Virus record (IMG/VR): IMGVR_UViG_3300042544_001941
Origin: a virus
Length of the DNA stretch: 64,000 nt
Strand: one strand, 5' to 3'
Below, in pieces: positions 1 to 64,000 of this stretch. How positions within the stretch are numbered: position 1 is the stretch's first letter; each line of letters begins with the position of its first letter. Made by a program: the position numbers and the translations under genes. The notes beneath the pieces are model-generated. The model had not been told where the DNA came from. It saw only the letters and a list, made by a program, of their open reading frames with translations, and made no database searches.

Positions 1-1
1 C

Positions 2-229
2 GAATATTATTACAACGAGGACACCAGAAGGCTATACGTTGAATTTTCTACAAAAGAAGACCTTGACAAGTTTTATAGAATTTTAGAACTTGATTTTGGT
101 GATATTGAATTGTATTCTCCTGAGATTATTGATGAGTATGATTTAAACGAAATAGAAGAAGATTTCATAATTGATTTGGTTAATCAGTATCTAACTGAAA
201 ATGATTTACCCGATGAAATTATTTTGTAA
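2..229 (+). CDS. Partial (5'-truncated) acidic hypothetical protein
   Basis: Open frame from the window edge, EYYYNEDTRRLY...LPDEIIL*, ending TAA at 227-229. Confidence 0.75.
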   Translation, partial: EYYYNEDTRRLYVEFSTKEDLDKFYRILELDFGDIELYSPEIIDEYDLNEIEEDFIIDLVNQYLTENDLPDEIIL

Positions 230-241
230 TATTTATATAGT

Positions 242-610
242 ATGGGATTCCTAAGTGATGAAAATAAAGAAAGATTAAATGCGTTCGTTAAGTTCGTTAA
301 AAAAGAACTTGAACTTGAAACCGTTCCTACAATTGTAATTAAAGGGAATAGAGATGGTCTTAAAACAACTGCCAACTATGATTACACCAAAGAAAACAAG
401 ATAATTAAGGTTTTCGGTAAAGGTCGTATGTTAGTTGATGTTATGAGAAGTGTTGCACACGAAATGGTTCATCACAAACAATATGAACAAGGTCGCCTCG
501 AAGTTAGACCACCCGATATCGGTGGTGAAATTGAGGATGAGGCAAATGCAAAAGCAGGTCAATACATTAAAATGTATTCAAAAATCGACCCAACAATTTA
601 CGATAGTTAA
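242..610 (+). CDS. Small zincin-like (HExxH) metallopeptidase domain protein
   Basis: VAHEMVHHKQ motif plus downstream EDEANA; preceded by TATTTATA. Confidence 0.7.
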   Translation: MGFLSDENKERLNAFVKFVKKELELETVPTIVIKGNRDGLKTTANYDYTKENKIIKVFGKGRMLVDVMRSVAHEMVHHKQYEQGRLEVRPPDIGGEIEDEANAKAGQYIKMYSKIDPTIYDS

Positions 611-1227
611 TTTCTATTAAATAATAATTCTATCGAATAATTGAATCTACCTATCACTCTTTGACCTTCTTTAACATAAAACCATTTTTTTGGTGTGGTT
701 AAATATAATTCAGTGGCGTAAGATACACCTCTTGAATTAGTAGAAGCAGAAAACCCATAATCTGTCATACCAGACTTACTATCTCTAATCTCTAATAAAT
801 TAGGATAAATGAAAGTACTGCTACTTCCTCCCTCATATACTTCACAAACCCCATTAATTCGACTTCTAAGGTTATCAAATATTTTTAAACCGTAGATGTT
901 AGGGTTACCAAAATTCCATTGGTCCCCTATTACGTATTTTCTTTGAGCAATTAATGAAGTGGTATCACATCTTATAACATATCTATTACCAATTCTATTG
1001 ATTACATACCAATCACCCAAACCAATGTAGTTTGTTGTGTTTGAACTTCCCGCATCAACAAACATACCAATATCGTCTTTTTCATTGGTAGTTTGAATTT
1101 GAATTCTATAAGATTTCAAATAAAATGGAGTGGGTCCCGATAACTGTTGTAAGATACTTGATGGTTGCTCATATTTCTCACACCCTATAAGAAATACCAC
1201 TAATAATAGACCTAATATTCTTCTCAT
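607..1227 (-). CDS. Lipoprotein, hypothetical
   Basis: Likely start MRRILGLLLVVFLIGC (lipobox); Bacteroidota-type promoter upstream. Confidence 0.7.
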   Translation of the reverse strand: MRRILGLLLVVFLIGCEKYEQPSSILQQLSGPTPFYLKSYRIQIQTTNEKDDIGMFVDAGSSNTTNYIGLGDWYVINRIGNRYVIRCDTTSLIAQRKYVIGDQWNFGNPNIYGLKIFDNLRSRINGVCEVYEGGSSSTFIYPNLLEIRDSKSGMTDYGFSASTNSRGVSYATELYLTTPKKWFYVKEGQRVIGRFNYSIELLFNRN

Positions 1228-1243
1228 AACTTCAAAATTTGAA

Positions 1244-1273
1244 CAAAAATATGTATTTTTTTGAATATACAAA
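1244..1273 (-). promoter_or_regulatory. Bacteroidota sigma70-type promoter (-33 TTTG / -7 TATTTTTG)
   Basis: TTTG-N18-TATTTTTG on the minus strand upstream of the lipoprotein. Confidence 0.55.
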
Positions 1274-1308
1274 AATATTTCAAATATTTTTTTTACTATT
1301 TATCATAT

Positions 1309-1563
1309 ATGAAGATATTAATAAGTGAAAAACAACTAAAAGGATTGTTTAAAAGTACTGATAATCAAGAGATTGATGAGCAGGAGGACGCGGCCGCCGC
1401 ACAACCTGAAACAGGAACATCCTCCACCCAATCAGGTGGTCAAGGATACCCCGAGGTAGGTGTTTGGGAAAGTGGGGTTACTCGAGGACCTGCAAACAAG
1501 ATTGATAACAGTAAAATGGAGGACAGAATTAAAGAAAGAGGAAAAGCGAATAAATTGAAATAA
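1309..1563 (+). CDS. Hypothetical, probable internal head protein
   Basis: MKILISEKQLKGL start 4 nt after TATTTATC; I-x-E/EQ motifs typical of gp21-processed proteins. Confidence 0.6.
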   Translation: MKILISEKQLKGLFKSTDNQEIDEQEDAAAAQPETGTSSTQSGGQGYPEVGVWESGVTRGPANKIDNSKMEDRIKERGKANKLK

Positions 1564-1603
1564 ATAACTTTTATAGGATATTTATATAGTAATCAAAAGA
1601 TAA

Positions 1604-2881
1604 ATGGAAAATTTTAACATAACTGGTGACGGTAGATATGTACAAATGTTGGGTAGACTCGTTGATTTACACACCGACATTTCAACTGATATAGATTCTC
1701 CAAATCCTATATTTGTTTGTGAAATGTATAAAAACCAATTTGCATTTGCTTACAAAGAAAACCTTTTTGAATCGACCGATTTATTTAAAAAAATGAAACA
1801 ACTAATTTATCCAATGATGGGTAATAATAGTGGTTACATTATGGAATATGAGGTTAGATATGGTAACAACTTAATCTTCGAATCTGAAGATAAATACAGA
1901 ACTGAACAAATAATTCTTGAGTCTTGGGATTTTGTAAAGAACAAATTGTACGAACAATGTCCAATGATTATTCAGGAGTATTCTTGGGATGAGTTTAAAT
2001 CCGATGTTGGGAATACTTGGAATAAAACGAAAGAAGTTGCAGGAAAGGCTTGGGATAAAACAAAAGAAGTTGCAGGAAAAGCTTGGGAAGGTATTAAAGA
2101 CGCAGGTGCTTGGATTTTAAAAAAGGGATTACCTTGGTTCTTCCAAAAATTAGAAGATTTTCTAATATCTCCAGTAGGAATTGGTTTAGATATTGCATTA
2201 ACTGCAATTGGTGTTGGTAAAGTTGCTACCGGAGTTTTATGGGGAGCAATTTTAGTTTGGAAAATATATCAATTAGTATCAGGACAACTTGACGCTACAA
2301 GTATTTGGACATATCTCGATATTGCGGTTTGTGTACTCGGAGTTGGTTTTTCAGGAGCAGCTAAAGCCGCGAGAGTGACACTAAAAGCCGCGGGAAAAAA
2401 TGTTGCAAAATTAGGAGCAAAATTCTTTGGTCCAATTCTAAACGTTATTGGTAAGGGTGCTCGTTGGTTGATTGGTGTGATGTTAAAACCATTAGAATGG
2501 CTAGCAAAGGCATTAGGACCAAATGCAACAAAATTAATACAAACATTTAAAGGTAAAATTGATAATATTTTTACTAAAATGTCAGAAGCAATTACAAAAG
2601 CCGCAGGTAGTAACGCACCTTCAGTTGGTTCAGTAGTTAAACAACAAATAAAAAGAGATATAGTGGTACCCGGTTTGAAGGCGGTAAAAGGAAGAGGTCC
2701 GGTATCAATAGCCACCGCAGCTAAAAAAGGAGCAACTGCAGGATTGGCATTTGCTGGCGGAACTGCACTTTTAAATAAAGGTGTCGAGGCTTATCGCGAA
2801 AGAAACGGTTCACCCACAGCAGCAAAGTTAGATGATATTAAATTAGATGGTGCAACATATGATTTTGAAACATCATTATAA
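1604..2881 (+). CDS. Putative virion/ejected protein with Trp 11-mer repeats and Gly/Ala/Lys-rich amphipathic and TM helices
   Basis: W(D/N)KTKEVAGKA repeats (33-bp DNA repeat ~2018-2087); hydrophobic PVGIGLDIALTAIGVG segment. Confidence 0.6.
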   Translation: MENFNITGDGRYVQMLGRLVDLHTDISTDIDSPNPIFVCEMYKNQFAFAYKENLFESTDLFKKMKQLIYPMMGNNSGYIMEYEVRYGNNLIFESEDKYRTEQIILESWDFVKNKLYEQCPMIIQEYSWDEFKSDVGNTWNKTKEVAGKAWDKTKEVAGKAWEGIKDAGAWILKKGLPWFFQKLEDFLISPVGIGLDIALTAIGVGKVATGVLWGAILVWKIYQLVSGQLDATSIWTYLDIAVCVLGVGFSGAAKAARVTLKAAGKNVAKLGAKFFGPILNVIGKGARWLIGVMLKPLEWLAKALGPNATKLIQTFKGKIDNIFTKMSEAITKAAGSNAPSVGSVVKQQIKRDIVVPGLKAVKGRGPVSIATAAKKGATAGLAFAGGTALLNKGVEAYRERNGSPTAAKLDDIKLDGATYDFETSL

Positions 2882-2893
2882 AAACAAAAAAAT

Positions 2894-4708
2894 ATGAAAA
2901 AGATAGAACTTAATGAACAAGTAGATAGGGTTAAAGTCCTTATGGGTATTAAAGATACTAATGTTATTGTTGAGAACAATGATTTAGTTGATGATGGTAT
3001 GATTTATGAAAATCAAGAATCGTTAGATGAGCAACTTAAAGCTTTATTGAGAAATTTTAGTGATGACGCGATAAAACTTTTAGGTGGTGAAATTAAGGGA
3101 CTCCCAATGTTTAAAGGTTCTGCAGATGATGCGGTTGCGTTTTTAAAGAGAGCAAGAGAAGGAAAGGCATTGTCAGGAGAACTTGGTAACTTTAGTAAAG
3201 GTATTTTAAAAGACACCAAATTTGTTAAAAGTAATCCAGGTTTATTTGATGATGCAATTAAAAATTACACAAAAGAGTTAATGGGTTCAAAAAGTAGTTT
3301 AGCTACTCAATTTCAGGGAGCATCAAGAGCAGACCGTATGATGTTATTGAAAAATGCGGGTTATCCTGAAGCGACTATTAATAGAATTGTTAAACAGGCT
3401 GATGATATTGCTGTTGGTGCAGTGAAAAAGGCGGATGATGTTGTAACAACCGCAGCTAAAGGTAATAAAATACCAACAGGAGGAGTTCCTAAAACTCTTC
3501 CACCTAAAACTGCGGGTAGTGTTCCAGCAGCCACTAGTACTCCACTTAAAGAGGTTACTAAATTAAAAGAAGTAGTAAAAGGTGAAGCGGCGGCAATGAC
3601 TGCAGTTGAGAAGGCGGGTTACAATATCGGAAAATATGGTGCAAACGTGTGGAGCAAAATAAAAGGTCTAAAGGGTAAAATGTCAGTTAAACAAGCATTA
3701 TTATATGGACTTGCGGGTTATGGTGCTTATGAATTAGTTAAAGGTATGTTCGGTAAAGATGGAAAAAATGCTGATGGTGTTTTACCTTCTTGTGTTGCTA
3801 ATTTACCTGATGTAGAATTTGTAATCGGACAAGGAGATGTCGTGGTTGCAAGAATACCTGACGGTGTTGACGAAAAATCAAAAAATCGAGGAGGTTTGGA
3901 ATTCTGGCCAAATGGTAGAGCTATTAGTGTTGATAGAGAAGTAAGAGGTAACTATTACTGTAAAGGAACTAGTGGTGGTTCGGAAGAAATAAGTGCCACA
4001 ATTGCTGAACAGGCAACAGATGAAACATATTCTAATATTCATATTGATTGGGATGGTGAAAAGGCGTCAGGTGGTGGCGGAGGAAAAATAGACGATGCTG
4101 GTCCTGCTAGAACAAGGTCCACATATAAACCTTGTGCCAATTTTGATTTAACACCAGGTTGTAAGAGTGATTATGTGAGAGAAGTACAATTATGTTTAGG
4201 TTTACCTCAAAAATATCAAACAGGTAATTTTGGACCTATAACAACTAAAGCATTGAGCGATGCAGGATATGATGGTTCAAAATTAACAAAAGATGTTTAT
4301 TTGAAAATAACAAGTAACTGTAATGGTTCTACAACCGGAACTACAACAGAACCAACAAAAAGATTAGATGCTGAACCAATAAAATTACCAACAAGAGATA
4401 TTAAATTACCATCTGCTATTGATATGAAGTTACCTCAAATAGCTCCTATAATTCAGTCTAATCAACAACCGGTAGATTTATATACCGCACTTAAAGATGC
4501 TGGATATCTTAAAGGAGATGCAAATGAAACAAGATTAGAAGATGGTACAGTATTACCGGCAACAAATAGAGTAAAATATAAAGGTCCTGATTTAGATGCT
4601 GAAACTGTTAGTAAATTAGACACTACTTTGTCAGGATTGGGTTATGATAGAATCAAACAAAAATTAGATAAAAGTTACGGTGACAAATACGTTTGGTTAA
4701 AAAGATAA
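2894..4708 (+). CDS. Putative virion protein with peptidoglycan-binding-like domain
   Basis: GCKSDYVREVQLCLGL...TGNFGPITTKAL resembles PG_binding_1; N-terminal LNEQVDRVKVLMG. Confidence 0.55.
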   Translation: MKKIELNEQVDRVKVLMGIKDTNVIVENNDLVDDGMIYENQESLDEQLKALLRNFSDDAIKLLGGEIKGLPMFKGSADDAVAFLKRAREGKALSGELGNFSKGILKDTKFVKSNPGLFDDAIKNYTKELMGSKSSLATQFQGASRADRMMLLKNAGYPEATINRIVKQADDIAVGAVKKADDVVTTAAKGNKIPTGGVPKTLPPKTAGSVPAATSTPLKEVTKLKEVVKGEAAAMTAVEKAGYNIGKYGANVWSKIKGLKGKMSVKQALLYGLAGYGAYELVKGMFGKDGKNADGVLPSCVANLPDVEFVIGQGDVVVARIPDGVDEKSKNRGGLEFWPNGRAISVDREVRGNYYCKGTSGGSEEISATIAEQATDETYSNIHIDWDGEKASGGGGGKIDDAGPARTRSTYKPCANFDLTPGCKSDYVREVQLCLGLPQKYQTGNFGPITTKALSDAGYDGSKLTKDVYLKITSNCNGSTTGTTTEPTKRLDAEPIKLPTRDIKLPSAIDMKLPQIAPIIQSNQQPVDLYTALKDAGYLKGDANETRLEDGTVLPATNRVKYKGPDLDAETVSKLDTTLSGLGYDRIKQKLDKSYGDKYVWLKR

Positions 4709-4717
4709 TTAAAATTT

Positions 4718-5338
4718 ATGGACACTTTAAATAAAAAATTAAAAGAGGAGTTACTTAAAATAAGAAAAAATCGTATTCAAGAATCATTAAATGAATTAAG
4801 TGATATTGAAGATGTTAATTTCTTATTTACACAATATCTAAGTAAAACCGGTAAATTACTTGAAGAAGGTTATACTATTGAAGAAATTGAATTGGTTTCT
4901 GAACAATTTTTAGATAAACTACAACAAGGAGTTGGTGCAGTTGCTGGCGATGTATGGAAAAATACTAACGTTTTCGACGCATTAATTGGTGGTGGTTTAG
5001 GTACAATAAAAGAACAAGTTATTAGATGGATATTAGTTCAACTTGGTGTTGGTCAAGGTGCTGCAAACGCAATGGCCGCGGCTCTTGAACAAATGGACCC
5101 AAGAGACTTGTTAAAAGTATTTAAAACTCCTGAATTGTGTAGAGAAAAAATGCCAGGAATTTCAGACGCAATTATGGCAGGTATTAGAGGTTATATGCAA
5201 TTCGGTGAAAAATCAGTAGGTTTAAATGTCGCTGACCAAGCAAAATCGGGTTTAGGTAATATCATTGATGAATTGATAAAACAATCAAATATTGGTGAAT
5301 TGGCTGGTAATAAACTTTGCGGAGTAATTTGGAAATAA
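4718..5338 (+). CDS. Hypothetical protein (probable virion-associated)
   Basis: 206-aa ORF in operon; I-Q-E/V-S-E-Q motifs followed by Gly-rich helices. Confidence 0.6.
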   Translation: MDTLNKKLKEELLKIRKNRIQESLNELSDIEDVNFLFTQYLSKTGKLLEEGYTIEEIELVSEQFLDKLQQGVGAVAGDVWKNTNVFDALIGGGLGTIKEQVIRWILVQLGVGQGAANAMAAALEQMDPRDLLKVFKTPELCREKMPGISDAIMAGIRGYMQFGEKSVGLNVADQAKSGLGNIIDELIKQSNIGELAGNKLCGVIWK

Positions 5339-6282
5339 TGGAAAACTTTAAAGAAAAAAAATACACAAAATCGGAATCTTACGAACCAACAAATCAAGAA
5401 GTATCCGAAGGATGGGGTGAAAATTTACTACAACTTGTTGGATTTGTACCAGTAATTGGTGAAATTGCAGATATTGCATTAATTATACATTATTATAGAC
5501 AAGATAGAAAAATTGAAGCTGGTTTAATGTTATTTGCGTTAATCCCAACCTTTGGTGATTTCCTCGTTAAACCATTCTTAAGATTAGGTAAAGCTGCAGG
5601 TGCATTTAAAACATCTGCGACATTTTTAAAATATTTATCAGACAATCCTGCAGCAAAGGCGGCATATTCTAAAATTGGTAAACAACTTGATAACCCTCAA
5701 ATTGCAAAATTAGTTGGTCAAGTAAATAAAGTTTCACCAGGTAACGCCACAATATTGAAAAACGCACAAAATTTACAAAAAGGTTTAATGGGTAAGGTTC
5801 AAGGTATGGCAACTACCGCAACTAAAACATTAGAAAGAGGTGTTGGTAAAACTGTTAAACAAAATTTTCAAAATCAAGCGTTACAAAGATTCTTAGTAAA
5901 CACAGGTGGTAAAGCACCTAGTAATTTTATTTCAAGATGGTGGAATGTTGTTTATGGTGGAAGAATGATGAGAAAAAACGTTGTTAGAAAATTAATACTT
6001 GGTAGTAATTTATTAGGTACATTTGGTTTCCCAAACATACAAACATTTGAAAATTTTATGCGTAATCCAGGTGATAATCCTGAATTAGCGGAAAAATTAT
6101 TAAAAGACCCTGAATTTGCAAAAATTTATAACAATTCACTTTCGGACGAAGAAAAATCATCATTAGAAAAATCTGGAGATAGTAGTGCAGAAAAAAGTCC
6201 TGGTGTTGTTGACAGTGCAATGGACGGTTTTAAAGGAATGGTTGGTTTAAGTTTATTAAAATCTTTCGCTCGTTTTGTTTAA
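5338..6282 (+). CDS. Protein with pre-toxin TG (PT-TG)-like segment
   Basis: LVGFVPVIGEIADIAL...AGLMLFALIPTFGD pattern; ATG overlaps previous stop (TAATG). Confidence 0.55.
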   Translation: MENFKEKKYTKSESYEPTNQEVSEGWGENLLQLVGFVPVIGEIADIALIIHYYRQDRKIEAGLMLFALIPTFGDFLVKPFLRLGKAAGAFKTSATFLKYLSDNPAAKAAYSKIGKQLDNPQIAKLVGQVNKVSPGNATILKNAQNLQKGLMGKVQGMATTATKTLERGVGKTVKQNFQNQALQRFLVNTGGKAPSNFISRWWNVVYGGRMMRKNVVRKLILGSNLLGTFGFPNIQTFENFMRNPGDNPELAEKLLKDPEFAKIYNNSLSDEEKSSLEKSGDSSAEKSPGVVDSAMDGFKGMVGLSLLKSFARFV

Positions 6283-6299
6283 TTTGTGATATTTATTAA

Positions 6300-6404
6300 T
6301 AGAGTTTAATTGGTTTGGTCGCCGTTAAACGATAACGATTATAAAACGAAAAGGAGGTATTCAAATCTCGGCAAAGGGTCTTCGGACCTTTTGTTCGTTT
6401 ATAC
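6300..6404 (+). ncRNA. Putative small late RNA 'A' carrying an extended Shine-Dalgarno sequence
   Basis: Follows TATTTATT (6290-6297); no canonical start codon; hairpins gtttaattgg/ccgttaaac, gaggt/atctc and aaagggtc-TTCG-gacctttt. Confidence 0.5.
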
Positions 6405-6423
6405 CTATTTACATTAAAACAAT

Positions 6424-7368
6424 ATGTTAAATAAAGTCAAACTTCACGTGTTTGGTGACTCTTTTACACAAACATTTAAATCTCATAGAACAGGTGGTTC
6501 AGCTTGGGGTAACAAGTATATGGATTACATTGGTGAGGTTCCTGAAAATTACACAGAATTAATCGCTAACCATTTCAATTACGATTTACACAATTACGCA
6601 GTTGGTGGCTGTTCAAATTATACAATATTCGATAAATTTTTCGAGAATAGAAAAAACATATCAGAAGGTGATATTGTAATTTTTGGTTGGACCGCAATAA
6701 ATAGATTTAGAATTGCAAATCACCAAAACAGATACGTTGATATATTACCAAATACTCCTCACCCAAAACAAAATGATGATGTTGATTTAAGAACAACACA
6801 AGAAATTGCTATTAATAGAGATTCGTATAGTATCTATTGGAAAGAGTTGGAACAATTTGTAAAAATCATAAATGAATTGTTAAAAAATAACACAGTATAT
6901 CATTGGAGTTGGTGTTTACCATCAAGTGATATTGTCGATAACATATGGTCAGAAGATAATCTCAGCCATAAAAATGTTATGATGGCCAGGTCTTGGAAAA
7001 ATATAGATATTGACGTTAAAAATGCAATTGGTAGAAGTTGTGATTTGTTACTTGATTTAGCCAAACCGTTTGATATGGATGAAATTAAGTCGTTAGTGAA
7101 TAGTGGTAAGAGAGTGTTCGGTGTTAATATTGAATTGGCTCCGTTAAACATTTTAGGACCATTTTATCAAACATTTAATTGTGTTGAATATAATTCCACC
7201 AACCACAGAAAAGAATGTTTTAAATTGTTCTTACCGTATTATAGTTACGAAACAATTAGACAGGAAACGAATGGTAATATACCTGACATCCATTATAGTA
7301 GAAATGGACACAAAGATTTAGCAAATACATTTATAGAATTACTTGAAACAAAAAAACCCATCGAATGA
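6424..7368 (+). CDS. SGNH/GDSL-hydrolase-like protein
   Basis: FGDSFT block I, NYAVGGCSN block II, C-terminal DIHYSRNGH. Confidence 0.7.
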   Translation: MLNKVKLHVFGDSFTQTFKSHRTGGSAWGNKYMDYIGEVPENYTELIANHFNYDLHNYAVGGCSNYTIFDKFFENRKNISEGDIVIFGWTAINRFRIANHQNRYVDILPNTPHPKQNDDVDLRTTQEIAINRDSYSIYWKELEQFVKIINELLKNNTVYHWSWCLPSSDIVDNIWSEDNLSHKNVMMARSWKNIDIDVKNAIGRSCDLLLDLAKPFDMDEIKSLVNSGKRVFGVNIELAPLNILGPFYQTFNCVEYNSTNHRKECFKLFLPYYSYETIRQETNGNIPDIHYSRNGHKDLANTFIELLETKKPIE

Positions 7369-7381
7369 TGGGTTTAGTTTT
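7351..7381. terminator. Bidirectional intrinsic terminator
   Basis: aaaaaacccatc-gaat-gatgggttt between convergent SGNH gene and tmRNA. Confidence 0.65.
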
Positions 7382-7772
7382 TGGTGGAGGTGACGGGAGT
7401 CGAACCCGTGTCTTTCCTGCTCAACAATAAATGACTACACGTTTATTCAATTGGTTCTCAACTGACAAATAGTTTGTTTCATATAAGTGGGAACGAAACC
7501 AACAAACAACCTGGTCTCAGAGTTATTTTAAACGAGCTCTGACCTGTGACCCGTTTCAGTGGACTTCTGTTCCTAGGTATATGTCCTGACCGACCCGAGA
7601 TAGGAGTCTAACTTAGTTAGGCTGCTACTTTAGAAGTTGCAAGTAAACCTGCTACTTCCATATTGTTGTAAACGTTGCCGCTTAAAATTTTTCACCGTGG
7701 ATTTAAGTCATAGATGAATTCTGACTACGTGCCATTTATCCCTGATACCTGAAATCAATACCAGACACCCCC
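7382..7772 (-). ncRNA. ssrA: tmRNA
   Basis: 5' GGGGGTG pairs with 3' CACCTCC-ACCA with G3.U70; T-arm GGTTCGACTCC; tag frame 7679-7617 GNVYNNMEVAGLLATSKVAA*. Confidence 0.93.
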
Positions 7773-7856
7773 GTAAATAAAAGAACTAATACAAATGTAG
7801 ATAAAAAAGGGTTAAAAAACTAATTTTAACCCATAATTTTATATTTCAATAGTTAA

Positions 7857-8159
7857 TTACTTCTTTGCTGCTGGTTTTCTACCTTTACGGGAACCAGAAC
7901 CTTTTGCCGCGTTTACTACGTCCTTTGTTTGTTTAACAACCTCTTTAGCCGCTTTAGCAACGTCCTTAGTTTCTTCAACTACTCTTTTTGTTTTTTCTTT
8001 AACTTCTTTAACTACTTCCTTAACTTCTTCGATTTTCTCTTCGATTACGTCAGGGATATTGTTATTGTCCTTATCTTCGATTTTACCCGTTTTCATAAGG
8101 AAGAATGTTGCACCTGCTGCTAATGCTAATGCTACTAAAACTAAAATAACTGTCATCAT
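7857..8159 (-). CDS. Membrane-anchored Lys/Glu-rich coiled-coil protein
   Basis: N-terminal TM, DKDNNNIPD motif, repeated EVKE/DVAK, basic tail. Confidence 0.7.
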   Translation of the reverse strand: MMTVILVLVALALAAGATFFLMKTGKIEDKDNNNIPDVIEEKIEEVKEVVKEVKEKTKRVVEETKDVAKAAKEVVKQTKDVVNAAKGSGSRKGRKPAAKK

Positions 8160-8186
8160 AAGTGTGTGTTTTTATATAAATAAATA

Positions 8187-9734
8187 TTATCTAAATTGGT
8201 AAAGGGTATTTAAGACCTGGCTAACTTTTGGGGGGTCTAAATCAGGTATCATTGTAGGTGCAAATTTGTGTTTCTTGGTAAAATGTTCTAAACCTCTTTT
8301 ATAATTTTGTTTCCAAGTTTCTGACCTTGCAATTGTTGAATTTTCAATACTATTTTCAATGTCTTCAATATAGTCCCAAGATTTATTAATATCCGCAAAC
8401 CACCAATAAGGTGTTGTAAATCCGTTTTTATATGCTTCTAACGTGTGGTCAACGTGTTCCCACGCATTTTTATAAACCTTATCAAATAATCCAATTTTTT
8501 CAATAACTTCTCTATTGTAATATGAGAATGAACCAACAGAATTAGGATACAACGCAACCTCCACACCATCAGGATATGTTACTATCTGTCTTGGGTTTGG
8601 TTCGGTTAAGTTATTTAATTTCGCTCTCTCTTCTAACGAATCAAACCCCTTAGAACCCTTTTTATTTGCAGGTCCTTGTAGTGCGTAATTAAAATGTTTT
8701 ATACCCGTTAAAACGGAAGTTTTAATATATTGGTTAAAGACGTTTTCATCTTTAATTAGGATATCGTCTTCCATAATAAAAATATGTTCGCATCCTTGGT
8801 CCATTAGATATTGGATTGCTGAATTCTTCGCATACCCAACAGACATATTAGTTTCGTGTTGGATAATATGTGCATTTTTTGGATATAAATTTTCATCATA
8901 TGGTGTACCATCATTTACAATAACAAAATGTTTTACCCAAGAAGGTACTGTAGGTGCAGATTGTACGATTCTATGTTGAGCATCATATGTCACAATACCA
9001 ACACCGATTTTATCTTTATCGTAGTTTAATTTTTCATCAAACGTTTTATTGTTTGTTAAACGTATTGGTAATACGTCTTTGAACTTCTCTTCAAATTGTT
9101 TTTTATTTTCTTCCCATTGTTCATTTGTTTGACCAACAGATTTATGTACAATGTTAAATTTAGTTGTAACACCAATTTTTACACCTTTTGTATAATTTGA
9201 CAAACAGAATGGAATTTCATAAAAATGGAATCCTTTAAAATCTTGGTCGAATGTATCTTTAATTCTATTTTTATGAACCATAAAGAATAAACCATCAACA
9301 CACACAACATCTTTTAATATATCAGAATATGATTCTTTCGAATATTTTGATAACCATCTTTTACCTCCATTTTCGTGATAAACTTCACCTACCATTGATT
9401 TCTTAATTTCCCACCATCTACCATTCACCAAATCGGTTGTACCTGCAATTCCGATAATACCAAACTCAGGATTTTTATCAAATAACTTATTAATTTTTTC
9501 ACCAATACATTTGGTTTCAATTATTAAATCATCGTGCATAAAAACTACAACGTCGTAGATTGAATCTTTCAATCCATCGTTATAAATTTCGGCTAATGAT
9601 GAAATTCCATCATTTTCATAAACAAGTATTTGTGTCTTTGGGTGAGAAAACATTTTCTCAACGTGTTTCAAATACTCGTCGTCAATTTTTCGTGTTGATA
9701 TAACAACACTTACAGGTTGGTTACTCTTCGACAT
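8187..9734 (-). CDS. Two-domain glycosyltransferase (GT2-like x2)
   Basis: VFMHDDL and VNDG...FIMEDD DxD-type motifs. Confidence 0.8.
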   Translation of the reverse strand: MSKSNQPVSVVISTRKIDDEYLKHVEKMFSHPKTQILVYENDGISSLAEIYNDGLKDSIYDVVVFMHDDLIIETKCIGEKINKLFDKNPEFGIIGIAGTTDLVNGRWWEIKKSMVGEVYHENGGKRWLSKYSKESYSDILKDVVCVDGLFFMVHKNRIKDTFDQDFKGFHFYEIPFCLSNYTKGVKIGVTTKFNIVHKSVGQTNEQWEENKKQFEEKFKDVLPIRLTNNKTFDEKLNYDKDKIGVGIVTYDAQHRIVQSAPTVPSWVKHFVIVNDGTPYDENLYPKNAHIIQHETNMSVGYAKNSAIQYLMDQGCEHIFIMEDDILIKDENVFNQYIKTSVLTGIKHFNYALQGPANKKGSKGFDSLEERAKLNNLTEPNPRQIVTYPDGVEVALYPNSVGSFSYYNREVIEKIGLFDKVYKNAWEHVDHTLEAYKNGFTTPYWWFADINKSWDYIEDIENSIENSTIARSETWKQNYKRGLEHFTKKHKFAPTMIPDLDPPKVSQVLNTLYQFR

Positions 9735-10476
9735 AATTTGCTACTATTTCTCCATCGTATTCTGTCAATTCTACTACGAGTGGTTTATTTGATGGTTCAT
9801 ATCTATCATTACAAGTTGATGCATTCACAAACAAAGTATCTTTAATGTGTGCAGCACCATAAGCTCCGTGGATATGACCAAACACGTGAACTAAAGGTTT
9901 TATTTCATCGACCCTATATCTTAACAATTCACAACCAACATTAACATCACCTTGTCTCCAATTACTAACAAAATCCCTTGCTTCGTTTGGCGGTCCGTGT
10001 GTTACTAATACATCAGTATCATCAGGAATCATCGACCAATAGTTTTTCAATTCGTCACCAAGTCTTGGTAAATTAAATGCCCAATTGTAAAATTCAGGTT
10101 GCCAAGGACTACCCCAAAATTTAATTGGTCTTGAGAATTCAGGAGATTCAATAATCAACTGACTATCTTCCAAATATGTAACATTAGATTGTGATAAATT
10201 TTCTTCATTCATTAAATTGTAATACCAATCGTATTCACCTTTATGATGAGGATATCTATGTTGTTCAAATGCAAAATCGTGATTACCCGCAATGAAAATT
10301 TTAGTATCAAATCCTTCGATATTCATAAACCATTCAACGAACTCTTTTACTTCGTGAGGTTTACCGACATTTGTACAATCACCTGCGTGAATTAATACAT
10401 CACCTTTTGGTAATGTTCCATAATCCTCCATTTTTTTATGGAGACTATGTGTATCGGATATACAAACGATTCTCAT
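9721..10476 (-). CDS. Metallophosphoesterase (calcineurin-like, MPPED/239FB type)
   Basis: ISDTH, HAGD, AGNHD, THGPP, FGHIH motifs. Confidence 0.9.
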   Translation of the reverse strand: MRIVCISDTHSLHKKMEDYGTLPKGDVLIHAGDCTNVGKPHEVKEFVEWFMNIEGFDTKIFIAGNHDFAFEQHRYPHHKGEYDWYYNLMNEENLSQSNVTYLEDSQLIIESPEFSRPIKFWGSPWQPEFYNWAFNLPRLGDELKNYWSMIPDDTDVLVTHGPPNEARDFVSNWRQGDVNVGCELLRYRVDEIKPLVHVFGHIHGAYGAAHIKDTLFVNASTCNDRYEPSNKPLVVELTEYDGEIVANYVEE

Positions 10477-10515
10477 ATTAGAAAATATAGATAAAATTAT
10501 CGACAAAGCAAAAAA

Positions 10516-10536
10516 AAGTCAGAAAAAATCTGACTT
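10516..10536 (-). terminator. Intrinsic terminator downstream of large ncRNA
   Basis: aagtcaga-N5-tctgactt followed by T-run on the minus strand. Confidence 0.65.
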
Positions 10537-10616
10537 AGTTTTTGGGGCCTTCGGTTTTCATAGAAAAAATAAGGTAATTCCACCACTTTGTTTTAATAAA
10601 CAAAGAAAATAAAAAA

Positions 10617-11419
10617 GGGCTGAGATTACACCATTTTGAGATTGACTTGGGGACATTATTTGATTCTTCCCTTATCCACTACCTTTTGAGTAGTACCAAT
10701 CAGCGGCGGTCAATTAGATTAACCAATCCTTAAGTCGTTATATACTCTTTTAATACTCATTACTCATCAAAGATGCCTCCCTGATTCAACCTTGCGGGTT
10801 TAGAGAACTTTTTTAAAAATCACATCGGGCTTGAGACCCTTTGTGGCCGTGAACCCCTCACGACTATGTAGCCACCTGTCTACAACGACTGACGAACACT
10901 TCTTCTTGTATGATTTTAAGTTGTTAAACCAAAATTAACAAAATTTAGTTATCCGAATTTGGAAAGTAGTGGTTCGTCACCTAGCCAAGCCACCTTTTGA
11001 GCGACTCGATACTAAACTACTCTCTGTAACATCCCTGCTACCATATTTTTGGACTCCTTCAATACTAAACTCTTGGTAGAGTCTAATAAAGGATGATAAC
11101 GACACCACTCGTACTTCACCATACCTTTCGGTTTTAAGATTCCCATCATATTGAATCACGTAATTGTATAGTTGGATAACTATATTTCTTACAATAACTC
11201 TATGGATTATTCTTGTTGGTGTTCCCACCTCAACCAAACAACTCGGATTGCTTGGTCATCAAACCACTTTCCCTAAAGTGTCACCCTCAGTACTTAAGGT
11301 TCGATGATATTCCACTTGCCTACTCGAGTTCCATTACTGAAACCGCAACTTACCTCAACCAAAGGTTCGTCACTTTATCCCACTTTCGTGGTTTATTTTA
11401 ATCGACCATAGGCGGCCAA
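10617..11419 (-). ncRNA. Large structured ncRNA, probably GOLLD
   Basis: ~800 nt without credible ORF, higher GC, many GNRA-capped hairpins (ccacGAAAgtgg, accGAAAggt, aacccGCAAggtt), own promoter plus boxA-like leader, near tRNAs; family call from memory. Confidence 0.7.
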
Positions 11420-11456
11420 TATTTTTAAATCAAAGAACTATTTCTTGTTTCTTTTA

Positions 11457-11487
11457 CAAAGATAAGAAAAGATTTTATAAAAACAAA
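11457..11487 (-). promoter_or_regulatory. Bacteroidota sigma70-type promoter of the large ncRNA
   Basis: TTTG-N19-TATCTTTG. Confidence 0.75.
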
Positions 11488-11500
11488 ATATTTTTAAAAA

Positions 11501-11722
11501 TTATTTTTTATTTTTTTTCTTTTCGGTCTTAACTTCATAAGAACCACCCATATCGTGTTGGACACCAACCGATTGTGTTTTTTTAACACCCTTCCATTCT
11601 GACTTAGGAATAAACTTCCATACACCACTCGCAACCTTTTGGTCAGCATCGATATCATCGGTTCTACGAATTTCACCTAATTTATAGGATTTTGTTTCTT
11701 TAATTGCTTGAATACATTTCAT
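11501..11722 (-). CDS. Small basic hypothetical protein
   Basis: 73-aa ORF with ATG and A-rich leader. Confidence 0.65.
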   Translation of the reverse strand: MKCIQAIKETKSYKLGEIRRTDDIDADQKVASGVWKFIPKSEWKGVKKTQSVGVQHDMGGSYEVKTEKKKNKK

Positions 11723-11733
11723 ATTTTATAAAT

Positions 11734-12090
11734 TTAATTTTTCCAAAAAAGAGATATTAAAATTATGGTGGAAGCCAATAATAACTGAACCATAGTTTTC
11801 ATTGTGAATGGTTGACCGAAGTGATATGGGTATAACACCGCAGCTACAAAGATACCTGTAACAAAAAACAGAAACCTATTACTCCACATTTCTCCATTAA
11901 ATGCTTTCACACCATAGTGAGATGCGGTTATCCAAATGAAAGTACAAACAATCGATATTAGATACGGCCAAGGGGTTTTAATCCAATCAGGTAACCTAAA
12001 TTGCCAATACATAATATACCAATGACCAAATGAACCTATTAGGAACAAAAGTATTGAATATGTAAGATATAACATTTGTTGTTTTAACAT
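11734..12090 (-). CDS. Four-TM membrane protein
   Basis: Four hydrophobic segments; start uncertain. Confidence 0.65.
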   Translation of the reverse strand: MLKQQMLYLTYSILLFLIGSFGHWYIMYWQFRLPDWIKTPWPYLISIVCTFIWITASHYGVKAFNGEMWSNRFLFFVTGIFVAAVLYPYHFGQPFTMKTMVQLLLASTIILISLFWKN

Positions 12091-12142
12091 AGTATAATAT
12101 AAAACAATAAATTGGTATTTCCAAATATTTATAAAAAATACT

Positions 12143-12625
12143 TTGATGAACTTCACCGATTTACTTATTGAAATGATTGAGGATGAGTTGAAAAAACTCC
12201 GCTCAATGGGTAAGGAGGATATTGATAGAATAGATGCGGGTCCTTACAAGATGTTCCTCCTAAAAAATCAAACATTTCATTATGATTCACTTTATGATGT
12301 GGCTTTAACATCTGACGAAGAAGATTTTACAACTCCACACGCTCAAAGAGACAGACCCATCGGACATCAAATGATTGATATTGCTCGTAATTGGAAAAGA
12401 TTATCCAATAAATTAAGACAATGGTCAATCGAGTATGGTGATTTAAGAGTTGGTTCTATGAATAGAAACAAAACTGCAAAATATAGAAGAATTCTATCCA
12501 CAATTGAATTACCTGTGGGTCCACTTGTTGAGGTACCGACGGGTAGTTATTTTATTTTATACGGACCTAAAGAATCGTCAGATTTTAATAATGTGGACCA
12601 GCCTGGACTCGAACCAGAGACCTAA
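12143..12625 (+). CDS. Hypothetical protein (3' end overlaps tRNA antisense)
   Basis: TATTTATA upstream; last ~10 codons lie within tRNA-Ile2 on the opposite strand. Confidence 0.6.
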   Translation: MMNFTDLLIEMIEDELKKLRSMGKEDIDRIDAGPYKMFLLKNQTFHYDSLYDVALTSDEEDFTTPHAQRDRPIGHQMIDIARNWKRLSNKLRQWSIEYGDLRVGSMNRNKTAKYRRILSTIELPVGPLVEVPTGSYFILYGPKESSDFNNVDQPGLEPET

Positions 12626-12667
12626 TGATTATGAGTCATTTGCTCTAACCAACTGAGCTACAAGTCC
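12594..12667 (-). tRNA. tRNA-Ile2 (CAT), possibly elongator Met
   Basis: GGACTTGTAGCTCAGTTGGTTAGAGCA..., anticodon loop CTCATAA, Ile2-like acceptor. Confidence 0.85.
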
Positions 12668-12672
12668 AAATG

Positions 12673-12746
12673 TGATTCCGTTTGGATTCGAACCAAAGAC
12701 CCACATCTTAGAAGGATGTTGCTCTATCCAACTGAGCTACGGAACC
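12673..12746 (-). tRNA. tRNA-Arg(TCT)
   Basis: Cloverleaf, ACATC-CTTCTAA-GATGT. Confidence 0.93.
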
Positions 12747-12786
12747 AAATTAAACACTATCGTCTTTGAAAGTTTTTATTTAAACG

Positions 12787-13035
12787 TTATGCCTTACGGC
12801 TTGTTGTTATTCTACTCTCAAGTTTATCTAAACGTGAATCCAATACTCGATAAACATCGTTTATTGCACTTTCACGTTCTCTGTTTTGAATTTCAATTTC
12901 TCTTCCGAGACATTGTTCTACTTCTCTAATTTCTTTGTTTAGTTTGTTCACCCTAACAAAGGCTATAACCGCAACTACCGCAACTGCGATAACCACAACT
13001 ATAGACATTCCTAAAATAAATGATAATATATCCAT
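12787..13035 (-). CDS. Small TM + coiled-coil protein inside tRNA array
   Basis: MDILSFILGMSIVVVIAVAVVAVIAF; preceded by AAAGGAG 8 nt before ATG. Confidence 0.7.
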   Translation of the reverse strand: MDILSFILGMSIVVVIAVAVVAVIAFVRVNKLNKEIREVEQCLGREIEIQNRERESAINDVYRVLDSRLDKLESRITTSRKA

Positions 13036-13074
13036 ATTGTTTTCTCCTTTATTTCCAAAGAACGATAGTGTTTG

Positions 13075-13160
13075 TACCTGGAGCGGGAATCGAACCCGCA
13101 CGGACCTTACGGTCCAACAGATTTTAAGTCTGTCTTGTCTACCTATTCCAACACCCAGGC
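13075..13160 (-). tRNA. tRNA-Leu(TAA)
   Basis: Long variable arm, ACAGA-CTTAAAA-TCTGT. Confidence 0.93.
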
Positions 13161-13255
13161 AGTTTTAATACCACAACCTCAAAGAACTCTAAATAAAATA
13201 TAAGGAAAAAAACTAATAAAACAAAAAACCCGAACAAAAAATATTCGGGAGGTAG

Positions 13256-13327
13256 TACTCGGTACGGGATTCGAACCCGTGCTACGTCCGTGAAAGGGAC
13301 GCGACCTAACCACTAGTCGAACCGAGC
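13256..13327 (-). tRNA. tRNA-Glu(TTC)
   Basis: CGTCC-CTTTCAC-GGACG. Confidence 0.93.
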
Positions 13328-13332
13328 AAGTG

Positions 13333-13419
13333 CGGAGGCTCAGGGATTCGAACCCCAGATACCGTTTCCAGTATGACGGTTTTCAAGACCGTTCCATTCA
13401 ACCACTCTGGCAAGCCTCC
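13333..13419 (-). tRNA. tRNA-Ser(TGA)
   Basis: Long variable arm, ACGGT-CTTGAAA-ACCGT, G73. Confidence 0.93.
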
Positions 13420-13423
13420 AATC

Positions 13424-13585
13424 GTTGTTTCAACTTGCAAGTTTACTCTTAACATCTCTTTCTCTACAACGTCTGAACTTAATCACATTTGTAGTCCGAA
13501 TGTGGCGTTGGGTAATTACTCCGTGCCTCTATGTAACTCTATATACCTTGCTTTGTTACTAAGCGTGTTAAGTGTATGAAACAAC
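13424..13585 (-). ncRNA. Unidentified ~160-nt structured RNA between tRNA-Asp and tRNA-Ser
   Basis: Closing stem GTTGTTTCA/TGAAACAAC, inner TACACTTAACA/TGTTAAGAGTA, CAACG/CGTTG, CACATT/AATGTG. Confidence 0.5.
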
Positions 13586-13588
13586 TTG

Positions 13589-13662
13589 CGGACCGGACGG
13601 GACTCGAACCCGCGACCTCCGCCGTGACAGGGCGGCATTCTAACCAACTGAACTACCAATCC
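13589..13662 (-). tRNA. tRNA-Asp(GTC)
   Basis: CCGCC-CTGTCAC-GGCGG. Confidence 0.95.
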
Positions 13663-13666
13663 AATA

Positions 13667-13743
13667 TTGATTCTAACTCACCTTAAGTTGCACCATCCAA
13701 GTCACTGCTCTGGTTGACAAAGTCCTCGTTGAGTTAGTCTCAA
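13667..13743 (-). ncRNA. Unidentified ~75-nt structured RNA between tRNA-fMet and tRNA-Asp
   Basis: Closing stem TTGA..CTAACTCA/TGAGTTAG..TCAA with internal GTCA/TGAC hairpin. Confidence 0.4.
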
Positions 13744-13746
13744 GTG

Positions 13747-13818
13747 TTGCGAGAGAGGGAATCGAACCCCCGACCTAAAGGTTATGAGCCTTCCGAGCTA
13801 CCGCTGCTCTATCTCGCG
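13747..13818 (-). tRNA. Initiator tRNA-fMet(CAT)
   Basis: C1.A72 mismatch, CAT anticodon, GAAGG/CCTTT anticodon stem. Confidence 0.88.
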
Positions 13819-13830
13819 ATGTTTGTTTTA

Positions 13831-13861
13831 CAAAGATAATAAATATATATGAATATACAAA
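13831..13861 (-). promoter_or_regulatory. Bacteroidota sigma70-type promoter of tRNA array
   Basis: TTTG-N19-TATCTTTG. Confidence 0.75.
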
Positions 13862-14002
13862 ATTATTCTTTGTTCATTTTTTTTATTTGTTCACGGAACG
13901 TGAACATTAACAATTTATGAACATTTAAAAATATAGGCAACATTGCCGAATTAAAACGATATAAAGTTTATACTAATAGTCATCATTGTCATATTTATTA
14001 GT

Positions 14003-14536
14003 ATGACAAACAGACTAAACGTATCGCTCTTACCGATACTGTACATCCTATTCGTGGGCTTATTGGTAAGGATTTTTCAACCGATTGAGGACCCAAAATC
14101 CGTCTACGTGGATAAAGTAGAGAACAAAGTGATTATTGGTAAAATGGCTAATAATCGAAATTTAGCTTTTGGGGCTAAAAACATTTTCCAAGAAATTTTA
14201 CAAGATAAGGATTATCTAATTGTCGAAGACATTACTAAAGCTGATTTAGTTTTTAGTGCTGAAATCTTATTTTTTGACGTTAATAAAACCAAGACTAATA
14301 TCTCAGTATTTCATTCAGATAAAGAAGAGACTTTGGTGGTAATGCGAGGTAAGTTAACAACTAAAGAAGGTAAGAAAATCAAAGAGGCAGTTGCCGAAGA
14401 ATCAAGTTCAGAAATCTCGACATCAACATTAATAACCGATGAAGGTAGTGATAAAATAAATCAACAAGCTCTTTCATCCGCGATTAAAAAGACGTGTGAA
14501 TCTTTAATAAATAAAGTGTTTTCAATTAAAAAGTAA
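14003..14536 (+). CDS. CsgG/LptE-fold-like envelope protein (paralog of 22637 ORF)
   Basis: N-terminal hydrophobic segment; FGAKNIFQEIL...INQQALSSAIKK parallels LGVANITMEYL...FNQSTISISTKK. Confidence 0.5.
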   Translation: MTNRLNVSLLPILYILFVGLLVRIFQPIEDPKSVYVDKVENKVIIGKMANNRNLAFGAKNIFQEILQDKDYLIVEDITKADLVFSAEILFFDVNKTKTNISVFHSDKEETLVVMRGKLTTKEGKKIKEAVAEESSSEISTSTLITDEGSDKINQQALSSAIKKTCESLINKVFSIKK

Positions 14537-14538
14537 AA

Positions 14539-16188
14539 ATGAAAAAATTATTAATTATCGGTGTGTTTTTATTATCCACCATTTCAACATTTGCTCAACT
14601 AACAGTCAATCAAACTATAACCCCAACAACGGGATTAAAGGTTGGTGACACATTAACGGTTAAGTACACTGTAACTAGAGGGACAACGACACCAAGATAT
14701 TTTTGGTTGAGGTATTCTTTTAACAATAAAGCGTTAGCTATGGTATCAAACAGTACTGTGTTCTCACAAGGTAGTTCAACTCAAACGTTTTTTACCGGTT
14801 GGAATAACTATAAGTTTACACCGGCACCGAATGTTGCTGATACACAATTATATGCACAATACACCACAACTCCTTGGGGATATGCCGCAAATAACGATTG
14901 GAATGTTGGTCAAATCACAGTTCAGAGAACTGATGCTGCAATCAACGGGGATATTGCAACTCAAAAATTTGTATTGAAGGACCAAAACACATATAATGAT
15001 ATTCATAAATTAGATTTATCATATGCAATTAATGACGCATCTACTAATATATCACCAATTACAAGAAGCTCAACAAATATTTCATTAAGTGGTGTTGTTG
15101 GGAATACTTCACAATTTAAAGTGAAAGTTTTATTCCCACAAGGATATGCAATTACTGACCATAATGTTCAATTAATGAAATTAAAAACAGATGGTAGTGG
15201 TACTATTGATTGGTCACAACAACCAATTGCTCAATTACCTTTAGATGCAACGGGTGAGGCATTATTTACAACACAAGTTAAAGTTGGTGATAGTTTAGGT
15301 GTGTTTGTTAGTCCTGCATCACAAAAGGCTTGGATGAATAATGTTATTACAGTTTCAGACGCATACAAAGCGTTTTTAGGACATTCACAAACAGATATAT
15401 CAGGAACTGCGAACTTCTTTACTTATCCAAATTTAGAGAAGAAGGTTGGTAACATCACTAAAAATGATAGTGTATTTAATGAATCAGATTCATATTACTC
15501 ATTTGCTTATGTTATGGGTCAAGACGTTTCAACAAATGCGTTCATTCCAACACAAGCGGCAACTTCTTGGAGATGGCATAGTGGTTTATTAAATCAAAAT
15601 TGGTTAGACGGTAATATCAAAAATAAAGTTACAATTGATACTCCCGTTAAAGAAGTATTTGCAGTTTACGCGTGGGGTGGTGACTTAAACTGGTCACATT
15701 CATCAGACCCTGCGGTAATTGCTAGTAGAATAAGTGCTGGACAATATACAAACTCAGTGAATTCAATTAATACTAAGACATCGATGTCAACACAATCAAT
15801 GTCATATAAAGCTGAGTCCGTTGAGACCGCTAAGTTAAGTGTAACATCAACATTAGAAAATGGTAAGGTTGTATTAACTACAAACTTAACAAAAGAAGGA
15901 TTGGCAGGATTGGAAGTTATTATGAATTATGACGAATCGAAATTAACATTGGATAATGTAATATTTGATGCAGGTTCTACAATAACAAACTTTTCAACAC
16001 ACAAAGACGGTAGATTAACTTTTGGTTCAATTGACCAATTGAAAACTGCAAGAATTAAGACAGGAACTCCGTATAAGTTGATATTCACACCAAAAACAAC
16101 TTTAACAAATACCGCCGGTTTATTCTACTTTGTTTTATCTGATGCTGTTGATGCGAAAGGAAATAAAGTTGATTTAATCGTCGAGTAA
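14539..16188 (+). CDS. Secreted protein with cohesin-like and dockerin-like domains
   Basis: Sec signal MKKLLIIG..FAQ; VSDAYKAF..GNITKNDSVFNESD; WGGDLNWSHS; C-terminal LAGLEVIMNYD beta-sandwich. Confidence 0.6.
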   Translation: MKKLLIIGVFLLSTISTFAQLTVNQTITPTTGLKVGDTLTVKYTVTRGTTTPRYFWLRYSFNNKALAMVSNSTVFSQGSSTQTFFTGWNNYKFTPAPNVADTQLYAQYTTTPWGYAANNDWNVGQITVQRTDAAINGDIATQKFVLKDQNTYNDIHKLDLSYAINDASTNISPITRSSTNISLSGVVGNTSQFKVKVLFPQGYAITDHNVQLMKLKTDGSGTIDWSQQPIAQLPLDATGEALFTTQVKVGDSLGVFVSPASQKAWMNNVITVSDAYKAFLGHSQTDISGTANFFTYPNLEKKVGNITKNDSVFNESDSYYSFAYVMGQDVSTNAFIPTQAATSWRWHSGLLNQNWLDGNIKNKVTIDTPVKEVFAVYAWGGDLNWSHSSDPAVIASRISAGQYTNSVNSINTKTSMSTQSMSYKAESVETAKLSVTSTLENGKVVLTTNLTKEGLAGLEVIMNYDESKLTLDNVIFDAGSTITNFSTHKDGRLTFGSIDQLKTARIKTGTPYKLIFTPKTTLTNTAGLFYFVLSDAVDAKGNKVDLIVE

Positions 16189-16189
16189 T

Positions 16190-18487
16190 ATGAAGAAACT
16201 ATTAGTAATATGTTTTTTACTAATTTCATTTTTAGGGTTCGGACAGAGCGTATCTGCTCCGGACTCTAAATCATTTATACCATCCACAACTGGACAAGAC
16301 GCAAGTGGATTTGTATTAAATGGTTTTAGTTCTACCTCAACACTTTTAGCATCGATTAGTTTAGTAAATCCACCATCAGGTACAACATTTACATTAAACA
16401 CCACAACAGGTTTAACTGCTGCAAGTGGATTTACATTATCGGGTAATAAGACTCGTTTGGTAGTAACGGGAACGATGGCAAGTATCAATACCGCATTAGC
16501 ATCCCTAAAAGTAAACACAGGTTCGGTAAGAGGTAATGTTTTATTATCAGTAGCGGCAACCGTCAATCCGACGGGATATTTTTATAACGGAACAAATGGA
16601 CACTTTTATAGACCAATATCAACCGGAGCGACTTATACAAATGCTAGAACACTATCATCACAACAAACATTCAAAGGTCAACAAGGATACTTAGTAACAA
16701 TTACTTCCGCAGATGAAGATGCATTTATTTTTAATAATGTACCTCAATCAAATATATGGTTTGCATTAACCGATGAAGCAAGTGAAGCAAGATGGACAAT
16801 TGATGCTGGACCTGAAGCGGGAACTCTAATTAAAATAAATAACGGACAACTAAACGGAAATATTCCTGGTCAATACAATAACTGGGCACCAGGTGAACCA
16901 AACAATAGTGGTAACGAAGATTATGCAGTAACAAAATGGAATGGTTCTCAATGGAACGATTTACCAAACCATTTTTCAAATCCGTATGTGGTTGAATTTG
17001 GAACTTGGACTAATCCTGATGATGCAACATTTACAGAGTTTTATACAAATTCGGTGACCCACTCAAACGGAGAAGTCCTAACCGCAAGATTTAATTTTGA
17101 TTTTGGTGGTAATGTGGATGAAACTAAATTCACCGCCAAAGCAAATACTTTTGTAAATAATGTATGGGGTACAACAACTAACACATCGAGAGCAATAAGT
17201 GGATTAGGTAAGGTTGATATTACAAATGATTTAGATACTGCAAAAATAAGTAATGGTGGTGTTAGAGCAACAACAACCACAGGACAAGTAGAATGGTGTG
17301 TGATATATGATTATGATGTAACCAATCAAAGATATAGAATTGGAATAGATAGTAGAGAAGTAAATGGAATAGTTACAAACCCATCTACAATTAGTAGTTT
17401 ACAATTATTTGATTTATGGAACGGTCCAGTAACATTTAATTCTTATAATGCAAATGGTTGGACTGAGGTTTATGTTTATACCTCAACACAATTTAATTTC
17501 TCAGGTTCGTCTTTCGCATCATCTATAAGGGCAGGAAATGGATTTTACGGATTAAAAGCTGAATTTACATTCACACCAACAACTTCGTATAAACAACACG
17601 GTATCGATTTATCATATACCAATCAAACCGAATTAAACACTTTATATAATAGTGTTGTAACGGTATCGGATGTGTTTATAGCATTTAAAGAATTATCAAA
17701 TGGTGGGATATTTGGAGACCAAAGTGGATTAGAATTTACATCGGGTATTCAATTTATGAACGCAGATGTAGATGGTAATGGTATTTTTAATGAAGCGGAT
17801 ACTTACAAATTATTACAACATTTAACAGGGGTTGCGCCGCTAACACAATATTCTACTTTAACTTATTTGATGAAATTATATGGTAAAACTGAATATGATG
17901 CAATAACTAAATCCAATTGGAGTAGTCAATTTAACTCAACAAGAAGTTTGTACCCATTTAATTTGAATAGTGGTACGTTGAATAACACTTACAACGTAAA
18001 TGTAACTTGGGTCGGTGATGTGAATCTATCACATTCGGCTCGACAAACAACAAGTGGTGTTGCAAGTAATTCAATTAGAACTATGAGTTTATTAACTATG
18101 AGTTCATCAGTTCCTAATCAAATCGATGCAACTCTTATGGGTGAAAACATCGGTGGTAAAGTTGTGATAACAATTTCGGTAGACCCTTTACAACAAGAAT
18201 TAGTAGGAACTCAATTCCAAGTAAATTATGATAATACCTCATTAGAATTTCAAAAGGTAGATTTTACAACAAAGGGTAATCCTACAAATTTTGGAACAGA
18301 CAGAGGTACGTATGTCACATTAGGTTCGTTAATTACAGATGGTTCAAATACATTGGATAAAACAACTGAATACAAAATAACATTCATACCAAAAGTCGGC
18401 ATTCAAGGAATATTGGGATTAACATCAATATCAACAACAGATGCAGTTAATAAAGACGGAAAACAATTAAAGGTGAAATTAAACTAA
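16190..18487 (+). CDS. Secreted C-type-lectin + dockerin + cohesin protein
   Basis: Signal peptide; GYLVTITSADE..WFAL..YNNWAPGEPNN..EDY..WNDL (CTLD); ADVDGNGIFNEAD (dockerin-type loop); LVGTQFQVNYD (cohesin-like). Confidence 0.7.
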   Translation: MKKLLVICFLLISFLGFGQSVSAPDSKSFIPSTTGQDASGFVLNGFSSTSTLLASISLVNPPSGTTFTLNTTTGLTAASGFTLSGNKTRLVVTGTMASINTALASLKVNTGSVRGNVLLSVAATVNPTGYFYNGTNGHFYRPISTGATYTNARTLSSQQTFKGQQGYLVTITSADEDAFIFNNVPQSNIWFALTDEASEARWTIDAGPEAGTLIKINNGQLNGNIPGQYNNWAPGEPNNSGNEDYAVTKWNGSQWNDLPNHFSNPYVVEFGTWTNPDDATFTEFYTNSVTHSNGEVLTARFNFDFGGNVDETKFTAKANTFVNNVWGTTTNTSRAISGLGKVDITNDLDTAKISNGGVRATTTTGQVEWCVIYDYDVTNQRYRIGIDSREVNGIVTNPSTISSLQLFDLWNGPVTFNSYNANGWTEVYVYTSTQFNFSGSSFASSIRAGNGFYGLKAEFTFTPTTSYKQHGIDLSYTNQTELNTLYNSVVTVSDVFIAFKELSNGGIFGDQSGLEFTSGIQFMNADVDGNGIFNEADTYKLLQHLTGVAPLTQYSTLTYLMKLYGKTEYDAITKSNWSSQFNSTRSLYPFNLNSGTLNNTYNVNVTWVGDVNLSHSARQTTSGVASNSIRTMSLLTMSSSVPNQIDATLMGENIGGKVVITISVDPLQQELVGTQFQVNYDNTSLEFQKVDFTTKGNPTNFGTDRGTYVTLGSLITDGSNTLDKTTEYKITFIPKVGIQGILGLTSISTTDAVNKDGKQLKVKLN

Positions 18488-19380
18488 TGAAAAAGTTATT
18501 ATTAATTCTGTCACTAATTTTGACAACATTTGTTACAAACGCACAAATACAAAAACCCGATACATTACAACTATCACCAAAAGAACTATTTGGAGAAAGT
18601 GATGATTGGAACGATGTGGGTATATTACAATCATATGTTAATTTTTCAAAAGATGTACTTTCATCATCAAATCTTTCAATTGGTGTAATTGGTAGACAAG
18701 TATCAACTACTCTTAATTTAGGGTATCATAAATCATCTATGAATGGGCAGTGGGGACATTCATTCGCAGCATCAATAAATCCTATATGGAAGTATTATGG
18801 TGTGGGTTATGGTTTAAGTAGAAATACCGAAAAGAGAACAACTACAATACAATCATTTTATTCAACCGATTTTGATTTCCAAAAAGATATTACACTATCA
18901 TTTATAGATGTATTCAGAACTAAAAAGTGGGGAACATTTGGATATAGTTTAACAGCATCAAAATCATTTTGGGGAACTTATCAAGGTGAGTGGGAAGGAA
19001 AATATACAGTAGATGAAAATGGTGATTTTAAAGATTTAATATATCCACAAATGCCAGCATCATCTGAACTTACTTATAGAGGTATGGCGATGTACACTTA
19101 TACATTTAAAACTAAAAGAGTAAATATTTCACCTCAGTTATTTGCAATGAGTGATGTATATAAAGTATTCAAAGATGGAACTGAATCGGATTTATCATAT
19201 GTAGATGATTTCAATTTGGACTTATATTATGGTACATCTATTGATTGGAAAATAACTAAAAGATTTGTGTTAAATACTAATATTAGATATAACACAACTT
19301 GGGATAAATTAAGTGAATCAGTTGGATATAAAAAGAGTAACCCAATCCTATTTATGATAGGAACAAACTTTCAATTCTAA
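18487..19380 (+). CDS. Outer-membrane beta-barrel protein
   Basis: Signal peptide, alternating aromatic strands, C-terminal IGTNFQF BAM-type signal. Confidence 0.7.
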   Translation: MKKLLLILSLILTTFVTNAQIQKPDTLQLSPKELFGESDDWNDVGILQSYVNFSKDVLSSSNLSIGVIGRQVSTTLNLGYHKSSMNGQWGHSFAASINPIWKYYGVGYGLSRNTEKRTTTIQSFYSTDFDFQKDITLSFIDVFRTKKWGTFGYSLTASKSFWGTYQGEWEGKYTVDENGDFKDLIYPQMPASSELTYRGMAMYTYTFKTKRVNISPQLFAMSDVYKVFKDGTESDLSYVDDFNLDLYYGTSIDWKITKRFVLNTNIRYNTTWDKLSESVGYKKSNPILFMIGTNFQF

Positions 19381-19637
19381 TGAAAAAAGTATTATTACTC
19401 ACATCGTTAGTTTTAACTTTTTCATCTTGTGTTAGATATAAGATTAAAATGGTGGAATATGATGGTACAGGTTATTCATTATATCTACCGATGAAAAAAT
19501 ATGGAATGGGTAAATGGTATGACGATAATGTAATATACTATTCGGAAGAAATGGCTAGATTTAAAATTGAAAAATGGAAAAGTAATGAGTATTATTTAAA
19601 TCCTTTTAAAACTTCAAAATATATTAAAATACAATAA
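19380..19637 (+). CDS. Small lipoprotein
   Basis: MKKVLLLTSLVLTFSSC lipobox. Confidence 0.7.
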   Translation: MKKVLLLTSLVLTFSSCVRYKIKMVEYDGTGYSLYLPMKKYGMGKWYDDNVIYYSEEMARFKIEKWKSNEYYLNPFKTSKYIKIQ

Positions 19638-19979
19638 ATGAAAAAATTATTATATATATCATTGATTTTAATGGTTGGGTGTACAAAAATGGAAATAGAA
19701 CCCACTCCACCTCCTGTTGAGAAGATATTTACAGTGGGTGAGAGTACTGTTATTAATGGACAATCCATATATTTTGACCTACCGTCCTCAGGAATATATA
19801 CCCTAACGTTTGTTGACGTTCAGACAGGACAAGTTATTAGTCGGGAAAAATTTACAGGCCAATCCGGCGAAAATGTGAAGAAAATATATACCAAATCCAT
19901 AATGTCGAAGTATTTATATTTGATACTTGCTTCGGAAGACAAAACCCAAATAAGTAAGACAAAACTAACACTAAACTAA
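19638..19979 (+). CDS. Lipoprotein with Ig-like/T9SS-CTD-like domain
   Basis: LMVGC lipobox; YTLTFVDVQTGQVISRE..GENVKKIYT. Confidence 0.55.
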   Translation: MKKLLYISLILMVGCTKMEIEPTPPPVEKIFTVGESTVINGQSIYFDLPSSGIYTLTFVDVQTGQVISREKFTGQSGENVKKIYTKSIMSKYLYLILASEDKTQISKTKLTLN

Positions 19980-19980
19980 A

Positions 19981-20358
19981 ATGAAAAAACTAATCTTAAC
20001 GGTATTTGTACTATTTGCCCTTACGGGGTGTTATAAAGATGATTTACTTCTTCCTGATATTAAACAGGATTTAAAACCTGAATTACAAATTGCCAATAGC
20101 GTTGGTATTAAGTTAGAATCGGCTTTTGTAACCAAAGAAGTATCAATGAATGTAAAACTTGAGAAATCAGGTACAGTAACTTTAAAAATATTCGATATTG
20201 GAAATAAAGTAGTTTCAAAAGAAACTATAAATGTGAAAGAGGGTGATAATGTGTTAAAAATATACACATCAGCATTACCTTCTTCAGCATATAGAATTGG
20301 GTTATTTGATAACTCGGGGACTATGTTGGGTATCACAGATTTTAATAAAATAAACTAA
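19981..20358 (+). CDS. Lipoprotein with T9SS type-A CTD-like domain
   Basis: ALTGC lipobox; VTLKIFDIGNKVV..EGDNVLKIYTSALPSSAYRIGL. Confidence 0.6.
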   Translation: MKKLILTVFVLFALTGCYKDDLLLPDIKQDLKPELQIANSVGIKLESAFVTKEVSMNVKLEKSGTVTLKIFDIGNKVVSKETINVKEGDNVLKIYTSALPSSAYRIGLFDNSGTMLGITDFNKIN

Positions 20359-20378
20359 AAAATTAAAAAATAAAAATT

Positions 20379-21098
20379 ATGGCAGACAGAAACGGAGACG
20401 GAGTTGTTTATCATCGCTCGGATTGTGGTGATAACTATGTAAGATGGTATGGATTCGGAGGAGATGGACCTTGTTCGGCGTGTGATACGTGGGGATTAAC
20501 CAATAAAGCAATAAGATACATTCACGACCATCCTGAAATAAATCATAGAGTTGAAGATGTGGTAGGTAGAGAATGGGAAGAAGAAGTTATGCCGGTACTT
20601 ATTAATGTTGGAAATCAAATAGAATCTGGTGTTAAAGAGGGATATGAAGTGGTAAAAGATGGTGCTGTGATGGCATATAACTGGGCGGACGAAAACGCTT
20701 GTAATATAGCAATAACCGCAGTAATCTCTGCCGGTGTTGTTGCGGCATTTACACCAGCACAACCTGCTGGAGCGGCAACTTCAACTACGTTATCGTTGAT
20801 GGCTACGCCTGTTCTTTACGTTGCAGATGTGGCAGCTAAAATGGCAGTATCAACGGCAATGGGTGTAATAGTGGCAGATGGATTTTTATCAATACCTGGT
20901 GTTGGTGAAAACATTGACTCAGAATTATTAAGAAATGTATGTTCAAATTGTATCTATCATAGTTTAGATTCGGCGGCATTATGGGCTACCCCTGCTGGAG
21001 TTGGTATTGCAATCGGAACTGCAGTAGCACCTATTATTGCGGATTTGATATGTACTAGAACTTGTCCTAATGGATTCAGTAAAGCATTAGGTGCATAA
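20379..21098 (+). CDS. Cys-containing protein with hydrophobic Ala/Gly-rich C-terminal helices
   Basis: CSAC, CSNC and CTRTC motifs; hydrophobic tail. Confidence 0.65.
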   Translation: MADRNGDGVVYHRSDCGDNYVRWYGFGGDGPCSACDTWGLTNKAIRYIHDHPEINHRVEDVVGREWEEEVMPVLINVGNQIESGVKEGYEVVKDGAVMAYNWADENACNIAITAVISAGVVAAFTPAQPAGAATSTTLSLMATPVLYVADVAAKMAVSTAMGVIVADGFLSIPGVGENIDSELLRNVCSNCIYHSLDSAALWATPAGVGIAIGTAVAPIIADLICTRTCPNGFSKALGA

Positions 21099-21137
21099 TG
21101 TTAATAAAATAAAATAAAAAATTAAAAAACAAATACA

Positions 21138-21458
21138 ATGTCAGAAGAAGTAGAACAAAACAACGATGGTACTTGGTCAGGTCTTAAAAAGACCATTATT
21201 GGTGTTGCAACAACTGCGGTAATGGGTCTAGGGACTTGGGGAGTAACACAAATAACAGGTGGTGGAGATGAACCCGCACCTGTACAACAAGCTGCACCTG
21301 TAATTAATATTACAAACTCAAACCAACAAGCTCAACAGGCTTCAGGTGGTGGAGGTAAAACTGTTATTATTAAAGAAAAAGAAACCGTTAAAGAACCTGC
21401 AAAACCGGTTAAGAAAAAAGAAGGTGATGAATTTAAAGAGGAAGCACCAAAATGGTAA
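21138..21458 (+). CDS. Single-TM membrane protein
   Basis: TIIGVATTAVMGLGTWGV segment, low-complexity tail. Confidence 0.7.
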   Translation: MSEEVEQNNDGTWSGLKKTIIGVATTAVMGLGTWGVTQITGGGDEPAPVQQAAPVINITNSNQQAQQASGGGGKTVIIKEKETVKEPAKPVKKKEGDEFKEEAPKW

Positions 21459-21464
21459 TTTAAT

Positions 21465-22070
21465 ATGAAAGAAGAACAATCAGGTGGATTTAAAGAATTA
21501 TTGAGTAATATGATGAAACGTAGGTGGTTTATCACCGCTATCGTTTTAGGTGGGTTTATGATAATCATTATGGGGATATTTGGGGCCATTCTAAATAAAT
21601 CCGCAATAGAAGGTGAGTGGAAAGAACTTTTACTTTTATTATTGGGAGCCTTCATTGGTTCTTATGGTAAAATCATTGACTATTGGTTTAGTGATACTGA
21701 TAAGGATAAGATGTTGGTTCAAAAAATGGACGAGGAAGATGGTACATCATTAAGTAATACTGCCGATATGCCAAACAATCCAATTGTACCAATGTCAACT
21801 GCACCATTAGTATTATCAGAATCAACCTCACAAGAAACAGTACAAGTGGTTGAAGCACCAAAAGAAGAAAAGAAAGGTGTTGAAATCGATGAAGATGGTG
21901 ATGGTGTAATGGATGGTTTAGATTTCGATGGCGATGGTAAAATTGACGAATACTTCGCACACAGACAATGTGAACACGTTTGGGGTGACTTAGACGGAGA
22001 CGGAACTGAGGAGTGTTTAAAATGTGGAAAAATTAGAGATGACTACGCTGAAATGACAATGGAAGGATAA
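21465..22070 (+). CDS. Two-TM protein with DxDGDG Ca-binding loops and CxH/CxxC finger
   Basis: DEDGDGVMD, DFDGDGKID, DLDGDGTEE; CEH..CLKC. Confidence 0.7.
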   Translation: MKEEQSGGFKELLSNMMKRRWFITAIVLGGFMIIIMGIFGAILNKSAIEGEWKELLLLLLGAFIGSYGKIIDYWFSDTDKDKMLVQKMDEEDGTSLSNTADMPNNPIVPMSTAPLVLSESTSQETVQVVEAPKEEKKGVEIDEDGDGVMDGLDFDGDGKIDEYFAHRQCEHVWGDLDGDGTEECLKCGKIRDDYAEMTMEG

Positions 22071-22105
22071 AATAAATAATAAACAAAAGACAAAAAAACA
22101 AAACT

Positions 22106-22381
22106 ATGGGATTTCTTAAAGAACTTTTTAAAGACAACAATGACATCAACGAAAAATCAGTAGTTGGATTCTTATCATTCATAATGATGGTAATTGCATT
22201 AATCGTCGACTTGGTAACAGGTTGGATGGGTAAGGAATTATTAATCAATGAATATATTTTCAACGGATTTTTAGTAATTACTTTAGGTGCATTTGGTATT
22301 GCATCGGTTGACAAATATATCAATAGAAAAGCTGAACACGACAAAAATAAATTAGATTCTGAAACAGAATCTGAAGGATAA
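22106..22381 (+). CDS. Two-TM small membrane protein (holin-like)
   Basis: Two hydrophobic helices, charged C-terminus. Confidence 0.6.
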   Translation: MGFLKELFKDNNDINEKSVVGFLSFIMMVIALIVDLVTGWMGKELLINEYIFNGFLVITLGAFGIASVDKYINRKAEHDKNKLDSETESEG

Positions 22382-22408
22382 TAGGGCATTGACAAAAAAA
22401 CTAAATTT

Positions 22409-22633
22409 ATGACAACAATTTTAAAAAAAATTGAGGAGAAAATAGTGCAAGGTTTCTTAGCACTTGGCCTCATCTGGGTTACATTAGCATTAACAGTACA
22501 AGTATTCTTTATTTACTTACAATTTTCAGGACAAGAAGAAAGAGCAGGTGAAATATCAAGAAAAGTAAGTTGGAAAATTGATGGTAATTTTAAAAACAAC
22601 CCTGATAACATATGGTATGAAGGACCAAAATAA
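22409..22633 (+). CDS. Small single-TM protein
   Basis: GFLALGLIWVTLALTVQVFFIYL. Confidence 0.65.
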   Translation: MTTILKKIEEKIVQGFLALGLIWVTLALTVQVFFIYLQFSGQEERAGEISRKVSWKIDGNFKNNPDNIWYEGPK

Positions 22634-22636
22634 AAA

Positions 22637-23359
22637 ATGATGAAAAAAATATTTTTACTTTTAGGTATTATACTTGTTAGTATAACCTCATTTGGACAAA
22701 CAGTTGGTAAAACTCAAACGGAGCAATATAAAGCATCTTTTGAGACTGCAATAGACATTTCACAATTCTTGGATTATGATGGAAAACAAATCCCAATTCA
22801 AATCCTAAAGGCCGGTATCTCTGACGAGATGTATGAGATGTATCCTGAGTTAAAGGAGAAAAGAGTTGGGTTAGGTGTTGCAAACATCACTATGGAATAT
22901 TTGGAAAATCTTAATCGTTTCAAATTTACTGAAGACAAGACGGAGATAAAAAACAGAATGGTAAAACAATTCCAAGCATCTCAAGCTGGTATTTCTGAAA
23001 ACAAATTGGATGGTAGGGGTAAAATTAATTTGGCCGAATATTTTGTAACCGTTGAATGTTATGATTATTCGGTATCAGAAGATGAAACAGTTAACTTAAA
23101 AGATGGGGTAAAAAATTTAATGGTTACTCGTATCGGTCTGCAAGTTCGTTTTACAAACGCAGAAACCGGTGTAGTTTTTGGAGCATCAGGATTAGGTGAG
23201 GCTAAAACAACAAGAGAATTAACTCTTTTATCAGATGCAACAGTTGACCCTGTAAAATTCAACCAATCCACAATATCAATATCAACCAAAAAAGCATTAG
23301 ATATCGCTTGTGCTAGAATTTTAGATAGAATGATTAAAAAGGGTATTTTTGAGAAGTAA
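22637..23359 (+). CDS. CsgG/HfaB-family-like envelope protein
   Basis: Signal peptide; NLNRFKFTED, AEYFVTVECYDY, RIGLQVRFTNAETG pattern of the CsgG fold. Confidence 0.65.
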   Translation: MMKKIFLLLGIILVSITSFGQTVGKTQTEQYKASFETAIDISQFLDYDGKQIPIQILKAGISDEMYEMYPELKEKRVGLGVANITMEYLENLNRFKFTEDKTEIKNRMVKQFQASQAGISENKLDGRGKINLAEYFVTVECYDYSVSEDETVNLKDGVKNLMVTRIGLQVRFTNAETGVVFGASGLGEAKTTRELTLLSDATVDPVKFNQSTISISTKKALDIACARILDRMIKKGIFEK

Positions 23360-23386
23360 CTTAAAAAAACATATATTTTAAAATGA

Positions 23387-23410
23387 AGGGGTTTAAACAC
23401 CCCTTTTTTT
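23387..23410 (+). terminator. Intrinsic terminator
   Basis: aagggg-loop-cccctttttttt. Confidence 0.7.
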
Positions 23411-23423
23411 ATATTTATAAGAT

Positions 23424-23603
23424 ATGAAAAAGTTTTATAGAGTTAGGGACAATAAAGTGTTTTTTGGGGTTTGTGAGGGATTAGGTCATCATACTAACGT
23501 TGACCCGTTAATTTGGAGACTTTTATTCTTCTTTTTAATTTTTACCCCTGCACCAATAATAACAGGTTATTTATTAACCGCAATTTTAACTAAAAGCATA
23601 TGA
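23424..23603 (+). CDS. pspC: PspC domain protein (not in ORF track)
   Basis: MKKFYRVRDNKVFFGVCEGLGHHTNVDPLIWRLLFFFL...GYLL matches the PspC pattern; TATTTATA 4 nt upstream. Confidence 0.8.
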   Translation: MKKFYRVRDNKVFFGVCEGLGHHTNVDPLIWRLLFFFLIFTPAPIITGYLLTAILTKSI

Positions 23604-24448
23604 GAAAAAATTCATTAATCACAGGTTTAGTAATTTTATTACTATCTATGACAACATCGTCATTTTCACAAGTTAGTAATTGGAGAAGTAATCCACCTAC
23701 ACCTCAAAGGTCTACACCATCAATACAACCATCCGCTCCACAAAGAAACGATGTTAGTAATTGGAGGAGTCAACCACCATCAAGAGGGTATGATAGACCT
23801 ATAAGAACAAGACCCGGTTCAAACATAATCGTTAGAGACCCGTGGTTTGGTGGATTAGGGTGGGGATGGAATAGATGGGATATGTGGGGAGCACCTGCAT
23901 TTGGTTGGAACTTTTGGCAACCGTCTTGGTATTGGAATGATTGGGGATATAGACAACCACAAAGAATTTATATTTACGAAGATGGTAAGAGAGATACAAT
24001 TAGAGGTAAAAAGCCGGTAATTAGTTTTGGTATTCAAAGAACAACCGATAAACAATTGGGCGGATTCTTTACCATCGGTAATAAGGGATATTTTATAATG
24101 GAATATAATTCAAGCGTAGAGAGAGATAATTCAACATTCTTTCCATTTGGTAATATAACCCAAGTAGACTTTCCAATGGTCAGTGATTTAGTTCAAAGAA
24201 ATAGTTTCTATATCGGAGCCGGTAAAAGAATAAAGAGAACCGGTGTTCACTTTATGATTGGTACTGTTTCCGAAGATGTAAAATGGAGAGGTAGAGATGA
24301 TTTGGGATATATTACTTTTCCAAAGTATTTGGATAGATTCACCACTATAAAAGTGGGTGCATTACACGATTTCAAAAACTTAACAATAAAGTTTGATTAC
24401 GACCCTGTAATCAATAATAAAACCTTTGGATTAGGTGTAAATTTTTAA
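23600..24448 (+). CDS. Outer-membrane beta-barrel protein with Pro/Trp-rich N-terminal region
   Basis: Signal peptide; duplicated VSNWRS; C-terminal FGLGVNF. Confidence 0.7.
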   Translation: MRKNSLITGLVILLLSMTTSSFSQVSNWRSNPPTPQRSTPSIQPSAPQRNDVSNWRSQPPSRGYDRPIRTRPGSNIIVRDPWFGGLGWGWNRWDMWGAPAFGWNFWQPSWYWNDWGYRQPQRIYIYEDGKRDTIRGKKPVISFGIQRTTDKQLGGFFTIGNKGYFIMEYNSSVERDNSTFFPFGNITQVDFPMVSDLVQRNSFYIGAGKRIKRTGVHFMIGTVSEDVKWRGRDDLGYITFPKYLDRFTTIKVGALHDFKNLTIKFDYDPVINNKTFGLGVNF

Positions 24449-24451
24449 AAT

Positions 24452-25198
24452 ATGTTAGATTTTGATTTAAAAGTTTATGAAATGAGGGATGTTCTAACAA
24501 CTGATGAATATAACGAGTTGTCAGAATTGGTTGCGGATTTTAAAATTGATTTGAATAAAATAAATTCATCTTTAGGTTTTTTACAATGGTCTAAAAAAAT
24601 CCAAGATACAATGAAAAGTAAACATCCTGAGGAATTTGAAAGAATGAAATCAACCAATCTTTTAAATTATGAGGATTATATGTTATTGTCGGTAATTAAT
24701 GACGAAGTTGGGTTGAATGTGAATGATAAAAATCTTTTTCATACTGATTATGATTATTTTAATTTTTTATTGACTCACAGAGATGATGAATTAATGAATA
24801 CTAGAATTGTTAAATTATATGACAAAGCGTTTAGATTTATACTAACCGATTTATTTAAAAAGGAAGTGATACATAAAGATGTCTTATTCGGTCATTTTAA
24901 TGTGTATCCTAAAAATTCTTTTATTGTAAATCACACGGATGGACCAACCGCAAGTAACAGATATTTTACTATTCTATTTTTCTTAAATAAAGGTAGAACA
25001 TATGAAGATGGCTCAATATTAAAAGTACATAAAGAAAATGAAACAGTTGAATTTATTCCTGATTTCAATAAAATAATTTTATTAGACCATATGAAATACA
25101 ATTATTATCACGAAGTAACTAAAAATAATTCTGATAATGTTCGTTATTCATTATACACACCATTTAGTATTGACGACTATAATAATCGATTACAATAA
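24452..25198 (+). CDS. 2OG-Fe(II) oxygenase (prolyl-hydroxylase-like)
   Basis: HTD...YYHEV...VRYS facial triad and 2OG-binding Arg. Confidence 0.8.
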   Translation: MLDFDLKVYEMRDVLTTDEYNELSELVADFKIDLNKINSSLGFLQWSKKIQDTMKSKHPEEFERMKSTNLLNYEDYMLLSVINDEVGLNVNDKNLFHTDYDYFNFLLTHRDDELMNTRIVKLYDKAFRFILTDLFKKEVIHKDVLFGHFNVYPKNSFIVNHTDGPTASNRYFTILFFLNKGRTYEDGSILKVHKENETVEFIPDFNKIILLDHMKYNYYHEVTKNNSDNVRYSLYTPFSIDDYNNRLQ

Positions 25199-25219
25199 GA
25201 ATAATAATAATAATAATAA

Positions 25220-26659
25220 TTGAAAAAGATAACCCTATTAATTTTATTTGTGACACTAACATCAATTAAACTCCTTGGTCAGACCTACACCCAAAGTTTT
25301 GTTGATAAATGTACCGGTGAAAAAAAGATAGCCACCACAACTATGATTAATGGGTATGCGACCGTATCTTTTTATAATCAAATAAGAACATTCACACCTT
25401 TAGAAGTTCAAACAGGAGTTGTACAGGGTTGGTTATTATCAACAAAAACTACATATGAATCATTAACCTGTCCCGTTATAAATAATCCTATAGTACAACA
25501 AGCAGTAACAAACGCAGCTGCGGCAACTGCAACCGCAGCCGCCGCGTCCGCAGCATCATCAGCCGCAAGTTCTGCGGCGTCATCATCGGCAAGTGCTGCG
25601 GCAAGTAGTTCTGCAAGTTCAGCGGCTGCAAGTTCAGCAGCATCAACACCTCCACCAACACCACCAACACAAAGTAGCTCAACTCCACCACCCGCTAGTG
25701 GTAGTTCATCACAAAGTGGAGGTAGTTCTTCATCATCTTCATCACAAAGCTCGGGTAATTCATCTGAAAGTAAGACGGAAACAAAAACCGAAACTAAATC
25801 AGAAACAAAGAGTGAAACTAAATCCGAATCTAAATCAGAATCTAAATCTGAAAGTAAGAGTGAAGAGAAGAAGGAAGAATCTAAATCAGAATCGAAAGAA
25901 GAAAAAAAGGAAGAAAGTAAATCAGAAGAGAAAAAAGAAGAAAAGAAAGAGGAAAAGAAGGAAGAGAAAAAAGAAGAAAAGAAGAAAGAAAAGGCTGCAG
26001 TATCTAATCCAATGTTACTTTCTTCAGATTTATCAACAATAGAATCTCCCGATGGTAGATGGTTACAATCTGCAACAATCGGAGTGTCTAAATCTTCATT
26101 GATGGGTGATAAAAGTTATTCGGCGAATACGGTGATTATGAGTGATTTAAAAACATTCATTGTAAGTGGTGGATATACTAAGATGGATTTTTCAAACGGT
26201 AAATTAAACGCGATACATTCTTATTCAAGTGCGTTTGCATATTTGAATGGGAACTATATGAACTTATTAGGATACACGTGGATTAAACCAACACAAAAGA
26301 AAGGTGTATTTGGTTACAATTTAGGTCTTATTAATTTATTATTGAAAGATGAACAGAATAAAAAGTTTAACCATAATATGTCAACATCAGTTGTAGCGTT
26401 TTGGACAAAACCATTTCAATATAGTAGAAAATTAACGATATCTCCACAGGTGTTCACAATGTTTGCACCTATATCATATAATAGCGCCGCACAAGTAACC
26501 ACAGTTAATAGACATATGGGATTTCTATTAGGTTCTTCTTTTGATTATAAGATAAGTAAAAGATTCGGTCTTAGTGTGAATTATAAATTAAGTGGTAACA
26601 CTGCACCGGGTTCTCCGTTCTTAAGTAATTTCTTGGTTGGTAGTAGAATGATTTTATAA
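25220..26659 (+). CDS. Secreted protein: N-domain, long Ala/Ser-Pro-Glu/Lys linker, C-terminal beta-barrel
   Basis: TTG start, signal peptide, low-complexity tracts, aromatic beta-strands. Confidence 0.7.
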   Translation: MKKITLLILFVTLTSIKLLGQTYTQSFVDKCTGEKKIATTTMINGYATVSFYNQIRTFTPLEVQTGVVQGWLLSTKTTYESLTCPVINNPIVQQAVTNAAAATATAAAASAASSAASSAASSSASAAASSSASSAAASSAASTPPPTPPTQSSSTPPPASGSSSQSGGSSSSSSSQSSGNSSESKTETKTETKSETKSETKSESKSESKSESKSEEKKEESKSESKEEKKEESKSEEKKEEKKEEKKEEKKEEKKKEKAAVSNPMLLSSDLSTIESPDGRWLQSATIGVSKSSLMGDKSYSANTVIMSDLKTFIVSGGYTKMDFSNGKLNAIHSYSSAFAYLNGNYMNLLGYTWIKPTQKKGVFGYNLGLINLLLKDEQNKKFNHNMSTSVVAFWTKPFQYSRKLTISPQVFTMFAPISYNSAAQVTTVNRHMGFLLGSSFDYKISKRFGLSVNYKLSGNTAPGSPFLSNFLVGSRMIL

Positions 26660-26730
26660 AAAAACCCCCAATGTAGAAACATCAGGGGTTCATTGACAAA
26701 AAAACTAAACGTATCTCTTAACGATACTAA
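26660..26730 (-). ncRNA. Putative antisense sRNA 'D' ending in terminator
   Basis: Complementary to 14004-14040, 22387-22405 and 22089-22104; ends in aacccc..ggggg-T-run hairpin. Confidence 0.5.
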
Positions 26731-26750
26731 TAAAATCTATACTATTATTT

Positions 26751-27098
26751 TCAAATAGTCAAGTCCTTATGTAATTTTATTATTTTTGAACAAACTTCAT
26801 AATCTTCAACCTGTTCAAAATACGGCATTACATCCCTAAGTAGGGTTTCCTTATCGTCTTTAGAAAAGGTGAAATCGGTGTCCCATTCCAATCCTCTAAT
26901 TTTTGCAACAACGGATAAGGTCAATTTCTTTTTTCTTGTGGTTCGTAATAATTCGAATAAATCTAAAATGTTTTTGTAAATGACTTCTTTATTACCGTCG
27001 TAAAAATCGGTGAAATCATTAAAACTACCCTCAATGTTTAATACAATGTCGGGTTGAGTACTTCTTTTTCTCGTAGGTTTGGGTGCGTAGTTTGACAT
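26751..27098 (-). CDS. Hypothetical protein with UVR-like C-terminus
   Basis: FEQVEDYEVCSKI. Confidence 0.65.
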   Translation of the reverse strand: MSNYAPKPTRKRSTQPDIVLNIEGSFNDFTDFYDGNKEVIYKNILDLFELLRTTRKKKLTLSVVAKIRGLEWDTDFTFSKDDKETLLRDVMPYFEQVEDYEVCSKIIKLHKDLTI

Positions 27099-27160
27099 TT
27101 AAAATAGTGTTTGGTTAGAAGTACAAAATAAATAAAAATTTGGAATATAAAAAAATATTT

Positions 27161-27313
27161 TTATTTTTTGTTAACAACTATTTCTTCCAAATAATCTATC
27201 TGTTTTTTCAGAGAATACACCTCTTTTCTATAATGCTCCACCACGAAATACAAAGAAATGAGCATCAATAAATTTATAACAAATAGTATTGTGTTGTTTC
27301 GTTTTTGATTCAT
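27161..27313 (-). CDS. 50-aa TM + coiled-coil protein (not in ORF track)
   Basis: MNQKRNNTILFVINLLMLISLYFVVEHYRKEVYSLKKQIDYLEEIVVNKK*. Confidence 0.55.
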   Translation of the reverse strand: MNQKRNNTILFVINLLMLISLYFVVEHYRKEVYSLKKQIDYLEEIVVNKK

Positions 27314-27374
27314 AAAATAAATTAGGTTACGATTAAAAAAGAAGGGAGGAGGGATTAAACCCTCCCCTCCAAAC

Positions 27375-27560
27375 TTATTTTACTTCAGTTGAAGTGCTGT
27401 CAGTTGGAATCTGACTGGTTGTTGAATCATTTGCTGTTACAGCAGTTGTGTCAACTTGAGCTGCCGTTGAGTCAGTTGTTTCAGTTGTGGTTGACCCGTT
27501 ACCACAGGCAGTTAATGCCAATGAGGCAAAAATACCAAAGATTAATATATATTTTTTCAT
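27375..27560 (-). CDS. Small Thr/Ser/Asp-rich lipoprotein
   Basis: ALTAC lipobox; repeated D-S/T-T. Confidence 0.8.
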   Translation of the reverse strand: MKKYILIFGIFASLALTACGNGSTTTETTDSTAAQVDTTAVTANDSTTSQIPTDSTSTEVK

Positions 27561-27609
27561 ACTATTGTAAATATACGTAATTTTATCGATAAAACAAAAT
27601 ATTTGAAAA

Positions 27610-27716
27610 TAAAAAACCCCAACAAGATGTCGGGGTTTTAAGGTCTTTCGGTGGGTTCAACCCCACTTACTTATGAAAAAAAACGAAAAGGTAATCGACA
27701 AAGAGAACCTTTGAGA
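27610..27716 (-). ncRNA. Putative small late RNA 'B'
   Basis: TATTTATA (27718-27725, minus), no ORF, gtggg/cccac hairpin, terminator aaaacccc..ggggtttttt. Confidence 0.5.
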
Positions 27717-27753
27717 ATATAAATATATATGATTCTCATAAAAAGTCAACTAT

Positions 27754-29775
27754 TTACAATATTTTTTTTGTAAATGTTAATTTTTCGTCTTTAAATTTAA
27801 GTGTAATAGAAGTATTTTCAACAATATTACCTTTCAATATCTCTTCACTTAAGAAATCTTCACATAGATTTTGAATAATCCTTTTAATCGGTCTTGCACC
27901 ATATTCTTCCTCAGAATTTAGTTCGTGAATCTTCGCAATTACGGATTTGTCAAATGTAATCTTAAAGTTCTTCTCCTTTAATCGGTCATTCAATCGTGAC
28001 AATTCAATATCAATGATTTTTTTCAATGTGTCATCATTTAAAGGGTTGAACGTGATAACATCATCAATACGGTTTAAAAACTCGGGATTGAATTGTTGTT
28101 TTAGTGCTTTTTGAATTATCGATTTCTTCACTTCAGCTTTTTGAGTTTCTTTACTGTTAGTTGCAAAACCCATACCATCACCAAAATCCATAACCTTTTT
28201 AGCACCTACGTTTGATGTCATAATAATCAAAGTATTTGTAAAATTTACTTTTCTTCCAAAAGAATCGGTTAAATGTCCCTCATCAAGTATTTGTAATAAG
28301 ATATTGAATACGTCTTTATGTGCTTTCTCAATCTCATCAAATAATATTACAGAGAATGGATTGTTTTTAACTTTTTCAGTTAATTGACCTCCTTCGTCAT
28401 AACCAACATAACCAGGAGGAGAACCAATTAATCTTGATACATTATGTTTCTCCATAAACTCACTCATATCAACCCTAATTATTTTATTAGGGTCACCGAA
28501 TAATGTTTCCGCTAATGATTTTGCCAAGAATGTTTTTCCAACACCTGTTGAACCTAAGAAGATGAATGAACCAATTGGTTTATTGGTATCTTTAATACCT
28601 ACACGATTTCTTCTTATCGCTTTTGAGATTGTCTTAATCGCATCATCTTGACCAATAACTTTAGACGATAGTATATCTTCTAATTTTAATAACTTTTCAG
28701 TTTCTTTAGAGTCTAATTTACTAATTGGAACTCCTGTCATATTGGATACGATTTCGTACACATCTTCGACAGTCACAGGAGTTTTATTTTCCTTTTGTTT
28801 TATCGTCCATTTTTCTTTTTCATCATCGAGTTTCTTTAAAATCTTTCTTTCCTCATCTCTCAATTTAGCGGCTTGTTCGTAATTTTGATTTTTAACTACT
28901 TGAACCTTTTTTTCTTTGATAGCTTCCGCGTCCTTCTTAAGTGTTTCAATTATCTCAGGAATTTTACCCGAGATTTTTTTGTCTGAACCTAATTCATCTA
29001 AAATATCAATTGCCTTATCAGGAAATTGTCTATCAGTAATATATCTTAAAGATAAAGTTGTTATTGTCTCAACAACATTGTCTTGATATTCAACCTTATG
29101 AAATTCTTCATATGAAGACTTTAAGTTCTTCAATATTTCAATCGTTTCAGATTGTGTTGGTTCCTTCAAGATAATTTTTTGAAATCTTCTAACCAATGCA
29201 GAATCTTTCTCAATATGTTTTTTAAATTCATCAAATGTCGTTGCACCGATACATTGCATTTCACCTCGAGCTAATGCGGGTTTTAAAATATTAGCAGCGT
29301 CCATAGCACCACTAGCATTACCTGCACCTACCATTGTGTGTAATTCATCAATGAATACAATTACATTAGGATTTTCTTGAAGTTCGTTTAATATCGCCTT
29401 AATTCGTTCTTCAAATTGTCCTCTATATTTCGTACCAGCAACAAGTGATGTTAAATCTAACGACACCAATCTTTTATCCAACAAATTACTCGGACAAACA
29501 CCTTTGTGAATTTGTATTGCAAGTTTTTCAACGAGAGCAGATTTACCAACACCCGCATCACCTACAATTACAACGTTATTCTTTTTTTTGCGAGAAAGAA
29601 TTTGGGAAATTCTCTTCACTTCGTTATCTCTCCCAACAACCGGGTCAATCTTTCCTTCTTCTGCGAGTTTAATTAAATCTCTTGAGAAATTATCAAGGAT
29701 TGGAGTTGTAGAAGTTCCTCTTCTATTTTTTTGATAAGGTTTTGGACCCCCGTCTTCTAAAAAGTCTACCGACAT
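27754..29775 (-). CDS. clpC: ClpC-like AAA+ ATPase lacking the N-terminal domain
   Basis: Two Walker A (GDAGVGKS, GSTGVGKT), UVR middle domain (QNYEQAAKLRDE), GMGF ClpP-docking loop. Confidence 0.9.
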   Translation of the reverse strand: MSVDFLEDGGPKPYQKNRRGTSTTPILDNFSRDLIKLAEEGKIDPVVGRDNEVKRISQILSRKKKNNVVIVGDAGVGKSALVEKLAIQIHKGVCPSNLLDKRLVSLDLTSLVAGTKYRGQFEERIKAILNELQENPNVIVFIDELHTMVGAGNASGAMDAANILKPALARGEMQCIGATTFDEFKKHIEKDSALVRRFQKIILKEPTQSETIEILKNLKSSYEEFHKVEYQDNVVETITTLSLRYITDRQFPDKAIDILDELGSDKKISGKIPEIIETLKKDAEAIKEKKVQVVKNQNYEQAAKLRDEERKILKKLDDEKEKWTIKQKENKTPVTVEDVYEIVSNMTGVPISKLDSKETEKLLKLEDILSSKVIGQDDAIKTISKAIRRNRVGIKDTNKPIGSFIFLGSTGVGKTFLAKSLAETLFGDPNKIIRVDMSEFMEKHNVSRLIGSPPGYVGYDEGGQLTEKVKNNPFSVILFDEIEKAHKDVFNILLQILDEGHLTDSFGRKVNFTNTLIIMTSNVGAKKVMDFGDGMGFATNSKETQKAEVKKSIIQKALKQQFNPEFLNRIDDVITFNPLNDDTLKKIIDIELSRLNDRLKEKNFKITFDKSVIAKIHELNSEEEYGARPIKRIIQNLCEDFLSEEILKGNIVENTSITLKFKDEKLTFTKKIL

Positions 29776-29798
29776 ATGTGTATGATTTAGTATTTGTA

Positions 29799-29830
29799 CA
29801 AACTTAACATTTTTCATTCAAAAAAACAAA
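29799..29830 (-). promoter_or_regulatory. Bacteroidota sigma70-type promoter of clpC
   Basis: TTTG-N20-TAAGTTTG. Confidence 0.65.
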
Positions 29831-29834
29831 TCGC

Positions 29835-29905
29835 GGACAAAATGTCTAAAAAAATGTCTAACCAATGTCTAAATGTCAGTTTTAGACATTTGGCAAAAAA
29901 ATTGA
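29835..29905 (+). promoter_or_regulatory. AATGTCTAA repeat array plus sigma54-like -24/-12 element
   Basis: aatgtctaa x3, aatgtca, inverted ttagacatt, then TGGCA-N6-TTGA at 29891-29905. Confidence 0.5.
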
Positions 29906-29932
29906 TTATAGTATAATAAAATTTAATATACT

Positions 29933-30301
29933 ATGATAACATTATTTAAAGACCCATTTTTCCAAGGTTTCGATAGCGTGTTCGAAACTTCAAAGTACTT
30001 AAAAAGTCCTGAAACTCGTATTCGTAAAACTGAAACTGAATACGTTGTTTTATTAAGTGTTCCTGGTTTAACCAAGGAAGATTTAAAAATTTCCACAAAG
30101 GAAGGAATACTTAAAATTTCTTTTGAAAAAGAGGAGAGTGACGATAGTGTCTACTTTACAAGTAGTTTCGTCAAATCATATAATATCCCCGACGATGTAA
30201 AAGAGAAGGATATTGTGGGTAAAGTTGAGAATGGTATTCTTGAATTAACTCTACCGATAGATAAGAAAAAATCAATAGAACGTCAAATCTCCCTTAATTA
30301 A
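29933..30301 (+). CDS. Small heat-shock protein Hsp20
   Basis: VPGLTKEDLKI, FVKSYNIP, ENGILELTLP. Confidence 0.9.
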   Translation: MITLFKDPFFQGFDSVFETSKYLKSPETRIRKTETEYVVLLSVPGLTKEDLKISTKEGILKISFEKEESDDSVYFTSSFVKSYNIPDDVKEKDIVGKVENGILELTLPIDKKKSIERQISLN

Positions 30302-30305
30302 AATG

Positions 30306-30330
30306 AAACCCCGAGTAATCGGGGTTTTTT
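30306..30330 (+). terminator. Intrinsic terminator
   Basis: aaaccccga-gtaa-tcggggtttttt. Confidence 0.75.
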
Positions 30331-30404
30331 ATTTGATATTTATATGTAGTATTTGATTATTAACTAAAAATTTTGTATATTATTAATACTAAAAAATATA
30401 AGAT

Positions 30405-30650
30405 ATGGGTATTATAAGTGAAAAAATTGATGGTAAAAACATCTTAGTTGAAATCAACTCGAGTAACCTTAAAAGTGCAGGTTTTAACACAGAAACTGAA
30501 ACTTTAACGATTACATTTAATAATGGTTCTATTTATGAATACTACGAATTCCCTTGGGAGAAGTTCACTAAGTTTAGAATGTCCGAATCTCAAGGTAAGT
30601 TTTTGAATAGTAACATAAACGGCAAATACAAATTTAAGAGGTTAGTATGA
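30405..30650 (+). CDS. KTSC domain protein
   Basis: SSNLKSAGF..LTITFNNGSIYEY..SQGKFLNSNI. Confidence 0.85.
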   Translation: MGIISEKIDGKNILVEINSSNLKSAGFNTETETLTITFNNGSIYEYYEFPWEKFTKFRMSESQGKFLNSNINGKYKFKRLV

Positions 30651-31438
30651 TGAATAAATCTTTGGTTGATGAACTTTTTGAAGATAGTGAGTTAGACCAA
30701 AAGATAGTAAAGTCTTTTTATTCTAAGGAATCATTGTCCCCTGATATTTTTGAGGAGGATAATGGTTCTTTTAGTATGAAGGATAATATTAGAACTAAAT
30801 TATTGGAGATTGCTGATAAGTTTGTTGAATTTATCGGTATCGATTTCTTTATTGATGATGTCCATTTAACAGGTTCGTTATCAAATTTTAATTGGTCCGA
30901 ATATTCGGATGTTGATTTACACATATTGGTAGATTTCAATGATTTTAATGACTCGAATAAAAAAGATTCTACTTCGATGAAGAAGATAGTTAAAGAATTT
31001 TTCGATTCAAAGAAAAACAATTGGAACTCGGAACACGATATAAAAATAAAAGGATACGATGTTGAACTTTATGTTCAAGATTCAAATGAAAAACACCTAT
31101 CAACGGGAGTCTATTCAATATTAAATAACAAATGGATAATTGAACCTAAAAAGGGTAAGGAGTTCATTGATGACCGCACCATTATGGAAAAGGGTCAAGA
31201 ATATGCAGAATTAATAGATTCATTGGTTAAGTCCTCAGAATCAGGAAAAGACGTTTCAAAGGACGTTGATGATGTAAAAACCAAATTAAAACAATTTAGA
31301 CAATCGGGTCTCGAGAAGGGTGGGGAGTATTCTTATGAAAATTTAACCTTCAAATTACTTAGGAGAAATGGGTACATTGAGAAATTAATGGGTATCAAAA
31401 AGGGGATTCAAAATAAGAAATTATCCGTAGCACAATAA
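30647..31438 (+). CDS. Pol-beta-superfamily nucleotidyltransferase-like protein
   Basis: LTGSLSNFNWSEYSDVDLH (GS..DxD) plus VELYVQD. Confidence 0.7.
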   Translation: MMNKSLVDELFEDSELDQKIVKSFYSKESLSPDIFEEDNGSFSMKDNIRTKLLEIADKFVEFIGIDFFIDDVHLTGSLSNFNWSEYSDVDLHILVDFNDFNDSNKKDSTSMKKIVKEFFDSKKNNWNSEHDIKIKGYDVELYVQDSNEKHLSTGVYSILNNKWIIEPKKGKEFIDDRTIMEKGQEYAELIDSLVKSSESGKDVSKDVDDVKTKLKQFRQSGLEKGGEYSYENLTFKLLRRNGYIEKLMGIKKGIQNKKLSVAQ

Positions 31439-31508
31439 TAAACCATATTTTTTTTCATATATCTATGTATTTATATGATAAGAATAATTTCATTTAATAA
31501 TATTAAAA

Positions 31509-32912
31509 ATGGGAGATATAAAACCACTCGGTAGTGAAAAATTAAGCGGAGATGAGAAATTAAAAAGAATTCTCGAGCTTACCTACTATAACAACAACAA
31601 TAATAAGAATGTTGCAACATCTAAAGCTGCAGAATATCTATCTGAATCAACAAAGTCAGGTTTATATGGTGTAGTCAAAGAAAAAGATGGATACTATGTA
31701 AAAAGAGGTTTGAACGAAAATTCGTTAGACTATATCGGTGGTATGTTTATGAAGAATAAGAATAGATTCTCTTCATACGCTGAAGCTCTTAAAAGATTAG
31801 AACTTTTAAAAGGACAAGATAATTTACAAGAAGAAACAAAATATGTTTTAAAAGCCGGTAAATCAGCACCAGCAGAAGTTGCACCACCAGCACCTGCTGA
31901 GGTTGCCGCTGAAATGCCACCTGCATTACCACCAGCATCTCCTGATATGGGTGCGGCTCCTGATATGGGTGTAGCTCCTGATATGGGTGCAGAAATGGGT
32001 GCGGCTCCTGATATGGGTGCAGAACCTGAAATGGGTGGAGAAGAAGGTGGTGACGATAAACTAAAAGTCGTTCAAAAGTTAACAGGTAAATTAGGTCAAA
32101 AAATCAGAGACATCCAAGACGATTTAGAAAGTGACGATATCAAATATATTATCAATTCTGTATTATCCGCAGTTAATTTGGATAAGTTAGAAATGGATGA
32201 TAAAGAAGAAATATTGAGCAAGTTTGAAGACGAGGAAGATTTTGAAGGTGAGGATGGATTAGGTGATACTGAAGGTGGTGAAGAATTACCTTCTGAAATG
32301 CCAGCACCTGAAGCGGGTGACGAATCTGAATTAGGTGAAATGGACGGAATAGATGCGTTAGAAAATTTAGTTAATATGAGTTTTGACGAAGGTTTCGATG
32401 ATTTCGACACTCAAATACAACCTGAAGAAATGGGATTTGATGATGAGTTTGAAGATGAAGGTCCGGTAGGTCGTCACGACGCATTGGATTCAAATATTGA
32501 TTTAGAAAAAGAAAAGGTAAGAAAGAAAACAAAACATTTTGTTGAACCTGATAGTGAAGAAGATTTGTACTTTAGACAAGCTTCAATGGATTCAGATAAT
32601 TACGATAGTGATGCTGATATCTTCGGTGATGACGAATATGGTGATATGTTCAATTTTGATTTAAAAGAAGAAGACCCAATGGGTGATGAATCAGAATTAG
32701 AAAGCTTATTTAACAAAGAATTAGATATGGCTAAATCAATGGAAGATGAGAAAGAAGACGGTTTTGATAATGATGCACATTTGGCTCACTTTGATAGACA
32801 ACAATATGGAGATATGGATGAAGTAGTAACCAAAGAAGTTGATATTAATGAGTTAACCGATATGATTAATAATAGTGTTAAAGAAACATTAAGAAAACAC
32901 TTTGAACAATAA
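31509..32912 (+). CDS. Highly acidic head-associated protein with APDMG repeats
   Basis: D/E-rich; 18-bp repeats; upstream of terminase. Confidence 0.6.
   Translation: MGDIKPLGSEKLSGDEKLKRILELTYYNNNNNKNVATSKAAEYLSESTKSGLYGVVKEKDGYYVKRGLNENSLDYIGGMFMKNKNRFSSYAEALKRLELLKGQDNLQEETKYVLKAGKSAPAEVAPPAPAEVAAEMPPALPPASPDMGAAPDMGVAPDMGAEMGAAPDMGAEPEMGGEEGGDDKLKVVQKLTGKLGQKIRDIQDDLESDDIKYIINSVLSAVNLDKLEMDDKEEILSKFEDEEDFEGEDGLGDTEGGEELPSEMPAPEAGDESELGEMDGIDALENLVNMSFDEGFDDFDTQIQPEEMGFDDEFEDEGPVGRHDALDSNIDLEKEKVRKKTKHFVEPDSEEDLYFRQASMDSDNYDSDADIFGDDEYGDMFNFDLKEEDPMGDESELESLFNKELDMAKSMEDEKEDGFDNDAHLAHFDRQQYGDMDEVVTKEVDINELTDMINNSVKETLRKHFEQ
31941..32037 (+). repeat. 18-bp coding tandem repeat (cctgatatgggtgc..)
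   Basis: Encodes PDMGAA/PDMGVA/PDMGAE units. Confidence 0.8.
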
Positions 32913-33310
32913 TGTTTCTTTTATACATCAATGAGTTAGGACGAGACTATAAAGGTCAACGACAATACGAATTTATATTCGGTAACGATATTGATGTATT
33001 AATGGATGAATGGTTTATAATTCCATCTTCGGGTAGAGCAATTCCACCTGAATTAGAACAAATTAATTTAGTGGGTTTATTAAAAAACTCAGAATTAGAA
33101 TTAGATTTGGTTCAAAATTCAGATTACTTTGGAATGATAGACGCCGTAGATGGAATTGTTGCTTTAGGATGGGAACCTTTTGATATACATTCAGAAGAAA
33201 GACCTGAAAGAGTTTCTTTTCATTTCGGTGAAGACATTGATAGTATCACTGAGAAGTTGGAGTCGAAGGGTTTAAGATTAATAAATGAAGAAATTAAATA
33301 CAAATTTTAA
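32912..33310 (+). CDS. Hypothetical protein
   Basis: 132-aa ORF coupled by TAATG. Confidence 0.7.
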   Translation: MFLLYINELGRDYKGQRQYEFIFGNDIDVLMDEWFIIPSSGRAIPPELEQINLVGLLKNSELELDLVQNSDYFGMIDAVDGIVALGWEPFDIHSEERPERVSFHFGEDIDSITEKLESKGLRLINEEIKYKF

Positions 33311-33311
33311 A

Positions 33312-34196
33312 ATGAAACGCAATCAAATTGTTGGTTTATTAGTTAAAGAAGGATTTTCACAATCAACTTTAGTTGTTATGTCAGATAAACAATTGGAAAT
33401 GTTATCTGAAAGAATATTGGGAGAACAAATTAAAGCTATACCTGGTAAAACCGCATATAAAATAGATGGTGAAGGTGATTTAGGTAGTTTACCTCCAGCA
33501 TCTAAAGGTTATTCAGTATCAATTGACCCTGTCGATAAAAAACCAGTCGCACAACCTATGGAATCTGAAGTTAAGGAAGGATTAAAAGGTGGTCAAAAGA
33601 AATTGGATAAAAACCACAATGGTAAAATAGATGCACAAGATTTTAAAATTTTGAAAGGTCAAAAAAAGAAGAAAGAAGTTAAAGAAGAATTGAAAGGGAA
33701 TCAAAAAAATATCGATAAAAACAAAAATGGTAAAATCGATGGCGAAGACTTTGAAATTTTAAAAGGAAAAAAGTTGGATAAAAAGAAATTAGAGGATATT
33801 GATAAAAAAGAAATTAAAGAGTGGGTTGATTCTTTGGTGGAAAATGATTATCATTCATTAACAACTAAAGATGAAATTATGGAACTTATCAAAATTAAAC
33901 TACACGAACAACCAGATGTAATGGAACCAGATATCGATGTAGAACCTGATATTGATATTGACCCTGATATTGATGCACCACCATCACCTGATAAAGACCC
34001 TTTCATTGACCCTTGGCAAAATCCTGGTGAAGGACCTGACCCAAGACCTAAGTTCGAAAAAGGAAATGGTGGAAGTATGCCGGCCTTTATGGAATTTAAA
34101 AATATTTTGAAGTCAATGAATCAACCAAAAGGTGCCGATTCTATTTCAGAATCAATTATGAAAAAAATCAGAAACGTATTAAAAAATGGCAAATAA
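33312..34196 (+). CDS. Head-associated protein with two EF-hand-like DKNxNGKID motifs
   Basis: LKGGQKKLDKNHNGKIDAQDF and LKGNQKNIDKNKNGKIDGEDF; PDID repeats. Confidence 0.6.
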   Translation: MKRNQIVGLLVKEGFSQSTLVVMSDKQLEMLSERILGEQIKAIPGKTAYKIDGEGDLGSLPPASKGYSVSIDPVDKKPVAQPMESEVKEGLKGGQKKLDKNHNGKIDAQDFKILKGQKKKKEVKEELKGNQKNIDKNKNGKIDGEDFEILKGKKLDKKKLEDIDKKEIKEWVDSLVENDYHSLTTKDEIMELIKIKLHEQPDVMEPDIDVEPDIDIDPDIDAPPSPDKDPFIDPWQNPGEGPDPRPKFEKGNGGSMPAFMEFKNILKSMNQPKGADSISESIMKKIRNVLKNGK

Positions 34197-35427
34197 ACAA
34201 TTTAATGAGGATATGAAATTTGCTGATGATAGTAGACCTGATTCAGGTTTAACTAATAAATTAGTCGATAGAGAAACCCCATTTAAAAAAGTAGATTTTC
34301 CCGAACCAAACGAAGAAGGATACAACAACTACGAAGAATTGTTAGCTAGTGACGAGTACTCAACCGCCTTAGGTAGATTATCACGTTATACGGGAGTTAG
34401 TAATATCGGTACCGGTATACAAGGTAGGTATTATCAGTTATCAATGCAAGCTAGTAGAATATTATCTGAGATACAAAACGCCGAAAGAAACCACGAAACT
34501 GAATTAGAGGAGTTATGTGAGAGATTAATTAGGGAACATTTTAAGGTTCCTGAAAATAGATTACAATTCGACATTAAATTACAATCTGAAAGCATTCAAG
34601 TAAATCAAGATGCTGAAGAAGAGGAAGTTCAAGAACAAGAAGAAGAATTAGTTGATGAGGTTTTAAATTTAGAAAGAGCTAAAAGAAGATTATTAAATGC
34701 AATGACCCAAGGTCACGCAGTTGATGGTACTTGGATGTTTGAAGATGTTATTCCTGAAATTCAAAGAATTACAGGAGTTCAGAATTTAACAGACAAATAT
34801 GCAATTTTCGTTTCAACTATGATGTTAGGTTATTGGCAGTTTCCTGAAGAAATGATGGAAGCGACAATCGCCGAAGCTCAAGGTGCAGGTAAAACAAGAC
34901 TTGATTCAACAACAAATCCTCCAACAGTTATTGCAAGAGCGGTTATATTTCCTTTCTTAATTCACGAAACCATTAAAGGTGTTATGGAATTCTTATCAAA
35001 ACAAAGAAATCCTGAAGACCCTGAAAGAGTTCAAAAAGCTATGGATTTAGAAGATACAGTACTTCACGAAATTTGGGACATTAGATTAGGTCCTGCAATT
35101 TGGAGAAGATTATATTCATTATATCCTGAAGCGATTAAAAATGAAGAAGAAAAGAAAAAATTACAATATTTTATTTACTCAAATGTTGCTAACTTACCTG
35201 TAAAAGAATTTTTAGTTTTAATGAAGGAAGTTATAGGTAACACAGAAATGGGTAAAAAATTGATTGGCGCTATGTACTATGATTTAACAAGAAAAGTAGA
35301 TAGTGAAGAAGTTACACAATCAACATCCGAGTTCAGAAAATTAATTGAGGAGCTTGCACCTAAAGTATCTGGTGAAAGTTTACAAGATATGTTATCAGGT
35401 TTAGGAATCTCATTATCAGGACAATAA
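34186..35427 (+). CDS. Hypothetical protein upstream of terminase
   Basis: 413-aa ORF. Confidence 0.7.
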   Translation: MANKQFNEDMKFADDSRPDSGLTNKLVDRETPFKKVDFPEPNEEGYNNYEELLASDEYSTALGRLSRYTGVSNIGTGIQGRYYQLSMQASRILSEIQNAERNHETELEELCERLIREHFKVPENRLQFDIKLQSESIQVNQDAEEEEVQEQEEELVDEVLNLERAKRRLLNAMTQGHAVDGTWMFEDVIPEIQRITGVQNLTDKYAIFVSTMMLGYWQFPEEMMEATIAEAQGAGKTRLDSTTNPPTVIARAVIFPFLIHETIKGVMEFLSKQRNPEDPERVQKAMDLEDTVLHEIWDIRLGPAIWRRLYSLYPEAIKNEEEKKKLQYFIYSNVANLPVKEFLVLMKEVIGNTEMGKKLIGAMYYDLTRKVDSEEVTQSTSEFRKLIEELAPKVSGESLQDMLSGLGISLSGQ

Positions 35428-35430
35428 TAC

Positions 35431-35457
35431 AAAGACGGTTTTTAACCGTCTTTTTTT
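35431..35457 (+). terminator. Intrinsic terminator
   Basis: aaagacggtt-ttt-aaccgtcttttttt. Confidence 0.7.
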
Positions 35458-35469
35458 GTATTTATATAT

Positions 35470-37227
35470 ATGAGTAAAATTGAGCAATTAAAAGAATATG
35501 CAAGAATCATTAAAGATACTCCATATGCTTTAAGAACATATCTACAAACGTATGATAATACGCAAAAGAAATATGTTCCTATGGATTTGTTCCCTGACCA
35601 ATTACAATTGATTCAGGACTACGAAGACTACAACGAAAATATCACTAAAAAATATCGTCAAGCGGGTGTTACAACAGTAACTGCTGCTTGGTTATCTAAA
35701 AAATTACAATTAGCAAAACCTGAGAACCCTGAAAGAGTTCTTATTATTGCGAACAAAAGAGATACCGCCATTGAAATGGCGAACAAGGTTCGTAATTTTT
35801 TAGAACAATGGCCTGAATGGTTAAACGTTGGTTTCTCCCCTGATAAAAACTCCGAAAGTAGATTTAGATTAAATAATGGTTGTGAAGTAAAAGCGGTTGC
35901 AACGTCCGCCGATGCGTTACGTGGTTATACACCAACAGTACTTGTATTTGACGAAGCTGCGTATATTGAAGCGGGTGAGGACTTTTGGGCCGCTTCAATG
36001 GCGTCACTATCTACGGGAGGTAAAATTATCCTTATATCCACACCGAATGGTTATGACCCAATTTATTATGGGGTTTATGACCAATCACTTCGTGGTATGA
36101 ACGATTTCCATATAACGGATTTAAGATGGTTTAAAGACCCTCGTTATACCAAAGACTTGGTTTGGGTTAAATGTCAAGACATATGTCATTATATGTTGAA
36201 TAGAGAACAATATAATGATGATGAGGTAATTCTTCGTGAATTCAATATGTCAGACTATAGAAAATTAGAAGAGAATGGTTATAAACCTTTTTCGTCTTGG
36301 TTTGAATCTATGTCCAAGAAATTCAAGTACGATAGACGTAAAATCGCACAGGAATTGGAGTGTGACTTTTTGGGTTCGGGAGATGGGGTAATTCCTAGTG
36401 ACATTCAAGAAAACATTGCCAAAAATATGATTAGAGTTCCGTTTGAAAAATATATGCAAGGAACTTTTTGGCATTGGAAGGAACCGATACAAGACCATCG
36501 TTATATTATGGGTGTGGATGTTAGTAGAGGAGATAGTGAAGACTTTTCATCAATTAATATTATTGATTTCGATGATAGAGAACAGGTTGCAGAATATATT
36601 GGTAAGATACCACCAGATGATTTAGCAGCAATTGCATACAAATGGGGTGTACTTTACAACGCGTTCATTGTAATTGATATAACGGGAGGTATGGGTGTCG
36701 CAACATCAAGAAAACTACAAGAATTAAATTATAAAAATTTATATATCGACGGTATTAATACTCAAAACATATGGGAATACAATAGAAAAGCGATGGATAA
36801 AATTCCCGGTCTAAACTTCAATAATAAAAGAACACAAATTGTTGCTGCATTTGAAGAACAACTTAGAAAAGGATTTATTGTGAGGTCATCAAGACTATTA
36901 AATGAACTTAATACATTTGTTTATATGAATGGTAGACCTGACCATATGAAAGGTGCACACGACGACGCCATAATGAGTATGTCAATGGCATTATATGCTG
37001 GTGATATATGTTTTAACCAATTAGAAAGAACTGACGCACAAAATAAAGCAATGTTAGATTCTTGGGTATTATCTGAAAGAACATACGAAACAAATAAGTC
37101 TTTTTATTCATATGGAACAACATTCGACCCAATAGGTTTAATGTCAATGGATGGAAATAATCAACCTCAAACACCATCAAAACAATCCTATGGTGAATAC
37201 TCTTGGTTATTTGGAAAACCCAAATAA
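35470..37227 (+). CDS. terL: Terminase large subunit (T4 gp17-like)
   Basis: KYRQAGVTT, VFDEAAY, ISTPNG, GVDVSRG, HDDAIM. Confidence 0.93.
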   Translation: MSKIEQLKEYARIIKDTPYALRTYLQTYDNTQKKYVPMDLFPDQLQLIQDYEDYNENITKKYRQAGVTTVTAAWLSKKLQLAKPENPERVLIIANKRDTAIEMANKVRNFLEQWPEWLNVGFSPDKNSESRFRLNNGCEVKAVATSADALRGYTPTVLVFDEAAYIEAGEDFWAASMASLSTGGKIILISTPNGYDPIYYGVYDQSLRGMNDFHITDLRWFKDPRYTKDLVWVKCQDICHYMLNREQYNDDEVILREFNMSDYRKLEENGYKPFSSWFESMSKKFKYDRRKIAQELECDFLGSGDGVIPSDIQENIAKNMIRVPFEKYMQGTFWHWKEPIQDHRYIMGVDVSRGDSEDFSSINIIDFDDREQVAEYIGKIPPDDLAAIAYKWGVLYNAFIVIDITGGMGVATSRKLQELNYKNLYIDGINTQNIWEYNRKAMDKIPGLNFNNKRTQIVAAFEEQLRKGFIVRSSRLLNELNTFVYMNGRPDHMKGAHDDAIMSMSMALYAGDICFNQLERTDAQNKAMLDSWVLSERTYETNKSFYSYGTTFDPIGLMSMDGNNQPQTPSKQSYGEYSWLFGKPK

Positions 37228-37282
37228 ACCTTTATTTTTTGAATAAAATAGGATAGATTTTTAACAAATAGTATTTATAGTT

Positions 37283-39118
37283 ATGGCAGAAAATAATTTA
37301 ACGGTATTTCAGAAACTTACTAAGGTTTTCGGTTTTCAAGGAAAAGGGAAAGAGGTATCACCATCTTTCAATTTAGATAGAGAAGAAATATTAAAAACTG
37401 ATAGTAAAGAAGACTTTGAAAAAGCGTTATTACAAGCACAACAGTCACAATACATCGCAGACAAATGGACTAAATTAGACCAGTCGTTATATAATCAATC
37501 GGTTTATTATGAACCAAATAGATTGTCAGCGTATTATGATTATGAGTCGATGGAGTTTACTCCTGAAATATCTGCCGCGTTAGACATTTATGCTGAGGAA
37601 TCAACAACAATGTCTGAGAAAGGTGAAATTCTAACAATATATTCTGAATCAAAAAGAATCAAAGGTATTCTTGAGGATTTATTTAAAGAAAAATTAGACA
37701 TCAATACTAACCTACAAATGTGGGCTAGAGGTATGTGTAAGTACGGAGATGATTTTGTATTCCTTAAAGTAGACCCTGAAAAAGGAATCATCGGTTGTCA
37801 ACAATTACCAAACATTGAAATTGAAAGAGTTGAGGGTGCGGCACTTAAGAACTTAGCCGCAGCACCTAAAGATTCAAAAATACCAACAAGAGAATTGAGA
37901 TTTAATTGGAAGAACAAAGACATTGAATTCCAAGCTTGGGAGATTGCTCACTTTAGAATTTTAGGTGATGATAGAAAGTTACCATATGGTACATCTATGT
38001 TAGATAAGATTAGAAGAATTTGGAAACAACTTTTACTTGCGGAAGATGCGATGTTAATTTACAGAACATCAAGAGCACCTGAAAGACGTGTATTCAAAGT
38101 ATTCGTTGGTAATATGGATGACAAAGATATTGAACCATATGTACAACGTGTTGCAAACAAATTCAAAAGAGATACAGTTGTTGACCAAAAGAATGGTAAC
38201 GTTGATATGAGATATAATCAAATGGCTGTTGACCAAGATTATTTCATACCTGTACGTGACCCAGCACAAACTAACCCGATTGAAACATTACCAGGTGCTG
38301 CTAATTTAGGTGAGATTGCCGATATTGAATACATTCAAAAGAAAATGTTAGCGGCTCTTCGTATACCTAAAGCGTTTTTAGGATTTGAAGAAGTGGTTGG
38401 TGATGGTAAAAATCTTGCATTAATGGATATTCGTTTTGCTAGAACAATCAATAGAATTCAAAAATCTTTAATACAAGAATTAAATAAAATTGCGTTAATT
38501 CATTTATACCTTTTAGGTTTAGAAGATGAATTACACAACTTTAGTTTATCATTAACAAACCCATCATCTCAATCAGATTTACTTAAGATTGAACAATGGA
38601 AAGAAAAGGTTACGTTATATAAAGACGCCACATCTGACAACTCACAACTTGGTATTTTACCTGTTTCACATACTTGGGCTAAAAAGAATATTCTTGGATT
38701 TAGTGATAATGAGGTTATACTTGATTTACAACAACAAAGACTTGAAAGAGCTATTGGTGGTGAGTTAGCTGCAACCGCACAAATTATTAAACGTTCAGGA
38801 GTGTTCGATGACGTCGATGCGAAATATGGAATACCTGAAGAAGAAAGAGAAAAATTAGAAGCTGCCGGTGGTGCAACCGGTGACGCCGCTGCGGGTGGTG
38901 GAATGGATATGGGTATGGGTGGAGCACCTGCCGATATGGGAGCACCTGCAGAAGCACCTGCGGGTGGAGCAGCACCATTAAGTGAATCGCGAAAAGACAA
39001 GATTTTATCTATGTTAGGTGACGATTCAGAAAAATTAGACGATTTATTTGATATTAATAAAGCACAACAGAATATTTATGAGATAGAGAATAAATTGAAG
39101 GATATATTAAACGACTAA
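37283..39118 (+). CDS. Portal protein (T4 gp20-like)
   Basis: EDAMLIYRTSRAPERRVFKVFVGN, DYFIPVR, IETLPG. Confidence 0.93.
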   Translation: MAENNLTVFQKLTKVFGFQGKGKEVSPSFNLDREEILKTDSKEDFEKALLQAQQSQYIADKWTKLDQSLYNQSVYYEPNRLSAYYDYESMEFTPEISAALDIYAEESTTMSEKGEILTIYSESKRIKGILEDLFKEKLDINTNLQMWARGMCKYGDDFVFLKVDPEKGIIGCQQLPNIEIERVEGAALKNLAAAPKDSKIPTRELRFNWKNKDIEFQAWEIAHFRILGDDRKLPYGTSMLDKIRRIWKQLLLAEDAMLIYRTSRAPERRVFKVFVGNMDDKDIEPYVQRVANKFKRDTVVDQKNGNVDMRYNQMAVDQDYFIPVRDPAQTNPIETLPGAANLGEIADIEYIQKKMLAALRIPKAFLGFEEVVGDGKNLALMDIRFARTINRIQKSLIQELNKIALIHLYLLGLEDELHNFSLSLTNPSSQSDLLKIEQWKEKVTLYKDATSDNSQLGILPVSHTWAKKNILGFSDNEVILDLQQQRLERAIGGELAATAQIIKRSGVFDDVDAKYGIPEEEREKLEAAGGATGDAAAGGGMDMGMGGAPADMGAPAEAPAGGAAPLSESRKDKILSMLGDDSEKLDDLFDINKAQQNIYEIENKLKDILND

Positions 39119-39120
39119 AA

Positions 39121-39858
39121 ATGAACAAAATAGGGGTATTAAAAACCAAAATCTTAAAAAAACTTACAGAATCTTACTCAAGTCAGAACAAGTCTGAAAT
39201 GAAAGATATTTTAAAAACAATAAAAGAGAATAAAGACTTTAAAGAGTTATATCTTTTTTATGAAGAAATAGAGAACAAATATTTTGAAGATAAAGAAGTT
39301 GCTAAATTGTATGTTGAAGAACTTAACACAATTTTGAGAAGTAAGTCTAAAAGTCTTGTTGAATTTTGTAGTTCATTAAATCAAAAATTAGGTGAATTAG
39401 AAATCAATGAAAACGAGGTTTATTCTACTCTTGACCAATTATTAGAAGAGGACAGTTTAAACAACATCGATAAAAAGGTTATATCAAAGAAAAAATTAGT
39501 AAATCATTTAACAACCAAAAAAGAAGTTAATGAATCTAAAACAGAAGGTATCGTACCTAACGAAAGTTTATTACACGCCGTATTAGCGAACAATTTCAAC
39601 GTTTTATATACAAATAGTTTAAATGAAGAACAACAGGAGGAATTGAAATCAATTCTTTCAATGTCACAAGAAGATTTAGAGAAAAACATTACTGAATTAA
39701 AAGAATCTGTTTTAACCCAAGTGGGAACTATATTATCTGAAAATAAAGATGATGAATTAACAACAAAATTAACTCAAGTTCAAAAAGAGGTAAACGAAAT
39801 GAATTTTAATAAGTTTAATCTTTATAAACTTAAAGAATTAAAAAATGGTCTTAATTAA
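39121..39858 (+). CDS. Hypothetical helical protein downstream of portal
   Basis: 245-aa K/E-rich ORF. Confidence 0.7.
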   Translation: MNKIGVLKTKILKKLTESYSSQNKSEMKDILKTIKENKDFKELYLFYEEIENKYFEDKEVAKLYVEELNTILRSKSKSLVEFCSSLNQKLGELEINENEVYSTLDQLLEEDSLNNIDKKVISKKKLVNHLTTKKEVNESKTEGIVPNESLLHAVLANNFNVLYTNSLNEEQQEELKSILSMSQEDLEKNITELKESVLTQVGTILSENKDDELTTKLTQVQKEVNEMNFNKFNLYKLKELKNGLN

Positions 39859-39869
39859 GACCATTTTTT
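39840..39869. repeat. Perfect 30-bp palindrome spanning both convergent stop codons
   Basis: aaaaaatggtcttaa|ttaagaccatttttt. Confidence 0.9.
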
Positions 39870-40042
39870 TTTGATTCTATATAAATCGCTTTTAATTTTT
39901 GAGTTCTTTTCTTAACTGAAGGTTTTACGAACTCTTGCCTTTCTCTAAGTTTTTGTATCTGTTTTGTTTTTTGAACCTTTTGTTTATAGGTCCTAAGAGC
40001 AGATTCAAGACTCTTTTCATTTTTAATTTCTATTATTAACAT
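39851..40042 (-). CDS. rpsU: Ribosomal protein bS21
   Basis: IEIKNEKSLESALRTYKQKV..LRERQEFVKPSVKKR. Confidence 0.9.
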   Translation of the reverse strand: MLIIEIKNEKSLESALRTYKQKVQKTKQIQKLRERQEFVKPSVKKRTQKLKAIYIESKKNGLN

Positions 40043-40141
40043 AATTTGGTTTTAGTATTATATAAATATATTTTGGAAATACAAGAATTTTTCTTTATAT
40101 TTTAATTAACACCATAAATTAAAATAATATGAAGAAAATTA

Positions 40142-40567
40142 ATGAAAACTGGGAAATTTATACCCCTTGGATACTATGAAAATGTAAAGATTGGTTACGG
40201 AACTGTAGACTTTAAAAATTTAAAAACCGTATACATAAAACTAAATTCTTGGTTATTACCTGAAAGTGAGACCGATAATTTCGAGTTAATACTGTCAAGA
40301 ACAAGACGTGAAATAAAAACGTACTTGTACTATTTGGAAAATGAGTTTTTCAAAAAAGAAAATATTGTCGATTTAGACGTTAGGACTAAAGGAATCAAAT
40401 TAGAAAAAAAGTCCTTTATGAATTTAGAAATTACATTATTCGTTAAAAATCAATTTGATATCAGAGATAAAGAAGTTAAAAAAACTATTAAATCAATATC
40501 GGAAAACATTATTAATGGGAATTTAAAAGACAAAAATCTGTTTAATTTCTATAAGAACAAGAAATAA
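40142..40567 (+). CDS. Hypothetical protein
   Basis: 141-aa ORF between bS21 and protease. Confidence 0.7.
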   Translation: MKTGKFIPLGYYENVKIGYGTVDFKNLKTVYIKLNSWLLPESETDNFELILSRTRREIKTYLYYLENEFFKKENIVDLDVRTKGIKLEKKSFMNLEITLFVKNQFDIRDKEVKKTIKSISENIINGNLKDKNLFNFYKNKK

Positions 40568-40605
40568 GTTGGGATATCGATGTATTTATAGTATAAAAAC
40601 TGTAA

Positions 40606-41289
40606 ATGAAGATATTAGGTCCAAACGAGACGGGTAAGGGAATCTTAATCGAATACGACGCAGGACACGTTTCACCTGACGACAACAAAAAAATTATATC
40701 AGAAATGAAGGGTATGGACTTCTCAGAAGACCTTATCCTTTATGCTGTTTTACAAAAATACGACACACCTAACAAAAACGGGAGAATCTATCCCGAAGTT
40801 CTACTTAAAAGAGAGAACGAAAAATATCAATCCCTTATTAAGAAAGGGGGTGCTTTAAATGAATTAAATCACCCATCATCATCACTTATTGATTTGGATA
40901 GGGTATCACACTCTATTACAGAGACTTGGTGGGATGGTAAAATGTTAATGGGTAAGATAAAACTATTCACATCACCGGGTTGGAAGAAAATGGGTATTGT
41001 ATCCACTAAGGGAGACCAAGCGGCTATGTTGATTATGAACGGAGCTACTTTGGGTATCTCTTCTCGTGGAGTAGGGTCTCTTAAAAACATTAAAGGTCAA
41101 AACATTGTACAAGAGGATTTTGAACTTGTTTGTTTTGATTTAGTGTCATCTCCATCTACGCCAGGTGCTTATGTTTTCCCTGAATTATCTGATAGAGACA
41201 AGTATCAAGAATCAATCGAAGAAAAAGGGGAAGGATTTGATAAGATGAAGTCATTAATGGGAAAATTAGATAACTTTTTATCCAAATAA
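40606..41289 (+). CDS. Prohead core protease (T4 gp21-like)
   Basis: NKNGRIYP, ELNHP, GISSRGVGS, FDLVSSPS. Confidence 0.92.
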   Translation: MKILGPNETGKGILIEYDAGHVSPDDNKKIISEMKGMDFSEDLILYAVLQKYDTPNKNGRIYPEVLLKRENEKYQSLIKKGGALNELNHPSSSLIDLDRVSHSITETWWDGKMLMGKIKLFTSPGWKKMGIVSTKGDQAAMLIMNGATLGISSRGVGSLKNIKGQNIVQEDFELVCFDLVSSPSTPGAYVFPELSDRDKYQESIEEKGEGFDKMKSLMGKLDNFLSK

Positions 41290-41375
41290 TAAATTTTATA
41301 GGGTTACCAATACTGAAAAAGTAAATTTTTCGTAAAAACGTAGTATTTATAAGATAATAAAACAAATAAATAAAG

Positions 41376-42584
41376 ATGAGTCAAAAATCTATTTTAGAAC
41401 AAGCATTACTTCAAGTACAAACACTTGAAGAGGCCGTAAAGCAAAATGCAAAAGGTATACTTGCTTCAACAATGAAACAAGAACTAAACGATTTGCTTAG
41501 GGAACAAGAAGAAGATGAGGACGAAACTGAAGTTCCAATGGGTGAACAACCAGAGGACGAAGTTAATCCTGAAGAAGAAGAAGATGTAACAGGTGATGAA
41601 CCTGAAGATGAAGAAACTTCAATAAACGATGAACCATCTGATGAAGAAGATGAAATCGCCGATGAGCCTGAAGCTGATGAAGAAGGTGAAATCGAAGATG
41701 AAGAATTCGGAACAGATAAAATGTCTGACGAATCTGATGATGATGTTGTTGATATGACATCAGCGTCTGATGATGAAGTACTTAAAGTTTTCAAAGCTAT
41801 GAAACCAGAAGATGGTATTGTAGTTAAAAAAGAAGGTGATAAATTATCACTTAGTGTTGATGACCAAGAGTATATCATTAAGTTAGATGGTGAAGATGGT
41901 GGAACCGAAATGGGACTTTCAGAAGAAGAATCTTATGACGAAAGCTTTTCAAATCCTGAAGACGATGCTCAATTAAACGCTTTAGAGGAAGAAGATGACG
42001 AAGACGGTACAGTTTACGAAGTCACTCTTGATGAAGATGAAATTGAGTTGGACAAAGAAGGAGTTGAAGAACCTAAAAAAGTTGAAGCTACAGAAGCCGC
42101 AAGAAATTCAATAACTGCTCACGGAAATAAGAACGGTATGAACAGGTCAGGTTTACCTAGTAAAAAAGTACATAAAGCAGGTTCTGGTGTTTTCGGTATT
42201 AACGAAGAAGTTGAAACATTGAAAAAACAAAATTCTGAATACAAGAAAGCTTTAGTTCTTTTCAAGGAAAAACTTAACGAAGTTGCAGTATTCAATGCAA
42301 ACTTAGCTTACGCTACAAGATTGTTTACTGAACATTCAACAACAAAACAAGAAAAATTGAATATTTTAAAAAGATTCGATTCAATTTCTTCTATAAACGA
42401 AGCAAAAAATCTTTACAAATCAATCAAAACCGAATTAGACACTAAAAAACCAATGACTGAGTCGGTAGTTGATAAAATTTCATTAACTCCACAAACTTCT
42501 TCAACTGAGGTATTATCTGAATCAAAAGCATATGAGAACCCTCAATTCAGAAGAATGAAAGATTTAATGAGTAAAATAAAATAA
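41376..42584 (+). CDS. Prohead scaffold/core protein
   Basis: Acidic coiled-coil between protease and MCP. Confidence 0.75.
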   Translation: MSQKSILEQALLQVQTLEEAVKQNAKGILASTMKQELNDLLREQEEDEDETEVPMGEQPEDEVNPEEEEDVTGDEPEDEETSINDEPSDEEDEIADEPEADEEGEIEDEEFGTDKMSDESDDDVVDMTSASDDEVLKVFKAMKPEDGIVVKKEGDKLSLSVDDQEYIIKLDGEDGGTEMGLSEEESYDESFSNPEDDAQLNALEEEDDEDGTVYEVTLDEDEIELDKEGVEEPKKVEATEAARNSITAHGNKNGMNRSGLPSKKVHKAGSGVFGINEEVETLKKQNSEYKKALVLFKEKLNEVAVFNANLAYATRLFTEHSTTKQEKLNILKRFDSISSINEAKNLYKSIKTELDTKKPMTESVVDKISLTPQTSSTEVLSESKAYENPQFRRMKDLMSKIK

Positions 42585-42613
42585 TAAAAAAAACAAAAAA
42601 ATACAATTTTAAA

Positions 42614-44338
42614 ATGGGAGCATTATTAGAATCAGGTATGGTTGGTAACATCGGTCTTAAGCACCTTCGTGTTATCAAAGAAGATACCATCAAAAAATGG
42701 GATGACTTAGGCTTTTTAGAAGGTCTTGGAGGTCACCAAAAAGATAACATCGCGCAATTATATGAAAACCAAGCGTCTTATTTAATCAACGAAGCAGCAG
42801 TATCTGATGCTTCTGGTTCTTTCGAGACTGTGGTATTCCCTATCATTCGTCGTGTATTCTCTAAATTATTAGCTAACGACATCGTGTCTGTACAAGCTAT
42901 GAACTTACCAATCGGTAAATTATTCTACTTCATTCCTAAAATTCAAGGAAGAGATGGTGTTAACCACCGTCAACCTTATGGAATGCCAAGTAACAATGAC
43001 GCAGCAACTGCAGGTTACACAGATGCTAAAAACCTTTACGATAGCTTCTATGAGGCTGGTGATGGTAACTCTCCTTCTGAAGGTTTGTTCGATTACTCTA
43101 AAGGTTCATACTCTGCTGTTACTTTAAATGGTGCAGCGGTAGTTGCTTTCTCTAATGGTACTGTTGCTGATGTTACAAGAGCATCTTTAACTGGTACTAC
43201 TCAAACTTCATTAGTAGTTAAATTCTCAGGTTTCACTAAGGACGGTCAAGGTAAGTTAATCGGACCTAACGGTTCAGTAATGGATACTGAAGAGTTCTTA
43301 GCAGGAGCTGAAGTTTTCGTAAGTGGAGCTTCTAAAAACTTCAACATCGTAACTCAGAAATACGGTAAAGGTATTATCGAGTACGGTTCTAAATCAACTT
43401 CAGCATTCCCTGGAGGTAGATTCCAAGATATTTGTGACGAAGAAGGTGTTATCTATATCAACGTAGATTTACAAAACTACAATGGTGTAACAACTGGTTT
43501 CACAGCTTCTCAATTATCTAACACATTCCAAGCTTCTGATGTAACTTTAGGTTTTAGAGTTTACTCTGACTTAGAATTCGAAGATGCAATTGGTGAAGTT
43601 TCTTTCGATTTAGAATCAGTAACTGTTTCTGTAACTGAAAGAAAATTAAGAGCTAGCTGGTCTCCTGAATTAGCTCAAGACGTAAGTGCATTCCACAACA
43701 TCGATGCAGAAGCTGAGTTAACAGCATTGTTATCTGAGCAAATCGCAGCAGAAGTTGACCGTGAAATCTTACGTGACCTTCGTAAAGGTGCTGCTTGGAC
43801 AACTAAGTGGGACTACAACGAATGGAGATATGGTAATGGTGGTTCAGCTTTCGCAGGTTACACTCAAAAAGACTGGAACCAAACGTTAATCACTAAGATT
43901 AACCAATTATCAGCTCAAATCCATAAGTCTACTTTGAGAGGTGGTGCTAACTGGATTGTTGTTTCTTCAGAAGTATCTGCAGTATTCGACGATTTAGAAT
44001 ATTTCCACGTATCAAACGCTCATCCTGAGCAAGACCAATACAATATGGGTATTGAGAAAGTAGGTACATTAGCAGGTCGTTACCAAGTATACCGTGACCC
44101 TTACTTCCCAGCAAACAAAATTTTGATTGGACACAAAGGTAAGTCATTGTTAGACGCTGGTTACATCTACGCACCATATGTTCCTTTACAATTAACTCCA
44201 ACAATGTATAATCCGTTCAATATGACCCCAATCAAGGGTATTATGACAAGATACGCGAAGAAAATGGTTAACAACCGTTACTACGCTACTATCACAGTTA
44301 GAGGATTACAATCATTTAGCTTGGATACCTTAAGATAA
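42614..44338 (+). CDS. Major capsid protein (T4 gp23-like)
   Basis: IVSVQAMNLP, RKLRASWSPELAQD, EIL, YAPYVPL, GIMTRYA. Confidence 0.95.
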   Translation: MGALLESGMVGNIGLKHLRVIKEDTIKKWDDLGFLEGLGGHQKDNIAQLYENQASYLINEAAVSDASGSFETVVFPIIRRVFSKLLANDIVSVQAMNLPIGKLFYFIPKIQGRDGVNHRQPYGMPSNNDAATAGYTDAKNLYDSFYEAGDGNSPSEGLFDYSKGSYSAVTLNGAAVVAFSNGTVADVTRASLTGTTQTSLVVKFSGFTKDGQGKLIGPNGSVMDTEEFLAGAEVFVSGASKNFNIVTQKYGKGIIEYGSKSTSAFPGGRFQDICDEEGVIYINVDLQNYNGVTTGFTASQLSNTFQASDVTLGFRVYSDLEFEDAIGEVSFDLESVTVSVTERKLRASWSPELAQDVSAFHNIDAEAELTALLSEQIAAEVDREILRDLRKGAAWTTKWDYNEWRYGNGGSAFAGYTQKDWNQTLITKINQLSAQIHKSTLRGGANWIVVSSEVSAVFDDLEYFHVSNAHPEQDQYNMGIEKVGTLAGRYQVYRDPYFPANKILIGHKGKSLLDAGYIYAPYVPLQLTPTMYNPFNMTPIKGIMTRYAKKMVNNRYYATITVRGLQSFSLDTLR

Positions 44339-44355
44339 TAACATCTTAATATAGT

Positions 44356-44385
44356 AAAAGACCCTCGAGAAATCGGGGGTTTTTT
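44356..44385 (+). terminator. Terminator after MCP
   Basis: gaccctcga-gaaa-tcgggggtt followed by T-run. Confidence 0.7.
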
Positions 44386-44388
44386 ATT

Positions 44389-44420
44389 TTTGGTATATTC
44401 CAGAATATTTCTTATATTTG
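44389..44420 (+). promoter_or_regulatory. Bacteroidota sigma70-type promoter
   Basis: TTTG-N20-TATATTTG. Confidence 0.65.
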
Positions 44421-44424
44421 TCCT

Positions 44425-44739
44425 ATGTCTGACGTTGATTATAGTAAATTAAGATTAGATGTCCTTGAAAAGATGGTGTATTCAAGAGGTATTGAATGCA
44501 AAATGAAAAAGGACGAAATTGTTAAAGTGTTAAAACTTGACGATGAGGGGAAATATGAACCACCTATGAACAATACAGTTTATGAAAAAACTGATGGTGG
44601 GTTTAATGTAGGTATTGATTTGAGAAATCATTCAGATTTAGTTCAGATTGGGAAATTCGTAGAAAAAAAAGAAGCAAAGTCACTCAATAGGTATTCTGAT
44701 AATAGAGTATGGTATTGGTCAAAGGGTAAGTTAATATGA
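44425..44739 (+). CDS. Hypothetical protein
   Basis: 104-aa ORF. Confidence 0.65.
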   Translation: MSDVDYSKLRLDVLEKMVYSRGIECKMKKDEIVKVLKLDDEGKYEPPMNNTVYEKTDGGFNVGIDLRNHSDLVQIGKFVEKKEAKSLNRYSDNRVWYWSKGKLI

Positions 44740-45899
44740 AAATATATGTCCACAATTATTACTCAAAACAATTATTCTATAAGTTGTGTCACAATACAAC
44801 TGATAAAGAGATTAATGTTTCAGGTAAACTCGCGAATGTTAAATGTAATTACAATGGAATTACGTTTGAACTAGTATTCAACCCAACAATAAACGATAAT
44901 GTGGATGGTTTACATCTTATTGATTATTATTCAATAAGACAAGATTTTCAAAACTATTCGGATTTTAATGATTGTGGTGAAACTGATGGTTTTGTTGATA
45001 TCTCAGTGATAAGCAGACTATGTGATATTATTGAGAATAAATCTAATTGGTTGGTTCTTATTTTTAAAACGGAAAAGATTTTCTCAAAGTTTGATGAAGA
45101 GCCTAACGAACATATGATACCATTTGAGGAGAATATAGATAGGTTATCAAATCATAAAATTATAACTGATAACATTCTTCTAAATCACTCATTTTCAAAT
45201 AGATATCCAAATGTTTATCACACATTCAGTAATACTATTTTCAATTGGAATGGTCATAATGATTTGAGATGGTATTATGATTTTAAATACATTTTTGAAA
45301 GGCTGAATCACGAATACAAATTAGGGTATTCAATAATGACATCCAAGAAACACAGAAAGGTGATTGCTGAGGGTATAAATGGATTTAAAGACATTACGGT
45401 TTCTCAGTCGGATAAGTTAACTAATAATCTAATTCCTAACATAGAAGTAAATAAAATTAACGGAGAAACCGATTTTGATAATGTGGATTATATTGTCAAT
45501 TTACACAATGGTTTGGATATGTTTTTCAAAAGACTACCCAAATCTAAAATGCATATACTTGATGAGAGTCACGGAGGAAAAAATTATGAGGTTGTTTTCC
45601 ACTACTTAACTGAAAAGACACTCGGGTTTATTCTTGCAGGAATACCATTTATTTCCACACATTCCTACCCATTAGATTGTATTCATAAAATGGTGGACAT
45701 TGAGGAACATCCGTTTATGGAGAGATTTAGAGAACATAAGGGTAACCCTGAAATGTTTGTTGAGTTTGTTAAAGAATTTATGTGGGAATTTGACTATAAC
45801 CACGAATTGTGTAAAAAGTGGTCAATAAAGTGTCACGATAAATTTATTGATAAGATTAATAAGGAAAACTCATTATTTGATTTAATACAGAAAATATGA
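44736..45899 (+). CDS. Hypothetical, possibly GT-B glycosyltransferase-like
   Basis: YLTEKTLGFILAGIPFI resembles GT10-type TEK motif. Confidence 0.5.
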   Translation: MKIYVHNYYSKQLFYKLCHNTTDKEINVSGKLANVKCNYNGITFELVFNPTINDNVDGLHLIDYYSIRQDFQNYSDFNDCGETDGFVDISVISRLCDIIENKSNWLVLIFKTEKIFSKFDEEPNEHMIPFEENIDRLSNHKIITDNILLNHSFSNRYPNVYHTFSNTIFNWNGHNDLRWYYDFKYIFERLNHEYKLGYSIMTSKKHRKVIAEGINGFKDITVSQSDKLTNNLIPNIEVNKINGETDFDNVDYIVNLHNGLDMFFKRLPKSKMHILDESHGGKNYEVVFHYLTEKTLGFILAGIPFISTHSYPLDCIHKMVDIEEHPFMERFREHKGNPEMFVEFVKEFMWEFDYNHELCKKWSIKCHDKFIDKINKENSLFDLIQKI

Positions 45900-46336
45900 A
45901 TTGGACAGAATACTTTTTAGGTATTGCAGAACAAGTTAAACTTAAATCTAAAGACCAATCCACTCAGATAGGTGCGGTAATCGTTGGGGAAGACAATGAG
46001 GTACTTTCTACGGGTTATAATTCGTTTCCAAGGGGTTTAGATGACTCAAGACAAGAACGTCAGGAAAGACCTGAAAAGTACTTCTGGTTCGAACACGCGG
46101 AACGTAATGCGATTTACAACGCTGCAAGAATCGGAATACCTATAAAGAATTCTTCAATTTATTTAACCTCGGGATTACCTTGTGTTGACTGTGCTAGAGG
46201 TATAGTAAACAGTGGTATTAGAACTGTTCATTGTAAACACATATGTACCACAAAAAATAAGGAGAAATGGGACGAATCTCAATCGAAATCATACCAACTT
46301 CTCCTTGAATGTGGGGTTAATGTAATTTTTTATTAA
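45896..46336 (+). CDS. dCMP deaminase
   Basis: TGYN, HAERNAI, PCVDC. Confidence 0.92.
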   Translation: MNWTEYFLGIAEQVKLKSKDQSTQIGAVIVGEDNEVLSTGYNSFPRGLDDSRQERQERPEKYFWFEHAERNAIYNAARIGIPIKNSSIYLTSGLPCVDCARGIVNSGIRTVHCKHICTTKNKEKWDESQSKSYQLLLECGVNVIFY

Positions 46337-47146
46337 TTACCAAGTTCTACAAGCCCAATATCTTGCTTTCCAACGTGGACCTGGGTTGTCACAATTGTGT
46401 CTTGCTCTAAATGATTTACGTCTCTCAGGGTTATTTTTCTTAATAACCATTCTTTTTCCTTTTGCGGATTTACCACCGAAACCAAAGTTTACTTTAACAA
46501 CTTTACCTTTGTCGTTTTTAACGAAAACTTTAAATTTCTTAATGTCACCTTGCATAATTTTACCCAATTGAACTTTACGTCCTTGATATTCTGCCTCATT
46601 TAATAAATCGTCAGCAACATAATTAGTTTCTTCGGTAGGCCCAAATTCTAAATCTTCCATTAGTTTTAAATCATCATCCGATAAATCTAAAACACCTTCC
46701 GACCATAATTCGTAAGCTTCTTCAATTAAGTTCTCATAACTTTGAGTTCCGAATTTGAAGACCGAATTAATCAATGGTTTTCTGTTTGTTATATGATAAG
46801 ATAGAGCTTCAGATATTTGAATACCTCCATCTAATAAATCAGGTGCTAATGATTTAACCTGATTAAAATCAACTTTAATACTTTGCCCCATTGTAGGTTC
46901 TTTTTTAGTTTCATTCATAATAAAGTCAAATACTTGGTCTAAGTTTTCTTTAGCCACAGAAATGTGGTCATCAGCCCAATCGTGACCGTTATTTAATAGT
47001 TCATTGATGGTGTTTTCATCAATTTCCATTAACATTTCACATTGTCTTTTTATTTGTTCTATGTTACCAAAGAACATATAATTTCCTTGTTTTTGCTCTT
47101 TTAATTTATGAAAATCCTTTTTTAGGATTACGTTCTGCTTTGACAT
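46337..47146 (-). CDS. Hypothetical virion-associated protein with basic C-terminal domain
   Basis: LNEAEY then KVVKVNFG..RRKSFRARHNC..ARYWAC. Confidence 0.65.
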   Translation of the reverse strand: MSKQNVILKKDFHKLKEQKQGNYMFFGNIEQIKRQCEMLMEIDENTINELLNNGHDWADDHISVAKENLDQVFDFIMNETKKEPTMGQSIKVDFNQVKSLAPDLLDGGIQISEALSYHITNRKPLINSVFKFGTQSYENLIEEAYELWSEGVLDLSDDDLKLMEDLEFGPTEETNYVADDLLNEAEYQGRKVQLGKIMQGDIKKFKVFVKNDKGKVVKVNFGFGGKSAKGKRMVIKKNNPERRKSFRARHNCDNPGPRWKARYWACRTW

Positions 47147-47154
47147 AATTTTTA

Positions 47155-48528
47155 TTATTTTTCTGATATTATTTCAAATTTTATTTCGTCTCTATAAAAT
47201 ATTTCTTCTGTGTGAGTCTTAGCTTTTATTTCAACCCAATACTCTCTTGGAATCATATAACTTGTGTCTAAAACAAATGAATTTTCATTTGTTCTATCTA
47301 ATTTAGTCCAATCATATACATTTACTTGTGTATGACCCTCCTTAACATAAATTCTATAGTATACCTCGTCAAATAGAACAGATTTTGGTTGATTGATAGA
47401 CCTAAGGGTTACCACCACTTTTCTGTTCTCACCTCTTTTTATTTTTTCGTTTAATTTAATTCCATAAAATTGAACTACATATCTCTCTAATTCAGTTTCA
47501 TTGGCTCCAATAGTGAATAATGAAGTATGTGGTTTAGGAATGAATTTTTGTGTAACATCATCAAGACTAATACCGTCTATTTCAATACCTTTCCACTTAT
47601 CATAGAAGAATCGTTTTCCGTCACAAAGAACTCCACTTATACCAAATGTTACCTTGTAAATTCCCTTTCTAATTTTTGTTGTGGTTAGGTTTGACAAACC
47701 CGCAAGAACCGTTCTATTACTATCCATAATATCAACAGTTGGTAAGGTGTCTAAATCGTAGAAGTTTGTACCTCTCGTTACGTATAGATATAAATTTCTT
47801 TGTACGTCTGCGATAAAGTTCTCTCGATTATCTTCTATTGTGTCATCAAAAATAGTTTCTACAAACGGTTCAAAGAATGTTTGTGTGTACATTGTGTAAA
47901 ACGCAACAGATTGGTCAACGTCATTGGTAACGTCCATAAATTCGGGTGAAAATGCTAATACTAAACCATAGTTAATTGATGTACCTGTAACGATACTATT
48001 AACGTACGAAGTAATGTCCGATTTTAAATTTTCATTACCATTATCAAAATGAATGGTGTCAATTATTTGGTTTGGTGATGTGGAATAAACCCCCTCTTGT
48101 GACCAAGTATCTAATGTTGTTCTATTAAACCAGTTTGATGGTCTTTGGTCGAAAGTTTCATTACCTGAAGTATAGTCATAAGCTTGTTCATAATCGAAAC
48201 CTACACCTTCGTCCCAAAACTCATTTATTGGAGAAATGATTAAATCAAATGAGGTTGTTCTTTCTCTACCTTTACCATTTTTTTGACCTAATAAACTTTC
48301 GTCACCAAAAATGGTATTAGTTAAGTGTAAGTAATGTTTTGTATTTGGTGTAATAACCAAATCACCGTTGTCAATTTTAGATTTCAAATCTGTTAAATCT
48401 ACCCTAAATATGAATTTAGAGAAACCAGACCCATAGAAAATCTCGGTATTAGGATTTTTCGCAGTGTTAATCTGTGAATCCTTGATGAGTGTGTTGTTTT
48501 TATTGAAATATGAACGAAAATATGACAT
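47155..48528 (-). CDS. Putative structural (tail/baseplate) protein
   Basis: Beta-rich 457 aa; late motif upstream. Confidence 0.55.
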   Translation of the reverse strand: MSYFRSYFNKNNTLIKDSQINTAKNPNTEIFYGSGFSKFIFRVDLTDLKSKIDNGDLVITPNTKHYLHLTNTIFGDESLLGQKNGKGRERTTSFDLIISPINEFWDEGVGFDYEQAYDYTSGNETFDQRPSNWFNRTTLDTWSQEGVYSTSPNQIIDTIHFDNGNENLKSDITSYVNSIVTGTSINYGLVLAFSPEFMDVTNDVDQSVAFYTMYTQTFFEPFVETIFDDTIEDNRENFIADVQRNLYLYVTRGTNFYDLDTLPTVDIMDSNRTVLAGLSNLTTTKIRKGIYKVTFGISGVLCDGKRFFYDKWKGIEIDGISLDDVTQKFIPKPHTSLFTIGANETELERYVVQFYGIKLNEKIKRGENRKVVVTLRSINQPKSVLFDEVYYRIYVKEGHTQVNVYDWTKLDRTNENSFVLDTSYMIPREYWVEIKAKTHTEEIFYRDEIKFEIISEK

Positions 48529-48550
48529 CTTTTTATTTAATAAATATCAA

Positions 48551-50068
48551 TTAGTTTATTCTAATTGAATCATTTACCAAATCTCTTTCCATAGTTTGAA
48601 TCAAGTCCTTCAAAATCGACATTCTTTCGGTATCCATATGACCAGGTTCGGCCCAATTATGAACGTGACCAACTAAAAATTCGTACATTTTTTTTAATAT
48701 CTTAATCAAAACTTCACCTCTAACCGTTGAATATGTTGATGGTTCAATTTCAATTAGATAATCTTCTTGGGTATACTCGTAATTGTTAATTTTGGTAAAA
48801 TCCACACTCTTTTTTGGTCCCTTATTCGTACTTGACGATACAAAATACACCTTATCTGCAACTAAATTTGCAAAAGTCTGCTCACCTTTATTGTCCCTTG
48901 CTTTTAGAACTTTTATTTTCTTTTCACTATTTTTGGTCGGTGGGGTTGTAAATTGTTTTGAAAAAATTAAACCTCCTCCCGTACCAAGTCCCCCAACACC
49001 CTTAACTTGTACACCATTCACAAATTTAGTTCGGTTAGTAATTTCTGTTGTGTTTGTAGTTACTCTTGTTTTTAGTTCTCCCGCAGGTCTAAAATAGAAT
49101 GGATGAATATCATCTTTAGGATATGACGTATTGAATTTTGATAATCCTTCATTCGATAATATGTATAATATCTCCCTTAATTCAATATACGCATCCTGAA
49201 TAGATGTTACTGAAACTGTTATTGTAGAACCCGTTGTTGTTCCGTCATTGTAAATTTTAACTTTTTTAGGGTCGGTTATGTCTACATAGGTTGATTCGTT
49301 AAAATAGTTAGAATCAAAAACAGGACCAAATGTGTCCATTATTTTGTAGACATTGATTTTTACTTCTGTTGGGGTCGTTAAATTATCTATAGTATATTCA
49401 ATTAGATGATTTATTTTGGCAACAGGTATTTTTGTTATCTTTATTTTCTCATCCTTAACTTCCATAGTTCTCGGAAATTTCTTTAGTCCGAGTCTTGACA
49501 TCTTTTCAGATAAAAGTGGTACTTCAGATAAACGTTGTCTAAATTTTGGATTTGGTACATCTTTGTTAATAAGTTTACCACCTCTTAACATCATACCATT
49601 TTTTGTGAAAACTATATCAGAACCATAATTTCCATTTAATGCGGTATCATCCAAGGTAGCCATAGTACCAAATGATTTTCTATCAATATAGTTTCCTGCT
49701 TTATCTTTTAAATCAGGTAATCCCTCTACTATCACACCACCATAGGTCGTATCTTTATGTTGTGTTGTAAAGGTTTGATTTTCGAAATCGTGAGGGGATG
49801 TATAAGGTCCTGAGATATACTCAACGTTTTGTGAATCCTTATCAGTATCGTATTGAATTAATTTGACAGATTGTCCAAATTGTGGAATAATATTAATGTG
49901 CGCCGGTAGGAATGGAATAGAAATAAATGGGTCTTTATCGTCCCATTCGGTGTATTTAATACCACCCGCAACCTCACTCAAATACTGACCATATGGTCTA
50001 TATCTAATTCTACCAATTCCCTTTGGGTCGATATTTGAAACACAGACCCCGACGTCAATTATTTTCAT
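48551..50068 (-). CDS. Baseplate hub/spike (gp5/VgrG-like) protein
   Basis: N-terminal DPKGIGRIR OB-fold pattern; C-terminal HVH metal-binding tip motif. Confidence 0.6.
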   Translation of the reverse strand: MKIIDVGVCVSNIDPKGIGRIRYRPYGQYLSEVAGGIKYTEWDDKDPFISIPFLPAHINIIPQFGQSVKLIQYDTDKDSQNVEYISGPYTSPHDFENQTFTTQHKDTTYGGVIVEGLPDLKDKAGNYIDRKSFGTMATLDDTALNGNYGSDIVFTKNGMMLRGGKLINKDVPNPKFRQRLSEVPLLSEKMSRLGLKKFPRTMEVKDEKIKITKIPVAKINHLIEYTIDNLTTPTEVKINVYKIMDTFGPVFDSNYFNESTYVDITDPKKVKIYNDGTTTGSTITVSVTSIQDAYIELREILYILSNEGLSKFNTSYPKDDIHPFYFRPAGELKTRVTTNTTEITNRTKFVNGVQVKGVGGLGTGGGLIFSKQFTTPPTKNSEKKIKVLKARDNKGEQTFANLVADKVYFVSSSTNKGPKKSVDFTKINNYEYTQEDYLIEIEPSTYSTVRGEVLIKILKKMYEFLVGHVHNWAEPGHMDTERMSILKDLIQTMERDLVNDSIRIN

Positions 50069-50069
50069 A

Positions 50070-50267
50070 TTATATTACTCTATTACCAATTTCACCATTT
50101 ATTGTCTCATAATATTCTTCAATACTATCCAAATGTCTAGTTAAATCAATAATAAGACTTTTTGTTTTTTCGTGTTCATCAATTAAAATATCTCTAGCAC
50201 CAAATAAATCAGAGTTTGATTTGTCTTTTACGTTTTTAATAATATCAATAATTTTTTCCTTATCCAT
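50070..50267 (-). CDS. Small hypothetical protein
   Basis: 65-aa coiled-coil ORF in operon. Confidence 0.65.
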   Translation of the reverse strand: MDKEKIIDIIKNVKDKSNSDLFGARDILIDEHEKTKSLIIDLTRHLDSIEEYYETINGEIGNRVI

Positions 50268-50270
50268 ATT

Positions 50271-52163
50271 TTAAAATAATTTACCGGCACCCACAACCAT
50301 AGGTGTAATAACAGCGCCCGCAACACCCGCAGGTATTATCGATGGTTTAAGTCCGATTTTTACAAATGAATCTTCATCCATAGTTTTACTATAACCGTCA
50401 ATGGTTGCTTTAAGTGCTTTGTTCCATTTATTTTCTCTATCGTAAAGTGGACCTGTTACAATTCCACTCCTTGTCATATTTTCAATTGTCGACATATAAG
50501 CTTTATCAGCACTAAATCCTGGTAACTTATCTGCAATTGCCAATAAAATACCCGGTATAGGTATTTTTAATCTTGCATTTATCGCCCCATTTATTGTTGA
50601 TAATATAGCATTAAAAATTGCCTCACAACTATCTAATTTTGTCGTTAGTAATTTTAATAAAAGTGTTATCAATGATAGTAGTATTGCTTTCCATCTTTTT
50701 AATTTTTTTAATAGTATAGTCTTAGCTACTTTTTTAATAAAATCTAACAAGTCCTTTTTAACAAATTTCCAAAAAGCCTGTATGAACTTCCAAAATATTC
50801 TTTTAACAACATCAAAAAATAATTTAGCCATTCTTACTAAAATTTCGGCAGCACTTGCCACTGCGCCTTTAAATAATTTATAAAGTACTACTATTGGTAA
50901 GAAAAGTTTTGGTGATAGAATTGCTTGTATTAATGCTTTAGGTAAATTTAAAATAAATAAACCTGTAATATTAACCTGTAAATTGTCTAATCCAACAGAA
51001 CCTCCTGATTGTTGGTGACTTTCCGACGCTACTTTATTGAGTGTGTTATCAATTATCGAATCGATATTTTTACCTGGTTTTTTAGTAAAGTGTACAAAAT
51101 CCTCCAAATGATTTTTATTAACAGGAGACTCAAAATTACCACAATCGGCATATCTTAAAACTCTTCTTAATCTTGCATTTTCATCATCGATATCAATACC
51201 TTCTACATCTTCAAAATTAAAGTAGGTTTCTACATCATCTTCTTCGTTGTTTGTAGTGTCAACAGCATTTTCATTTAATGGACTTGCGTTTTTTTGTGGT
51301 TTACCACAGATAGCAAATAATTTTTGACAAATTCTGTTTAAATTATTCATACCTACTGTAAATGATTGAGGAGCGTCGTCCATTCCTTGAACAGTCATCA
51401 TCATTGCTTGTTTTACCACATTGGTAATGTCAGGATATTCAATTGCGGAATAATAATCAGTTAAAAAATTTTCAACAGTTGTTGCACCTGTGACTCCTTG
51501 TAATCCCGAAATATTATATACTTGGGATGAATCGTTCCACTGCATAGTAAAAATAGTCTTATAGTCCTTGTTGTTGAAAAAATATGCAGATGAAGAATCG
51601 AAATTGCTATACAATTCCTTATTCATTTTTATAAATCCTGTATCTTCACTTGTTTCGTACATTATTTGACCTGTATTACTATCAGGTGCAACTTTTAACA
51701 TACTTAAAAAATCAATTTCTTTAGGTGATATATCAACATTATTCGCCGGCATCAAACTATTACTTCCACAAATCCCTCCACCACTAAAAAATGATTTTTT
51801 CACAGAATCCATAACAATTTGTTTAGATTCTCTAAGGGTTATGTTCGAGGATTCTTTTGCGTAATATTTTAATTTGTTTTTTACAACCGGCTTTTGATTT
51901 GGGTTAATACTATTTGTATCGTTTGAACCCATAAATCCCTCAAAGGTCTTTATTAATTCACCAAATATGTCTTTTTTTTGGGTTTGTTTTGCTTTTCTTT
52001 TGTCCTTAAAATCGTCTATCTTTCTTTTAATGGACCCGTCAATGTCAGGCATTTGGTCTTTAACCAAATCAAACACGTCATCAACGTATGTTGGTTTTTC
52101 GTCTGCTAATTTTTTAATAGCATCTAATTTTGCTCTAATAAGTGCTCTTTGTGGATTTGCCAT
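50271..52163 (-). CDS. Hypothetical protein with amphipathic Leu/Lys-rich helices
   Basis: 630-aa ORF. Confidence 0.7.
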   Translation of the reverse strand: MANPQRALIRAKLDAIKKLADEKPTYVDDVFDLVKDQMPDIDGSIKRKIDDFKDKRKAKQTQKKDIFGELIKTFEGFMGSNDTNSINPNQKPVVKNKLKYYAKESSNITLRESKQIVMDSVKKSFFSGGGICGSNSLMPANNVDISPKEIDFLSMLKVAPDSNTGQIMYETSEDTGFIKMNKELYSNFDSSSAYFFNNKDYKTIFTMQWNDSSQVYNISGLQGVTGATTVENFLTDYYSAIEYPDITNVVKQAMMMTVQGMDDAPQSFTVGMNNLNRICQKLFAICGKPQKNASPLNENAVDTTNNEEDDVETYFNFEDVEGIDIDDENARLRRVLRYADCGNFESPVNKNHLEDFVHFTKKPGKNIDSIIDNTLNKVASESHQQSGGSVGLDNLQVNITGLFILNLPKALIQAILSPKLFLPIVVLYKLFKGAVASAAEILVRMAKLFFDVVKRIFWKFIQAFWKFVKKDLLDFIKKVAKTILLKKLKRWKAILLSLITLLLKLLTTKLDSCEAIFNAILSTINGAINARLKIPIPGILLAIADKLPGFSADKAYMSTIENMTRSGIVTGPLYDRENKWNKALKATIDGYSKTMDEDSFVKIGLKPSIIPAGVAGAVITPMVVGAGKLF

Positions 52164-52540
52164 TAGTTATCGTAGTTAGCGTTTTTTATATTATTATCGT
52201 CATCGTTAACTAATTTCTCTAAAAGTTCCCTATCCTCGTCAGATAATGTCATTTTAGAGAATCCTTCTTTACCTGCAGGACCACCAGATTGTTTCAACAA
52301 TGCTCCCTGTAATTTAACTAATGAAATCTTCTTTTCTGTACAATCATTTAGTATTTTTTGTTGTTCTTTGATTACGGGTCCTATGGTACTCATATCTTCC
52401 GCATCTTTCATAAAAGACAACATTTTTTTCATAATCAGAGACGCGGTACTTCTGTTTTCAACAATATCGTTGTAAATCTCTTGCATTAGCGCCAATGCTG
52501 AGTCAGTGTCTAAGGATATGTTTTTTCTTCTATCTTTCAT
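52163..52540 (-). CDS. Hypothetical protein
   Basis: Start probably MKDRRK, 3 nt after TATTTATG. Confidence 0.65.
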   Translation of the reverse strand: MKDRRKNISLDTDSALALMQEIYNDIVENRSTASLIMKKMLSFMKDAEDMSTIGPVIKEQQKILNDCTEKKISLVKLQGALLKQSGGPAGKEGFSKMTLSDEDRELLEKLVNDDDNNIKNANYDN

Positions 52541-52557
52541 ATACATAAATAGATATT

Positions 52558-53259
52558 TTATGAATTTAGAAACCCAAAAATAACACCATCGTACATTTTT
52601 CTATATTTCTTAAGAGCAATCCTGATTTCCTTAGTGTTTAATGAAGTCATTTCCCTTAAGGATAATAATATTAGATTTTTGTTGAATTTGTTACCTTCCC
52701 CAACTTGGAAGATTTTTTCAAAACTGCTAAAAATTTCAAGTAACGCATAACCAAGTTTTTGTTCGTTTTCATTTAAATCTTCAGATTCAATGAACTCTTC
52801 CAATTGGATGGTCATTTTGATTATAACATCTTTATAATCTAACGTGGTTTCGTCTAAAATATATGAGAACTCAGGATTGTTTTCCATATCCGATGATATG
52901 TCATCATAGGATATCGTTCTATTATTGTCTTTACTATCTTTTTGGATTGCACCCATAAGATAGTTCTTACAGATTGTACCGAAATAGGAGTAAGCTTTAT
53001 GGTTTTTTGTGTGGTCAAACTTACTGATTTTAGTCATTAAAAATGACATAGTATCAGTATGTAAGTCAGAAAATTCCATATCTTTTCTGTAAAGTTTATA
53101 ACGTCGAATAATTGATTCGACCATTATAATTAGGGGTTCACGTAAATATTCGTTGAATATCTTATTCTTTTCCGCATCATCAGTACTTTCAAGGTACATA
53201 ACTACCGCCTTCTCTTGTTCCTCCCCAAAATATATTTTTTGGGTCCTTTTTCTTGGCAT
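52558..53259 (-). CDS. Phage sigma factor, T4 gp55-like (late transcription)
   Basis: Region-2-like MVESIIRRY..DLHTD..KFD..KAYSYFGTICKNYL. Confidence 0.7.
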   Translation of the reverse strand: MPRKRTQKIYFGEEQEKAVVMYLESTDDAEKNKIFNEYLREPLIIMVESIIRRYKLYRKDMEFSDLHTDTMSFLMTKISKFDHTKNHKAYSYFGTICKNYLMGAIQKDSKDNNRTISYDDISSDMENNPEFSYILDETTLDYKDVIIKMTIQLEEFIESEDLNENEQKLGYALLEIFSSFEKIFQVGEGNKFNKNLILLSLREMTSLNTKEIRIALKKYRKMYDGVIFGFLNS

Positions 53260-54053
53260 TAATCTGCTACATAATTTATATCACGTTTATTTTTGAAGAA
53301 AAATTCTTTTTTTGCTGTTTCTAACCAAAACTTTACTTCATTTTCGTTTAGTCTTCCGTCTTCACCATTTTTGTATGTCCAAAATAAAGAGTCTTCTCTA
53401 AAATTAACGTGTTGGTATCCTACTCTTGGGATTACCATAACTTTAACACCATTATGTGTTAATCTTAGTAAGAATTCATATGTAAAAGTTAATTTAATAT
53501 TGTCTTTAAATAAACCATTTTCTTTAACTACTTCCGTTTTAAACAATCCACCACTAGTTTGATAATTTTGGAATTCTAATAGAACTTCGTTATCAACGAA
53601 CCCTTGGTTATCAGTAAAACCGTAAGCCCAAGCGGATTCGTTGGTGAAAGATATAAATGAACCTTCAACATTAATGTCCTTTACAATTGGTAAAAACACA
53701 TCAACAGTTGGGTTGTTTTTAATGTATTCATTTACTGATGTTAACCAAATAGGTTTAAACTCATCATCAATTTCTAAAATACTAAACCACTCAGTATCAC
53801 AAGATGAAATACCAAGATTTATTTGTGTACAGAAGTCAGTTTCTTTACTTGTATTTGTGACAAGTTCAACTTCTAACTTTTGACCAAATTCAAAATTGTC
53901 AAGTTTATTTTTTACATCTAATGGACAAATGATTTTTAGTTTAATGTCATTGTGGAAATCCTCAATAGACTCTAATGCATTTGATAACATTATTGATTCT
54001 TCTTCACCAATTTTATGAATTGGTAATAGTATGGTTATATTTTTACTCTTCAT
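53259..54053 (-). CDS. GT2 glycosyltransferase
   Basis: ITILLPIH, INLGI, ILEIDD, YEFLLRL. Confidence 0.75.
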   Translation of the reverse strand: MKSKNITILLPIHKIGEEESIMLSNALESIEDFHNDIKLKIICPLDVKNKLDNFEFGQKLEVELVTNTSKETDFCTQINLGISSCDTEWFSILEIDDEFKPIWLTSVNEYIKNNPTVDVFLPIVKDINVEGSFISFTNESAWAYGFTDNQGFVDNEVLLEFQNYQTSGGLFKTEVVKENGLFKDNIKLTFTYEFLLRLTHNGVKVMVIPRVGYQHVNFREDSLFWTYKNGEDGRLNENEVKFWLETAKKEFFFKNKRDINYVAD

Positions 54054-55101
54054 TGTTTTCTGCTTTAACTTTTTCGATTGCCTTTTTAATAGAATCTTCT
54101 CTGATACTGATTAGAGAATTGAATATTGACAATGTATTATTATTGTGGGTTTCTTTAGTATATGGTACCACAGTCTCTCTCATCTTTTCTTTTACTTCAC
54201 TTGTAAGTTCAACACCTTCTAACCAAGCTAAAATAAATGTACCTAAAATCTCAACTAATTTATTTACATCATAAGTCCATAAACCATTTTCAGTTAACCA
54301 ATCAGGTTCAGTGTTAGGAATTTTACCAACAACAGGGACACCACATTTCATAGATTCTAATGGGAAAGTTCCGAATGTTGATTCGTCATCAACCCAAAGT
54401 GATACCATACATTCTTTTAGATTATCGGCAAACTCATCGTAAGACATTTGCACCATATCTCTAAATGTTATCCATCTTAATTGTGGGTACTTAATGTAAA
54501 ATTCAGAAATTAATTTTCTATGAATCAATCTGTCTCTACAACTAATTGCCACGTATGGTTTAATTGGTTTATCTGTAGGTTGGAAATTATCCCCGATAAA
54601 CGGTGGAATTAAATGAACCAAACTTTCAGGGAAATAATCTAAAATATATTTCTTTGAAGATTCACTGGTTGTGATACATTTATCAAAACCATAATCACTC
54701 CATCTACTACCAATTGGTAAAGTTTCAAAGATGTAATCTTTTTGTTGTACTAACATAACCTTAACAGATTTAATGTTAGACAATTGAGGTAATACGTTTG
54801 AATAATATTCAGGTACAACGATAACATCTTCAACTTTGATTTCAACTTTATCTTCTTTAATTGAAACGACTTCGAGACTATTATATTTGTCACCTAACCA
54901 ACCGTCAACACCTGTGTACGTTTTATCCTCAACTAAAATCTTAACGAGTCTTCCGCTTTCTTTTAGTGCTAACGCCATATCGTAGATATTTTTTACCGCA
55001 GCTCTGGCGTTATTTTTGGTATCATATGTTAAAAAATATATGACGTTTTCTTTATTACTAATCCTACTTAGTGAGGATTCTAACTTTTCAATGTTACTCA
55101 T
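54043..55101 (-). CDS. GT-B (GT4-like) glycosyltransferase
   Basis: STFGTFPLESMKCGVPVV. Confidence 0.75.
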   Translation of the reverse strand: MSNIEKLESSLSRISNKENVIYFLTYDTKNNARAAVKNIYDMALALKESGRLVKILVEDKTYTGVDGWLGDKYNSLEVVSIKEDKVEIKVEDVIVVPEYYSNVLPQLSNIKSVKVMLVQQKDYIFETLPIGSRWSDYGFDKCITTSESSKKYILDYFPESLVHLIPPFIGDNFQPTDKPIKPYVAISCRDRLIHRKLISEFYIKYPQLRWITFRDMVQMSYDEFADNLKECMVSLWVDDESTFGTFPLESMKCGVPVVGKIPNTEPDWLTENGLWTYDVNKLVEILGTFILAWLEGVELTSEVKEKMRETVVPYTKETHNNNTLSIFNSLISIREDSIKKAIEKVKAENNEE

Positions 55102-55378
55102 TTTCTTCTATTAATATGTTATTTTTTAGTAAAGTATTGAATGCAATTCTAAATGAAACAGTGGTTTCTTTTTGAGCAAATATTCCCATTTCCTCGTCTG
55201 AGTCTTCAAATTCGTTTAAAACTCTTTCAATACACATTTTTATTACTTCGTACTTGAAGATGTTGATTTCAAGAGTTTCTGAATCATCTTCTTCATCTTT
55301 AATTGTTTTACCGGTTCTACATACTTCACTAATCGAGTCAAGGTCGATGTAATAAAGTTTTCCGAAGACTTCAACCAT
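55094..55378 (-). CDS. Hypothetical protein
   Basis: 94-aa ORF coupled to GT. Confidence 0.65.
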   Translation of the reverse strand: MVEVFGKLYYIDLDSISEVCRTGKTIKDEEDDSETLEINIFKYEVIKMCIERVLNEFEDSDEEMGIFAQKETTVSFRIAFNTLLKNNILIEENE

Positions 55379-55959
55379 AATTTATCTATTTCTGTTAATT
55401 TATTGATTTCTAACTTATTTGTAAAGTACTCATTATATGTGGTGTTAAACTTAATTGCCTTTTTATTTTTTGGACAGGCGTCAATAATCTTTTTATTATC
55501 TGTAATCCACAAATCACATTTACTCCATAGGTTTGAAATATCTGAGGTTGTGATAAACTTGATGTTGTTTGACATACAACCATTTCTCGATAAGTAAAAT
55601 AGAGTTGCGGATTTAGCTTTACCCAATTCATCCAAACCAACTAATGTAATGTTGTGTTCTTTATTTTCGTAGACAAACTTATTAAACTCAAGAAACACGT
55701 TTTGGTAACTATTGGTTGCGTGACCAAATATTTCTATTGGGTAATCGATGAATACAAAGTTTTCAAATTCTTCTTTCGATTGAAATTTGTAGTAATCTAA
55801 AAGATTATCGTTTTGGATTTTACCTTCTTTACCATATTCAAAAGATTCTCTTTCGTCCCCTTCTTCAACTTCGGTATCAATAAAATAATCTTGGTAGTGA
55901 TAATCGAATTTCTGTATGATGTTTCTTAGAACACCGTCTATACTTATAAAAATTTCCAT
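55243..55959 (-). CDS. HAD-superfamily 5'-nucleotidase-like protein
   Basis: ISIDGVLR, DLWITDN, FNTTYN. Confidence 0.6.
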   Translation of the reverse strand: MEIFISIDGVLRNIIQKFDYHYQDYFIDTEVEEGDERESFEYGKEGKIQNDNLLDYYKFQSKEEFENFVFIDYPIEIFGHATNSYQNVFLEFNKFVYENKEHNITLVGLDELGKAKSATLFYLSRNGCMSNNIKFITTSDISNLWSKCDLWITDNKKIIDACPKNKKAIKFNTTYNEYFTNKLEINKLTEIDKLWLKSSENFITSTLTRLVKYVEPVKQLKMKKMIQKLLKSTSSSTK

Positions 55960-55995
55960 AGTTTAAATATAACACTAAGGAGATTATAAGTAAAC

Positions 55996-56035
55996 AATAA
56001 ACCCACACCATTATGATAAACGATGTGGGTTTATT
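55996..56035. terminator. Hairpin terminator after phoH
   Basis: aataaacccaca...tgtgggtttatt. Confidence 0.55.
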
Positions 56036-56055
56036 AATCAAAAATAGATTTATTG

Positions 56056-56766
56056 TTATTCGTACCTTTCTAATATTTCTGATATGATAGGATTTCTCAC
56101 GATATCCTCCATACCAAATTCAAAGACACCAATACCTCTAACATCACCTAATCTCTTTTTAGCGTCATATAAACCTGACTTGGTTTTATCTTTAAATTTA
56201 TCTGATTGTTCTAAGTCTCCCGATAAAAAGAACTTTGAGTTGAATCCGATACGAGTTAGTAATAATTTAATTTGTGCAGGAGTAGCGTTCTGAGCTTCTT
56301 CAAAAACAAGAATAGTATTATCCACATTCCATCCTCTCATATAAGCAAGTGCAGCAACTTCAATGAATCCTTCATCTTTCAATGCCTCTCTCGACTCCTT
56401 ACCAATTATCTTATTTAAAAGATAATACGAAGGATAAATGTACGGGTCTAACTTTTCTTCTAATCCACCGGGTAGGGAACCTAATTTTTCCTCAGCTTCC
56501 ACAGCAGGTCTAACAATGATAATTTTTTCATATTTGTTATTATCATCCCACAATAAATCGATTGCTCTTTTCATTGCGATGTACGATTTTCCTACCCCCG
56601 CCGGTCCAAAACATAAAGTAATTTGATTATCACCTAAGATTTTCCAGTATTCTTCTTGATTTTTAGTTAAAAACTTCTCTTTTGGTTTTTTAATTAATTC
56701 CCTAATTCTTTGTTTAGGTAGTGTTTTCTTATCCTCTTGGACACTTTTTACTTTCTGTTTCAACAA
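56056..56766 (-). CDS. phoH: PhoH-family ATPase
   Basis: GPAGVGKS, RPAVEAEEKLGSLPG, YMRG, EEAQN, GDLEQSD. Confidence 0.92.
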   Translation of the reverse strand: MLKQKVKSVQEDKKTLPKQRIRELIKKPKEKFLTKNQEEYWKILGDNQITLCFGPAGVGKSYIAMKRAIDLLWDDNNKYEKIIIVRPAVEAEEKLGSLPGGLEEKLDPYIYPSYYLLNKIIGKESREALKDEGFIEVAALAYMRGWNVDNTILVFEEAQNATPAQIKLLLTRIGFNSKFFLSGDLEQSDKFKDKTKSGLYDAKKRLGDVRGIGVFEFGMEDIVRNPIISEILERYE

Positions 56767-56811
56767 AATATCTCCTGTTTAATTTGTGTGTTATTATGTT
56801 ATAAATATCAT

Positions 56812-57447
56812 CTAACTACCTGTAGAACCAAATCCACCTTCTCCTCTTTCAGTATCTGAAAGTTCGGTGGACTCTATCATTTTTATTTGTGGGTAGGGTA
56901 AAATTACTATTTGAGCTCCTCTTTCCCCTGTATTGTATTTAAACGAATCCAACCCGTTTGTTTTCTTAAACGTAGCTTGTAACTCACCTCTATAACCACT
57001 ATCAATTACACCAACTGAATTAGACAATAATAAATCATACTTTCTAATTGATGACCTTGGGAATACTAATCCGACATATCCTTTAGGTATTTCTAATGCA
57101 ATACCAAAACCATATGATACACTAAATGAAGTATTTTCAATAACAGATGTGATGGTTAAATCCATACCCGCATCTCCTTCTTTTGAATAAGAAGGGATAA
57201 CCGCGTTAGGGTGTAATTTTTTTACTTTTACTTTGGTGTAAAATACGGGTTGGTCGGGTTTAACATTTGTGATAGATTCCATCATTTCATTCTCAACGTC
57301 TTTGTTCAATGAAACCAATACGTGGTTCAATGTCTGAATGAAATTATCATCTAAATCACCTGAATTGTCGGTATCGGAATCTTCCGATATTTCGTTATTC
57401 AATTCCATCAATTTATTGATGTAATCTTGGACTTTATCTTTTTCCAT
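56812..57447 (-). CDS. dut: dUTPase with acidic N-terminal extension
   Basis: AGMDL, PRSS, GVIDSGYRGE, RGEGGFGSTG. Confidence 0.93.
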   Translation of the reverse strand: MEKDKVQDYINKLMELNNEISEDSDTDNSGDLDDNFIQTLNHVLVSLNKDVENEMMESITNVKPDQPVFYTKVKVKKLHPNAVIPSYSKEGDAGMDLTITSVIENTSFSVSYGFGIALEIPKGYVGLVFPRSSIRKYDLLLSNSVGVIDSGYRGELQATFKKTNGLDSFKYNTGERGAQIVILPYPQIKMIESTELSDTERGEGGFGSTGS

Positions 57448-57451
57448 AATA

Positions 57452-57667
57452 TTAATTACTTCGTTTTTCTGAAATCCATTTATCTAATGCCTTAATTCTT
57501 TTTTTAAGGTCTTCGTCTTGAGGTCTTAAACAAATTTCAACGAATAAATCAGTAATTCGTACCAATTCCTCTAAAGTTACTGACACTCCGACAGATTGTA
57601 CATACTCCAAAGCCATTTTACTTTGGGATTGACGCATAATCTGTATTTCACGACTATAGAATTCCAT
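57452..57667 (-). CDS. Hypothetical protein
   Basis: 71-aa ORF. Confidence 0.65.
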   Translation of the reverse strand: MEFYSREIQIMRQSQSKMALEYVQSVGVSVTLEELVRITDLFVEICLRPQDEDLKKRIKALDKWISEKRSN

Positions 57668-57679
57668 TTTTTTTATTTT

Positions 57680-57913
57680 TTATGATTTGTAATATTCAGG
57701 AGTATTTTTTTCATCGATAACACATTCGATTGGCATCTTAACAACGCTTAAACTTTCACTTCCTCGAATGTCGCCCGCACGATACTTTCCTGCCACGATT
57801 GTTGCTTCCTCTACTGATTCTGCCTGAAGGACGTATTTTACTTTTTTAATACGTGGGTTACCTTCTCTGTCCATTTGTTCGGTTTCATAACCGATAGTTA
57901 CTAAGTAATACAT
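57680..57913 (-). CDS. Hypothetical protein (DUF4494-like)
   Basis: Y..IGYE..EG..KKVKYVLQAESVEEA. Confidence 0.55.
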   Translation of the reverse strand: MYYLVTIGYETEQMDREGNPRIKKVKYVLQAESVEEATIVAGKYRAGDIRGSESLSVVKMPIECVIDEKNTPEYYKS

Positions 57914-57925
57914 AATTGTTCTTTT

Positions 57926-59155
57926 TTATTTTTTAATTATTGATTTGAAAAACTCTGCTCTATTTTTATTAACTGTGTTTAAAGAATATTTGTCCTTAAC
58001 AGTTTCATAAAGTTTATTTCCTAAGTCCTCAATCATATTAGGATTCTCAACTAATTTTTTCATATGTTGAGCCCATTGTTTATGATTCTTTCTTGGGGAC
58101 ACTAATAACGCATTTCCTTTGGTATTGAATGTTCCTTGGTCAACCGCACTTATCAAGTCAATAGTGTATGGGTCACAATCACTAGCAATGATTGCCTTTT
58201 TGTGAAACCCTGCTTCAATAACTTTTAATTGGGATTTGTTACCATTAAATAAACTTTCAACTACAGGAGCTAAAGATACGTCAAACAAATTATAATTGGT
58301 TGCGTATTTTGAAATTTCTTTTGTCCATCTTCTTCTATATGGTTCGTTTACATCATCGTAATCGTCTTCCTTAAATGATAATAGATAGTTCTTATATTCT
58401 TCAGACAATATCTTATAATCATCTGTGAACATTTTTTCATATTGATACCAAACGGTTTCCATTGGTTTGATAGGTCTTTGTTTCACTTCACCTGTTTGTT
58501 GGTTAACCTCATTTACATTACCTCTTAAATCAAACCCACATAGTACAAACTGAGTCTTATCTTTGTATGAAGATAATGTACTTGAGATTCCACTTTTAAT
58601 TAATTCTAAGTCGTAAAGGTGTGAAGAACCTCCTAACCAACCAAATCTAATTTTATCTGATTTTTCAGGACTAGATTTAAATTGTGATTCGTTTTCATCA
58701 ATTGCGTTTGGAAATACTAACACGTTCTTAACACCCAATCTTTTGATTATTGTATCTCTGAATATTGGTGTGGTGGTAGTTACATAATCCGCCGCTCTTA
58801 GTAATTGAACTTTCTTTTTGTGGGTTTCACTTTTGATAATTTGTCGATGCATCGGGTGTCTATGGTCAGGTTCCCAATAATCATCGATGTCACATACAAC
58901 AATAATTCCTTTCTTTTTTAACCAATCAATTCTTTCGATGTTTTTTTCAAAGGGTACTTTATTGTGGATAAAGCTATGTAAAACAACAACATCGTAATTG
59001 TCAAATTCCGAATCATTGTCTTCAACATTGTATTTTATATCGATGTGAAAATCATCCCCATAGTTTTCTTGTAAGTGGGTATAGGGACCCATAATTCTAA
59101 ATTTACCAACGCCGTATTGGTCTGATGGAACAGCTAAAATTCTAATTTTTGACAT
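57926..59155 (-). CDS. Glycosyltransferase (GT-B)
   Basis: CDIDDYW, FGWLGGSSH, FNGNKSQLKVIEAG. Confidence 0.8.
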   Translation of the reverse strand: MSKIRILAVPSDQYGVGKFRIMGPYTHLQENYGDDFHIDIKYNVEDNDSEFDNYDVVVLHSFIHNKVPFEKNIERIDWLKKKGIIVVCDIDDYWEPDHRHPMHRQIIKSETHKKKVQLLRAADYVTTTTPIFRDTIIKRLGVKNVLVFPNAIDENESQFKSSPEKSDKIRFGWLGGSSHLYDLELIKSGISSTLSSYKDKTQFVLCGFDLRGNVNEVNQQTGEVKQRPIKPMETVWYQYEKMFTDDYKILSEEYKNYLLSFKEDDYDDVNEPYRRRWTKEISKYATNYNLFDVSLAPVVESLFNGNKSQLKVIEAGFHKKAIIASDCDPYTIDLISAVDQGTFNTKGNALLVSPRKNHKQWAQHMKKLVENPNMIEDLGNKLYETVKDKYSLNTVNKNRAEFFKSIIKK

Positions 59156-59187
59156 AATAAGTAATACCACTTAATGTGTGGATATAT

Positions 59188-59220
59188 CAAAAATATAATG
59201 AAAAAAAATGAAAAAACAAA
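59188..59220 (-). promoter_or_regulatory. Bacteroidota sigma70-type promoter
   Basis: TTTG-N21-TATTTTTG. Confidence 0.6.
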
Positions 59221-59221
59221 A

Positions 59222-59818
59222 CTACTTTGCCTTATTTACGCCAGTAATTTTACCTTTGAATATTGAATCCCCGACTTTCAAAACAAGATTCTCATTAATT
59301 GTAGATGTTTGTTGTGCTGTCAAAATTTGACTTAACTTTTCATCCATAACTTTTCTAACCGTATTTTCTATTAATGTTGCTAATGCGTTCATATTCACAC
59401 CACTAGCGTTACCTGTTGGTTGTGGTGATGGTTTCTTTTGTGTTTGTTTCGATTGTACACCTTCTTGTTCCATTAATCGTTTCGCACCTTTAACGAAATC
59501 CATATCTAAACTATCACTTAAAGAAATTTGTGGAATAGGATTTTCAATCATAGCTTTTTTAATTGCATCAGGTAATTTAGATTGTTGAATTCTATCAGCT
59601 GTTGGTGTACCTACAGGTCTAGTGTTTACTTGTGGTTGACTTTGTTCATAAGATTCTGAAAGATATTCAGAATCATTTGACGGTGCTATCAATCTACTTT
59701 CATCTATGTTACCTCTTTCGAAATCACCAGTATCGACTTTATTCATTAATTTTTTCGCTTGTACCAATTTACTCATTAAATCGTTTGACGATATTGGACC
59801 ATTGTTTAATTTTGACAT
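59222..59818 (-). CDS. Hypothetical late protein
   Basis: TATTTATA 2 nt before ATG. Confidence 0.7.
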   Translation of the reverse strand: MSKLNNGPISSNDLMSKLVQAKKLMNKVDTGDFERGNIDESRLIAPSNDSEYLSESYEQSQPQVNTRPVGTPTADRIQQSKLPDAIKKAMIENPIPQISLSDSLDMDFVKGAKRLMEQEGVQSKQTQKKPSPQPTGNASGVNMNALATLIENTVRKVMDEKLSQILTAQQTSTINENLVLKVGDSIFKGKITGVNKAK

Positions 59819-59838
59819 ATTATAAATATATTTTTAAT

Positions 59839-60753
59839 TTATGAATTTATCAAGATTTTAAATCTTCTAATTGTTTCTGATAAATTCTCAGGTGTTGGGT
59901 TTGTTTGATTTTCATCATTTAATTTCACATTATCTTGAGAAATTAATGCATCTAATTCGGCTCTTGATGATTTATCAAACCTTTGTCTAGTCCCCTCACC
60001 AGGTCTTTCGTTACCACTAATTTGTCTTTGGTAATTTTTCCACTCACCTTCCTTTTTGTTATATAAATCTTTAACGGCAGACTCATAGTCTTGACGACTA
60101 AGAACTTTCTCACCATTTACATCTTTTATTTTAGTTTTTAACGTATTATAAACATCCTGTCCATACTTAGGTTCGTTTGGTTCAGGTTTCTCAGTAGGTT
60201 TATCAGGTTGAACCAAAGGTTCTGGTTGTGGTGTTGGGGTAGGTTGTGGTTGCGGTTTCGCCGTAGGAGTTGTTTTTGGAACAATCTTTTTAGGTTGTGG
60301 TGGTGCAGGTTGTGTCGGTTGGTCCTTTTTAAATCTTGGGTCGTCCTCGAACCAATATGGTGAGAATACATCGACCTGACTTAAAGATTTCATTGCATTT
60401 GGTGCTTTACCTTTTTGATAATCGGGTAAGTCAGTTAATTTAAAAGGATTTAAACCTGGTTTTGTTTTTACTTCCTTAACTCGGTCAAGTCTAAACATTT
60501 TCCATCCAGGTAAACCTTTTTTAGAAGTTCCTTTAAAAACGTAAGCCCAAAATACTTTGTTACCTGATTTAGCATTAGTTCCTAAAACAACGGGTTCAAT
60601 ATCATATCGTAAACCGTTTAATACTTCATCATCATCACTTCTATAATCAATAGTGATAGGTTTTCTCTCACTAATAGCATTCCTAATCAAGAGAGTTTTA
60701 GTATCATCCTGTTCGTTTAATAATAATTTAAATATGTTAGATATAATACCCAT
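59839..60753 (-). CDS. WYL-domain protein with Pro-rich linker
   Basis: AISERKPITIDY..RYDIEP..WAY..WKMFRLDRV. Confidence 0.75.
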   Translation of the reverse strand: MGIISNIFKLLLNEQDDTKTLLIRNAISERKPITIDYRSDDDEVLNGLRYDIEPVVLGTNAKSGNKVFWAYVFKGTSKKGLPGWKMFRLDRVKEVKTKPGLNPFKLTDLPDYQKGKAPNAMKSLSQVDVFSPYWFEDDPRFKKDQPTQPAPPQPKKIVPKTTPTAKPQPQPTPTPQPEPLVQPDKPTEKPEPNEPKYGQDVYNTLKTKIKDVNGEKVLSRQDYESAVKDLYNKKEGEWKNYQRQISGNERPGEGTRQRFDKSSRAELDALISQDNVKLNDENQTNPTPENLSETIRRFKILINS

Positions 60754-61412
60754 TAAAAATCAGGATAACCTTTATTTTTGTTAAATTTATTAGTTGCAAC
60801 TACTTGATTTCTTGTATTGATATCTGTTGTTGAACCAACTTGTCCGTTATTATCACCTTTACCTTTTTCATCATTATCTGAAATTGCGTTCGGGTGAGTT
60901 AATCCATATGAATTATTACTTCCGTATAAATTTTTACTTAAGTTTTGTGTTCTTAAATTAATATCAGTAGATGAACCAACTTTACCACTATTCTCACCTT
61001 TTCCTCTTTCATCACCATCAGATATCGCATTTGGATTTGTAACTCCATATCCAAAACCATCGTTGTATAAATTTCTACCTAAAAGTGAAACTCTTGTATT
61101 AATGTCTGTTGTTGAACCTACTTGACCATTACTCTCACCTTTTCCTTTTTCGTCACCATCTGATAACGCATTACGATTAGCGTCAGAATATTCATTAGAA
61201 CTATTATATGTATTTCTCGCTAAACTGTCAATTCTTGAGTTAATATCTACTCTAGAACCAATCTTACCTTCATTATCTCCCTTACCTTTTTCATCTCCTG
61301 TAGATAATGCGTTTTCGTGCATTGAACTATAGATTCCCTTATCAGTGTATGAATTTTTAGTTATATGTTCTTTTCTGAATTTTTCCGCAAGTATCTCAAG
61401 TTGTGTTGCCAT
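60753..61412 (-). CDS. Tandem-repeat protein (4 x 39 aa)
   Basis: NA(L/I)S.(G/N)DE(K/R)GKG....G.(I/V)GS..DIN.R repeated four times. Confidence 0.75.
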   Translation of the reverse strand: MATQLEILAEKFRKEHITKNSYTDKGIYSSMHENALSTGDEKGKGDNEGKIGSRVDINSRIDSLARNTYNSSNEYSDANRNALSDGDEKGKGESNGQVGSTTDINTRVSLLGRNLYNDGFGYGVTNPNAISDGDERGKGENSGKVGSSTDINLRTQNLSKNLYGSNNSYGLTHPNAISDNDEKGKGDNNGQVGSTTDINTRNQVVATNKFNKNKGYPDF

Positions 61413-61413
61413 A

Positions 61414-61893
61414 TTACATTAAATTTTTAATTCTTTCGATTTGTTCAAATAAACCCAATGATGATATTGGTGTTTTAAATGAATTATTTTTAACCATATT
61501 AAGTTGTGGTAAAAAATCAGGTTTTTTGCTGTGTTTCTTTAAAAAACTATTTTTTCTTTCTCCTGTAATTCCACCCATCTCATCAGCTTTCTTTCTACCT
61601 TCTTTTCTATTTGTTATTTGGTCTCTATCTTGACCTAAGACTGACCAACCAAATGATTCCATAGGTTCACCACCATATAAGTTATATGTTTTTGAATCTT
61701 TTACTTTATCAACAGATTTGAGGTCGTGAAGTATTCTTTTTAATTGACCATAATTCACTTTACCTGATTGAATTAGATTTTTCGCTCTATTAACACCTTC
61801 GGTATTATCAGAACTTGCACCTAATTGTACATTCAAGTGTTGTATTAAGTTTAATGGTAAATCGTATTCTCTACCTTGTAATTCACTATTCAT
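61414..61893 (-). CDS. Hypothetical protein
   Basis: C-terminal LFEQIERIKNLM. Confidence 0.7.
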   Translation of the reverse strand: MNSELQGREYDLPLNLIQHLNVQLGASSDNTEGVNRAKNLIQSGKVNYGQLKRILHDLKSVDKVKDSKTYNLYGGEPMESFGWSVLGQDRDQITNRKEGRKKADEMGGITGERKNSFLKKHSKKPDFLPQLNMVKNNSFKTPISSLGLFEQIERIKNLM

Positions 61894-62680
61894 TATCTTC
61901 TGTGTGTTTTAAAATAACACTTGGTGATATTCCATTATCTTTCAAAGTATTAAGTAATACTTTAATTTGTCTTCTGATGATTGGTGACATTTTAGTTTCT
62001 TCATCTTTTTCTAAAACATCATTCACTTTGGTTCTTTTGGACATAATACTTTCCAAATACTCTTCAACGAATTTTTTAGGGTTCTCAACTAATCTAACTT
62101 TATCAGTGTCTTTTAATTTTTCATCGTACCCCATTTTCTCTAATCTTTCATCCGCCTCATCGTCAGGTAATCCTAAATCATCTTTAAAATGTTCTTCAGC
62201 ATCTTCATAATCGGCATCCACACCCATCGTCTCATCATATCCAAGTGATTTGTTCATTGCAATTTCAAGCATATCCTTTTTGGTTAACTCCACACCTTCG
62301 GCCCAATATTTTAATTGTGAAATATTTTTACTTGCAGGTCCAAAAGCACCAAATGTACCTATAGTATTCATATATGATTGAACGTAATCGTCAGTGGTGT
62401 CCTTAACAGTAACTCCTTTTGTTGCCAAATTAGTTGGTTTGTCGCTCGATGCGATGTTACCATCAGCATCCACAATCTCATCCATTTCAGTTTCTTTTTC
62501 TACCTTTTCAGGTAATTTTTTGAAATCTGTTTTATCTGAAAATTCTTTAGCCCACTCACCCCATTTCTTTTTCTCCTTTTTTGACACACCCTTTTCGTTC
62601 GCCTTTGCAAAGAAAAATTTATGTTGTTTTTTCGATACAAACTTCTCTTCGATAACTTGTTTTATAAATTGATTCATCAA
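61886..62680 (-). CDS. Hypothetical probable head protein
   Basis: IEEKFVSKKQHKFFFA..DFKKLPEKV; late motif upstream. Confidence 0.65.
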   Translation of the reverse strand: MMNQFIKQVIEEKFVSKKQHKFFFAKANEKGVSKKEKKKWGEWAKEFSDKTDFKKLPEKVEKETEMDEIVDADGNIASSDKPTNLATKGVTVKDTTDDYVQSYMNTIGTFGAFGPASKNISQLKYWAEGVELTKKDMLEIAMNKSLGYDETMGVDADYEDAEEHFKDDLGLPDDEADERLEKMGYDEKLKDTDKVRLVENPKKFVEEYLESIMSKRTKVNDVLEKDEETKMSPIIRRQIKVLLNTLKDNGISPSVILKHTEDNE

Positions 62681-62729
62681 TATGGTTTTTATATAAATAT
62701 CAAATGTTATGAAAGATATTTATATTAGT

Positions 62730-64000
62730 ATGAATACCCAAAATATTTTAAAGTTTTACGGTTCGAGGTTGGATGCTAAGCTAGATAGTTCAGAATTTTA
62801 CGATTATGAGATATCAAAAGTCCAAGAAGACTACAATGAGGACGTTTTAGATTTAACGGTTCCAATAACATATACGGGGTTAACAATTGACGCGGGGTTA
62901 GCTTACGCAAGTTGTTCAAGAAATACCATAACATTGTCTGAGTACGATAATTCAGTAAATGACTCTGAATATATCTATTCGGGTTTATCATATACAATTG
63001 ATTATGACGACTTTATAAATAATTTTGACGTTCCGTATGAATATACAATACTAAACAATAATATATATACATATACAGGTATTACGGGAGAAACTCATTA
63101 TTTTAGAATTGGTGGATTCAATAATCAAATTAATAACCTCTCGACAGGGTTTACCAAAGGTATTATTGATTGTTCGGCAATTTTGGATGGTGAAAGTTGT
63201 TGTCCCATACCTTTAAAATTATCAAATAAACCTTGGGCTTATGAATTTAATACAGGTTCTGGTGATGATAATTGTGACTCAATAATTAAAAGAAGAACTG
63301 AAAAAGGTTGGACTTTAGATTTTATTTTCAACAGAGAGAATATCAATTGGTATTCAAATAATGTATTTTATTACATTGGTGTTAGAGGGGATAATGATAT
63401 TGAAGATTATGCCGATAATAACTTATCGTTTCAATTTACTGCCGATAGAAGAATAAAATGGGCGGCTTACAGATATTCAGGTGTTTGTGACCCAACCGAT
63501 GGATATTCCGAATCTTATTATTTGGACCAAGATACAACTCCTCAACTTTGTACAACGGGTGCAACAAAAGATTTTAATGTAACAATAGTATTTGATAGAT
63601 ATAAAAGATACACCGATTGTAATTTAGAAAATGATGGTGGTTGGAATGATTTGATACCCGACCCAAATACGTCAACAACTGAAGAATTAAACAGGGAGTG
63701 GGCGTCTGAAAGAGAAAGAAGATTGGGAACACTTAAGATATATCTAAACGGAAGACCAATTTATAAAAAAGAAGATTGGGAGGAGGTGATACCTTCAGAA
63801 AGAGGAGTACAACCATTTGTACAATCTTGGGGTGGAGGAACGGGATATATGAATAATGTCCATAATGGAACTTGTTGTTTTAATATGAAGACAATTAAGT
63901 ATTATGAAGAACCGTTAGACTTCGTTCACGTTAGACATAATTTTTTAACGAGATTAAATCAATATGATTTCTTTATTTGTGGATTAAATTGTGAAGATGA
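62730..64000 (+). CDS. Partial (3'-truncated) large structural protein, possibly LamG-like tail component
   Basis: Frame from MNTQNILKFYGSRLD, apparently open to the window edge; TATTTATA 5 nt upstream; LKIYLNG strand. Confidence 0.65.
   Translation, partial: MNTQNILKFYGSRLDAKLDSSEFYDYEISKVQEDYNEDVLDLTVPITYTGLTIDAGLAYASCSRNTITLSEYDNSVNDSEYIYSGLSYTIDYDDFINNFDVPYEYTILNNNIYTYTGITGETHYFRIGGFNNQINNLSTGFTKGIIDCSAILDGESCCPIPLKLSNKPWAYEFNTGSGDDNCDSIIKRRTEKGWTLDFIFNRENINWYSNNVFYYIGVRGDNDIEDYADNNLSFQFTADRRIKWAAYRYSGVCDPTDGYSESYYLDQDTTPQLCTTGATKDFNVTIVFDRYKRYTDCNLENDGGWNDLIPDPNTSTTEELNREWASERERRLGTLKIYLNGRPIYKKEDWEEVIPSERGVQPFVQSWGGGTGYMNNVHNGTCCFNMKTIKYYEEPLDFVHVRHNFLTRLNQYDFFICGLNCED

Follow-up and report, generated by a model that had tools for sequence, protein, structure and literature searches.

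The 141-nt gap considered here lies between two plus-strand open reading frames (5317-6282 and 6424-7368) of the window, as we call the whole stretch of 64,000 nucleotides of viral DNA that was analysed (IMG/VR virus record IMGVR_UViG_3300042544_001941). From 5′ to 3′ the gap holds a GATATTTAT box and a first hairpin, then an A-rich unpaired stretch whose 3′ end is AAAGGAGGTATTC, and after it a second hairpin, capped by a UUCG loop and followed by UUUUGUUCGUUU. The sequence-only reading of this DNA had described a multi-hairpin unit of about 100 nt after the box, carrying an extended Shine-Dalgarno sequence (SD) at 6350-6362 with no start codon at SD spacing. That description holds in the window: the unit corresponds to a candidate RNA of about 97 nt, here called RNA A, which folds into three helices, P1, P2, and P3, and no ATG, GTG, or TTG occurs within 4-15 nt 3′ of GGAGG. 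Its features are as follows.

6288-6296, plus strand: promoter-like box of RNA A, GATATTTAT; TATTTAT is invariant in 110 of 110 aligned members.
6301-6397, plus strand: RNA A, a non-coding RNA of about 97 nt; both ends are predicted.
6304-6330, plus strand: hairpin P1, with the apical hexaloop UUGGUC at 6315-6320; covarying stem, invariant loop.
6331-6335, plus strand: GAUAA, 3′ of P1; in alignment A2 ATAA never varies and the G hardly does.
6343-6354, plus strand: AAAACGAAAAGG, the segment for helix 1 with RNA B; it overlaps the 5′ part of the SD.
6350-6362, plus strand: extended SD, AAAGGAGGUAUUC / AAAGGAGGTATTC, complementary to 16S nt 1530-1542.
6354-6369, plus strand: weak helix P2, GAGGU (6354-6358) with AUCUC (6365-6369), from the RNAalifold consensus.
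6368-6378, plus strand: the segment for helix 2 with RNA B; its complement on the minus strand is 27695-27705 (11 bp).
6370-6400, plus strand: terminator hairpin P3 with UUCG loop and U-rich tail; the stem (6370-6395) has covarying pairs.

The anatomy of RNA A was read from an alignment of 110 members (A2). Six of the ten pairs of P1 have changed on both sides; 96.8% of the P1 cells are paired, and 97.7% of those of the whole structure, versus about 50% when the partners are slid. The hexaloop, by comparison with the stem that bears it, is fixed: a scan that did not require the loop recovered UUGGUC in 100 of 100 distinct sequences, in the canonical setting GGUUUGGUCGCC in 91 and on other closing stems in nine. 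The alternatives around it include GGUAC...GUACC and the replacement of U-G by U-A. An A-rich linker then runs into ACGAAA(A)GGAGGU(A/G)UUC. The P3 stem covaries as well, and in some lineages and relatives it has been swapped entirely. P2, a helix of 5 bp, is invariant, so that covariation is uninformative; three A-to-G variants retain a G-U pair. The extended SD is the most constrained single-stranded part of RNA A, and in the fold predicted for the free RNA its GAGGU is paired in P2 (unpaired probability 0.02-0.06). As a single sequence RNA A folds modestly better than its shuffles (z = -2.5).

The G-U pairs of P1 and P3, together with the U-tract, fit the plus strand only and so fix the strand of RNA A. 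A minus-strand RNA acting as a mimic of the 16S tail was rejected on the same grounds. Also rejected was a pairing between GGAGGUAU and AUACC 3′ of the terminator, which appears in the single sequence and is absent from relatives. The likeness of the RNA A 5′ end, AGAGUUUGAU, to the 5′ end of 16S rRNA is put down to chance, since it falls in covarying stem positions. No complementarity of 9 nt or more was found between RNA A and 16S rRNA outside the tail, the phage tmRNA, or GOLLD RNA.

The TATTTAT box recurs 2-8 nt 5′ of ATG in at least six window genes and 19 nt 5′ of the start of the phage bS21 gene. It is probably a phage promoter that gives leaderless or short-leader mRNAs, of a type that lies outside the scope of the generic sigma-70 promoter scan. 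The spacing between box and start at the window genes would place the 5′ end of RNA A near 6301 (AGAG). The "late" timing that the sequence-only reading gave to the RNA is suggested solely by the shared box. Four metatranscriptomes contain small parts of the locus, as assembled contigs in which ends, strand, and level are not readable. One metatranscriptome contig of 650 nt, from a relative in which the loop reads GGUUUGGUCACC, covers the part equivalent to 6341-6378 at a depth of 12, compared with about 3 for neighbouring genes; this depth is a weak hint that RNA A is expressed.

Relatives of the locus were retrieved by way of the downstream GDSL-like protein. In the relatives L001, L009, and L036 the gap is nearly base-for-base identical, whereas the flanking DNA has diverged and the flanking proteins are about 60% identical. 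A metagenome scan with two blocks of RNA A gave at least 120 loci, mostly from lakes, with some marine labels; the matches listed comprise 113 distinct sequences, about eight of which are unrelated ribosome-binding sites of gut phages. Scanning viral contigs for the box and the P1 loop only identified 82 IMG/VR contigs with RNA A, many of them 100-335 kb long. Two scans of viral contigs with 14-mers returned mostly random matches, L036 being the sole contig common to both. Among 22 matches in bacterial genomes the real ones are L432 and a degenerate copy in L440, both on MAG contigs; that of L432 is binned with a Flavobacterium MAG. The bacterial-genome scan disclosed no host-encoded homologue. 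RNA A has no match in Rfam 15 at gathering thresholds, and positions 6200-6500 give nothing meaningful up to E = 10. The 50,697 GenBank phage records hold no similarity to the locus or to RNA A, and an IMG/VR search for the locus with both flanking proteins gave no matches.

Between the SD and the terminator, members differ by indels of 1-2 nt, and stops and reading frames vary, which excludes a conserved open reading frame in RNA A. The gene downstream is present, different, or absent according to the member; its absence from L036 makes the RNA A unit independent of it. With an invariant box, a covarying terminator, and flanks that vary, RNA A has the promoter-to-terminator layout of a unit of its own, and it is very likely a real, conserved, non-coding gene of the phage. 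A chance motif is rejected because the SD is conserved throughout the family, although AAGGAGG by itself occurs in the window at chance frequency (4 observed, 4.8 expected); the sole window site within one mismatch of the 13-mer is that at 6350-6362.

The variable frames and terminator bear also on whether the SD might instead act in cis as a stabiliser for the downstream gene, or direct translation of a very small peptide from a non-canonical start codon such as AUC at 6365. Either role is very improbable. An invariant AUC does lie 6-9 nt 3′ of GGAGG, and orphan SDs that stabilise mRNA are known from Bacillus (the STAB-SD of cryIIIA). But the frame that opens at this AUC has no fixed length (21 codons in the window, against 12 in L001 and 6 in L036) and crosses the terminator stem, while a stabiliser would be separated by a strong terminator from a downstream gene that varies or is missing. 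Moreover, Bacteroidia ribosomes are indifferent to ordinary SDs (PMC7797042, PMC13000453).

The fit of the SD to its presumptive target is close. The sequence-only reading had relied on a typical Bacteroidota 16S tail and had counted 12 matches in 13. That tail is real: 37 of 61 Flavobacteriaceae genomes contain CTGGAACACCTCCTTTCT / GAACACCUCCUUUCU, often in multiple copies, and the reversed control gave 0 matches. Against the tail GAACACCUCCUUU (GAACACC, Flavobacteriaceae) the SD retains its 12 of 13 matches, with a predicted duplex energy of -16.1 kcal/mol. A variant tail, CTGGAATACCTCCTTT / GAAUACCUCCUUU (GAAUACC, with U1533), is present at rrn-like copy numbers in 20 of 301 Bacteroidota genomes, and with it the SD matches at 13 of 13 positions (-20.4 kcal/mol). 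RNA A is thus predicted to pair in the manner of an rpsU-type SD, for which 9-13 or more uninterrupted pairs to 16S nt 1532-1544 are expected and a predicted energy below the published threshold of -13 kcal/mol (PMC13000453). The start codon of a bS21 gene just 3′ of the SD, which also defines that type, is lacking; the phage bS21 gene is 33 kb away.

Conservation of the SD among homologues was assessed in a scan that used the box and P1 loop and was independent of the SD. All of the approximately 128 true members so found have AAA(A)GGAGGU or the G-U-compatible GGGGG or GGGAGG. Their variants are distributed as follows.

AAAAGGAGGTATTC: 52 members.
...GGTATTT: 22 members.
AAAGGAGGTAT(T/C)C: 28 members.
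AAAAGGAGGTGTT(C/T): 18 members.
GGGGG or GGGAGG, G-U compatible: a handful of members.

The variable base of the SD, A or G, complements U or C at 16S position 1533. The G found in 18 members is a perfect fit to the common C tail, and the SD of L432 carries G, matching the C tail of the sampled Flavobacteriaceae, its own MAG being without a detectable 16S tail. Most members have A at this position, yet the U tail was found in just 20 of the 301 Bacteroidota genomes sampled; either the hosts are concentrated in U-tail lineages or the mismatch is tolerated. To judge from the sequences, the match between the SD of the window and the tail of its true host is probably 13 of 13 rather than 12 of 13.

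In Flavobacterium johnsoniae the anti-SD (ASD) is buried by bS21, bS18, and bS6; a strong SD is found on rpsU alone; ribosomes that lack bS21 translate rpsU faster; rpsU initiation strictly requires SD-ASD pairing; and the anti-SD is important in 16S maturation as well (PMC7797042, PMC9976891, PMC13000453, PMC13000457). The 13-bp SD-ASD helix on which rpsU initiation depends excludes bS21 (PMC13000457, PMC13000453, PMC9976891). Leaders of rpsU were read in nine Bacteroidota genomes. Those of C-tail genomes carry (A)GAAAGGAGGUG or GAGAGGAGGUG, 9-10 nt 5′ of AUG, and those of U-tail genomes AAAGGGGGUAU, two of them reading AAAAGGGGGUAU and AAAGGGGGUAUC. An odd GGGGG+UAU form of these leaders is found among the variants of RNA A too. 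The shared leader sequence means that RNA A resembles the host rpsU ribosome-binding site minus its start codon and gene.

The phage encodes a bS21 of its own, as had been noted from the sequence.

39851-40042, minus strand: phage bS21 gene (PF01165, 46.8 bits); no SD; behind a TATTTAT box.

This gene and the bS21 genes of three large relatives are without an SD and lie directly behind boxes of the TATTTAT type. Of 65 gene starts in the window, four have an SD core, and the best duplex with the tail reaches -9.1 kcal/mol. The SD-less phage genes, the Bacteroidia-like bS21, and the copy of RNA A on a Flavobacterium-MAG contig all point to a Bacteroidota host. Assignment of the host through bS21 similarity was abandoned, the scores of 150 versus 137 not being discriminating. 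A bS21 gene accompanies RNA A in six of six large RNA A-bearing IMG/VR records tested (234-324 kb). Five bS21-bearing records outside the RNA A list showed no RNA A, which carries no weight because these records are just 20-65% complete. The co-occurrence falls entirely within one related phage group and may reflect shared ancestry.

The window encodes other RNAs as well.

7382-7772, minus strand: tmRNA.
10617-11024, minus strand: GOLLD RNA.

The window also holds seven tRNAs. In most long loci RNA A adjoins the phage tmRNA in convergent orientation, often less than 100 nt away, and tRNA arrays and GOLLD RNA lie nearby; in the window RNA A and the tmRNA are separated by an inserted GDSL-like gene. 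This neighbourhood places RNA A in a translation-related RNA island.

About 21 kb from RNA A the window encodes a second small RNA, RNA B, that is complementary to it in two places.

27603-27726, minus strand: RNA B, a conserved partner small RNA, with its TATTTAT box (the RNA itself, 27603-27716).
27695-27705 and 27680-27691, minus strand: pairing segments of RNA B, CTCTTTGTCGA and CCTTTTCGTTTT, respectively.

RNA B has a fold with z = -3.6, and two of its hairpins show covariation; the IMG/VR contigs that carry it number more than 118. In five of five large records it is 74-96% identical and lies, each time, about 12 kb from bS21. In helix 1, CCUUUUCGUUUU of RNA B perfectly complements AAAACGAAAAGG of RNA A over 12 bp; in helix 2, CUCUUUGUCGA of RNA B pairs with UCGGCAAAGGG of RNA A over 11 bp, including two G-U pairs. 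The helices follow one another in collinear antiparallel order. Pairing with RNA B alone could explain the conservation of AAACGAAAAGG. Compensation between the two RNAs was scored on 24 contigs that carry both.

RNA A CGAAAAGG (four A) with RNA B CCTTTTCG (four T): 16 of 16 pairs.
RNA A CGAAAGG (three A) with RNA B CCTTTCG (three T): 4 of 4 pairs.
RNA A with the fourth A changed to G, RNA B keeping four T (G-U pair): 4 pairs.
RNA A TCGGC with RNA B GCCGA: 5 of 5 pairs.
RNA A TCGAC or TCGGC with RNA B GTCGA: 19 pairs (13 and 6).

There are thus at least two independent compensated differences, which argue that the pairing of RNA A with RNA B is under selection even though the gain on cofolding the whole molecules, -9.3 kcal/mol, lies within the range of shuffled sequences (-7.0 +/- 2.8). 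Competition for RNA A between the 16S tail and RNA B is to be expected, given that RNA B occupies the 5′ half of the SD; on the strength of this complementarity, RNA B probably sets the amount of free RNA A. With three U, the pairing segment of RNA B reads CCUUUCG, almost identical to the 16S 3′ end, CCUUUCU.

The existence of a partner raises the question of whether the ribosome is the target at all. RNA A and RNA B could be a small-RNA/sponge pair that acts on mRNAs; RNA B might, for example, use CCUUU(U)CG to block SD-like A-rich leaders such as that of host rpsU, with RNA A as a mimic or titrator whose likeness to an SD arises from imitating the target of RNA B. The two collinear helices of 12 and 11 bp agree with such a pair, as do the compensation in the 24 same-contig pairs (three A facing three T or four facing four, and the C of RNA B always opposite the G of RNA A), the wide distribution of both RNAs with a common promoter box, and the likeness of the RNA B segment to the 16S 3′ end. 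We nevertheless think it rather unlikely. The motif AGGU(A/G)UUC is conserved outside the A-B helices, and its variable base fits the variants of the 16S tail; the cofold gain does not exceed that of shuffled sequences; and the fit of RNA B to host rpsU leaders is a judgement by eye, made on hosts unmatched to the phage.

The favoured reading is that RNA A works by pairing with the freed 16S tail as a mimic of the rpsU site that lacks a start, a proposal whose chances, on the sequences at hand, we consider evenly balanced. Three observations favour it. The part of the SD that RNA B leaves uncovered, AGGUAUUC, is conserved nonetheless; the variable base mirrors natural variation of the 16S tail; and in energy and sequence RNA A matches the sole known natural ligand of that tail. 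The anti-SD decoy put forward in the sequence-only reading is therefore supported in part. RNA A is a discrete, conserved unit, its SD is kept in homologues with a variable base that alternates between the complements of the two natural tails, it accompanies phage bS21, and it resembles the extended SD of host rpsU; a decoy is mechanistically plausible. The capture of subunits and the takeover of translation that were also envisaged enter below as conditional steps. RNA B, with its overlap of the SD, the invariant UUGGUC loop, and GAUAA go beyond what that reading had described.

Pairing of RNA A with the freed tail might proceed as follows. RNA A would be transcribed independently, presenting in its single-stranded centre an imitation of the extended SD of host rpsU without a start codon. 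In Bacteroidia the 16S 3′ tail, ordinarily buried by bS21, bS18, and bS6, is exposed only when a subunit is without bS21 or has let it go, and RNA A would most likely pair with such a tail over 12-14 bp. In binding ribosomes in this manner it would compete with host rpsU mRNA for free-tail subunits, and could hold the tail outside its pocket. Autoregulation of host bS21 would be disturbed, while the phage makes its own bS21 independently of an SD. RNA B would bind the 5′ half of the SD of RNA A and one arm of its terminator. A block of host rpsU translation, eviction of host bS21, and an advantage for phage bS21 would be downstream consequences of the pairing.

It is also conceivable that RNA A, through P2, or the A:B duplex binds bS21 directly, sequestering the host protein or chaperoning that of the phage. 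This idea draws on OLE RNA, in which bS21 binds an intramolecular SD/ASD mimic (PMC12054373), and it would suit both the invariance of P2 (GAGGU/AUCUC) and the co-occurrence of RNA A with phage bS21. Bacteroidia bS21, in contrast, contacts the single-stranded tail and is excluded by the SD-ASD helix (PMC13000457). The five invariant pairs of P2, just 5 bp in all, are beyond the reach of covariation, and AUCUC is not a copy of the ASD. Direct binding would also leave unaccounted for the full 13-nt complementarity to the tail and the tracking of tail variants, and we judge it distinctly improbable, below the sponge pair.

Pairing with the freed tail, to return to the favoured reading, could form part of a larger scheme. 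We suggest tentatively, as possible though doubtful, that RNA A, RNA B, and phage bS21 make up a three-part device that hijacks the bS21/anti-SD switch of Bacteroidia. The long SD-ASD helix made by RNA A would be incompatible with bound bS21, so that host bS21 would be evicted or excluded; host rpsU mRNA would lose access to the sole ribosomes that can translate it; phage bS21, made independently of an SD, would move into the vacated site; and RNA B, with its segment like the 16S 3′ end, would release or time RNA A. The presence of the UUGGUC loop, of GAUAA, and of RNA B makes for a system of greater complexity than a simple decoy, and the first two, both invariant, find no explanation in a simple decoy model.

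Published work has raised the questions of why so many aquatic phages carry bS21 and by what means their copy takes the place of that of the host (PMC9723584, PMC9976891). The authors who reported bS21 autoregulation have speculated that such phages may encode products that aid bS21 exchange. RNA A is a concrete candidate for such a product: it bears the one signal known to interact with the anti-SD of Bacteroidia ribosomes, which is otherwise silent. A paper on the bS21 phages of freshwater Bacteroidetes does not mention a small RNA, and a full-text literature search gave no description of an RNA like RNA A or of a natural trans-acting RNA that targets the anti-SD. If the three-part device is real, RNA A would be the first natural trans-acting RNA directed against the ribosomal anti-SD, and would directly answer how phage bS21 reaches host ribosomes. 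Confirmation of RNA A as a decoy would reveal a new kind of viral ribosome reprogramming, by an RNA acting on rRNA instead of a protein factor, and would enlarge the translation-takeover toolkit of phages by a widespread family of RNAs together with its partner. Tools for a test are already available in F. johnsoniae: strains whose bS21 is truncated or whose anti-SD is ablated, reporters for rpsU, and protocols for cryo-EM.

Several known systems share features with RNA A. The STAB-SD, a 5′ stabiliser of the cryIIIA mRNA of Bacillus thuringiensis, is likewise an SD with no associated start codon and is thought to bind the 30S subunit. It works in cis, on a long mRNA whose 5′ end it occupies, and in a host that uses SDs, whereas RNA A meets a terminator within 40 nt, is followed by a variable gene, and belongs with hosts of an SD-blind type; it is not the 5′ untranslated region of an mRNA that it protects. 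CsrB and RsmZ titrate CsrA with their GGA motifs, and 6S RNA mimics an open promoter. RNA A would resemble them as a small non-coding RNA that imitates and titrates the ligand of a core machine, but its proposed target is the 16S rRNA anti-SD on a sub-population of ribosomes. To our knowledge, no natural trans-acting RNA is known to titrate the ribosomal anti-SD.

P6 of OLE RNA (PMC12054373) provides another example of an SD-type sequence in a non-ribosomal RNA that is tied to bS21 biology, and an SD/ASD-like helix is possible in RNA A as well, either in P2 or in the A:B helix. OLE is an RNA of about 600 nt, from Bacillota, in which a copy of the ASD is paired within the same molecule. RNA A, in contrast, supplies the SD side only, and would pair either with the 16S tail itself or with another RNA. 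The closest likeness is to the extended SD region of rpsU in Flavobacteriales and other Bacteroidia. In either case 12-14 nt are complementary to the whole 16S 3′ tail, the predicted pairing energies are well past -13 kcal/mol, and the core is the same, that of GAAAGGAGGUG and AAAGGGGGUAU, in a setting where no other gene bears an SD. Unlike the rpsU site, RNA A stands outside any mRNA, without start codon or open reading frame, as a separate promoter-to-terminator unit encoded by a phage, and it adds a hairpin with a UUGGUC loop, GAUAA, and a dedicated antisense partner RNA.

Transfer-messenger RNA is the usual direct neighbor of RNA A, the phage's non-coding RNA of about 97 nt, and the two are as a rule convergently oriented. 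In the window phage they are separated by a GDSL/SGNH-like hydrolase gene, which many relatives, L036 for example, lack at that site. ARAGORN reads the tag of the phage tmRNA as 20–21 residues (GNVYNNMEVAGLLATSKVAA); an alternative reading in relatives is the short tag ATSNVAVA. The tmRNA loci concerned include L060, L123 and L361 besides that of the window. A GOLLD RNA lies close to the tmRNA and the tRNA array, and the phage that carries it probably infects Bacteroidota.

6424-7368, (+): GDSL/SGNH-like hydrolase gene, weak Pfam match
7382-7772, (-): phage tmRNA, ARAGORN
10617-11024, (-): GOLLD RNA, full-length, Rfam RF02032, 311.8 bits

The second small RNA of the phage, RNA B, is found widely in IMG/VR, and two of its blocks are complementary to RNA A. 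Its parts are a hairpin at the 5' end, a second hairpin (GUGGGGUUGAACCCAC) that is conserved, a GACC that does not vary, and a terminator.

27603-27726, (-): RNA B, about 115 nt, with its TATTTAT box

A decayed copy of RNA A is found on a Bacteroidota MAG contig, L440. The box, hairpin P1 and GAUAA are all intact, the Shine-Dalgarno (SD) sequence is degraded to AAAAAGAGGTAG, and a recognizable terminator is absent from this copy.

L440:7039-7170, (-): decayed RNA A copy

The 3' tail of 16S rRNA carries U instead of C at position 1533 (GAAUACCUCCUUU) in 20 of the 301 Bacteroidota genomes sampled (genomes G069-G365; loci L587 and L588). In two of them the SD of rpsU, the bS21 gene, reads AAAGGGGGUAU and is compensated for the variant tail.

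A related phage contig of 142 kb, L423, encodes a tRNA with the anticodon CUA. This tRNA is a possible amber suppressor, and hence a hint of stop-codon reassignment.

L423:7266-7340, (-): tRNA, anticodon CUA, named tRNA-Pyl by ARAGORN

Many genes of the window have a TATTTAT box just 5' of the ATG.

230, 1297, 13992, 23412, 35459, 37272, 62717, (+): TATTTAT box near ATG, examples
59828, 52551, (-): TATTTAT box near ATG, examples

Because only 3–6 nt separate box and ATG, the arrangement suggests that the box defines a class of phage promoters giving leaderless mRNAs. The phage box is similar to the -7 element of Bacteroidota, TAnnTTTG.

Follow-up and report, generated by a model that had tools for sequence, protein, structure and literature searches.

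The question raised by this locus is what a phage may do with a long run of genes whose products are almost all addressed to the cell envelope. The window (the whole stretch of 64,000 nucleotides that was analysed, IMG/VR virus record IMGVR_UViG_3300042544_001941) encodes a terminase, a gp20 portal and a gp23 capsid protein and thus belongs to a T4-like phage, and its source appears to be a large one infecting Flavobacterium-type lake bacteria. In agreement with the first-pass annotation, 17 open reading frames, all on the + strand and with intergenic gaps of -4 to 64 nt, were found at 14003-26659. Of the 17 products, 16 have a Sec signal, a lipobox or a TM-like stretch at the N-terminus, as do 3 of the 46 ORFs of at least 100 aa in the rest of the window (Fisher p 4e-11). 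This bears out the earlier statement that the majority carry Sec or lipoprotein signals or TM helices; g16 is the sole block gene without an export signal. The SPI signals obey the Bacteroidetes signal-peptide Q-rule (PMC5837995), [AGS]Q being present in 91/98 to 70/70 homologues. These signals and a Flavobacterium phage relative that has been cultured place the host in the phylum Bacteroidota, as had been proposed. The features of the block are as follows.

TATTTATT motif, 13992..13999, + strand: late-type promoter/initiation motif, 3 nt ahead of the g01 ATG
g01, 14003..14536, + strand: 177 aa, N-terminal TM anchor and alpha/beta domain
g02, 14539..16188, + strand: 549 aa, secreted, with degenerate dockerin-like segment, WGGDLNWSHS motif and C-terminal cohesin
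g03, 16190..18487, + strand: 765 aa, secreted, with C-type lectin, dockerin-type Ca-loop, WVGDVNLSHS motif and C-terminal cohesin
g04, 18487..19380, + strand: 297 aa, candidate outer-membrane beta-barrel, signal peptide NAQ, C-terminal NFQF
g05, 19380..19637, + strand: 85 aa, small lipoprotein, lipobox FSSC, no export signal, accessory
g06, 19638..19979, + strand: 113 aa, lipoprotein, lipobox MVGC, Ig-like beta-sandwich, g07 paralogue
g07, 19981..20358, + strand: 125 aa, lipoprotein, C-X-K-D-D surface-export signal, T9SS-CTD-like beta-sandwich
g08, 20379..21098, + strand: 239 aa, Cys-rich N-terminus and three Gly/Ala-rich hydrophobic segments, accessory
g09, 21138..21458, + strand: 106 aa, weakly hydrophobic anchor, Pro/Gln-rich and charged tail, core
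g10, 21465..22070, + strand: 201 aa, single-pass membrane protein, DxDGDG Ca-loops, Cys-rich end
g11, 22106..22381, + strand: 91 aa, two-TM membrane protein, 73 loci
g12, 22409..22633, + strand: 74 aa, single-TM protein
g13, 22637..23359, + strand: 240 aa, secreted, non-lipidated CsgG-fold protein, most conserved block gene
Intrinsic terminator, 23385..23406, + strand: 8-bp G+C-rich stem, then T run, closing the first unit
Second TATTTATA motif, 23412..23419, + strand: 4 nt ahead of the g14 ATG
g14, 23424..23603, + strand: 59 aa, PspC-domain membrane protein (Pfam PspC 3e-17), accessory
g15, 23600..24448, + strand: 282 aa, secreted, Pro/Trp-rich N-part, beta-rich C-part ending GVNF, candidate barrel
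g16, 24452..25198, + strand: 248 aa, cytoplasmic 2OG-Fe(II) oxygenase (Pfam 2OG-FeII_Oxy_3 1.3e-7), accessory
g17, 25220..26659, + strand: 479 aa, signal peptide, two-Cys N-domain, linker and C-terminal candidate barrel domain
13-bp hairpin, 26662..26691, - strand: between convergent genes, scoring as a - strand terminator

The TATTTAT motif noted earlier before g01 is present, and the arrangement TATTTAT-N3-5-ATG is common to the starts of g01, g14 (23412), the terminase gene (35459) and the portal gene (37272). Since the motif lies only 3-4 nt from the ATG, it could be a translation-initiation signal instead of a promoter. Based on the terminator and on the second motif at 23412, the block is predicted to be split into two transcription units, g01-g13 and g14-g17, which would be expressed late, and the hairpin behind g17 possibly acts in both directions.

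The results showed that the core of the block is conserved in more than 500 IMG/VR loci; dozens of long IMG/VR contigs, measuring up to 326 kb, carry the exported set in synteny and preserve the order of its core genes. A reduced form was found in the cultured Flavobacterium phage immuto, where the module is placed among replication genes; the g17 homologue directly follows the g13 homologue both in immuto and in marine relatives (35% identity), and the latter also retain a g01-like gene. Because g05 (only 3 loci), g08 (22 loci, at variable positions), g14 (8 loci), g15 (39 loci) and g16 (2 loci) are accessory, the "17-gene system" is a core with variable additions. The core gene g09 was found in 137 loci, with gp016 as its immuto homologue. 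The only matches of the block to PHROG families were two marginal ones of g08, at 8e-4 to a family whose function is unknown and at 4.7e-3 to a tail fibre/lysozyme family; g08 had no family match otherwise.

Homologues of g13 were collected from 508 IMG/VR loci and 5,947 protein clusters. With its AF2 model (pLDDT 82), the best Foldseek match was CsgG 4uv2/4uv3 (E 1e-6, TM 0.55), followed by PelC, GNA1162 and LptE, and PelBC and LptDE were likewise among the structural matches. The g13 family profile matched E. coli CsgG at 1e-3, and Pfam CsgG was matched by 13 of 35 divergent g13 relatives (best 1.9e-17). The model contains a long beta-hairpin (residues 135-174) whose tips are acidic, with an invariant SEDE and no hydrophobic face; a conserved YPxL aligns with YPAS in the constriction loop of E. 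coli CsgG, and the lipobox Cys is absent in 19 of 19 close homologues. The first-pass annotation had proposed two paralogous CsgG-fold proteins, of which the fold of g13 stands, while a paralogy of g01 could not be detected: BLASTP found no similarity between g01 and g13, and profile-profile comparison gave a local match only, over 27-28 columns (P 0.002-0.006, probability 6-14%). For g01, with 119 homologous loci and a TM-like segment at residues 7-25, the language-model neighbours were LptE, DUF4410 and Lipoprotein_16, the last of which was matched by three g01 relatives (6e-5), and its alpha/beta domain is probably of the LptE/CsgG-like lipoprotein type. In many relatives, a g12-like module is fused as the g01 N-terminus, giving forms of ~218 aa (e.g., L111:8542-9198).

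The two large secreted proteins, g02 (signal peptide terminating in FAQ) and g03 (variable in its middle region), had been described as paralogs and are similar over their C-terminal ~300 aa (BLASTP 4e-14). The C-type lectin seen at first pass in g03 scored above the Pfam cut-off (Lectin_C 1.5e-6, 29.3 bits, cut-off 22.6), with the EPN and WND lectin motifs intact in 55 of 55 orthologues. The description of these proteins as cohesin/dockerin subunits is retained for the cohesin: the top 49 Foldseek matches of the g03 C-terminal domain (AF2 pLDDT >90) were all cohesins (E 1e-7), and Pfam Cohesin was matched by 15 of 25 g02/g03 family members, the assignment in g02 being taken from this family evidence. 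It is not confirmed for the dockerin, and cohesin-dockerin pairs are likewise unsupported, as Pfam Dockerin_1 matched 0 of the 25 family members; the dockerin-like part of the g03 model has a pLDDT of 45-62, and canonical Ca-loops number one in g03 and none in g02 (0/70). In relatives, the homologous cohesin proteins have a genuine T9SS sorting domain at their C-terminus (Por_Secre_tail 4.3e-6), while a T9SS CTD is absent from both g02 and g03 in the clade of the present phage, and for this reason g02 and g03 may remain in the periplasm.

All three proteins that had been called lipoproteins, g05, g06 and g07, carry lipoboxes. In g07 the lipobox LTGC is followed by YKDD, and its family keeps the match to C-X-K-(D/E)2, the consensus of the Bacteroidota lipoprotein export signal (LES) (PMC5080379), the full form of which is missing from g05 and g06. 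Surface display of block proteins is thus plausible, given this signal and the T9SS sorting domain on the relatives' cohesin proteins. The paralogues g06 and g07 match by BLASTP at 4e-8. The T9SS-CTD likeness ascribed to them is weak and under all cut-offs, with Pfam values for g07 of 1e-3 (DUF3244) and 0.017 (Por_Secre_tail) and weak matches to the same two families in the g06 family; hhalign of g07 with the CTD of immuto gp015 gave P 3.8e-4.

The three beta-barrels proposed earlier were called from signal peptide, C-terminal residue and language-model neighbours, and with such sequence features as their basis they are treated here as candidates. For g04, which is 81-95% identical between loci, all Atlas neighbours came from OM barrel families, and no match was found in PDB or Pfam. 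A new result is the homology between g04 and the g17 C-terminal domain (hhalign against the g17 C-terminal family, 97.6%, E 4e-12, 191 columns), which in g17 is joined to the small N-domain by a low-complexity linker of ~190 aa, Ala/Ser-rich and then Lys/Glu-rich. In comparison, g15 was unrelated to g17 by hhalign and had no PDB match and no supporting homology for a barrel. Two further assignments agree with the present results, namely PspC for g14 and a Ca-loop membrane protein for g10 (TM at residues 25-43), at least one EF/dockerin-type loop being conserved in 56 of 71 g10 homologues.

The reading that we prefer, with a probability of about 0.5, is that the two late-type units yield envelope-delivered proteins which make up a periplasmic ring/barrel part and a glycan-binding surface coat. 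Delivery of the block proteins to the envelope would rely on the Sec, lipoprotein and BAM machineries of the infected Flavobacterium-type host. In the periplasm, g13 and membrane-anchored g01 would then serve as ring or plug partners for g17 and g04, the paralogous barrels of the outer membrane; for this arrangement the PelC-PelB, LptE-LptD and CsgG-CsgF pairs offer a closer likeness than the curli pore. The surface part would be made up of two modular proteins, g02 and g03, together with g06 and g07 as surface lipoproteins; to this part g03 would contribute a Ca-dependent mannose-type C-type lectin, g02 and g03 their cohesin ends, and g07 its export signal. We infer these pairings and the surface exposure, as well as the biological purpose considered below; aggregation, exclusion or grazer avoidance, as proposed at first pass, are speculative roles. 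The first-pass annotation held that no such phage system had been described, which is partly right and too strong, as published CsgG/CsgF clusters exist both in pelagimyophages (PMC7029224) and in phage Melnitz (PMC9004378), and in 2026 genes for secreted proteins and lipoproteins in Flavobacterium jumbophages were given the name "Host-interface island" (PMC13573597).

An unlikely alternative is a link to lysis, in which the CsgG-fold protein, the barrels, g09-g12 and PspC would gate the outer membrane or make it weaker and set the timing of progeny release, the lectin/cohesin proteins being secondary. This would be analogous to the Melnitz CsgG/CsgF proposal, in which Buchholz et al. suggested that phage CsgG acts as a gated secretin or as a pinholin (PMC9004378), and it is consistent with the late-type motif on the block, the spanin-like layout of g09 (membrane anchor and charged tail) and the identity of g14 as PspC. 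However, neither an endolysin nor a holin was found inside or beside the block within the window, whose sole lysis-like match is a weak Rz-like one at 7857-8159, 6 kb off, and the immuto endolysin lies ~7 kb from the module, past a tRNA array. Furthermore, the polar g13 hairpins suit a membrane pore poorly, and the conserved lectin sugar-binding motifs and the cohesins would be left unexplained.

It is also improbable that the lectin/cohesin proteins stay inside the outer membrane, tethered by g10 and the lipoproteins, where glycans or glycoproteins of the host periplasm would be their ligands and the envelope would be remodelled from inside. Bacteroidota O-glycosylate many periplasmic proteins, and the missing T9SS CTD of g02 and g03 in this clade, the conserved dockerin/EF-type loops of the membrane protein g10 and the lack of a full export signal in g05 and g06 all point in this direction; the exact surface-export signal on g07 and the T9SS CTD that would direct the relatives' cohesin homologue to the cell surface argue against it.

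Movement of a polysaccharide, lipid or nutrient across the outer membrane by a PelC/PelB-like or LptE/LptD-like pair, with the lectins binding the moved polymer, is considered very unlikely. PelC, PelBC and LptDE do appear among the g13 matches, and PelC has a charged funnel, of which an acidic g13 hairpin ring is reminiscent. The phage also encodes a GT2 glycosyltransferase at 8187-9734, but on the opposite strand, 4 kb off and past the tRNA array, while the block encodes no polymerase, flippase or periplasmic carrier, and its barrels have no family matches. Macromolecule uptake was suggested by Zaragoza-Solas et al.

True curli-like type VIII secretion, with g13 as a nonameric outer-membrane channel exporting unfolded amyloid-like or lectin fibre subunits, is highly improbable, even though the CsgG fold and the tie of the family to Pfam CsgG, the YPxL alignment, the long hairpin and the fibres for "sibling capture" proposed for pelagimyophages (PMC7029224) speak for it. 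CsgF, CsgE, CsgA/B and curlin-repeat proteins were not found alongside g13, and as it lacks these partners, a lipid anchor and hydrophobic transmembrane hairpins, a true curli-type pore is unlikely; g02 and g03 are, moreover, folded multidomain proteins of 60-80 kDa, versions of which use T9SS in relatives. Glycan adhesion by lectin/cohesin proteins that decorate virions at lysis through a dockerin-like virion protein can be largely dismissed, since, in spite of the late-type motif and a 303-aa EF-hand protein just upstream of the terminase (33285-34196, Dockerin_1 1.2e-6) with the look of an ordinary EF-hand pair, every candidate has a cleavable Sec or lipoprotein signal while virions assemble in the cytoplasm, no structural PHROG match is convincing (only the marginal tail fibre/lysozyme match of g08) and the immuto module lies among replication genes.

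In the preferred reading of a periplasmic part with a surface coat, the surface proteins would form a glycan-binding layer over the dying cell and its debris. Most likely, this layer would serve either to keep surface glycans masked or occupied, or to make the cell adhere to particles or other cells. Masking of glycans would block superinfection and the loss of progeny on debris. In general, the putative role of the block is probably to re-dress the membranes and surface of the infected cell.

The 17 genes of the envelope block, g01 to g17, are best read, on the sequence evidence collected here, as encoding a conserved group of proteins, probably expressed late, that are placed in the envelope of the host. 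They fill positions 14003 to 26659 as plus-strand ORFs with intergenic gaps of -4 to 64 nt, in a T4-like phage whose window has a GC content of about 32% and the following landmarks around the block.

35470-37227, T4-type large terminase
37283-39118, gp20 portal
42614-44338, gp23 capsid protein
Upstream of the g01-g17 block, minus strand, seven tRNAs, a tmRNA and a GOLLD RNA

The closest relatives of the capsid protein include the cultured Flavobacterium phage immuto and uncultured huge phages. When simple rules on hydrophobicity and the lipobox were applied, 16 of the 17 block proteins scored for a Sec-type signal, for a lipoprotein signal or for TM-like segments, the 2OG oxygenase g16 being the only one without an export-type signal, in comparison to 3 of 46 ORFs of at least 100 aa in the rest of the window (Fisher p 4e-11). 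The first-pass annotation's description of 17 co-oriented genes, mostly with export signals, is thus borne out. Almost all homologues have [AGS]Q at the end of their signal-peptidase-I type signals, which matches the Q-rule of Bacteroidetes (PMC5837995) and points to a Bacteroidota host.

With regard to expression, the motif TATTTATT lies 3 nt upstream of the g01 ATG, so that the TATTTAT motif noticed earlier at the start of the block is present, and the same TATTTAT-N3-5-ATG arrangement also precedes the terminase, the portal and g14. This shared motif supports a possible co-regulation of the block with late genes; since it lies very near the ATG, it could alternatively be an initiation signal. 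An intrinsic terminator on the plus strand at 23385-23406, 3' of g13, is directly followed by a second motif, and the block thus consists of two units, g01-g13 and g14-g17. A scan for sigma-70 promoters performed no better than on shuffled sequences (62 vs 63.7). The minus-strand ORFs within the block (e.g., 16174-16566 and 22033-22473) were rejected as spurious, as they lie wholly inside conserved plus-strand genes.

The search with g13 returned 508 IMG/VR loci, of which 80 were kept at an identity of 84-96%, as well as 5,947 protein clusters (at 90% identity), all unnamed. Gene order was then derived by searching 158 fetched loci with the 17 proteins by tblastn. The results showed a conserved order g01-g02-g03-(g04)-g06-g07-(g08)-g09-g10-(g11)-(g12)-g13 on contigs of up to 326 kb, so that the core of the genes which had been proposed to form one assembly system is indeed co-conserved across IMG/VR contigs. 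The most conserved genes of the block are g04 and g13, while g05, g08, g14, g15 and g16 are sporadic among the 158 loci, and g17 was found in 109 loci, its low-complexity linker leaving most of these matches partial. Many relatives have g12 joined to the N-terminal end of g01, and some relatives carry one 703-aa cohesin protein and one lipoprotein in place of g02/g03/g06/g07. No match to the block was obtained by megablast against 50,697 phage records, the NCBIfam scan of the block proteins returned noise only, and the distant CsgG-like relative P0193 had no viral loci. The scan of the genome collection found nothing with the query P0145 and, with g13, a single 2.7-kb contig binned into a Thiobacillus MAG; this is a phage contig and uninformative on the host, and Thiobacillus was rejected as a host clue.

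A reduced form of the module is present in immuto (NC_055915) as gp013-gp019, which include a C-type lectin protein, a secreted protein, an annotated cohesin protein ending in a textbook T9SS sorting domain, homologues of g09, g13 (50.6% identity) and g17, and a g01-like protein. Marine relatives, in which g13 is about 35% identical, encode a 987-aa dockerin-like/cohesin protein with Por_Secre_tail (4.3e-6), a candidate outer-membrane barrel at the g04 position and a lipidated g13 homologue directly followed by g17-like and g01-like genes. Taken together, immuto and the marine relatives indicate that the deepest conserved core is g13, g17 and g01, beside a cohesin protein. Directly upstream of the immuto module, gp012 (locus L160, 5936-6514) is a DNA/RNA endonuclease of NUC1 type that bears a Sec signal (MKKIFLLLLLPLLSFSQ), a secreted nuclease that thus accompanies the envelope genes. 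The ORF directly upstream of the module in a related contig from a freshwater phage (L009; 5055-6158, minus strand) was judged by eye from the sequence to be polyphosphate-kinase-2-like.

The block had been said to contain two paralogous CsgG-fold proteins, g13 and g01, and this was upheld for the fold of g13 and not for the paralogy of g01. The AF2 model of g13 (pLDDT 82, pTM 0.72) has CsgG as its best Foldseek PDB matches (4uv2/4uv3/6l7a, E 1e-6, TM 0.55), followed by PelC, GNA1162, FlgT and LptE, and its best viral structural match is annotated CsgG. Alone, g13 has no Pfam match at E 0.1; Pfam CsgG (PF03783) was matched by 13 of 35 divergent g13 relatives (best 1.9e-17), and the g13 family profile matched E. 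coli CsgG with E 1e-3 over residues 1-183. The likeness to E. coli CsgG thus consists of the fold, the profile match and a YP motif that aligns within the constriction loop, and it is this likeness that speaks for a true curli-type secretion. The differences speak against it: the lipobox Cys is absent in g13 and 18 close homologues, whose signals are of SPI type and end in AQ/GQ, although a lipobox is present in a marine relative (L167:10001-10705); the modelled long hairpin (135-153/157-174) has an invariant S-E-D-E at its tip, with neither face hydrophobic; the second hairpin region is polar (pLDDT 63-72); and among the 17 block proteins there was no match to CsgF, CsgE or the curlin subunits CsgA/B in Pfam or NCBIfam. 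Judged at the sequence level, g13 probably lacks the two amphipathic transmembrane hairpins of the 36-strand barrel, and it is therefore filed in the CsgG superfamily by fold and not as a curli-type pore.

Between g01 and g13 no similarity was found by BLASTP, and hhalign gave a local match of 27-28 columns only (P 0.002-0.006), so that their paralogy finds no support at the sequence level. The Atlas language-model neighbours of g01 are LptE, DUF4410 and Lipoprotein_16 (0.89-0.90), and Lipoprotein_16 was matched weakly (6e-5) by 3 of 30 pooled g01 and barrel-family proteins, a count that does not tell the matching members apart; this would suggest, as a lead rather than a result, a related alpha/beta lipoprotein-type domain in g01. 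Three further proteins, g04, g15 and g17, have signal peptides and end in F (g04 and g15) or L (g17), and hhalign shows g04 and the g17 C-terminal domain to be homologous (97.6%, E 4e-12). The family profiles of g01, g04, g15 and g17 returned nothing meaningful against PDB sequences, and g04, g15 and the g17 C-terminus had no PDB or Pfam match. The Atlas neighbours of g04 are all outer-membrane barrel families and, together with its sequence features, make it a candidate outer-membrane barrel; g15, which is unrelated to g17, likewise has candidate status.

The two large secreted paralogues, g02 and g03, are alike over their C-terminal 300 residues. In g03, the final 123 residues were modelled as nine strands with a pLDDT of 84-97, and the 49 best Foldseek matches of this stretch are all cohesins (E 1e-7, target TM 0.64-0.70). 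Pfam Cohesin (PF00963) was matched by 15 of 25 members of the g02/g03 family (best 1.2e-6) and, at E 0.1, by neither g02 nor g03 of the window itself, while the family profile matched the cohesin PDB entry 4ums with E 0.027. By modelled fold and family, the last approximately 120 residues of g02/g03 are a cohesin, in agreement with the cohesin subunits claimed on first reading. The lectin subunit claimed along with them was also recovered: a C-type lectin domain (PF00059) lies at residues 162-267 of g03 (29.3 bits vs a cut-off of 22.6), Pfam found it in 13 of the 25 family members, and the Ca/sugar-binding EPN and WND motifs are both kept in 55 of 55 g03 orthologues. The most variable part of g03 is its middle region, residues 321-480. 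All 30 aligned g02/g03 relatives share an invariant W-x-G-D-[VL]-[ND]-x-S-H-S some 60-90 residues ahead of the C-terminal cohesin; this motif could serve for metal binding or for processing.

The dockerin that had been proposed for the same two proteins did not hold. None of the 25 family members matched Dockerin_1 (PF00404), there was no PDB profile match, the canonical DxDxNGxxxxxD Ca-loop occurs once in g03 (in 45 of 54 orthologues) and not in g02 (0 of 70), and the dockerin-like segment of g03 was poorly modelled (pLDDT 45-62). Elsewhere in the window, a 303-aa protein just upstream of the terminase (33285-34196, plus strand), with no signal peptide and an acidic Pro/Asp-rich tail, has two EF-hand loops, DKNHNGKIDAQDF and DKNKNGKIDGEDF (EF-hand_7 7.7e-8, Dockerin_1 1.2e-6). 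As a cohesin partner it was set aside, given the missing export signal and its resemblance to an ordinary EF-hand pair. Compared with cellulosomal and non-cellulosomal cohesin-dockerin assemblies (2jh2, 5nrm, 2y3n), the nine-strand cohesin at the C-terminus of g02/g03 is the shared element and the surface anchor of the immuto cohesin protein resembles that of an anchoring scaffoldin, whereas here there is no true dockerin and no attached enzyme, the system is phage-encoded and the host is Gram-negative.

Among the lipoproteins, g06 and g07 are paralogous and have weak similarity to DUF3244 and Por_Secre_tail. The score of g07 against the T9SS sorting domain PF18962 is 15.8 bits, below the cut-off of 27; among g06/g07 relatives 3 of 25 matched PF18962 at E <=0.01 and 9 of 25 matched DUF3244, and hhalign gave P 3.8e-4 for the CTD of immuto gp015 and 0.033 for a marine CTD. 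No T9SS CTD was found at the C-terminus of Sec-exported cargo in the block, where g06/g07 are stand-alone lipoproteins and g02/g03 end in cohesin; a terminal CTD does occur in relatives. Of the T9SS-CTD-like lipoproteins reported at first, the lipoproteins therefore remain, and the sorting-domain similarity stays below the cut-off with no terminal CTD on cargo. The residues of g07 from the lipidated Cys onward, C-Y-K-D-D-L, fit the lipoprotein export signal (LES) consensus C-X-K-(D/E)2-X, which was defined in Capnocytophaga and works with Flavobacterium signals (PMC5080379); most g07 homologues have C-x-K-[DE]-D, g06 matches partially and g05 does not match. Two other early assignments were confirmed, namely the Ca-loop membrane protein g10, with conserved DxDGDG loops, and PspC (PF04024) for g14, with 62.6 bits vs a cut-off of 25.

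Several features around the block were also recorded. The GOLLD RNA, which adjoins the phage tRNA array, is full-length (10617-11024, minus strand; Rfam RF02032, 311.8 bits vs a gathering score of 150, E 2e-88), and the tmRNA (7382-7772, minus strand; ARAGORN, Rfam 103.6 bits) has the tag peptide GNVYNNMEVAGLLATSKVAA; phage Melnitz, a CsgG carrier, also encodes a tmRNA (PMC9004378). Upstream of the tRNA array lie a GT2-type glycosyltransferase (8187-9734, minus strand; Glyco_tranf_2_5, 2e-28) and a calcineurin-like phosphoesterase (9721-10506, minus strand), and phosphoesterases have comparable surroundings in immuto. Two possible lysis or envelope genes lie outside the block, namely a 100-aa protein with one TM segment, weakly matching an Rz-like spanin PHROG (7857-8159, minus strand; 4.7e-4), and an ORF with an internal lipoprotein-like start (607-1272, minus strand; MRRILGLLLVVFLIGC). 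On the other side, a ClpB-like double-AAA chaperone (27754-29817, minus strand; AAA_2 1.8e-69, ClpB_D2-small) and a divergent 122-aa ORF whose N-terminus resembles a small heat-shock protein (29933-30301, plus strand) would be a phage disaggregase pair directly downstream of the envelope block.

The statement that no such phage system had been described needs to be narrowed. Clusters with CsgG/CsgF have been published for pelagimyophages (PMC7029224) and phage Melnitz (PMC9004378), and a 'Host-interface island' (17 genes in FKo-2) of secreted and lipoprotein candidates, conserved, described with acyl-carrier proteins and proposed to modify the host surface, was reported in 2026 for freshwater Flavobacterium jumbo myophages (PMC13573597); our literature search found no paper describing the combination of lectin, cohesin and CsgG fold, and to that extent the statement stands. 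The pelagimyophages (HTVC008M group, 'partial curli operon') and the Methylophilales phage Melnitz are likewise aquatic T4-like myophages in which a variable region holds a CsgG-family gene amid a few genes for exported proteins; their hosts lack the system, and Melnitz shares the tmRNA. Unlike them, the module here has no CsgF, its g13 is non-lipidated with acidic hairpins, lectin, cohesin, candidate barrels and LES lipoproteins are present in addition, and the target is Bacteroidota; by tblastn g13 was undetectable in pelagimyophages and Melnitz, and only immuto matched. The Host-interface island, compared by its published description, is likewise a conserved multi-gene set of secreted/lipoprotein candidates, but it has acyl-carrier proteins, whereas an ACP motif search of the 64-kb window found none. 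Superinfection-exclusion lipoproteins of the T5 Llp type are phage-encoded and exported, are made in the course of infection, and keep progeny phages from being lost by adsorption to the infected cell or to its debris. They share with the block the phage-encoded, exported envelope proteins; they are single small lipoproteins blocking one receptor, whereas here a multi-protein module with lectin and cohesin is found.

As for the purpose of a protein set installed in the host envelope, receptor masking or cell capture would be the most economical explanation. Among the rivals, lysis gating has a precedent in lysis timing, which was proposed for phage CsgG/CsgF besides uptake and 'sibling capture' (PMC7029224, PMC9004378); no endolysin or holin adjoining the block was found in the window. 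With regard to a purely periplasmic role, two points favour the surface display of the lectin/cohesin proteins instead, namely the T9SS sorting domain on the relatives' cohesin protein and the lipoprotein export signal of g07. True curli-type secretion has the fold of g13 on its side and the differences from E. coli CsgG against it. Against virion decoration stand the PHROG search, in which the only two matches were marginal and both to g08 (an unknown-function family, 8e-4, and a tail fibre/lysozyme family, 4.7e-3), with none for the other 16 proteins, and the export signals of the block proteins. Polymer export, for which the PelC match of g13 may be cited, is the last of these rivals.

Returning to envelope installation and display, the structural neighbours and the adjacency of the genes suggest a possible action of g13 and g01 with the candidate barrels g17 and g04, in a PelC-PelB- or LptE-LptD-like manner (5t0z, 9h80, 5ixm). 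Those systems likewise pair a small protein of CsgG/LptE-like alpha/beta type with an outer-membrane barrel; their PDB entries are among the structural matches of g13, and g01 has LptE-like neighbours. The difference is that no sequence relationship to PelB/LptD exists and that the pairing here comes from gene adjacency only. In its fullest form, the block would be a self-contained display apparatus, in which a CsgG-fold ring and barrels would provide a T9SS-independent outer-membrane route and the lectin/cohesin proteins would dock on the export-signal lipoproteins, giving a cellulosome-like glycan-binding coat that captures neighbouring host cells or masks the phage's own receptor; we regard this full scheme as unlikely, at roughly one chance in five.

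With 5,947 clusters of g13 and more than 500 IMG/VR loci, the block is among the most widespread uncharacterised modules in phages of freshwater Bacteroidota, and the reduced module in the cultured phage immuto (Flavobacterium strain LMO8) makes the question directly testable. If lectins do re-dress the infected cell, the adhesion or aggregation of hosts in lakes, or the availability of their receptors, would be under phage control, and the CsgG genes of aquatic myophages, puzzling so far, would gain a concrete function.

Follow-up and report, generated by a model that had tools for sequence, protein, structure and literature searches.

The segment at positions 26660–26730 of the 64,000-nucleotide stretch of viral DNA analyzed here (the window) raises the question of why a short sequence at the end of a cluster of envelope genes should match the start regions of genes within that same cluster. 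An earlier note interpreted it as a small RNA acting in trans on several targets, and offered shared protein-binding sites or relic repeats as alternatives. We find these alternatives less likely than an antisense small RNA, and the core idea, an antisense RNA aimed at start regions of the envelope cluster, is strongly supported by the sequence comparisons described here.

The window forms part of a large phage genome of about 32% G+C. It encodes a terminase (35470), a portal (37283), and a major head protein (42614), and no lysogeny genes were noticed in it. Among related viral contigs, lengths of up to 324 kb are found, with an estimated completeness of 97%. On the minus strand of the window there are RNA genes of three kinds: seven for tRNAs, one for a tmRNA, and one for a GOLLD RNA. 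The GOLLD RNA at 10617–11024 matches the full-length Rfam model RF02032 with 311.8 bits, the tmRNA lies at 7382–7772 (103.6 bits), and the two adjoin the array of tRNA genes at 12593–13818.

The genes from 14003 to 26659 all share one orientation, and their products are mostly exported or membrane proteins, with matches that include a C-type lectin, a PspC domain, and a 2OG-Fe(II) oxygenase. The predicted model of the gene 1 protein (pLDDT 73) has its best PDB matches in PelC, CsgG, TraT, and LptE, which are ring-forming outer-membrane lipoproteins (E ~1e-5, TM ~0.5); a PelC/CsgG/TraT-like fold is thus suggested by a model of moderate quality. The cluster had been taken for a single envelope operon, a description that we abandon, as a plus-strand terminator and a new TATTTAT motif divide this 12.7-kb region into at least two late units (Table 1). 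The predicted small RNA gene is at the end of the second unit, and its main target heads the first.

Table 1. Features of the predicted small RNA unit, its candidate targets, and neighboring genes, in window coordinates.
Feature	Position	Strand	Remarks
Late motif TATTTAT	13992..13998	+	4 nt before ATG 14003
Gene 1	14003–14536	+	177 aa, signal-anchored, predicted leaderless
Main target	14003..14040	+	First ~38 nt of the predicted late transcript; first 13 codons of gene 1
Third match	22089..22104	+	15/16, before ATG 22106; not above window background
Second candidate target	22387..22405	+	19-nt perfect seed complement, -22 to -4 of ATG 22409
Terminator	23385–23406	+	TATTTAT at 23412 directly after, then PspC-domain gene
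PspC-domain gene	23424–23603	+	Pfam E = 3e-17
Converging 479-aa gene	TAA stop 26657–26659	+	Overlapped by U-run of small RNA terminator
Intrinsic terminator	26655..26691	-	13-pair stem-loop 26691–26662, then U-run
Seed	26692..26710	-	CGUUUAGUUUUUUUGUCAA; U-rich, predicted single-stranded
5′ hairpin	26711..26727	-	GUAUC-GUUAAGA-GAUAC; fold prediction
-10-like box TAGATT	26734..26739	-	17 nt after -35 box, 6 nt before hairpin G
-35-like box TTGACT	26757..26762	-	Within last codons (Leu-Thr) of 115-aa gene
115-aa gene	26751..27098	-	TGA at 26753–26751; predicted small RNA unit always just 3′ of the gene

The segment itself is predicted to be a compact minus-strand unit in which a two-box promoter is followed by a 5′ hairpin, a U-rich single strand, and a terminator, with a transcription start probably at or near the first base of the hairpin, 26727. 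The proposed minus-strand terminator is indeed present as a stem-loop followed by a T-run; because the T-run is found only on the minus strand, with TTCATTGAC and no T-run after the stem-loop on the plus strand, the terminator evidently serves the minus strand. The fold of the unit is considerably more stable than those of shuffled sequences (z = -4.4), and the seed is unpaired in the predicted fold as well as in most of the 16 relatives folded. The seed complements 14004–14022 with two mismatches, and 22387–22405 perfectly. A search of 26500–26900 against Rfam gave nothing at the gathering score (the best match, Yfr10, has E = 0.1 and is below threshold), and the predicted RNA appears to represent a new family. 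We also considered and rejected a small open reading frame, as the plus-strand frame has 21, 13, and 3 codons in three lineages and is not conserved. In silico, then, this is a discrete unit with a predicted promoter and terminator of its own, and with no conserved reading frame.

The 115-aa gene that precedes the unit has no Pfam or PHROG family, and hence neither source gives it a function. In most relatives a pattern resembling TTG-~19 nt-TAnnTTTG is seen 25–35 nt upstream of its ATG (it is listed for the related loci L133, L136, L140, L144, L151, and L153); this is a promoter of the Bacteroidota sigma-A type, and the gene is therefore probably read by the host polymerase rather than from the late motif. 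We also note that relative G001 (L008 5384–5620) has about 240 nt of extra non-coding DNA that separates the small RNA terminator from the stop codon of the 479-aa gene and is present neither in the window nor in relative G002.

When viral contigs were scanned for an exact 18-mer, 18 matches were obtained; two of the contigs are relatives and the rest are unrelated, with some of the unrelated matches being ordinary sigma-70 promoters of other phages. The two relatives have an identical 36-nt core, while their 115-aa proteins are only 76% and 65% identical to that of the window, and they show a compensatory change from C-G to U-A in the terminator stem. A profile search with the 115-aa protein then provided 36 loci, with three more fetched later. 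About 28 of the 36 carry the RNA unit directly after the 115-aa gene, and its elements follow in the same order: an AT-rich box, a small hairpin, a U-rich stretch ending in UUGUC(A), the terminator, and a T-run. The architecture is shared by 21 further distinct loci, in which protein identity falls as low as 44%, and 24 distinct related loci have one layout after the 115-aa gene. In RNAalifold analysis of 21 sequences, five of seven terminator pairs show compensatory changes. The terminator was the only structure recovered from the full alignment because the 5′ hairpin is misaligned by variation in loop length, and single-sequence folds were used for it instead; these indicate that the hairpin is kept in most lineages and varies by way of U.G and G.U pairs, which speaks for the minus strand, since the same changes would be mismatches on the other.

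Alignment of the loci at the end of the 115-aa gene provides the main evidence for a promoter. In all 24 distinct sequences a TTGAC[AT] box is followed after exactly 17 nt by TAnnnT, with T1, A2, and T6 of the second box invariant; the spacer varies freely in sequence and is constant in length, and the 17-nt spacing is kept even where the protein is extended and its stop codon lies 2 nt from the hairpin. The first G of the hairpin is usually 6–8 nt past the second box. The window's own boxes are listed by a simple promoter scan, the two-box pattern is not enriched in the window alone (4 found, 2.2 expected), and the TTGAC box is doubly constrained because it also encodes a conserved Leu-Thr; it is thus the comparative conservation that carries the case for a promoter. 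We note that the 8-mer TAGATTTT (26732–26739) resembles the Bacteroidota -7 box and is also consistent in geometry with the flavobacterial sigma-A box, TAnnTTTG at -12 to -5 (PMC9723704), and that with either box the predicted start is at about 26727.

The earlier note had assigned the upstream element to the late class. The late-motif-like sequence GATTTTATT is on the minus strand as proposed (plus-strand 26729–26737), but it is not TATTTAT and it overlaps the conserved -10-like box. We rejected the late-promoter reading, as a canonical TATTTAT precedes the hairpin in few relatives, and there at inconsistent distances, whereas the two-box pattern is invariant. The promoter thus appears to be of the two-box sigma-70-family type (TTGACT-17-TAGATT) and not of the late type.

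These observations bear on the possibility that the element lacks a separate promoter and functions solely as the 3′ untranslated region of the mRNA for the 115-aa protein, in which case pairing would couple the fates of two mRNAs. We initially held this view and revised it after the promoter analysis, and now regard it as unlikely. It accounts well for the element always lying between the stop of the 115-aa gene and that gene's only terminator, and for the stop codon being 2 nt from the hairpin in three lineages, and the conservation of the -35 box could reflect its Leu-Thr coding alone; it does not readily account for a 17-nt spacing and a TAnnnT that are invariant in 24 of 24 loci in the face of a variable spacer and a moving stop codon. 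The two readings are moreover compatible, since the long mRNA would carry the same antisense segment.

What, then, is the RNA antisense to? The motif TATTTAT is found 3–6 nt before the ATG of the terminase, portal, and gene 1, and of several other genes; examples are at 35459, 37272, 13992, and 23412 on the plus strand and at 59828 and 52551 on the minus strand. It is kept before the gene 1 homologues in nearly all of 27 related loci; five additional contigs stop short of this region and gave no match to the gene 1 protein. Because of this proximity to start codons and this conservation, TATTTAT is plausibly a late promoter element that gives rise to leaderless or near-leaderless mRNAs, and such mRNAs may account for many of the late transcripts in this phage family. 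We note that two relatives that have the 115-aa gene and lack the RNA unit also lack the GACAAAA element after TATTTAT.

In an unbiased search, the reverse complement of each RNA was compared with the locus that encodes it. The highest-ranking match is always on the operon strand and starts 4–6 nt after a TATTTAT, and the similarity between RNA and target never includes TATTTAT itself. In the window, L151, and L161 the target is coding and corresponds to the start of gene 1, while in L135, L164, L168, and L170 it is a non-coding leader situated 80–100 nt before the first gene; in L134, in which the cluster is short, it is the leader of a different first gene. Start codons in general, which had been suggested as the targets, are thus not what is conserved: the conserved feature is predicted complementarity to the extreme 5′ end of the converging late operon transcript, whether this is coding or not.

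Two further observations concern these regions. In L135 (~20145–19935, operon strand) the leader is followed, just before the first ATG, by a terminator-like hairpin, AAAAAATCCTG...CAGGATTTTT, which could be an attenuator acted on by the small RNA. In addition, the start of the 479-aa homologue, ATGAAAAAAATAATTATCTCTCTCCT, which encodes a signal peptide, is often the next-best duplex partner (-24 to -32 kcal/mol; L151 11972, L144 12125, L142 11984, and L165 12133, all on the operon strand), and this may be either a secondary target or a similarity arising from shared signal-peptide coding.

All three matches described in the earlier note are present in the window. Plus-strand 26694–26728 matches 14004–14040 at 32 of 35 positions with a 2-nt gap, 26691–26709 is identical to 22387–22405 over 19 of 19 nt, and GACAAAAAAACTAAAC matches 22089–22104 at 15 of 16 positions and ends 1 nt before ATG 22106. 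These differ greatly in weight, however, when the minus-strand RNA is folded against every 50-nt stretch on both strands of the whole window. The background energy is -10.7 kcal/mol (sd 3.1), and the best unrelated site, at -24.7 kcal/mol, defines a noise floor. The 14003 site reaches -39.7 kcal/mol, nine standard deviations from background, and the 22387 site reaches -26.5 kcal/mol, with its seed alone at -25.2 against a seed floor of -17.5; the 22089 site, at -22.7 kcal/mol, is inside the noise, where unrelated sites score as well. Two of the three matches therefore exceed chance expectation. We note that weak secondary matches are inflated by the A-rich, low-complexity character of the target; the 17-mer is not enriched in the window when up to three mismatches are allowed (6 found, 2.7 expected), and there are only two or three copies of the repeat in 64 kb.

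The three sites also differ in their distribution among relatives, and only the 14003 site is a conserved target. The 22387 site lies in an A-rich region before the start codon of a 74-aa membrane protein gene (ATG 22409) that has no Shine-Dalgarno sequence; it is found in the window phage and, shortened to 14 nt, solely in the close relative G001, and it is absent from more distant relatives. It is likely to be a second site that is specific to this lineage. A counterpart of the 22089 site is found at the same place in G001, where it matches at 15 of 15 positions. The multi-target small RNA as first proposed is thus retained as an antisense unit of about 70 nt on the minus strand, but not in the breadth of its targets, since only the 14003 site is conserved and the 22089 site is indistinguishable from noise. 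A nucleotide search with 25500–28000 against the GenBank phage collection gave no match.

The most informative evidence comes from the comparison of RNA and target in different phages. Between lineages, one third or more of the RNA positions differ, but the RNA of each phage still follows its own target: in each of 12 lineages it is antisense to the first ~30 nt after that phage's own TATTTAT, at the head of the converging operon. For example, the window pair is TGACAAAAAAACTAAACGTATCTCT and TGACAAACAGACTAAACGTATCGCT, that of L135 is GACAAAAAACAATAAATGTACCTCTCGAT and GACAAAAAACAATAAATGAATCTCTCGAT, and that of L173 is TGGCAAGAAATGACTAAACGCACTCTCTATAC and TGGCAAAAAATAATAGACTAAACGTCTCTCTATTAC. 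Over the 12 lineages the alignment scores of own pairs sum to 467, as compared with 287.5 (sd 25) when partners are permuted, and the duplex energies sum to -383.6, as compared with -247.6 (sd 19); in both cases not one of 50,000 permutations reaches the observed value. The co-variation called for in the earlier note is thus clearly present. Loci L171–L173, which are among the 12, provide a prospective test, as their targets were known first and the RNAs fetched after, and the match was found in all three; the matches include a GAC to GGC change, and in L172 the GAC has been lost in both partners. By eye, and with few informative sites, the mismatches between RNA and target are not enriched for G.U-compatible changes, a pattern that would fit either RNA-level pairing or two DNA repeats evolving in concert. 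Predicted anatomy, conservation, complementarity, and co-variation are what the sequence analysis shows, and we conclude that this is a real, conserved, and co-evolving pair of regulator and target, in which the regulator is most likely a trans-acting antisense small RNA.

Similarity that changes in step could also be maintained at the DNA level, if the two copies were direct repeats that bound a variable module and were either kept alike by gene conversion or left behind by recombination that relocates the module, with no function as RNA. Repeats flanking mobile cassettes are familiar from T4-type phages (PeSL elements). Here the copies are direct and flank a cluster whose gene content is highly variable among relatives, the module between them being only ~1 kb in L134, and the types of mismatch do not favor RNA pairing. 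We nonetheless consider this explanation improbable. Exchange between phages requires similarity between genomes and not within one, and in a single genome direct repeats would favor loss of the module. The core is identical within sub-lineages while its flanks diverge; the similarity always begins 4–6 nt after TATTTAT and never includes the promoter, and the downstream copy is always inside an opposite-strand unit of promoter, hairpin, seed, and terminator. Concerted evolution of repeats would leave that promoter, the strand-specific terminator and hairpin, and the sharp boundary at the transcript start unexplained.

Neither copy is easily seen as the site of a sequence-specific protein, whether the site is a DNA operator or is recognized by an RNA-binding translational repressor similar to RegA of T4. 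Repetition of a sequence at start regions is a typical feature of translational operators, and the hairpin GTATC-N7-GATAC is a small palindrome; but the palindrome is poorly conserved, and one would expect a site bound by a protein to be invariant or to vary at a few contact positions, whereas here the two copies show matched changes at many positions along some 30 nt in 12 lineages. We judge this very improbable. Finally, that the matches are chance similarities among A-rich start regions of an AT-rich genome would suit the lack of 17-mer enrichment (6 against 2.7 expected, with up to three mismatches) and the 22089 site, which is in the noise, but for the 14003 and 22387 sites it is refuted, with the former nine standard deviations off background and co-variation unequaled in 50,000 permutations, and as a general account it is scarcely credible.

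We therefore return to a trans-acting antisense small RNA whose pairing partner is the 5′ end of the late mRNA from the envelope operon, a reading that we consider probable. According to this model, bases 26727 to ~26658 of the minus strand would encode a small RNA of about 70 nt, expressed from its own two-box promoter. The late transcript would start 4–6 nt after the TATTTAT at 13992, and the RNA would pair with it in trans, 12.7 kb away, the duplex extending from position +2 of the leaderless gene 1 mRNA through codon 13. Such pairing could hide the 5′-terminal AUG from ribosomes, or could create a long duplex prone to cleavage, and by either route expression of the first late unit would be lowered. 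Synthesis of the RNA, its timing, and its repressive effect are inferred from sequence, and repression seems the simplest reading. In leader-bearing lineages the effect would have to be on stability or elongation, since the target there is in the 80–100-nt leader and not at the start codon. We also note, as speculation, that because the second unit has no plus-strand terminator before the small RNA gene, late read-through would yield a perfect RNA complement.

A more elaborate version, which we offer as a long shot, is that each lineage has a private pair of small RNA and leader that silences the late envelope operon, that a read-through decoy releases it, and that the pair could act as a label of incompatibility. 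The operon of envelope proteins would be kept silent by an RNA transcribed from a host-type promoter; converging late transcription through the RNA gene would then produce the decoy, a perfect one, and free the operon, which would make this a self-reinforcing timer; and the differences between lineages could serve as labels of hetero-immunity in mixed infections, as with c4 in P1 and P7.

Beyond the particular mechanism, these loci constitute a natural series of compensatory variants in which regulator, promoter, terminator, and target can all be defined by comparative sequence alone. If confirmed, the system would be an example of post-transcriptional control of a phage-encoded cell-envelope module, and of antisense regulation that acts on a leaderless mRNA at its 5′ end, while the matched pairs found across lineages would provide ready-made orthogonal sets of regulators and targets. 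To our knowledge few regulatory RNAs are known from lytic phages. In the literature we found no report of a regulatory RNA from large uncultivated freshwater phages, and nothing relevant on an RNA of this kind in that on jumbo phages.

The system has features in common with several that are well known, while differing from each. The PeSL elements of T4-type phages are likewise short stem-loop repeats that flank variable gene cassettes; in those phages, however, the repeat includes the promoter, occurs numerous times, and is read in the direction of the genes, whereas here the promoter is excluded, there are two or three copies in 64 kb, and one of them is on the opposite strand. A second comparison is with MicL and DapZ, enterobacterial small RNAs that are embedded in the 3′ ends of genes and have an internal promoter, MicL targeting the mRNA of an outer-membrane lipoprotein. 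As in those cases, the predicted promoter here is inside the end of a protein gene, the gene's terminator is shared, and the seed is single-stranded. MicL and DapZ, however, are host RNAs with short, Hfq-dependent seeds, while the RNA described here has long and near-perfect complementarity, and is predicted to pair with a leaderless phage mRNA at its extreme 5′ terminus.

Two further comparisons are with phage antisense RNAs. The c4 RNA belongs to the immunity region of temperate phages; it is processed out of a transcript that also contains its target, further downstream, and acts by means of two short complementary segments. For the c4 antisense RNA of P1 and P7 (Citron and Schuster 1990, as summarized in PMC12197685), the resemblance is that a small phage RNA pairs in trans near a translation start, and that regulator and target differ in step between phages. 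The RNA described here differs from c4 in having a predicted promoter of its own on the opposite strand, 12.7 kb from the target, from which it converges on the cluster, and in having one long complementary stretch of ~35 nt, in a large phage; the c4 family gives no match in 26500–26900 among Rfam models at E ≤ 10. The cis-antisense RNAs sar of P22 and OOP of lambda, from lambdoid phages (listed in PMC12197685), are also small, terminator-ended phage antisense RNAs, and they block translation or trigger cleavage; the sar model scores 13.8 bits against our segment (E = 6.9), which is far below threshold. Both overlap their targets on the opposite strand, whereas the only cis overlap seen here is that of the U-run with the stop codon of the 479-aa gene, and the 14003 and 22387 sites are distant; as this RNA would be encoded apart from its target, its complementarity, unlike that of sar and OOP, must be maintained by co-evolution.

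Follow-up and report, generated by a model that had tools for sequence, protein, structure and literature searches.

AgvB and AsxR are prophage-encoded anti-sRNAs of enterohaemorrhagic E. coli (Tree et al., 2014, PMC4104026; PMC12197685) and, in the cited sections of these articles, their pairing cancels the activity of the partner sRNA. Like RNA B, the RNA described here, both are phage-borne, trans-encoded and terminator-ended sRNAs that pair with an sRNA instead of an mRNA. The partners named in those sections are host sRNAs (GcvB and FnrS) and Hfq is involved, whereas B and its predicted partner, RNA A, come from one lytic-type giant Bacteroidota phage. A further difference is that the pairing predicted for A and B is two-part and brackets a Shine-Dalgarno (SD)-like element, and A and B are known from sequence alone. 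Sponge RNAs include SroC, the sponge of GcvB (PMC4474525), and SprY, the sponge of RNAIII (PMC12197685). As these articles describe them in the parts cited, a non-coding RNA titrates another non-coding RNA and causes its masking or decay, as is proposed for A and B, but these sponges are host-encoded or mRNA-derived and titration between A and B is predicted only.

The c4 antisense RNA of phages P1 and P7 resembles B in being structured and in using two short loop or single-stranded segments that pair with two separate stretches around a ribosome-binding site, and differs from it in acting on the mRNA of its own operon, where it blocks translation of a real gene (both points from the c4 section of PMC12197685). 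Unlike the c4 target, A lacks a start codon after its SD-like element and is located 21 kb from B, and there is no sequence or Rfam kinship with c4. Flavobacteriales have an rpsU with an extended SD and an autoregulated bS21, and their ribosomes hide the anti-SD (PMC9976891, PMC13000453). A is like this rpsU in having a long SD-like stretch, and the phage carries its own bS21. However, the Flavobacteriales system is an mRNA-rRNA interaction without an sRNA, and the block targeted by B was not found before bacterial rpsU in the search described below.

Genomic setting and relatives

The window analyzed here is a 64-kb stretch of a very large T4-like phage genome, that of a giant freshwater phage. 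It encodes the terminase, portal, head protease and ribosomal protein bS21, the last of these 12 kb from B, and contains a GOLLD RNA, a tmRNA and seven tRNA genes. A blastn search in distant mode of 50,697 GenBank phage records gave no match to locus A or locus B, and a query with the phage bS21 found no bacterial relatives.

In IMG/VR, 295-423 relatives of the ClpC-like gene that adjoins locus B were retrieved, with protein identities of about 80%. The ClpC of the most diverged genome, used as a query, mostly recovered the same relatives and added two A/B pairs. The genes flanking A, used as anchors, found no related loci, and A homologs were gathered by DNA search. Among the matches listed, a scan of IMG/VR with a loose B pattern gave mostly chance hits together with 16 real copies of B. 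One true homolog of RNA A was present on a short contig of 7.4 kb (L438, NZ_JBJTND010000053.1) that was binned into a Flavobacterium sp. MAG, which is either a weak hint of the host or a binning artefact. Freshwater Flavobacteriales or Chitinophagales are the candidate hosts. The features of both loci are collected in Table 1.

Table 1. Features of RNA B and RNA A in the window
Feature	Position	Strand	Remarks
RNA B	27606..27716	-	non-coding, about 105-110 nt; ends inferred from promoter motif and terminator
-35-like hexamer TTGACT of the B unit	27744..27749	-	promoter scan, TTGACT-16-TATATT
Sigma-70-like site TTGACT-16-TATATT	27749-27722	-	overlaps invariant ATATATTTATAT
TATTTATA motif	27718..27725	-	within invariant ATATATTTATAT; 99.4% column identity, 67 sequences
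Hairpin P1	27689..27710	-	stem AGGUU/UUACCU, 11-nt loop
Helix-2 seed CUCUUUGUCGA	27695..27705	-	in apical loop of P1; complementary to A 6368-6378
Helix-1 seed CCUUUUCGUUUU	27680..27691	-	12 perfect pairs with A 6343-6354
Hairpin P2	27651..27666	-	GUGGG-GUUGAA-CCCAC, loop invariant
Linker GACCUU	27640..27645	-	invariant
Intrinsic terminator of B and U tract	27607..27639	-	terminator scan; hairpin 27639-27613, then T run
RNA A	6301..6402	+	TATTTAT at 6290-6296, 5' hairpin, SD-like GGAGGU at 6353-6358
Helix-1 target AAAACGAAAAGG in A	6343..6354	+	overlaps first two G of SD-like GGAGGU
Helix-2 target UCGGCAAAGGG in A	6368..6378	+	UCGG single-stranded; CAAAGGG is 5' arm of A terminator
A terminator CAAAGGGUC-UUCG-GACCUUUUG	6372-6393	+	

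Structure and conservation of RNA B

B followed ClpC in 78 of 80 IMG/VR loci and the remaining two loci end at a contig edge. In most loci B was 84-95% identical, compared to about 80% for the ClpC protein. A gene of 221 amino acids separates ClpC from B in about 10 loci, and the block upstream of B (TTATAAATAGTTGAC), which was kept in 68 sequences, is still present in them. This block travels with B past the inserted gene, and B is hence an independent unit. The stretch directly after the promoter motif, which is the start spacer, was only 58% identical.

The single-sequence fold of B had an energy of -32 kcal/mol (z = -3.0). In an alignment of 68 sequences, 11 of the 21 pairs had changed on both sides, which none of 500 shuffles reached, and 94.8% of the cells in the three helices (P1, P2 and the terminator) were paired, with shuffled and slid controls nowhere near this value. 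The fourth pair of P1 changed from U-A to A-U in five sequences and the fifth was A-U in seven, U-A in seven and U-U in the rest. The terminator stem was paired in 98.6% of cells. Changes on both sides occurred at all five pairs of P2; these include GG/CC to AA/UU while the terminator stays unchanged, and an anti-terminator fold within B was rejected for this reason.

The original prediction placed B on the minus strand between TATTTATA and the terminator, and named a plus-strand B, a simple paralog of A, as the finding that would count against it. The promoter-like site, the terminator and the G-U pairs all agree with the minus strand. One terminator G-U pair, present in 57 of 68 sequences, becomes C-A if read from the plus strand; further G-U pairs in P1 and P2 are valid on the minus strand only, and only on that strand does a T tract lie 3' of the hairpin. 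A further element of the prediction, UUUUUUUUCAUAA as an anti-start element against AUGAAAAAA-type starts, had to be abandoned, since its sequence is not conserved: the T run differs in length among relatives, some of which have CAAAA, UUAAA or AUAA in place of CAUAA.

Across 67 B sequences, identity was 99.8% in the P2 loop GUUGAA, 96.5% in the P1 loop, despite its being unpaired within B, and 80.6% in the terminator loop. A conserved reading frame was absent from B and indels in T runs disrupt every frame. Rfam had nothing at the gathering score for B, and the best match at E-values up to 5 scored 27.9 bits against a threshold of 55. With its own promoter-like site and terminator, its lack of a conserved reading frame and its covarying minus-strand structure, B has the attributes of a base-pairing sRNA gene and is very probably a real and novel structured sRNA of the phage.

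The invariant P2 loop GUUGAA and linker GACCUU are features of B for which pairing with A gives no account, which suggests that B has another partner besides A. A natural variant of B is found on a 25-kb IMG/VR contig (L312:2502-2660, handle G051), where a deletion of 38 nt removes P1 and both A-pairing seeds and joins the promoter block straight to ...UCGUUUUUUUUC, with P2 and the terminator intact. Altered helix-1 seeds occur in the B sequences of two close relatives (CCUUUCG in L003:5028-5187 and CCUUCUUCG in L061:5040-5197), and both contigs end short of A. Ten RNA runs contained 5-9% of the words of positions 26600-29000. In the four metatranscriptomes examined, nearly all depth fell on conserved parts of ClpC from other organisms and the depth over B was about 1; these values derive from contigs, which carry no information on strand, ends or level.

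RNA A and the shared promoter motif

The AAACGAAAAGG block of A was invariant across 41 distinct A sequences, barring the lineages described below as altered. GAGGU of A can pair with AUCUC to give a small internal hairpin, which both A:B helices would disrupt. The SD-like element is not followed by a start codon (ATG, GTG or TTG), which separates A and B from type I toxin-antitoxin systems, and indels in loop length shift any reading frame in A.

The TATTTATA motif of the B unit is also found upstream of the terminase, portal, protease and bS21 genes. The window contains 20 such sites and, by comparison of the motif list with the ORF list, about 15 of them precede the start of a same-strand ORF by no more than 60 nt. 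Sites include 230-237, 23412-23419, 35459-35466, 37272-37279, 40061-40068 (-), 40583-40590 and 59821-59828 (-). Several are just 2-5 nt before the ATG, including those of the terminase and portal genes, and those of the protease and bS21 genes are 15-18 nt before it. Since both small RNA units share the motif of the structural genes, joint late expression of A and B may reasonably be expected. We infer that A and B are both transcribed, that their expression coincides late in infection, and that they meet.

The gene directly after A (6424-7368, +) encodes a product with 34% identity (E 4e-35) to that of the gene which separates ClpC from B in about ten relatives (L012:5034-5699), and both homologs have a GDSF motif near the N-terminus. 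This homology suggests that a mobile gene family settles beside both small-RNA loci.

In one lineage of A, represented by five IMG/VR contigs of 28-45 kb (L142, L122, L133, L188 and L193), CAAAGGG is replaced by CAUUGAGG, which introduces two U-U mismatches into the terminator of A itself. Neither ClpC nor B was found on the contigs of the L142 lineage, even 28 kb downstream in G043, suggesting that the gene order differs or that B is absent.

Complementarity between A and B

The sequences on which the prediction was built were all found in place, as were its two G-U wobbles. On the plus strand, exact copies of AAAACGAAAAGG occur in the window only at 6343-6354 and 27680-27691, and TCGGCAAAGGG (6368-6378) differs from TCGACAAAGAG (27695-27705) at two positions, each a G in A and an A at the B locus. 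At the DNA level the two loci thus repeat each other directly along the plus strand, and their RNAs are complementary only if A is transcribed from the plus strand and B from the minus strand. Both of the G-versus-A differences then give G-U pairs in the A:B duplex. As had been proposed, the duplex flanks and partly covers the SD of A, with 12 and 11 bp on either side of GGAGGU. The helix-1 seed of B starts in the 3' arm of P1 and extends into the single-stranded, U-rich linker.

A and B are 21.3 kb apart in the window, a distance that sets B apart from cis-antisense RNAs, and about 24-29 kb apart in four relatives (G012, G001, G030 and G032). They lie on opposite strands in the window and in the relatives checked (the same four and G004).

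RNAduplex gave -26.1 kcal/mol for the seed regions; 0.07% of the dinucleotide-shuffled B sequences and 0.67% of the shuffled A sequences paired this strongly. The match between A and B is above chance (p 0.0007-0.007), although not overwhelmingly so. The seed of B was also scanned against all 60-nt windows on both strands of three genomes. A ranked first in the 64-kb window (12,788 windows; -29.0 kcal/mol, runners-up -27.9 and -26.4 kcal/mol) and first in a diverged relative of 311 kb that is 93% complete (G032, 41,418 windows; -35.1, next -29.9). In a complete relative of 336 kb (G030), A ranked sixth (-31.1, best other -35.1). The other top sites were purine-rich, inside ORFs and at unrelated positions; A alone among the high-ranking sites was non-coding, and no other site recurred at one locus across the three genomes. 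When both RNAs were folded at full length, dimer formation gained only -6.2 kcal/mol in the window, which 24% of shuffled 5' domains match, and the minimum-energy dimer retained the A terminator and formed helix 1 alone.

Conservation and covariation of the pairing

Both loci were available from 24 genomes, the window and 23 IMG/VR contigs, and these include all six genomes that are at least 81% complete. The cognate duplex was kept in all 24 (-21.9 to -32.4 kcal/mol). As is characteristic of anti-sRNAs, B is thus complementary, in a conserved manner, to a functional part of a second non-coding RNA. In co-folds, the minimum-energy structure contained helix 1 in every pair and helix 2, counted at nine or more pairs, in 10 of the 24.

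One diverged lineage (c1334, G032 and the contigs of that lineage with A only or B only) has CGAAAGG in A and CCUUUCG in B, each one base shorter. The B of this lineage also has a U-to-C change opposite a G of A in helix 2, and a U that adds a pair to helix 1. Pairing was 7-9 kcal/mol worse when B of the diverged lineage was combined with A of other lineages. At the purine-pyrimidine position of helix 2, G-U, A-U and G-C were found among the 24 genomes and A-C never. Changes that give wobbles were A-to-G in helix 2 (c0580, c0734, c1334 and G032) and C-to-U in helix 1 (c1334).

Permutation of partners among the 21 distinct pairs gave p = 0.024, and p = 0.28 when the diverged lineage was left out, indicating that the covariation signal amounts to one or two evolutionary events. 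Covariation between the loci, the lack of which would have counted against the original prediction, thus gives a weak signal that is owed to a single lineage.

In G044 A is shortened and B is not, and a register shift with a G-U pair rescues the pairing; a matched deletion is therefore helpful and not required. Helix 2 of G052 and G055 contains an additional A that is left uncompensated in B. The CAUUGAGG change in the L142 lineage of A costs helix 2 two base pairs. A search of IMG/VR with CAATGTCGANNNCCTTTTCG, the pattern of a B compensated for this change, gave 14 matches, none of them B-like.

Seven of the 11 helix-2 positions in A belong to the 5' arm of the terminator of A itself, and the conservation of helix 2 in A consequently needs no B. 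The A-to-G changes in helix 2 are equally tolerated by this stem, the 3' arm of which (CCUCUUUGU) resembles the loop of B. The invariant AAACG of A lies 5' of the stretch that can pair with the 13-nt 16S tail, as that tail is given in the cited part of PMC9976891, and we infer that it is accounted for by pairing with B and not by anti-SD pairing. Two further contacts were considered and rejected. For a contact between the A loop GGUC and GACC of B all bases are invariant and covariation is uninformative, and for a contact between the P2 loop of B and UUCAA of A the A side is not conserved.

Proposed pairing and alternative explanations

A phage-encoded sRNA/anti-sRNA pair is the most likely reading of these loci, and we would give it about an even chance. 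We are similarly balanced on the complementarity itself, namely that its conservation between B and A is real and probably functional. Since the match between A and B is genuine and every one of the 24 genomes with both loci retains it, one RNA probably masks the other. The original prediction, which offered either an sRNA/anti-sRNA pair or a two-piece RNA, is borne out in that B is a structured gene whose complementarity to A is retained throughout; its weaker side is the covariation confined to one lineage and the position of helix 2 in the A terminator.

According to the proposed mechanism, B would be a stand-alone sRNA of about 105 nt whose 5' domain is a two-part antisense element against A, the parts expected to contact A being CCUUUUCG and the P1 loop. 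The first contact would be helix 1, in which CCUUUUCGUUU(U) of B pairs with (A)AAACGAAAAGG of A over 11-14 bp predicted to be open in both RNAs. The P1 loop of B would next grip the single-stranded UCGR of A as a toehold and would then invade the 5' arm of the A terminator hairpin (helix 2, 8-11 bp), where its resemblance to the 3' arm (6385-6393) could allow it to displace that arm. Pairing would thereby cover the 5' half of A's SD-like extension (GAAAAGG) and open both the GAGGU/AUCUC hairpin and the terminator hairpin of A. With its SD-like half covered and its hairpins open, A would be masked, or unstable and exposed to 3' exonucleases. B would in that case be an anti-sRNA or sponge of A; equally, A may titrate B.

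Alternatively, A and B may be independent functional RNAs, each under its own constraints, with a complementarity that arose incidentally and serves no purpose in the cell. A would then be kept for its SD-like element, SD hairpin and terminator, and B for a separate protein or RNA partner. This is the most probable of the alternatives, although we consider it rather unlikely. It fits with conservation of the whole of B and not of the seeds alone, with helix 2 in A being largely the terminator arm, with a net dimer energy no better than that of shuffles, with the loss of covariation once a single lineage is removed, and with the A+U-rich, purine-rich sequence, which yields numerous duplexes whose energies come within 1-5 kcal/mol of that at the A site. 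It does not readily explain the raw match (p about 0.001-0.007), ranks of 1, 1 and 6 for A in the three genome-scale scans, in which A is the sole recurring non-coding match, the matched 1-nt deletion in the diverged lineage, or the invariance of the P1 loop and of AAACG in A, for which there is no intramolecular reason.

The complex of A and B could also be the active form, a two-piece RNA that serves, for example, as a displayed bait for the ribosome tail, in which two helices enclose AGGUAUUCAAAUC of A as an internal loop of 13 nt. In its favor, the same promoter motif occurs at both loci, A and B are both present in all six near-complete genomes, and the internal loop and the 3-nt spacer of B are retained in most genomes. 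However, the loop of A between the helices varies (UAUUCAA, UGUUCUUA, UAUCCAAC), helix 1 buries half of the SD-like element, the L312 variant has lost the whole pairing domain of B, and the L142-lineage contigs carry A with neither B nor ClpC within 28 kb. We therefore regard a two-piece RNA as improbable.

Somewhat less probable again is that B is mainly a regulator of mRNAs, or the 5' leader or attenuator of a lipoprotein gene (27560-27375), with A a decoy or a chance look-alike. The U-rich seeds of B could bind the A-rich start regions that are typical of Bacteroidia in the cited part of PMC13000457, but no start region came near the rank of A in the three scans, where the other top matches were inside ORFs, and the helix-1 18-mer preceded rpsU in none of 72 bacterial matches. 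As for a leader, the lipoprotein gene is always 3' of B and one RNA-library contig of a relative links the B terminator region to it. Against this, a separate TATATTTAC motif sits a few bases ahead of the ATG of this gene, the terminator of B is strong, and covariation backs P2 and the terminator and no anti-terminator.

The lipoprotein gene (27375-27560, -) encodes a product of 61 amino acids with a signal ending in ...LALTAC followed by a Thr/Ser-rich tail. In the relatives that were inspected this gene likewise lies 3' of B, several of seven aligned relatives share its motif CGTATATTTAC close to the start, and a homolog was read in L012. Host rpsU was considered separately as a target of B and rejected at the stringency of the 18-mer used (AAACGAAAAGGAGGTRTT), since none of its 72 bacterial matches lies before rpsU; one of the 72 is a phage contig inside a Flavobacterium MAG.

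Least probable is that the loci are DNA-level direct repeats recombining around the 21-kb segment, or that B is a plus-strand paralog of A: blocks of 12 and 9/11 bases are indeed repeated directly, and in one order, along the plus strand, but they are spaced unequally (by 13 nt at A and 3 nt at B), the two mismatches between them are of the G-U type, each block lies within a promoter-to-terminator unit that shows RNA covariation, and the G-U pairs and T tract put B on the minus strand, by which these explanations are largely refuted.

Implications for the phage

The sRNA/anti-sRNA pair may be part of a larger scheme, in which A is a decoy whose rpsU-like extended SD grips the anti-SD tails of ribosomes that lack bS21 and B gates A, so that the two would form an RNA switch on the hidden 16S tail of the host ribosome. 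B would then act by covering half of the SD-like element of A and opening the A terminator. We consider this scheme unlikely. If it were true, the phage could time or limit interference with the bS21 autoregulation of its host while it installs its own bS21.

Known phage anti-sRNAs target host sRNAs in enterobacteria; if A and B do form an sRNA/anti-sRNA pair, the phage would be regulating its own RNA with its own RNA. The pair would also be among the first candidate riboregulators described for phages whose hosts follow unusual rules of translation start. Given the SD look-alike in A and the bS21 gene of the phage, the A/B pair may offer a testable entry point to how bS21-encoding phages handle the host ribosome.
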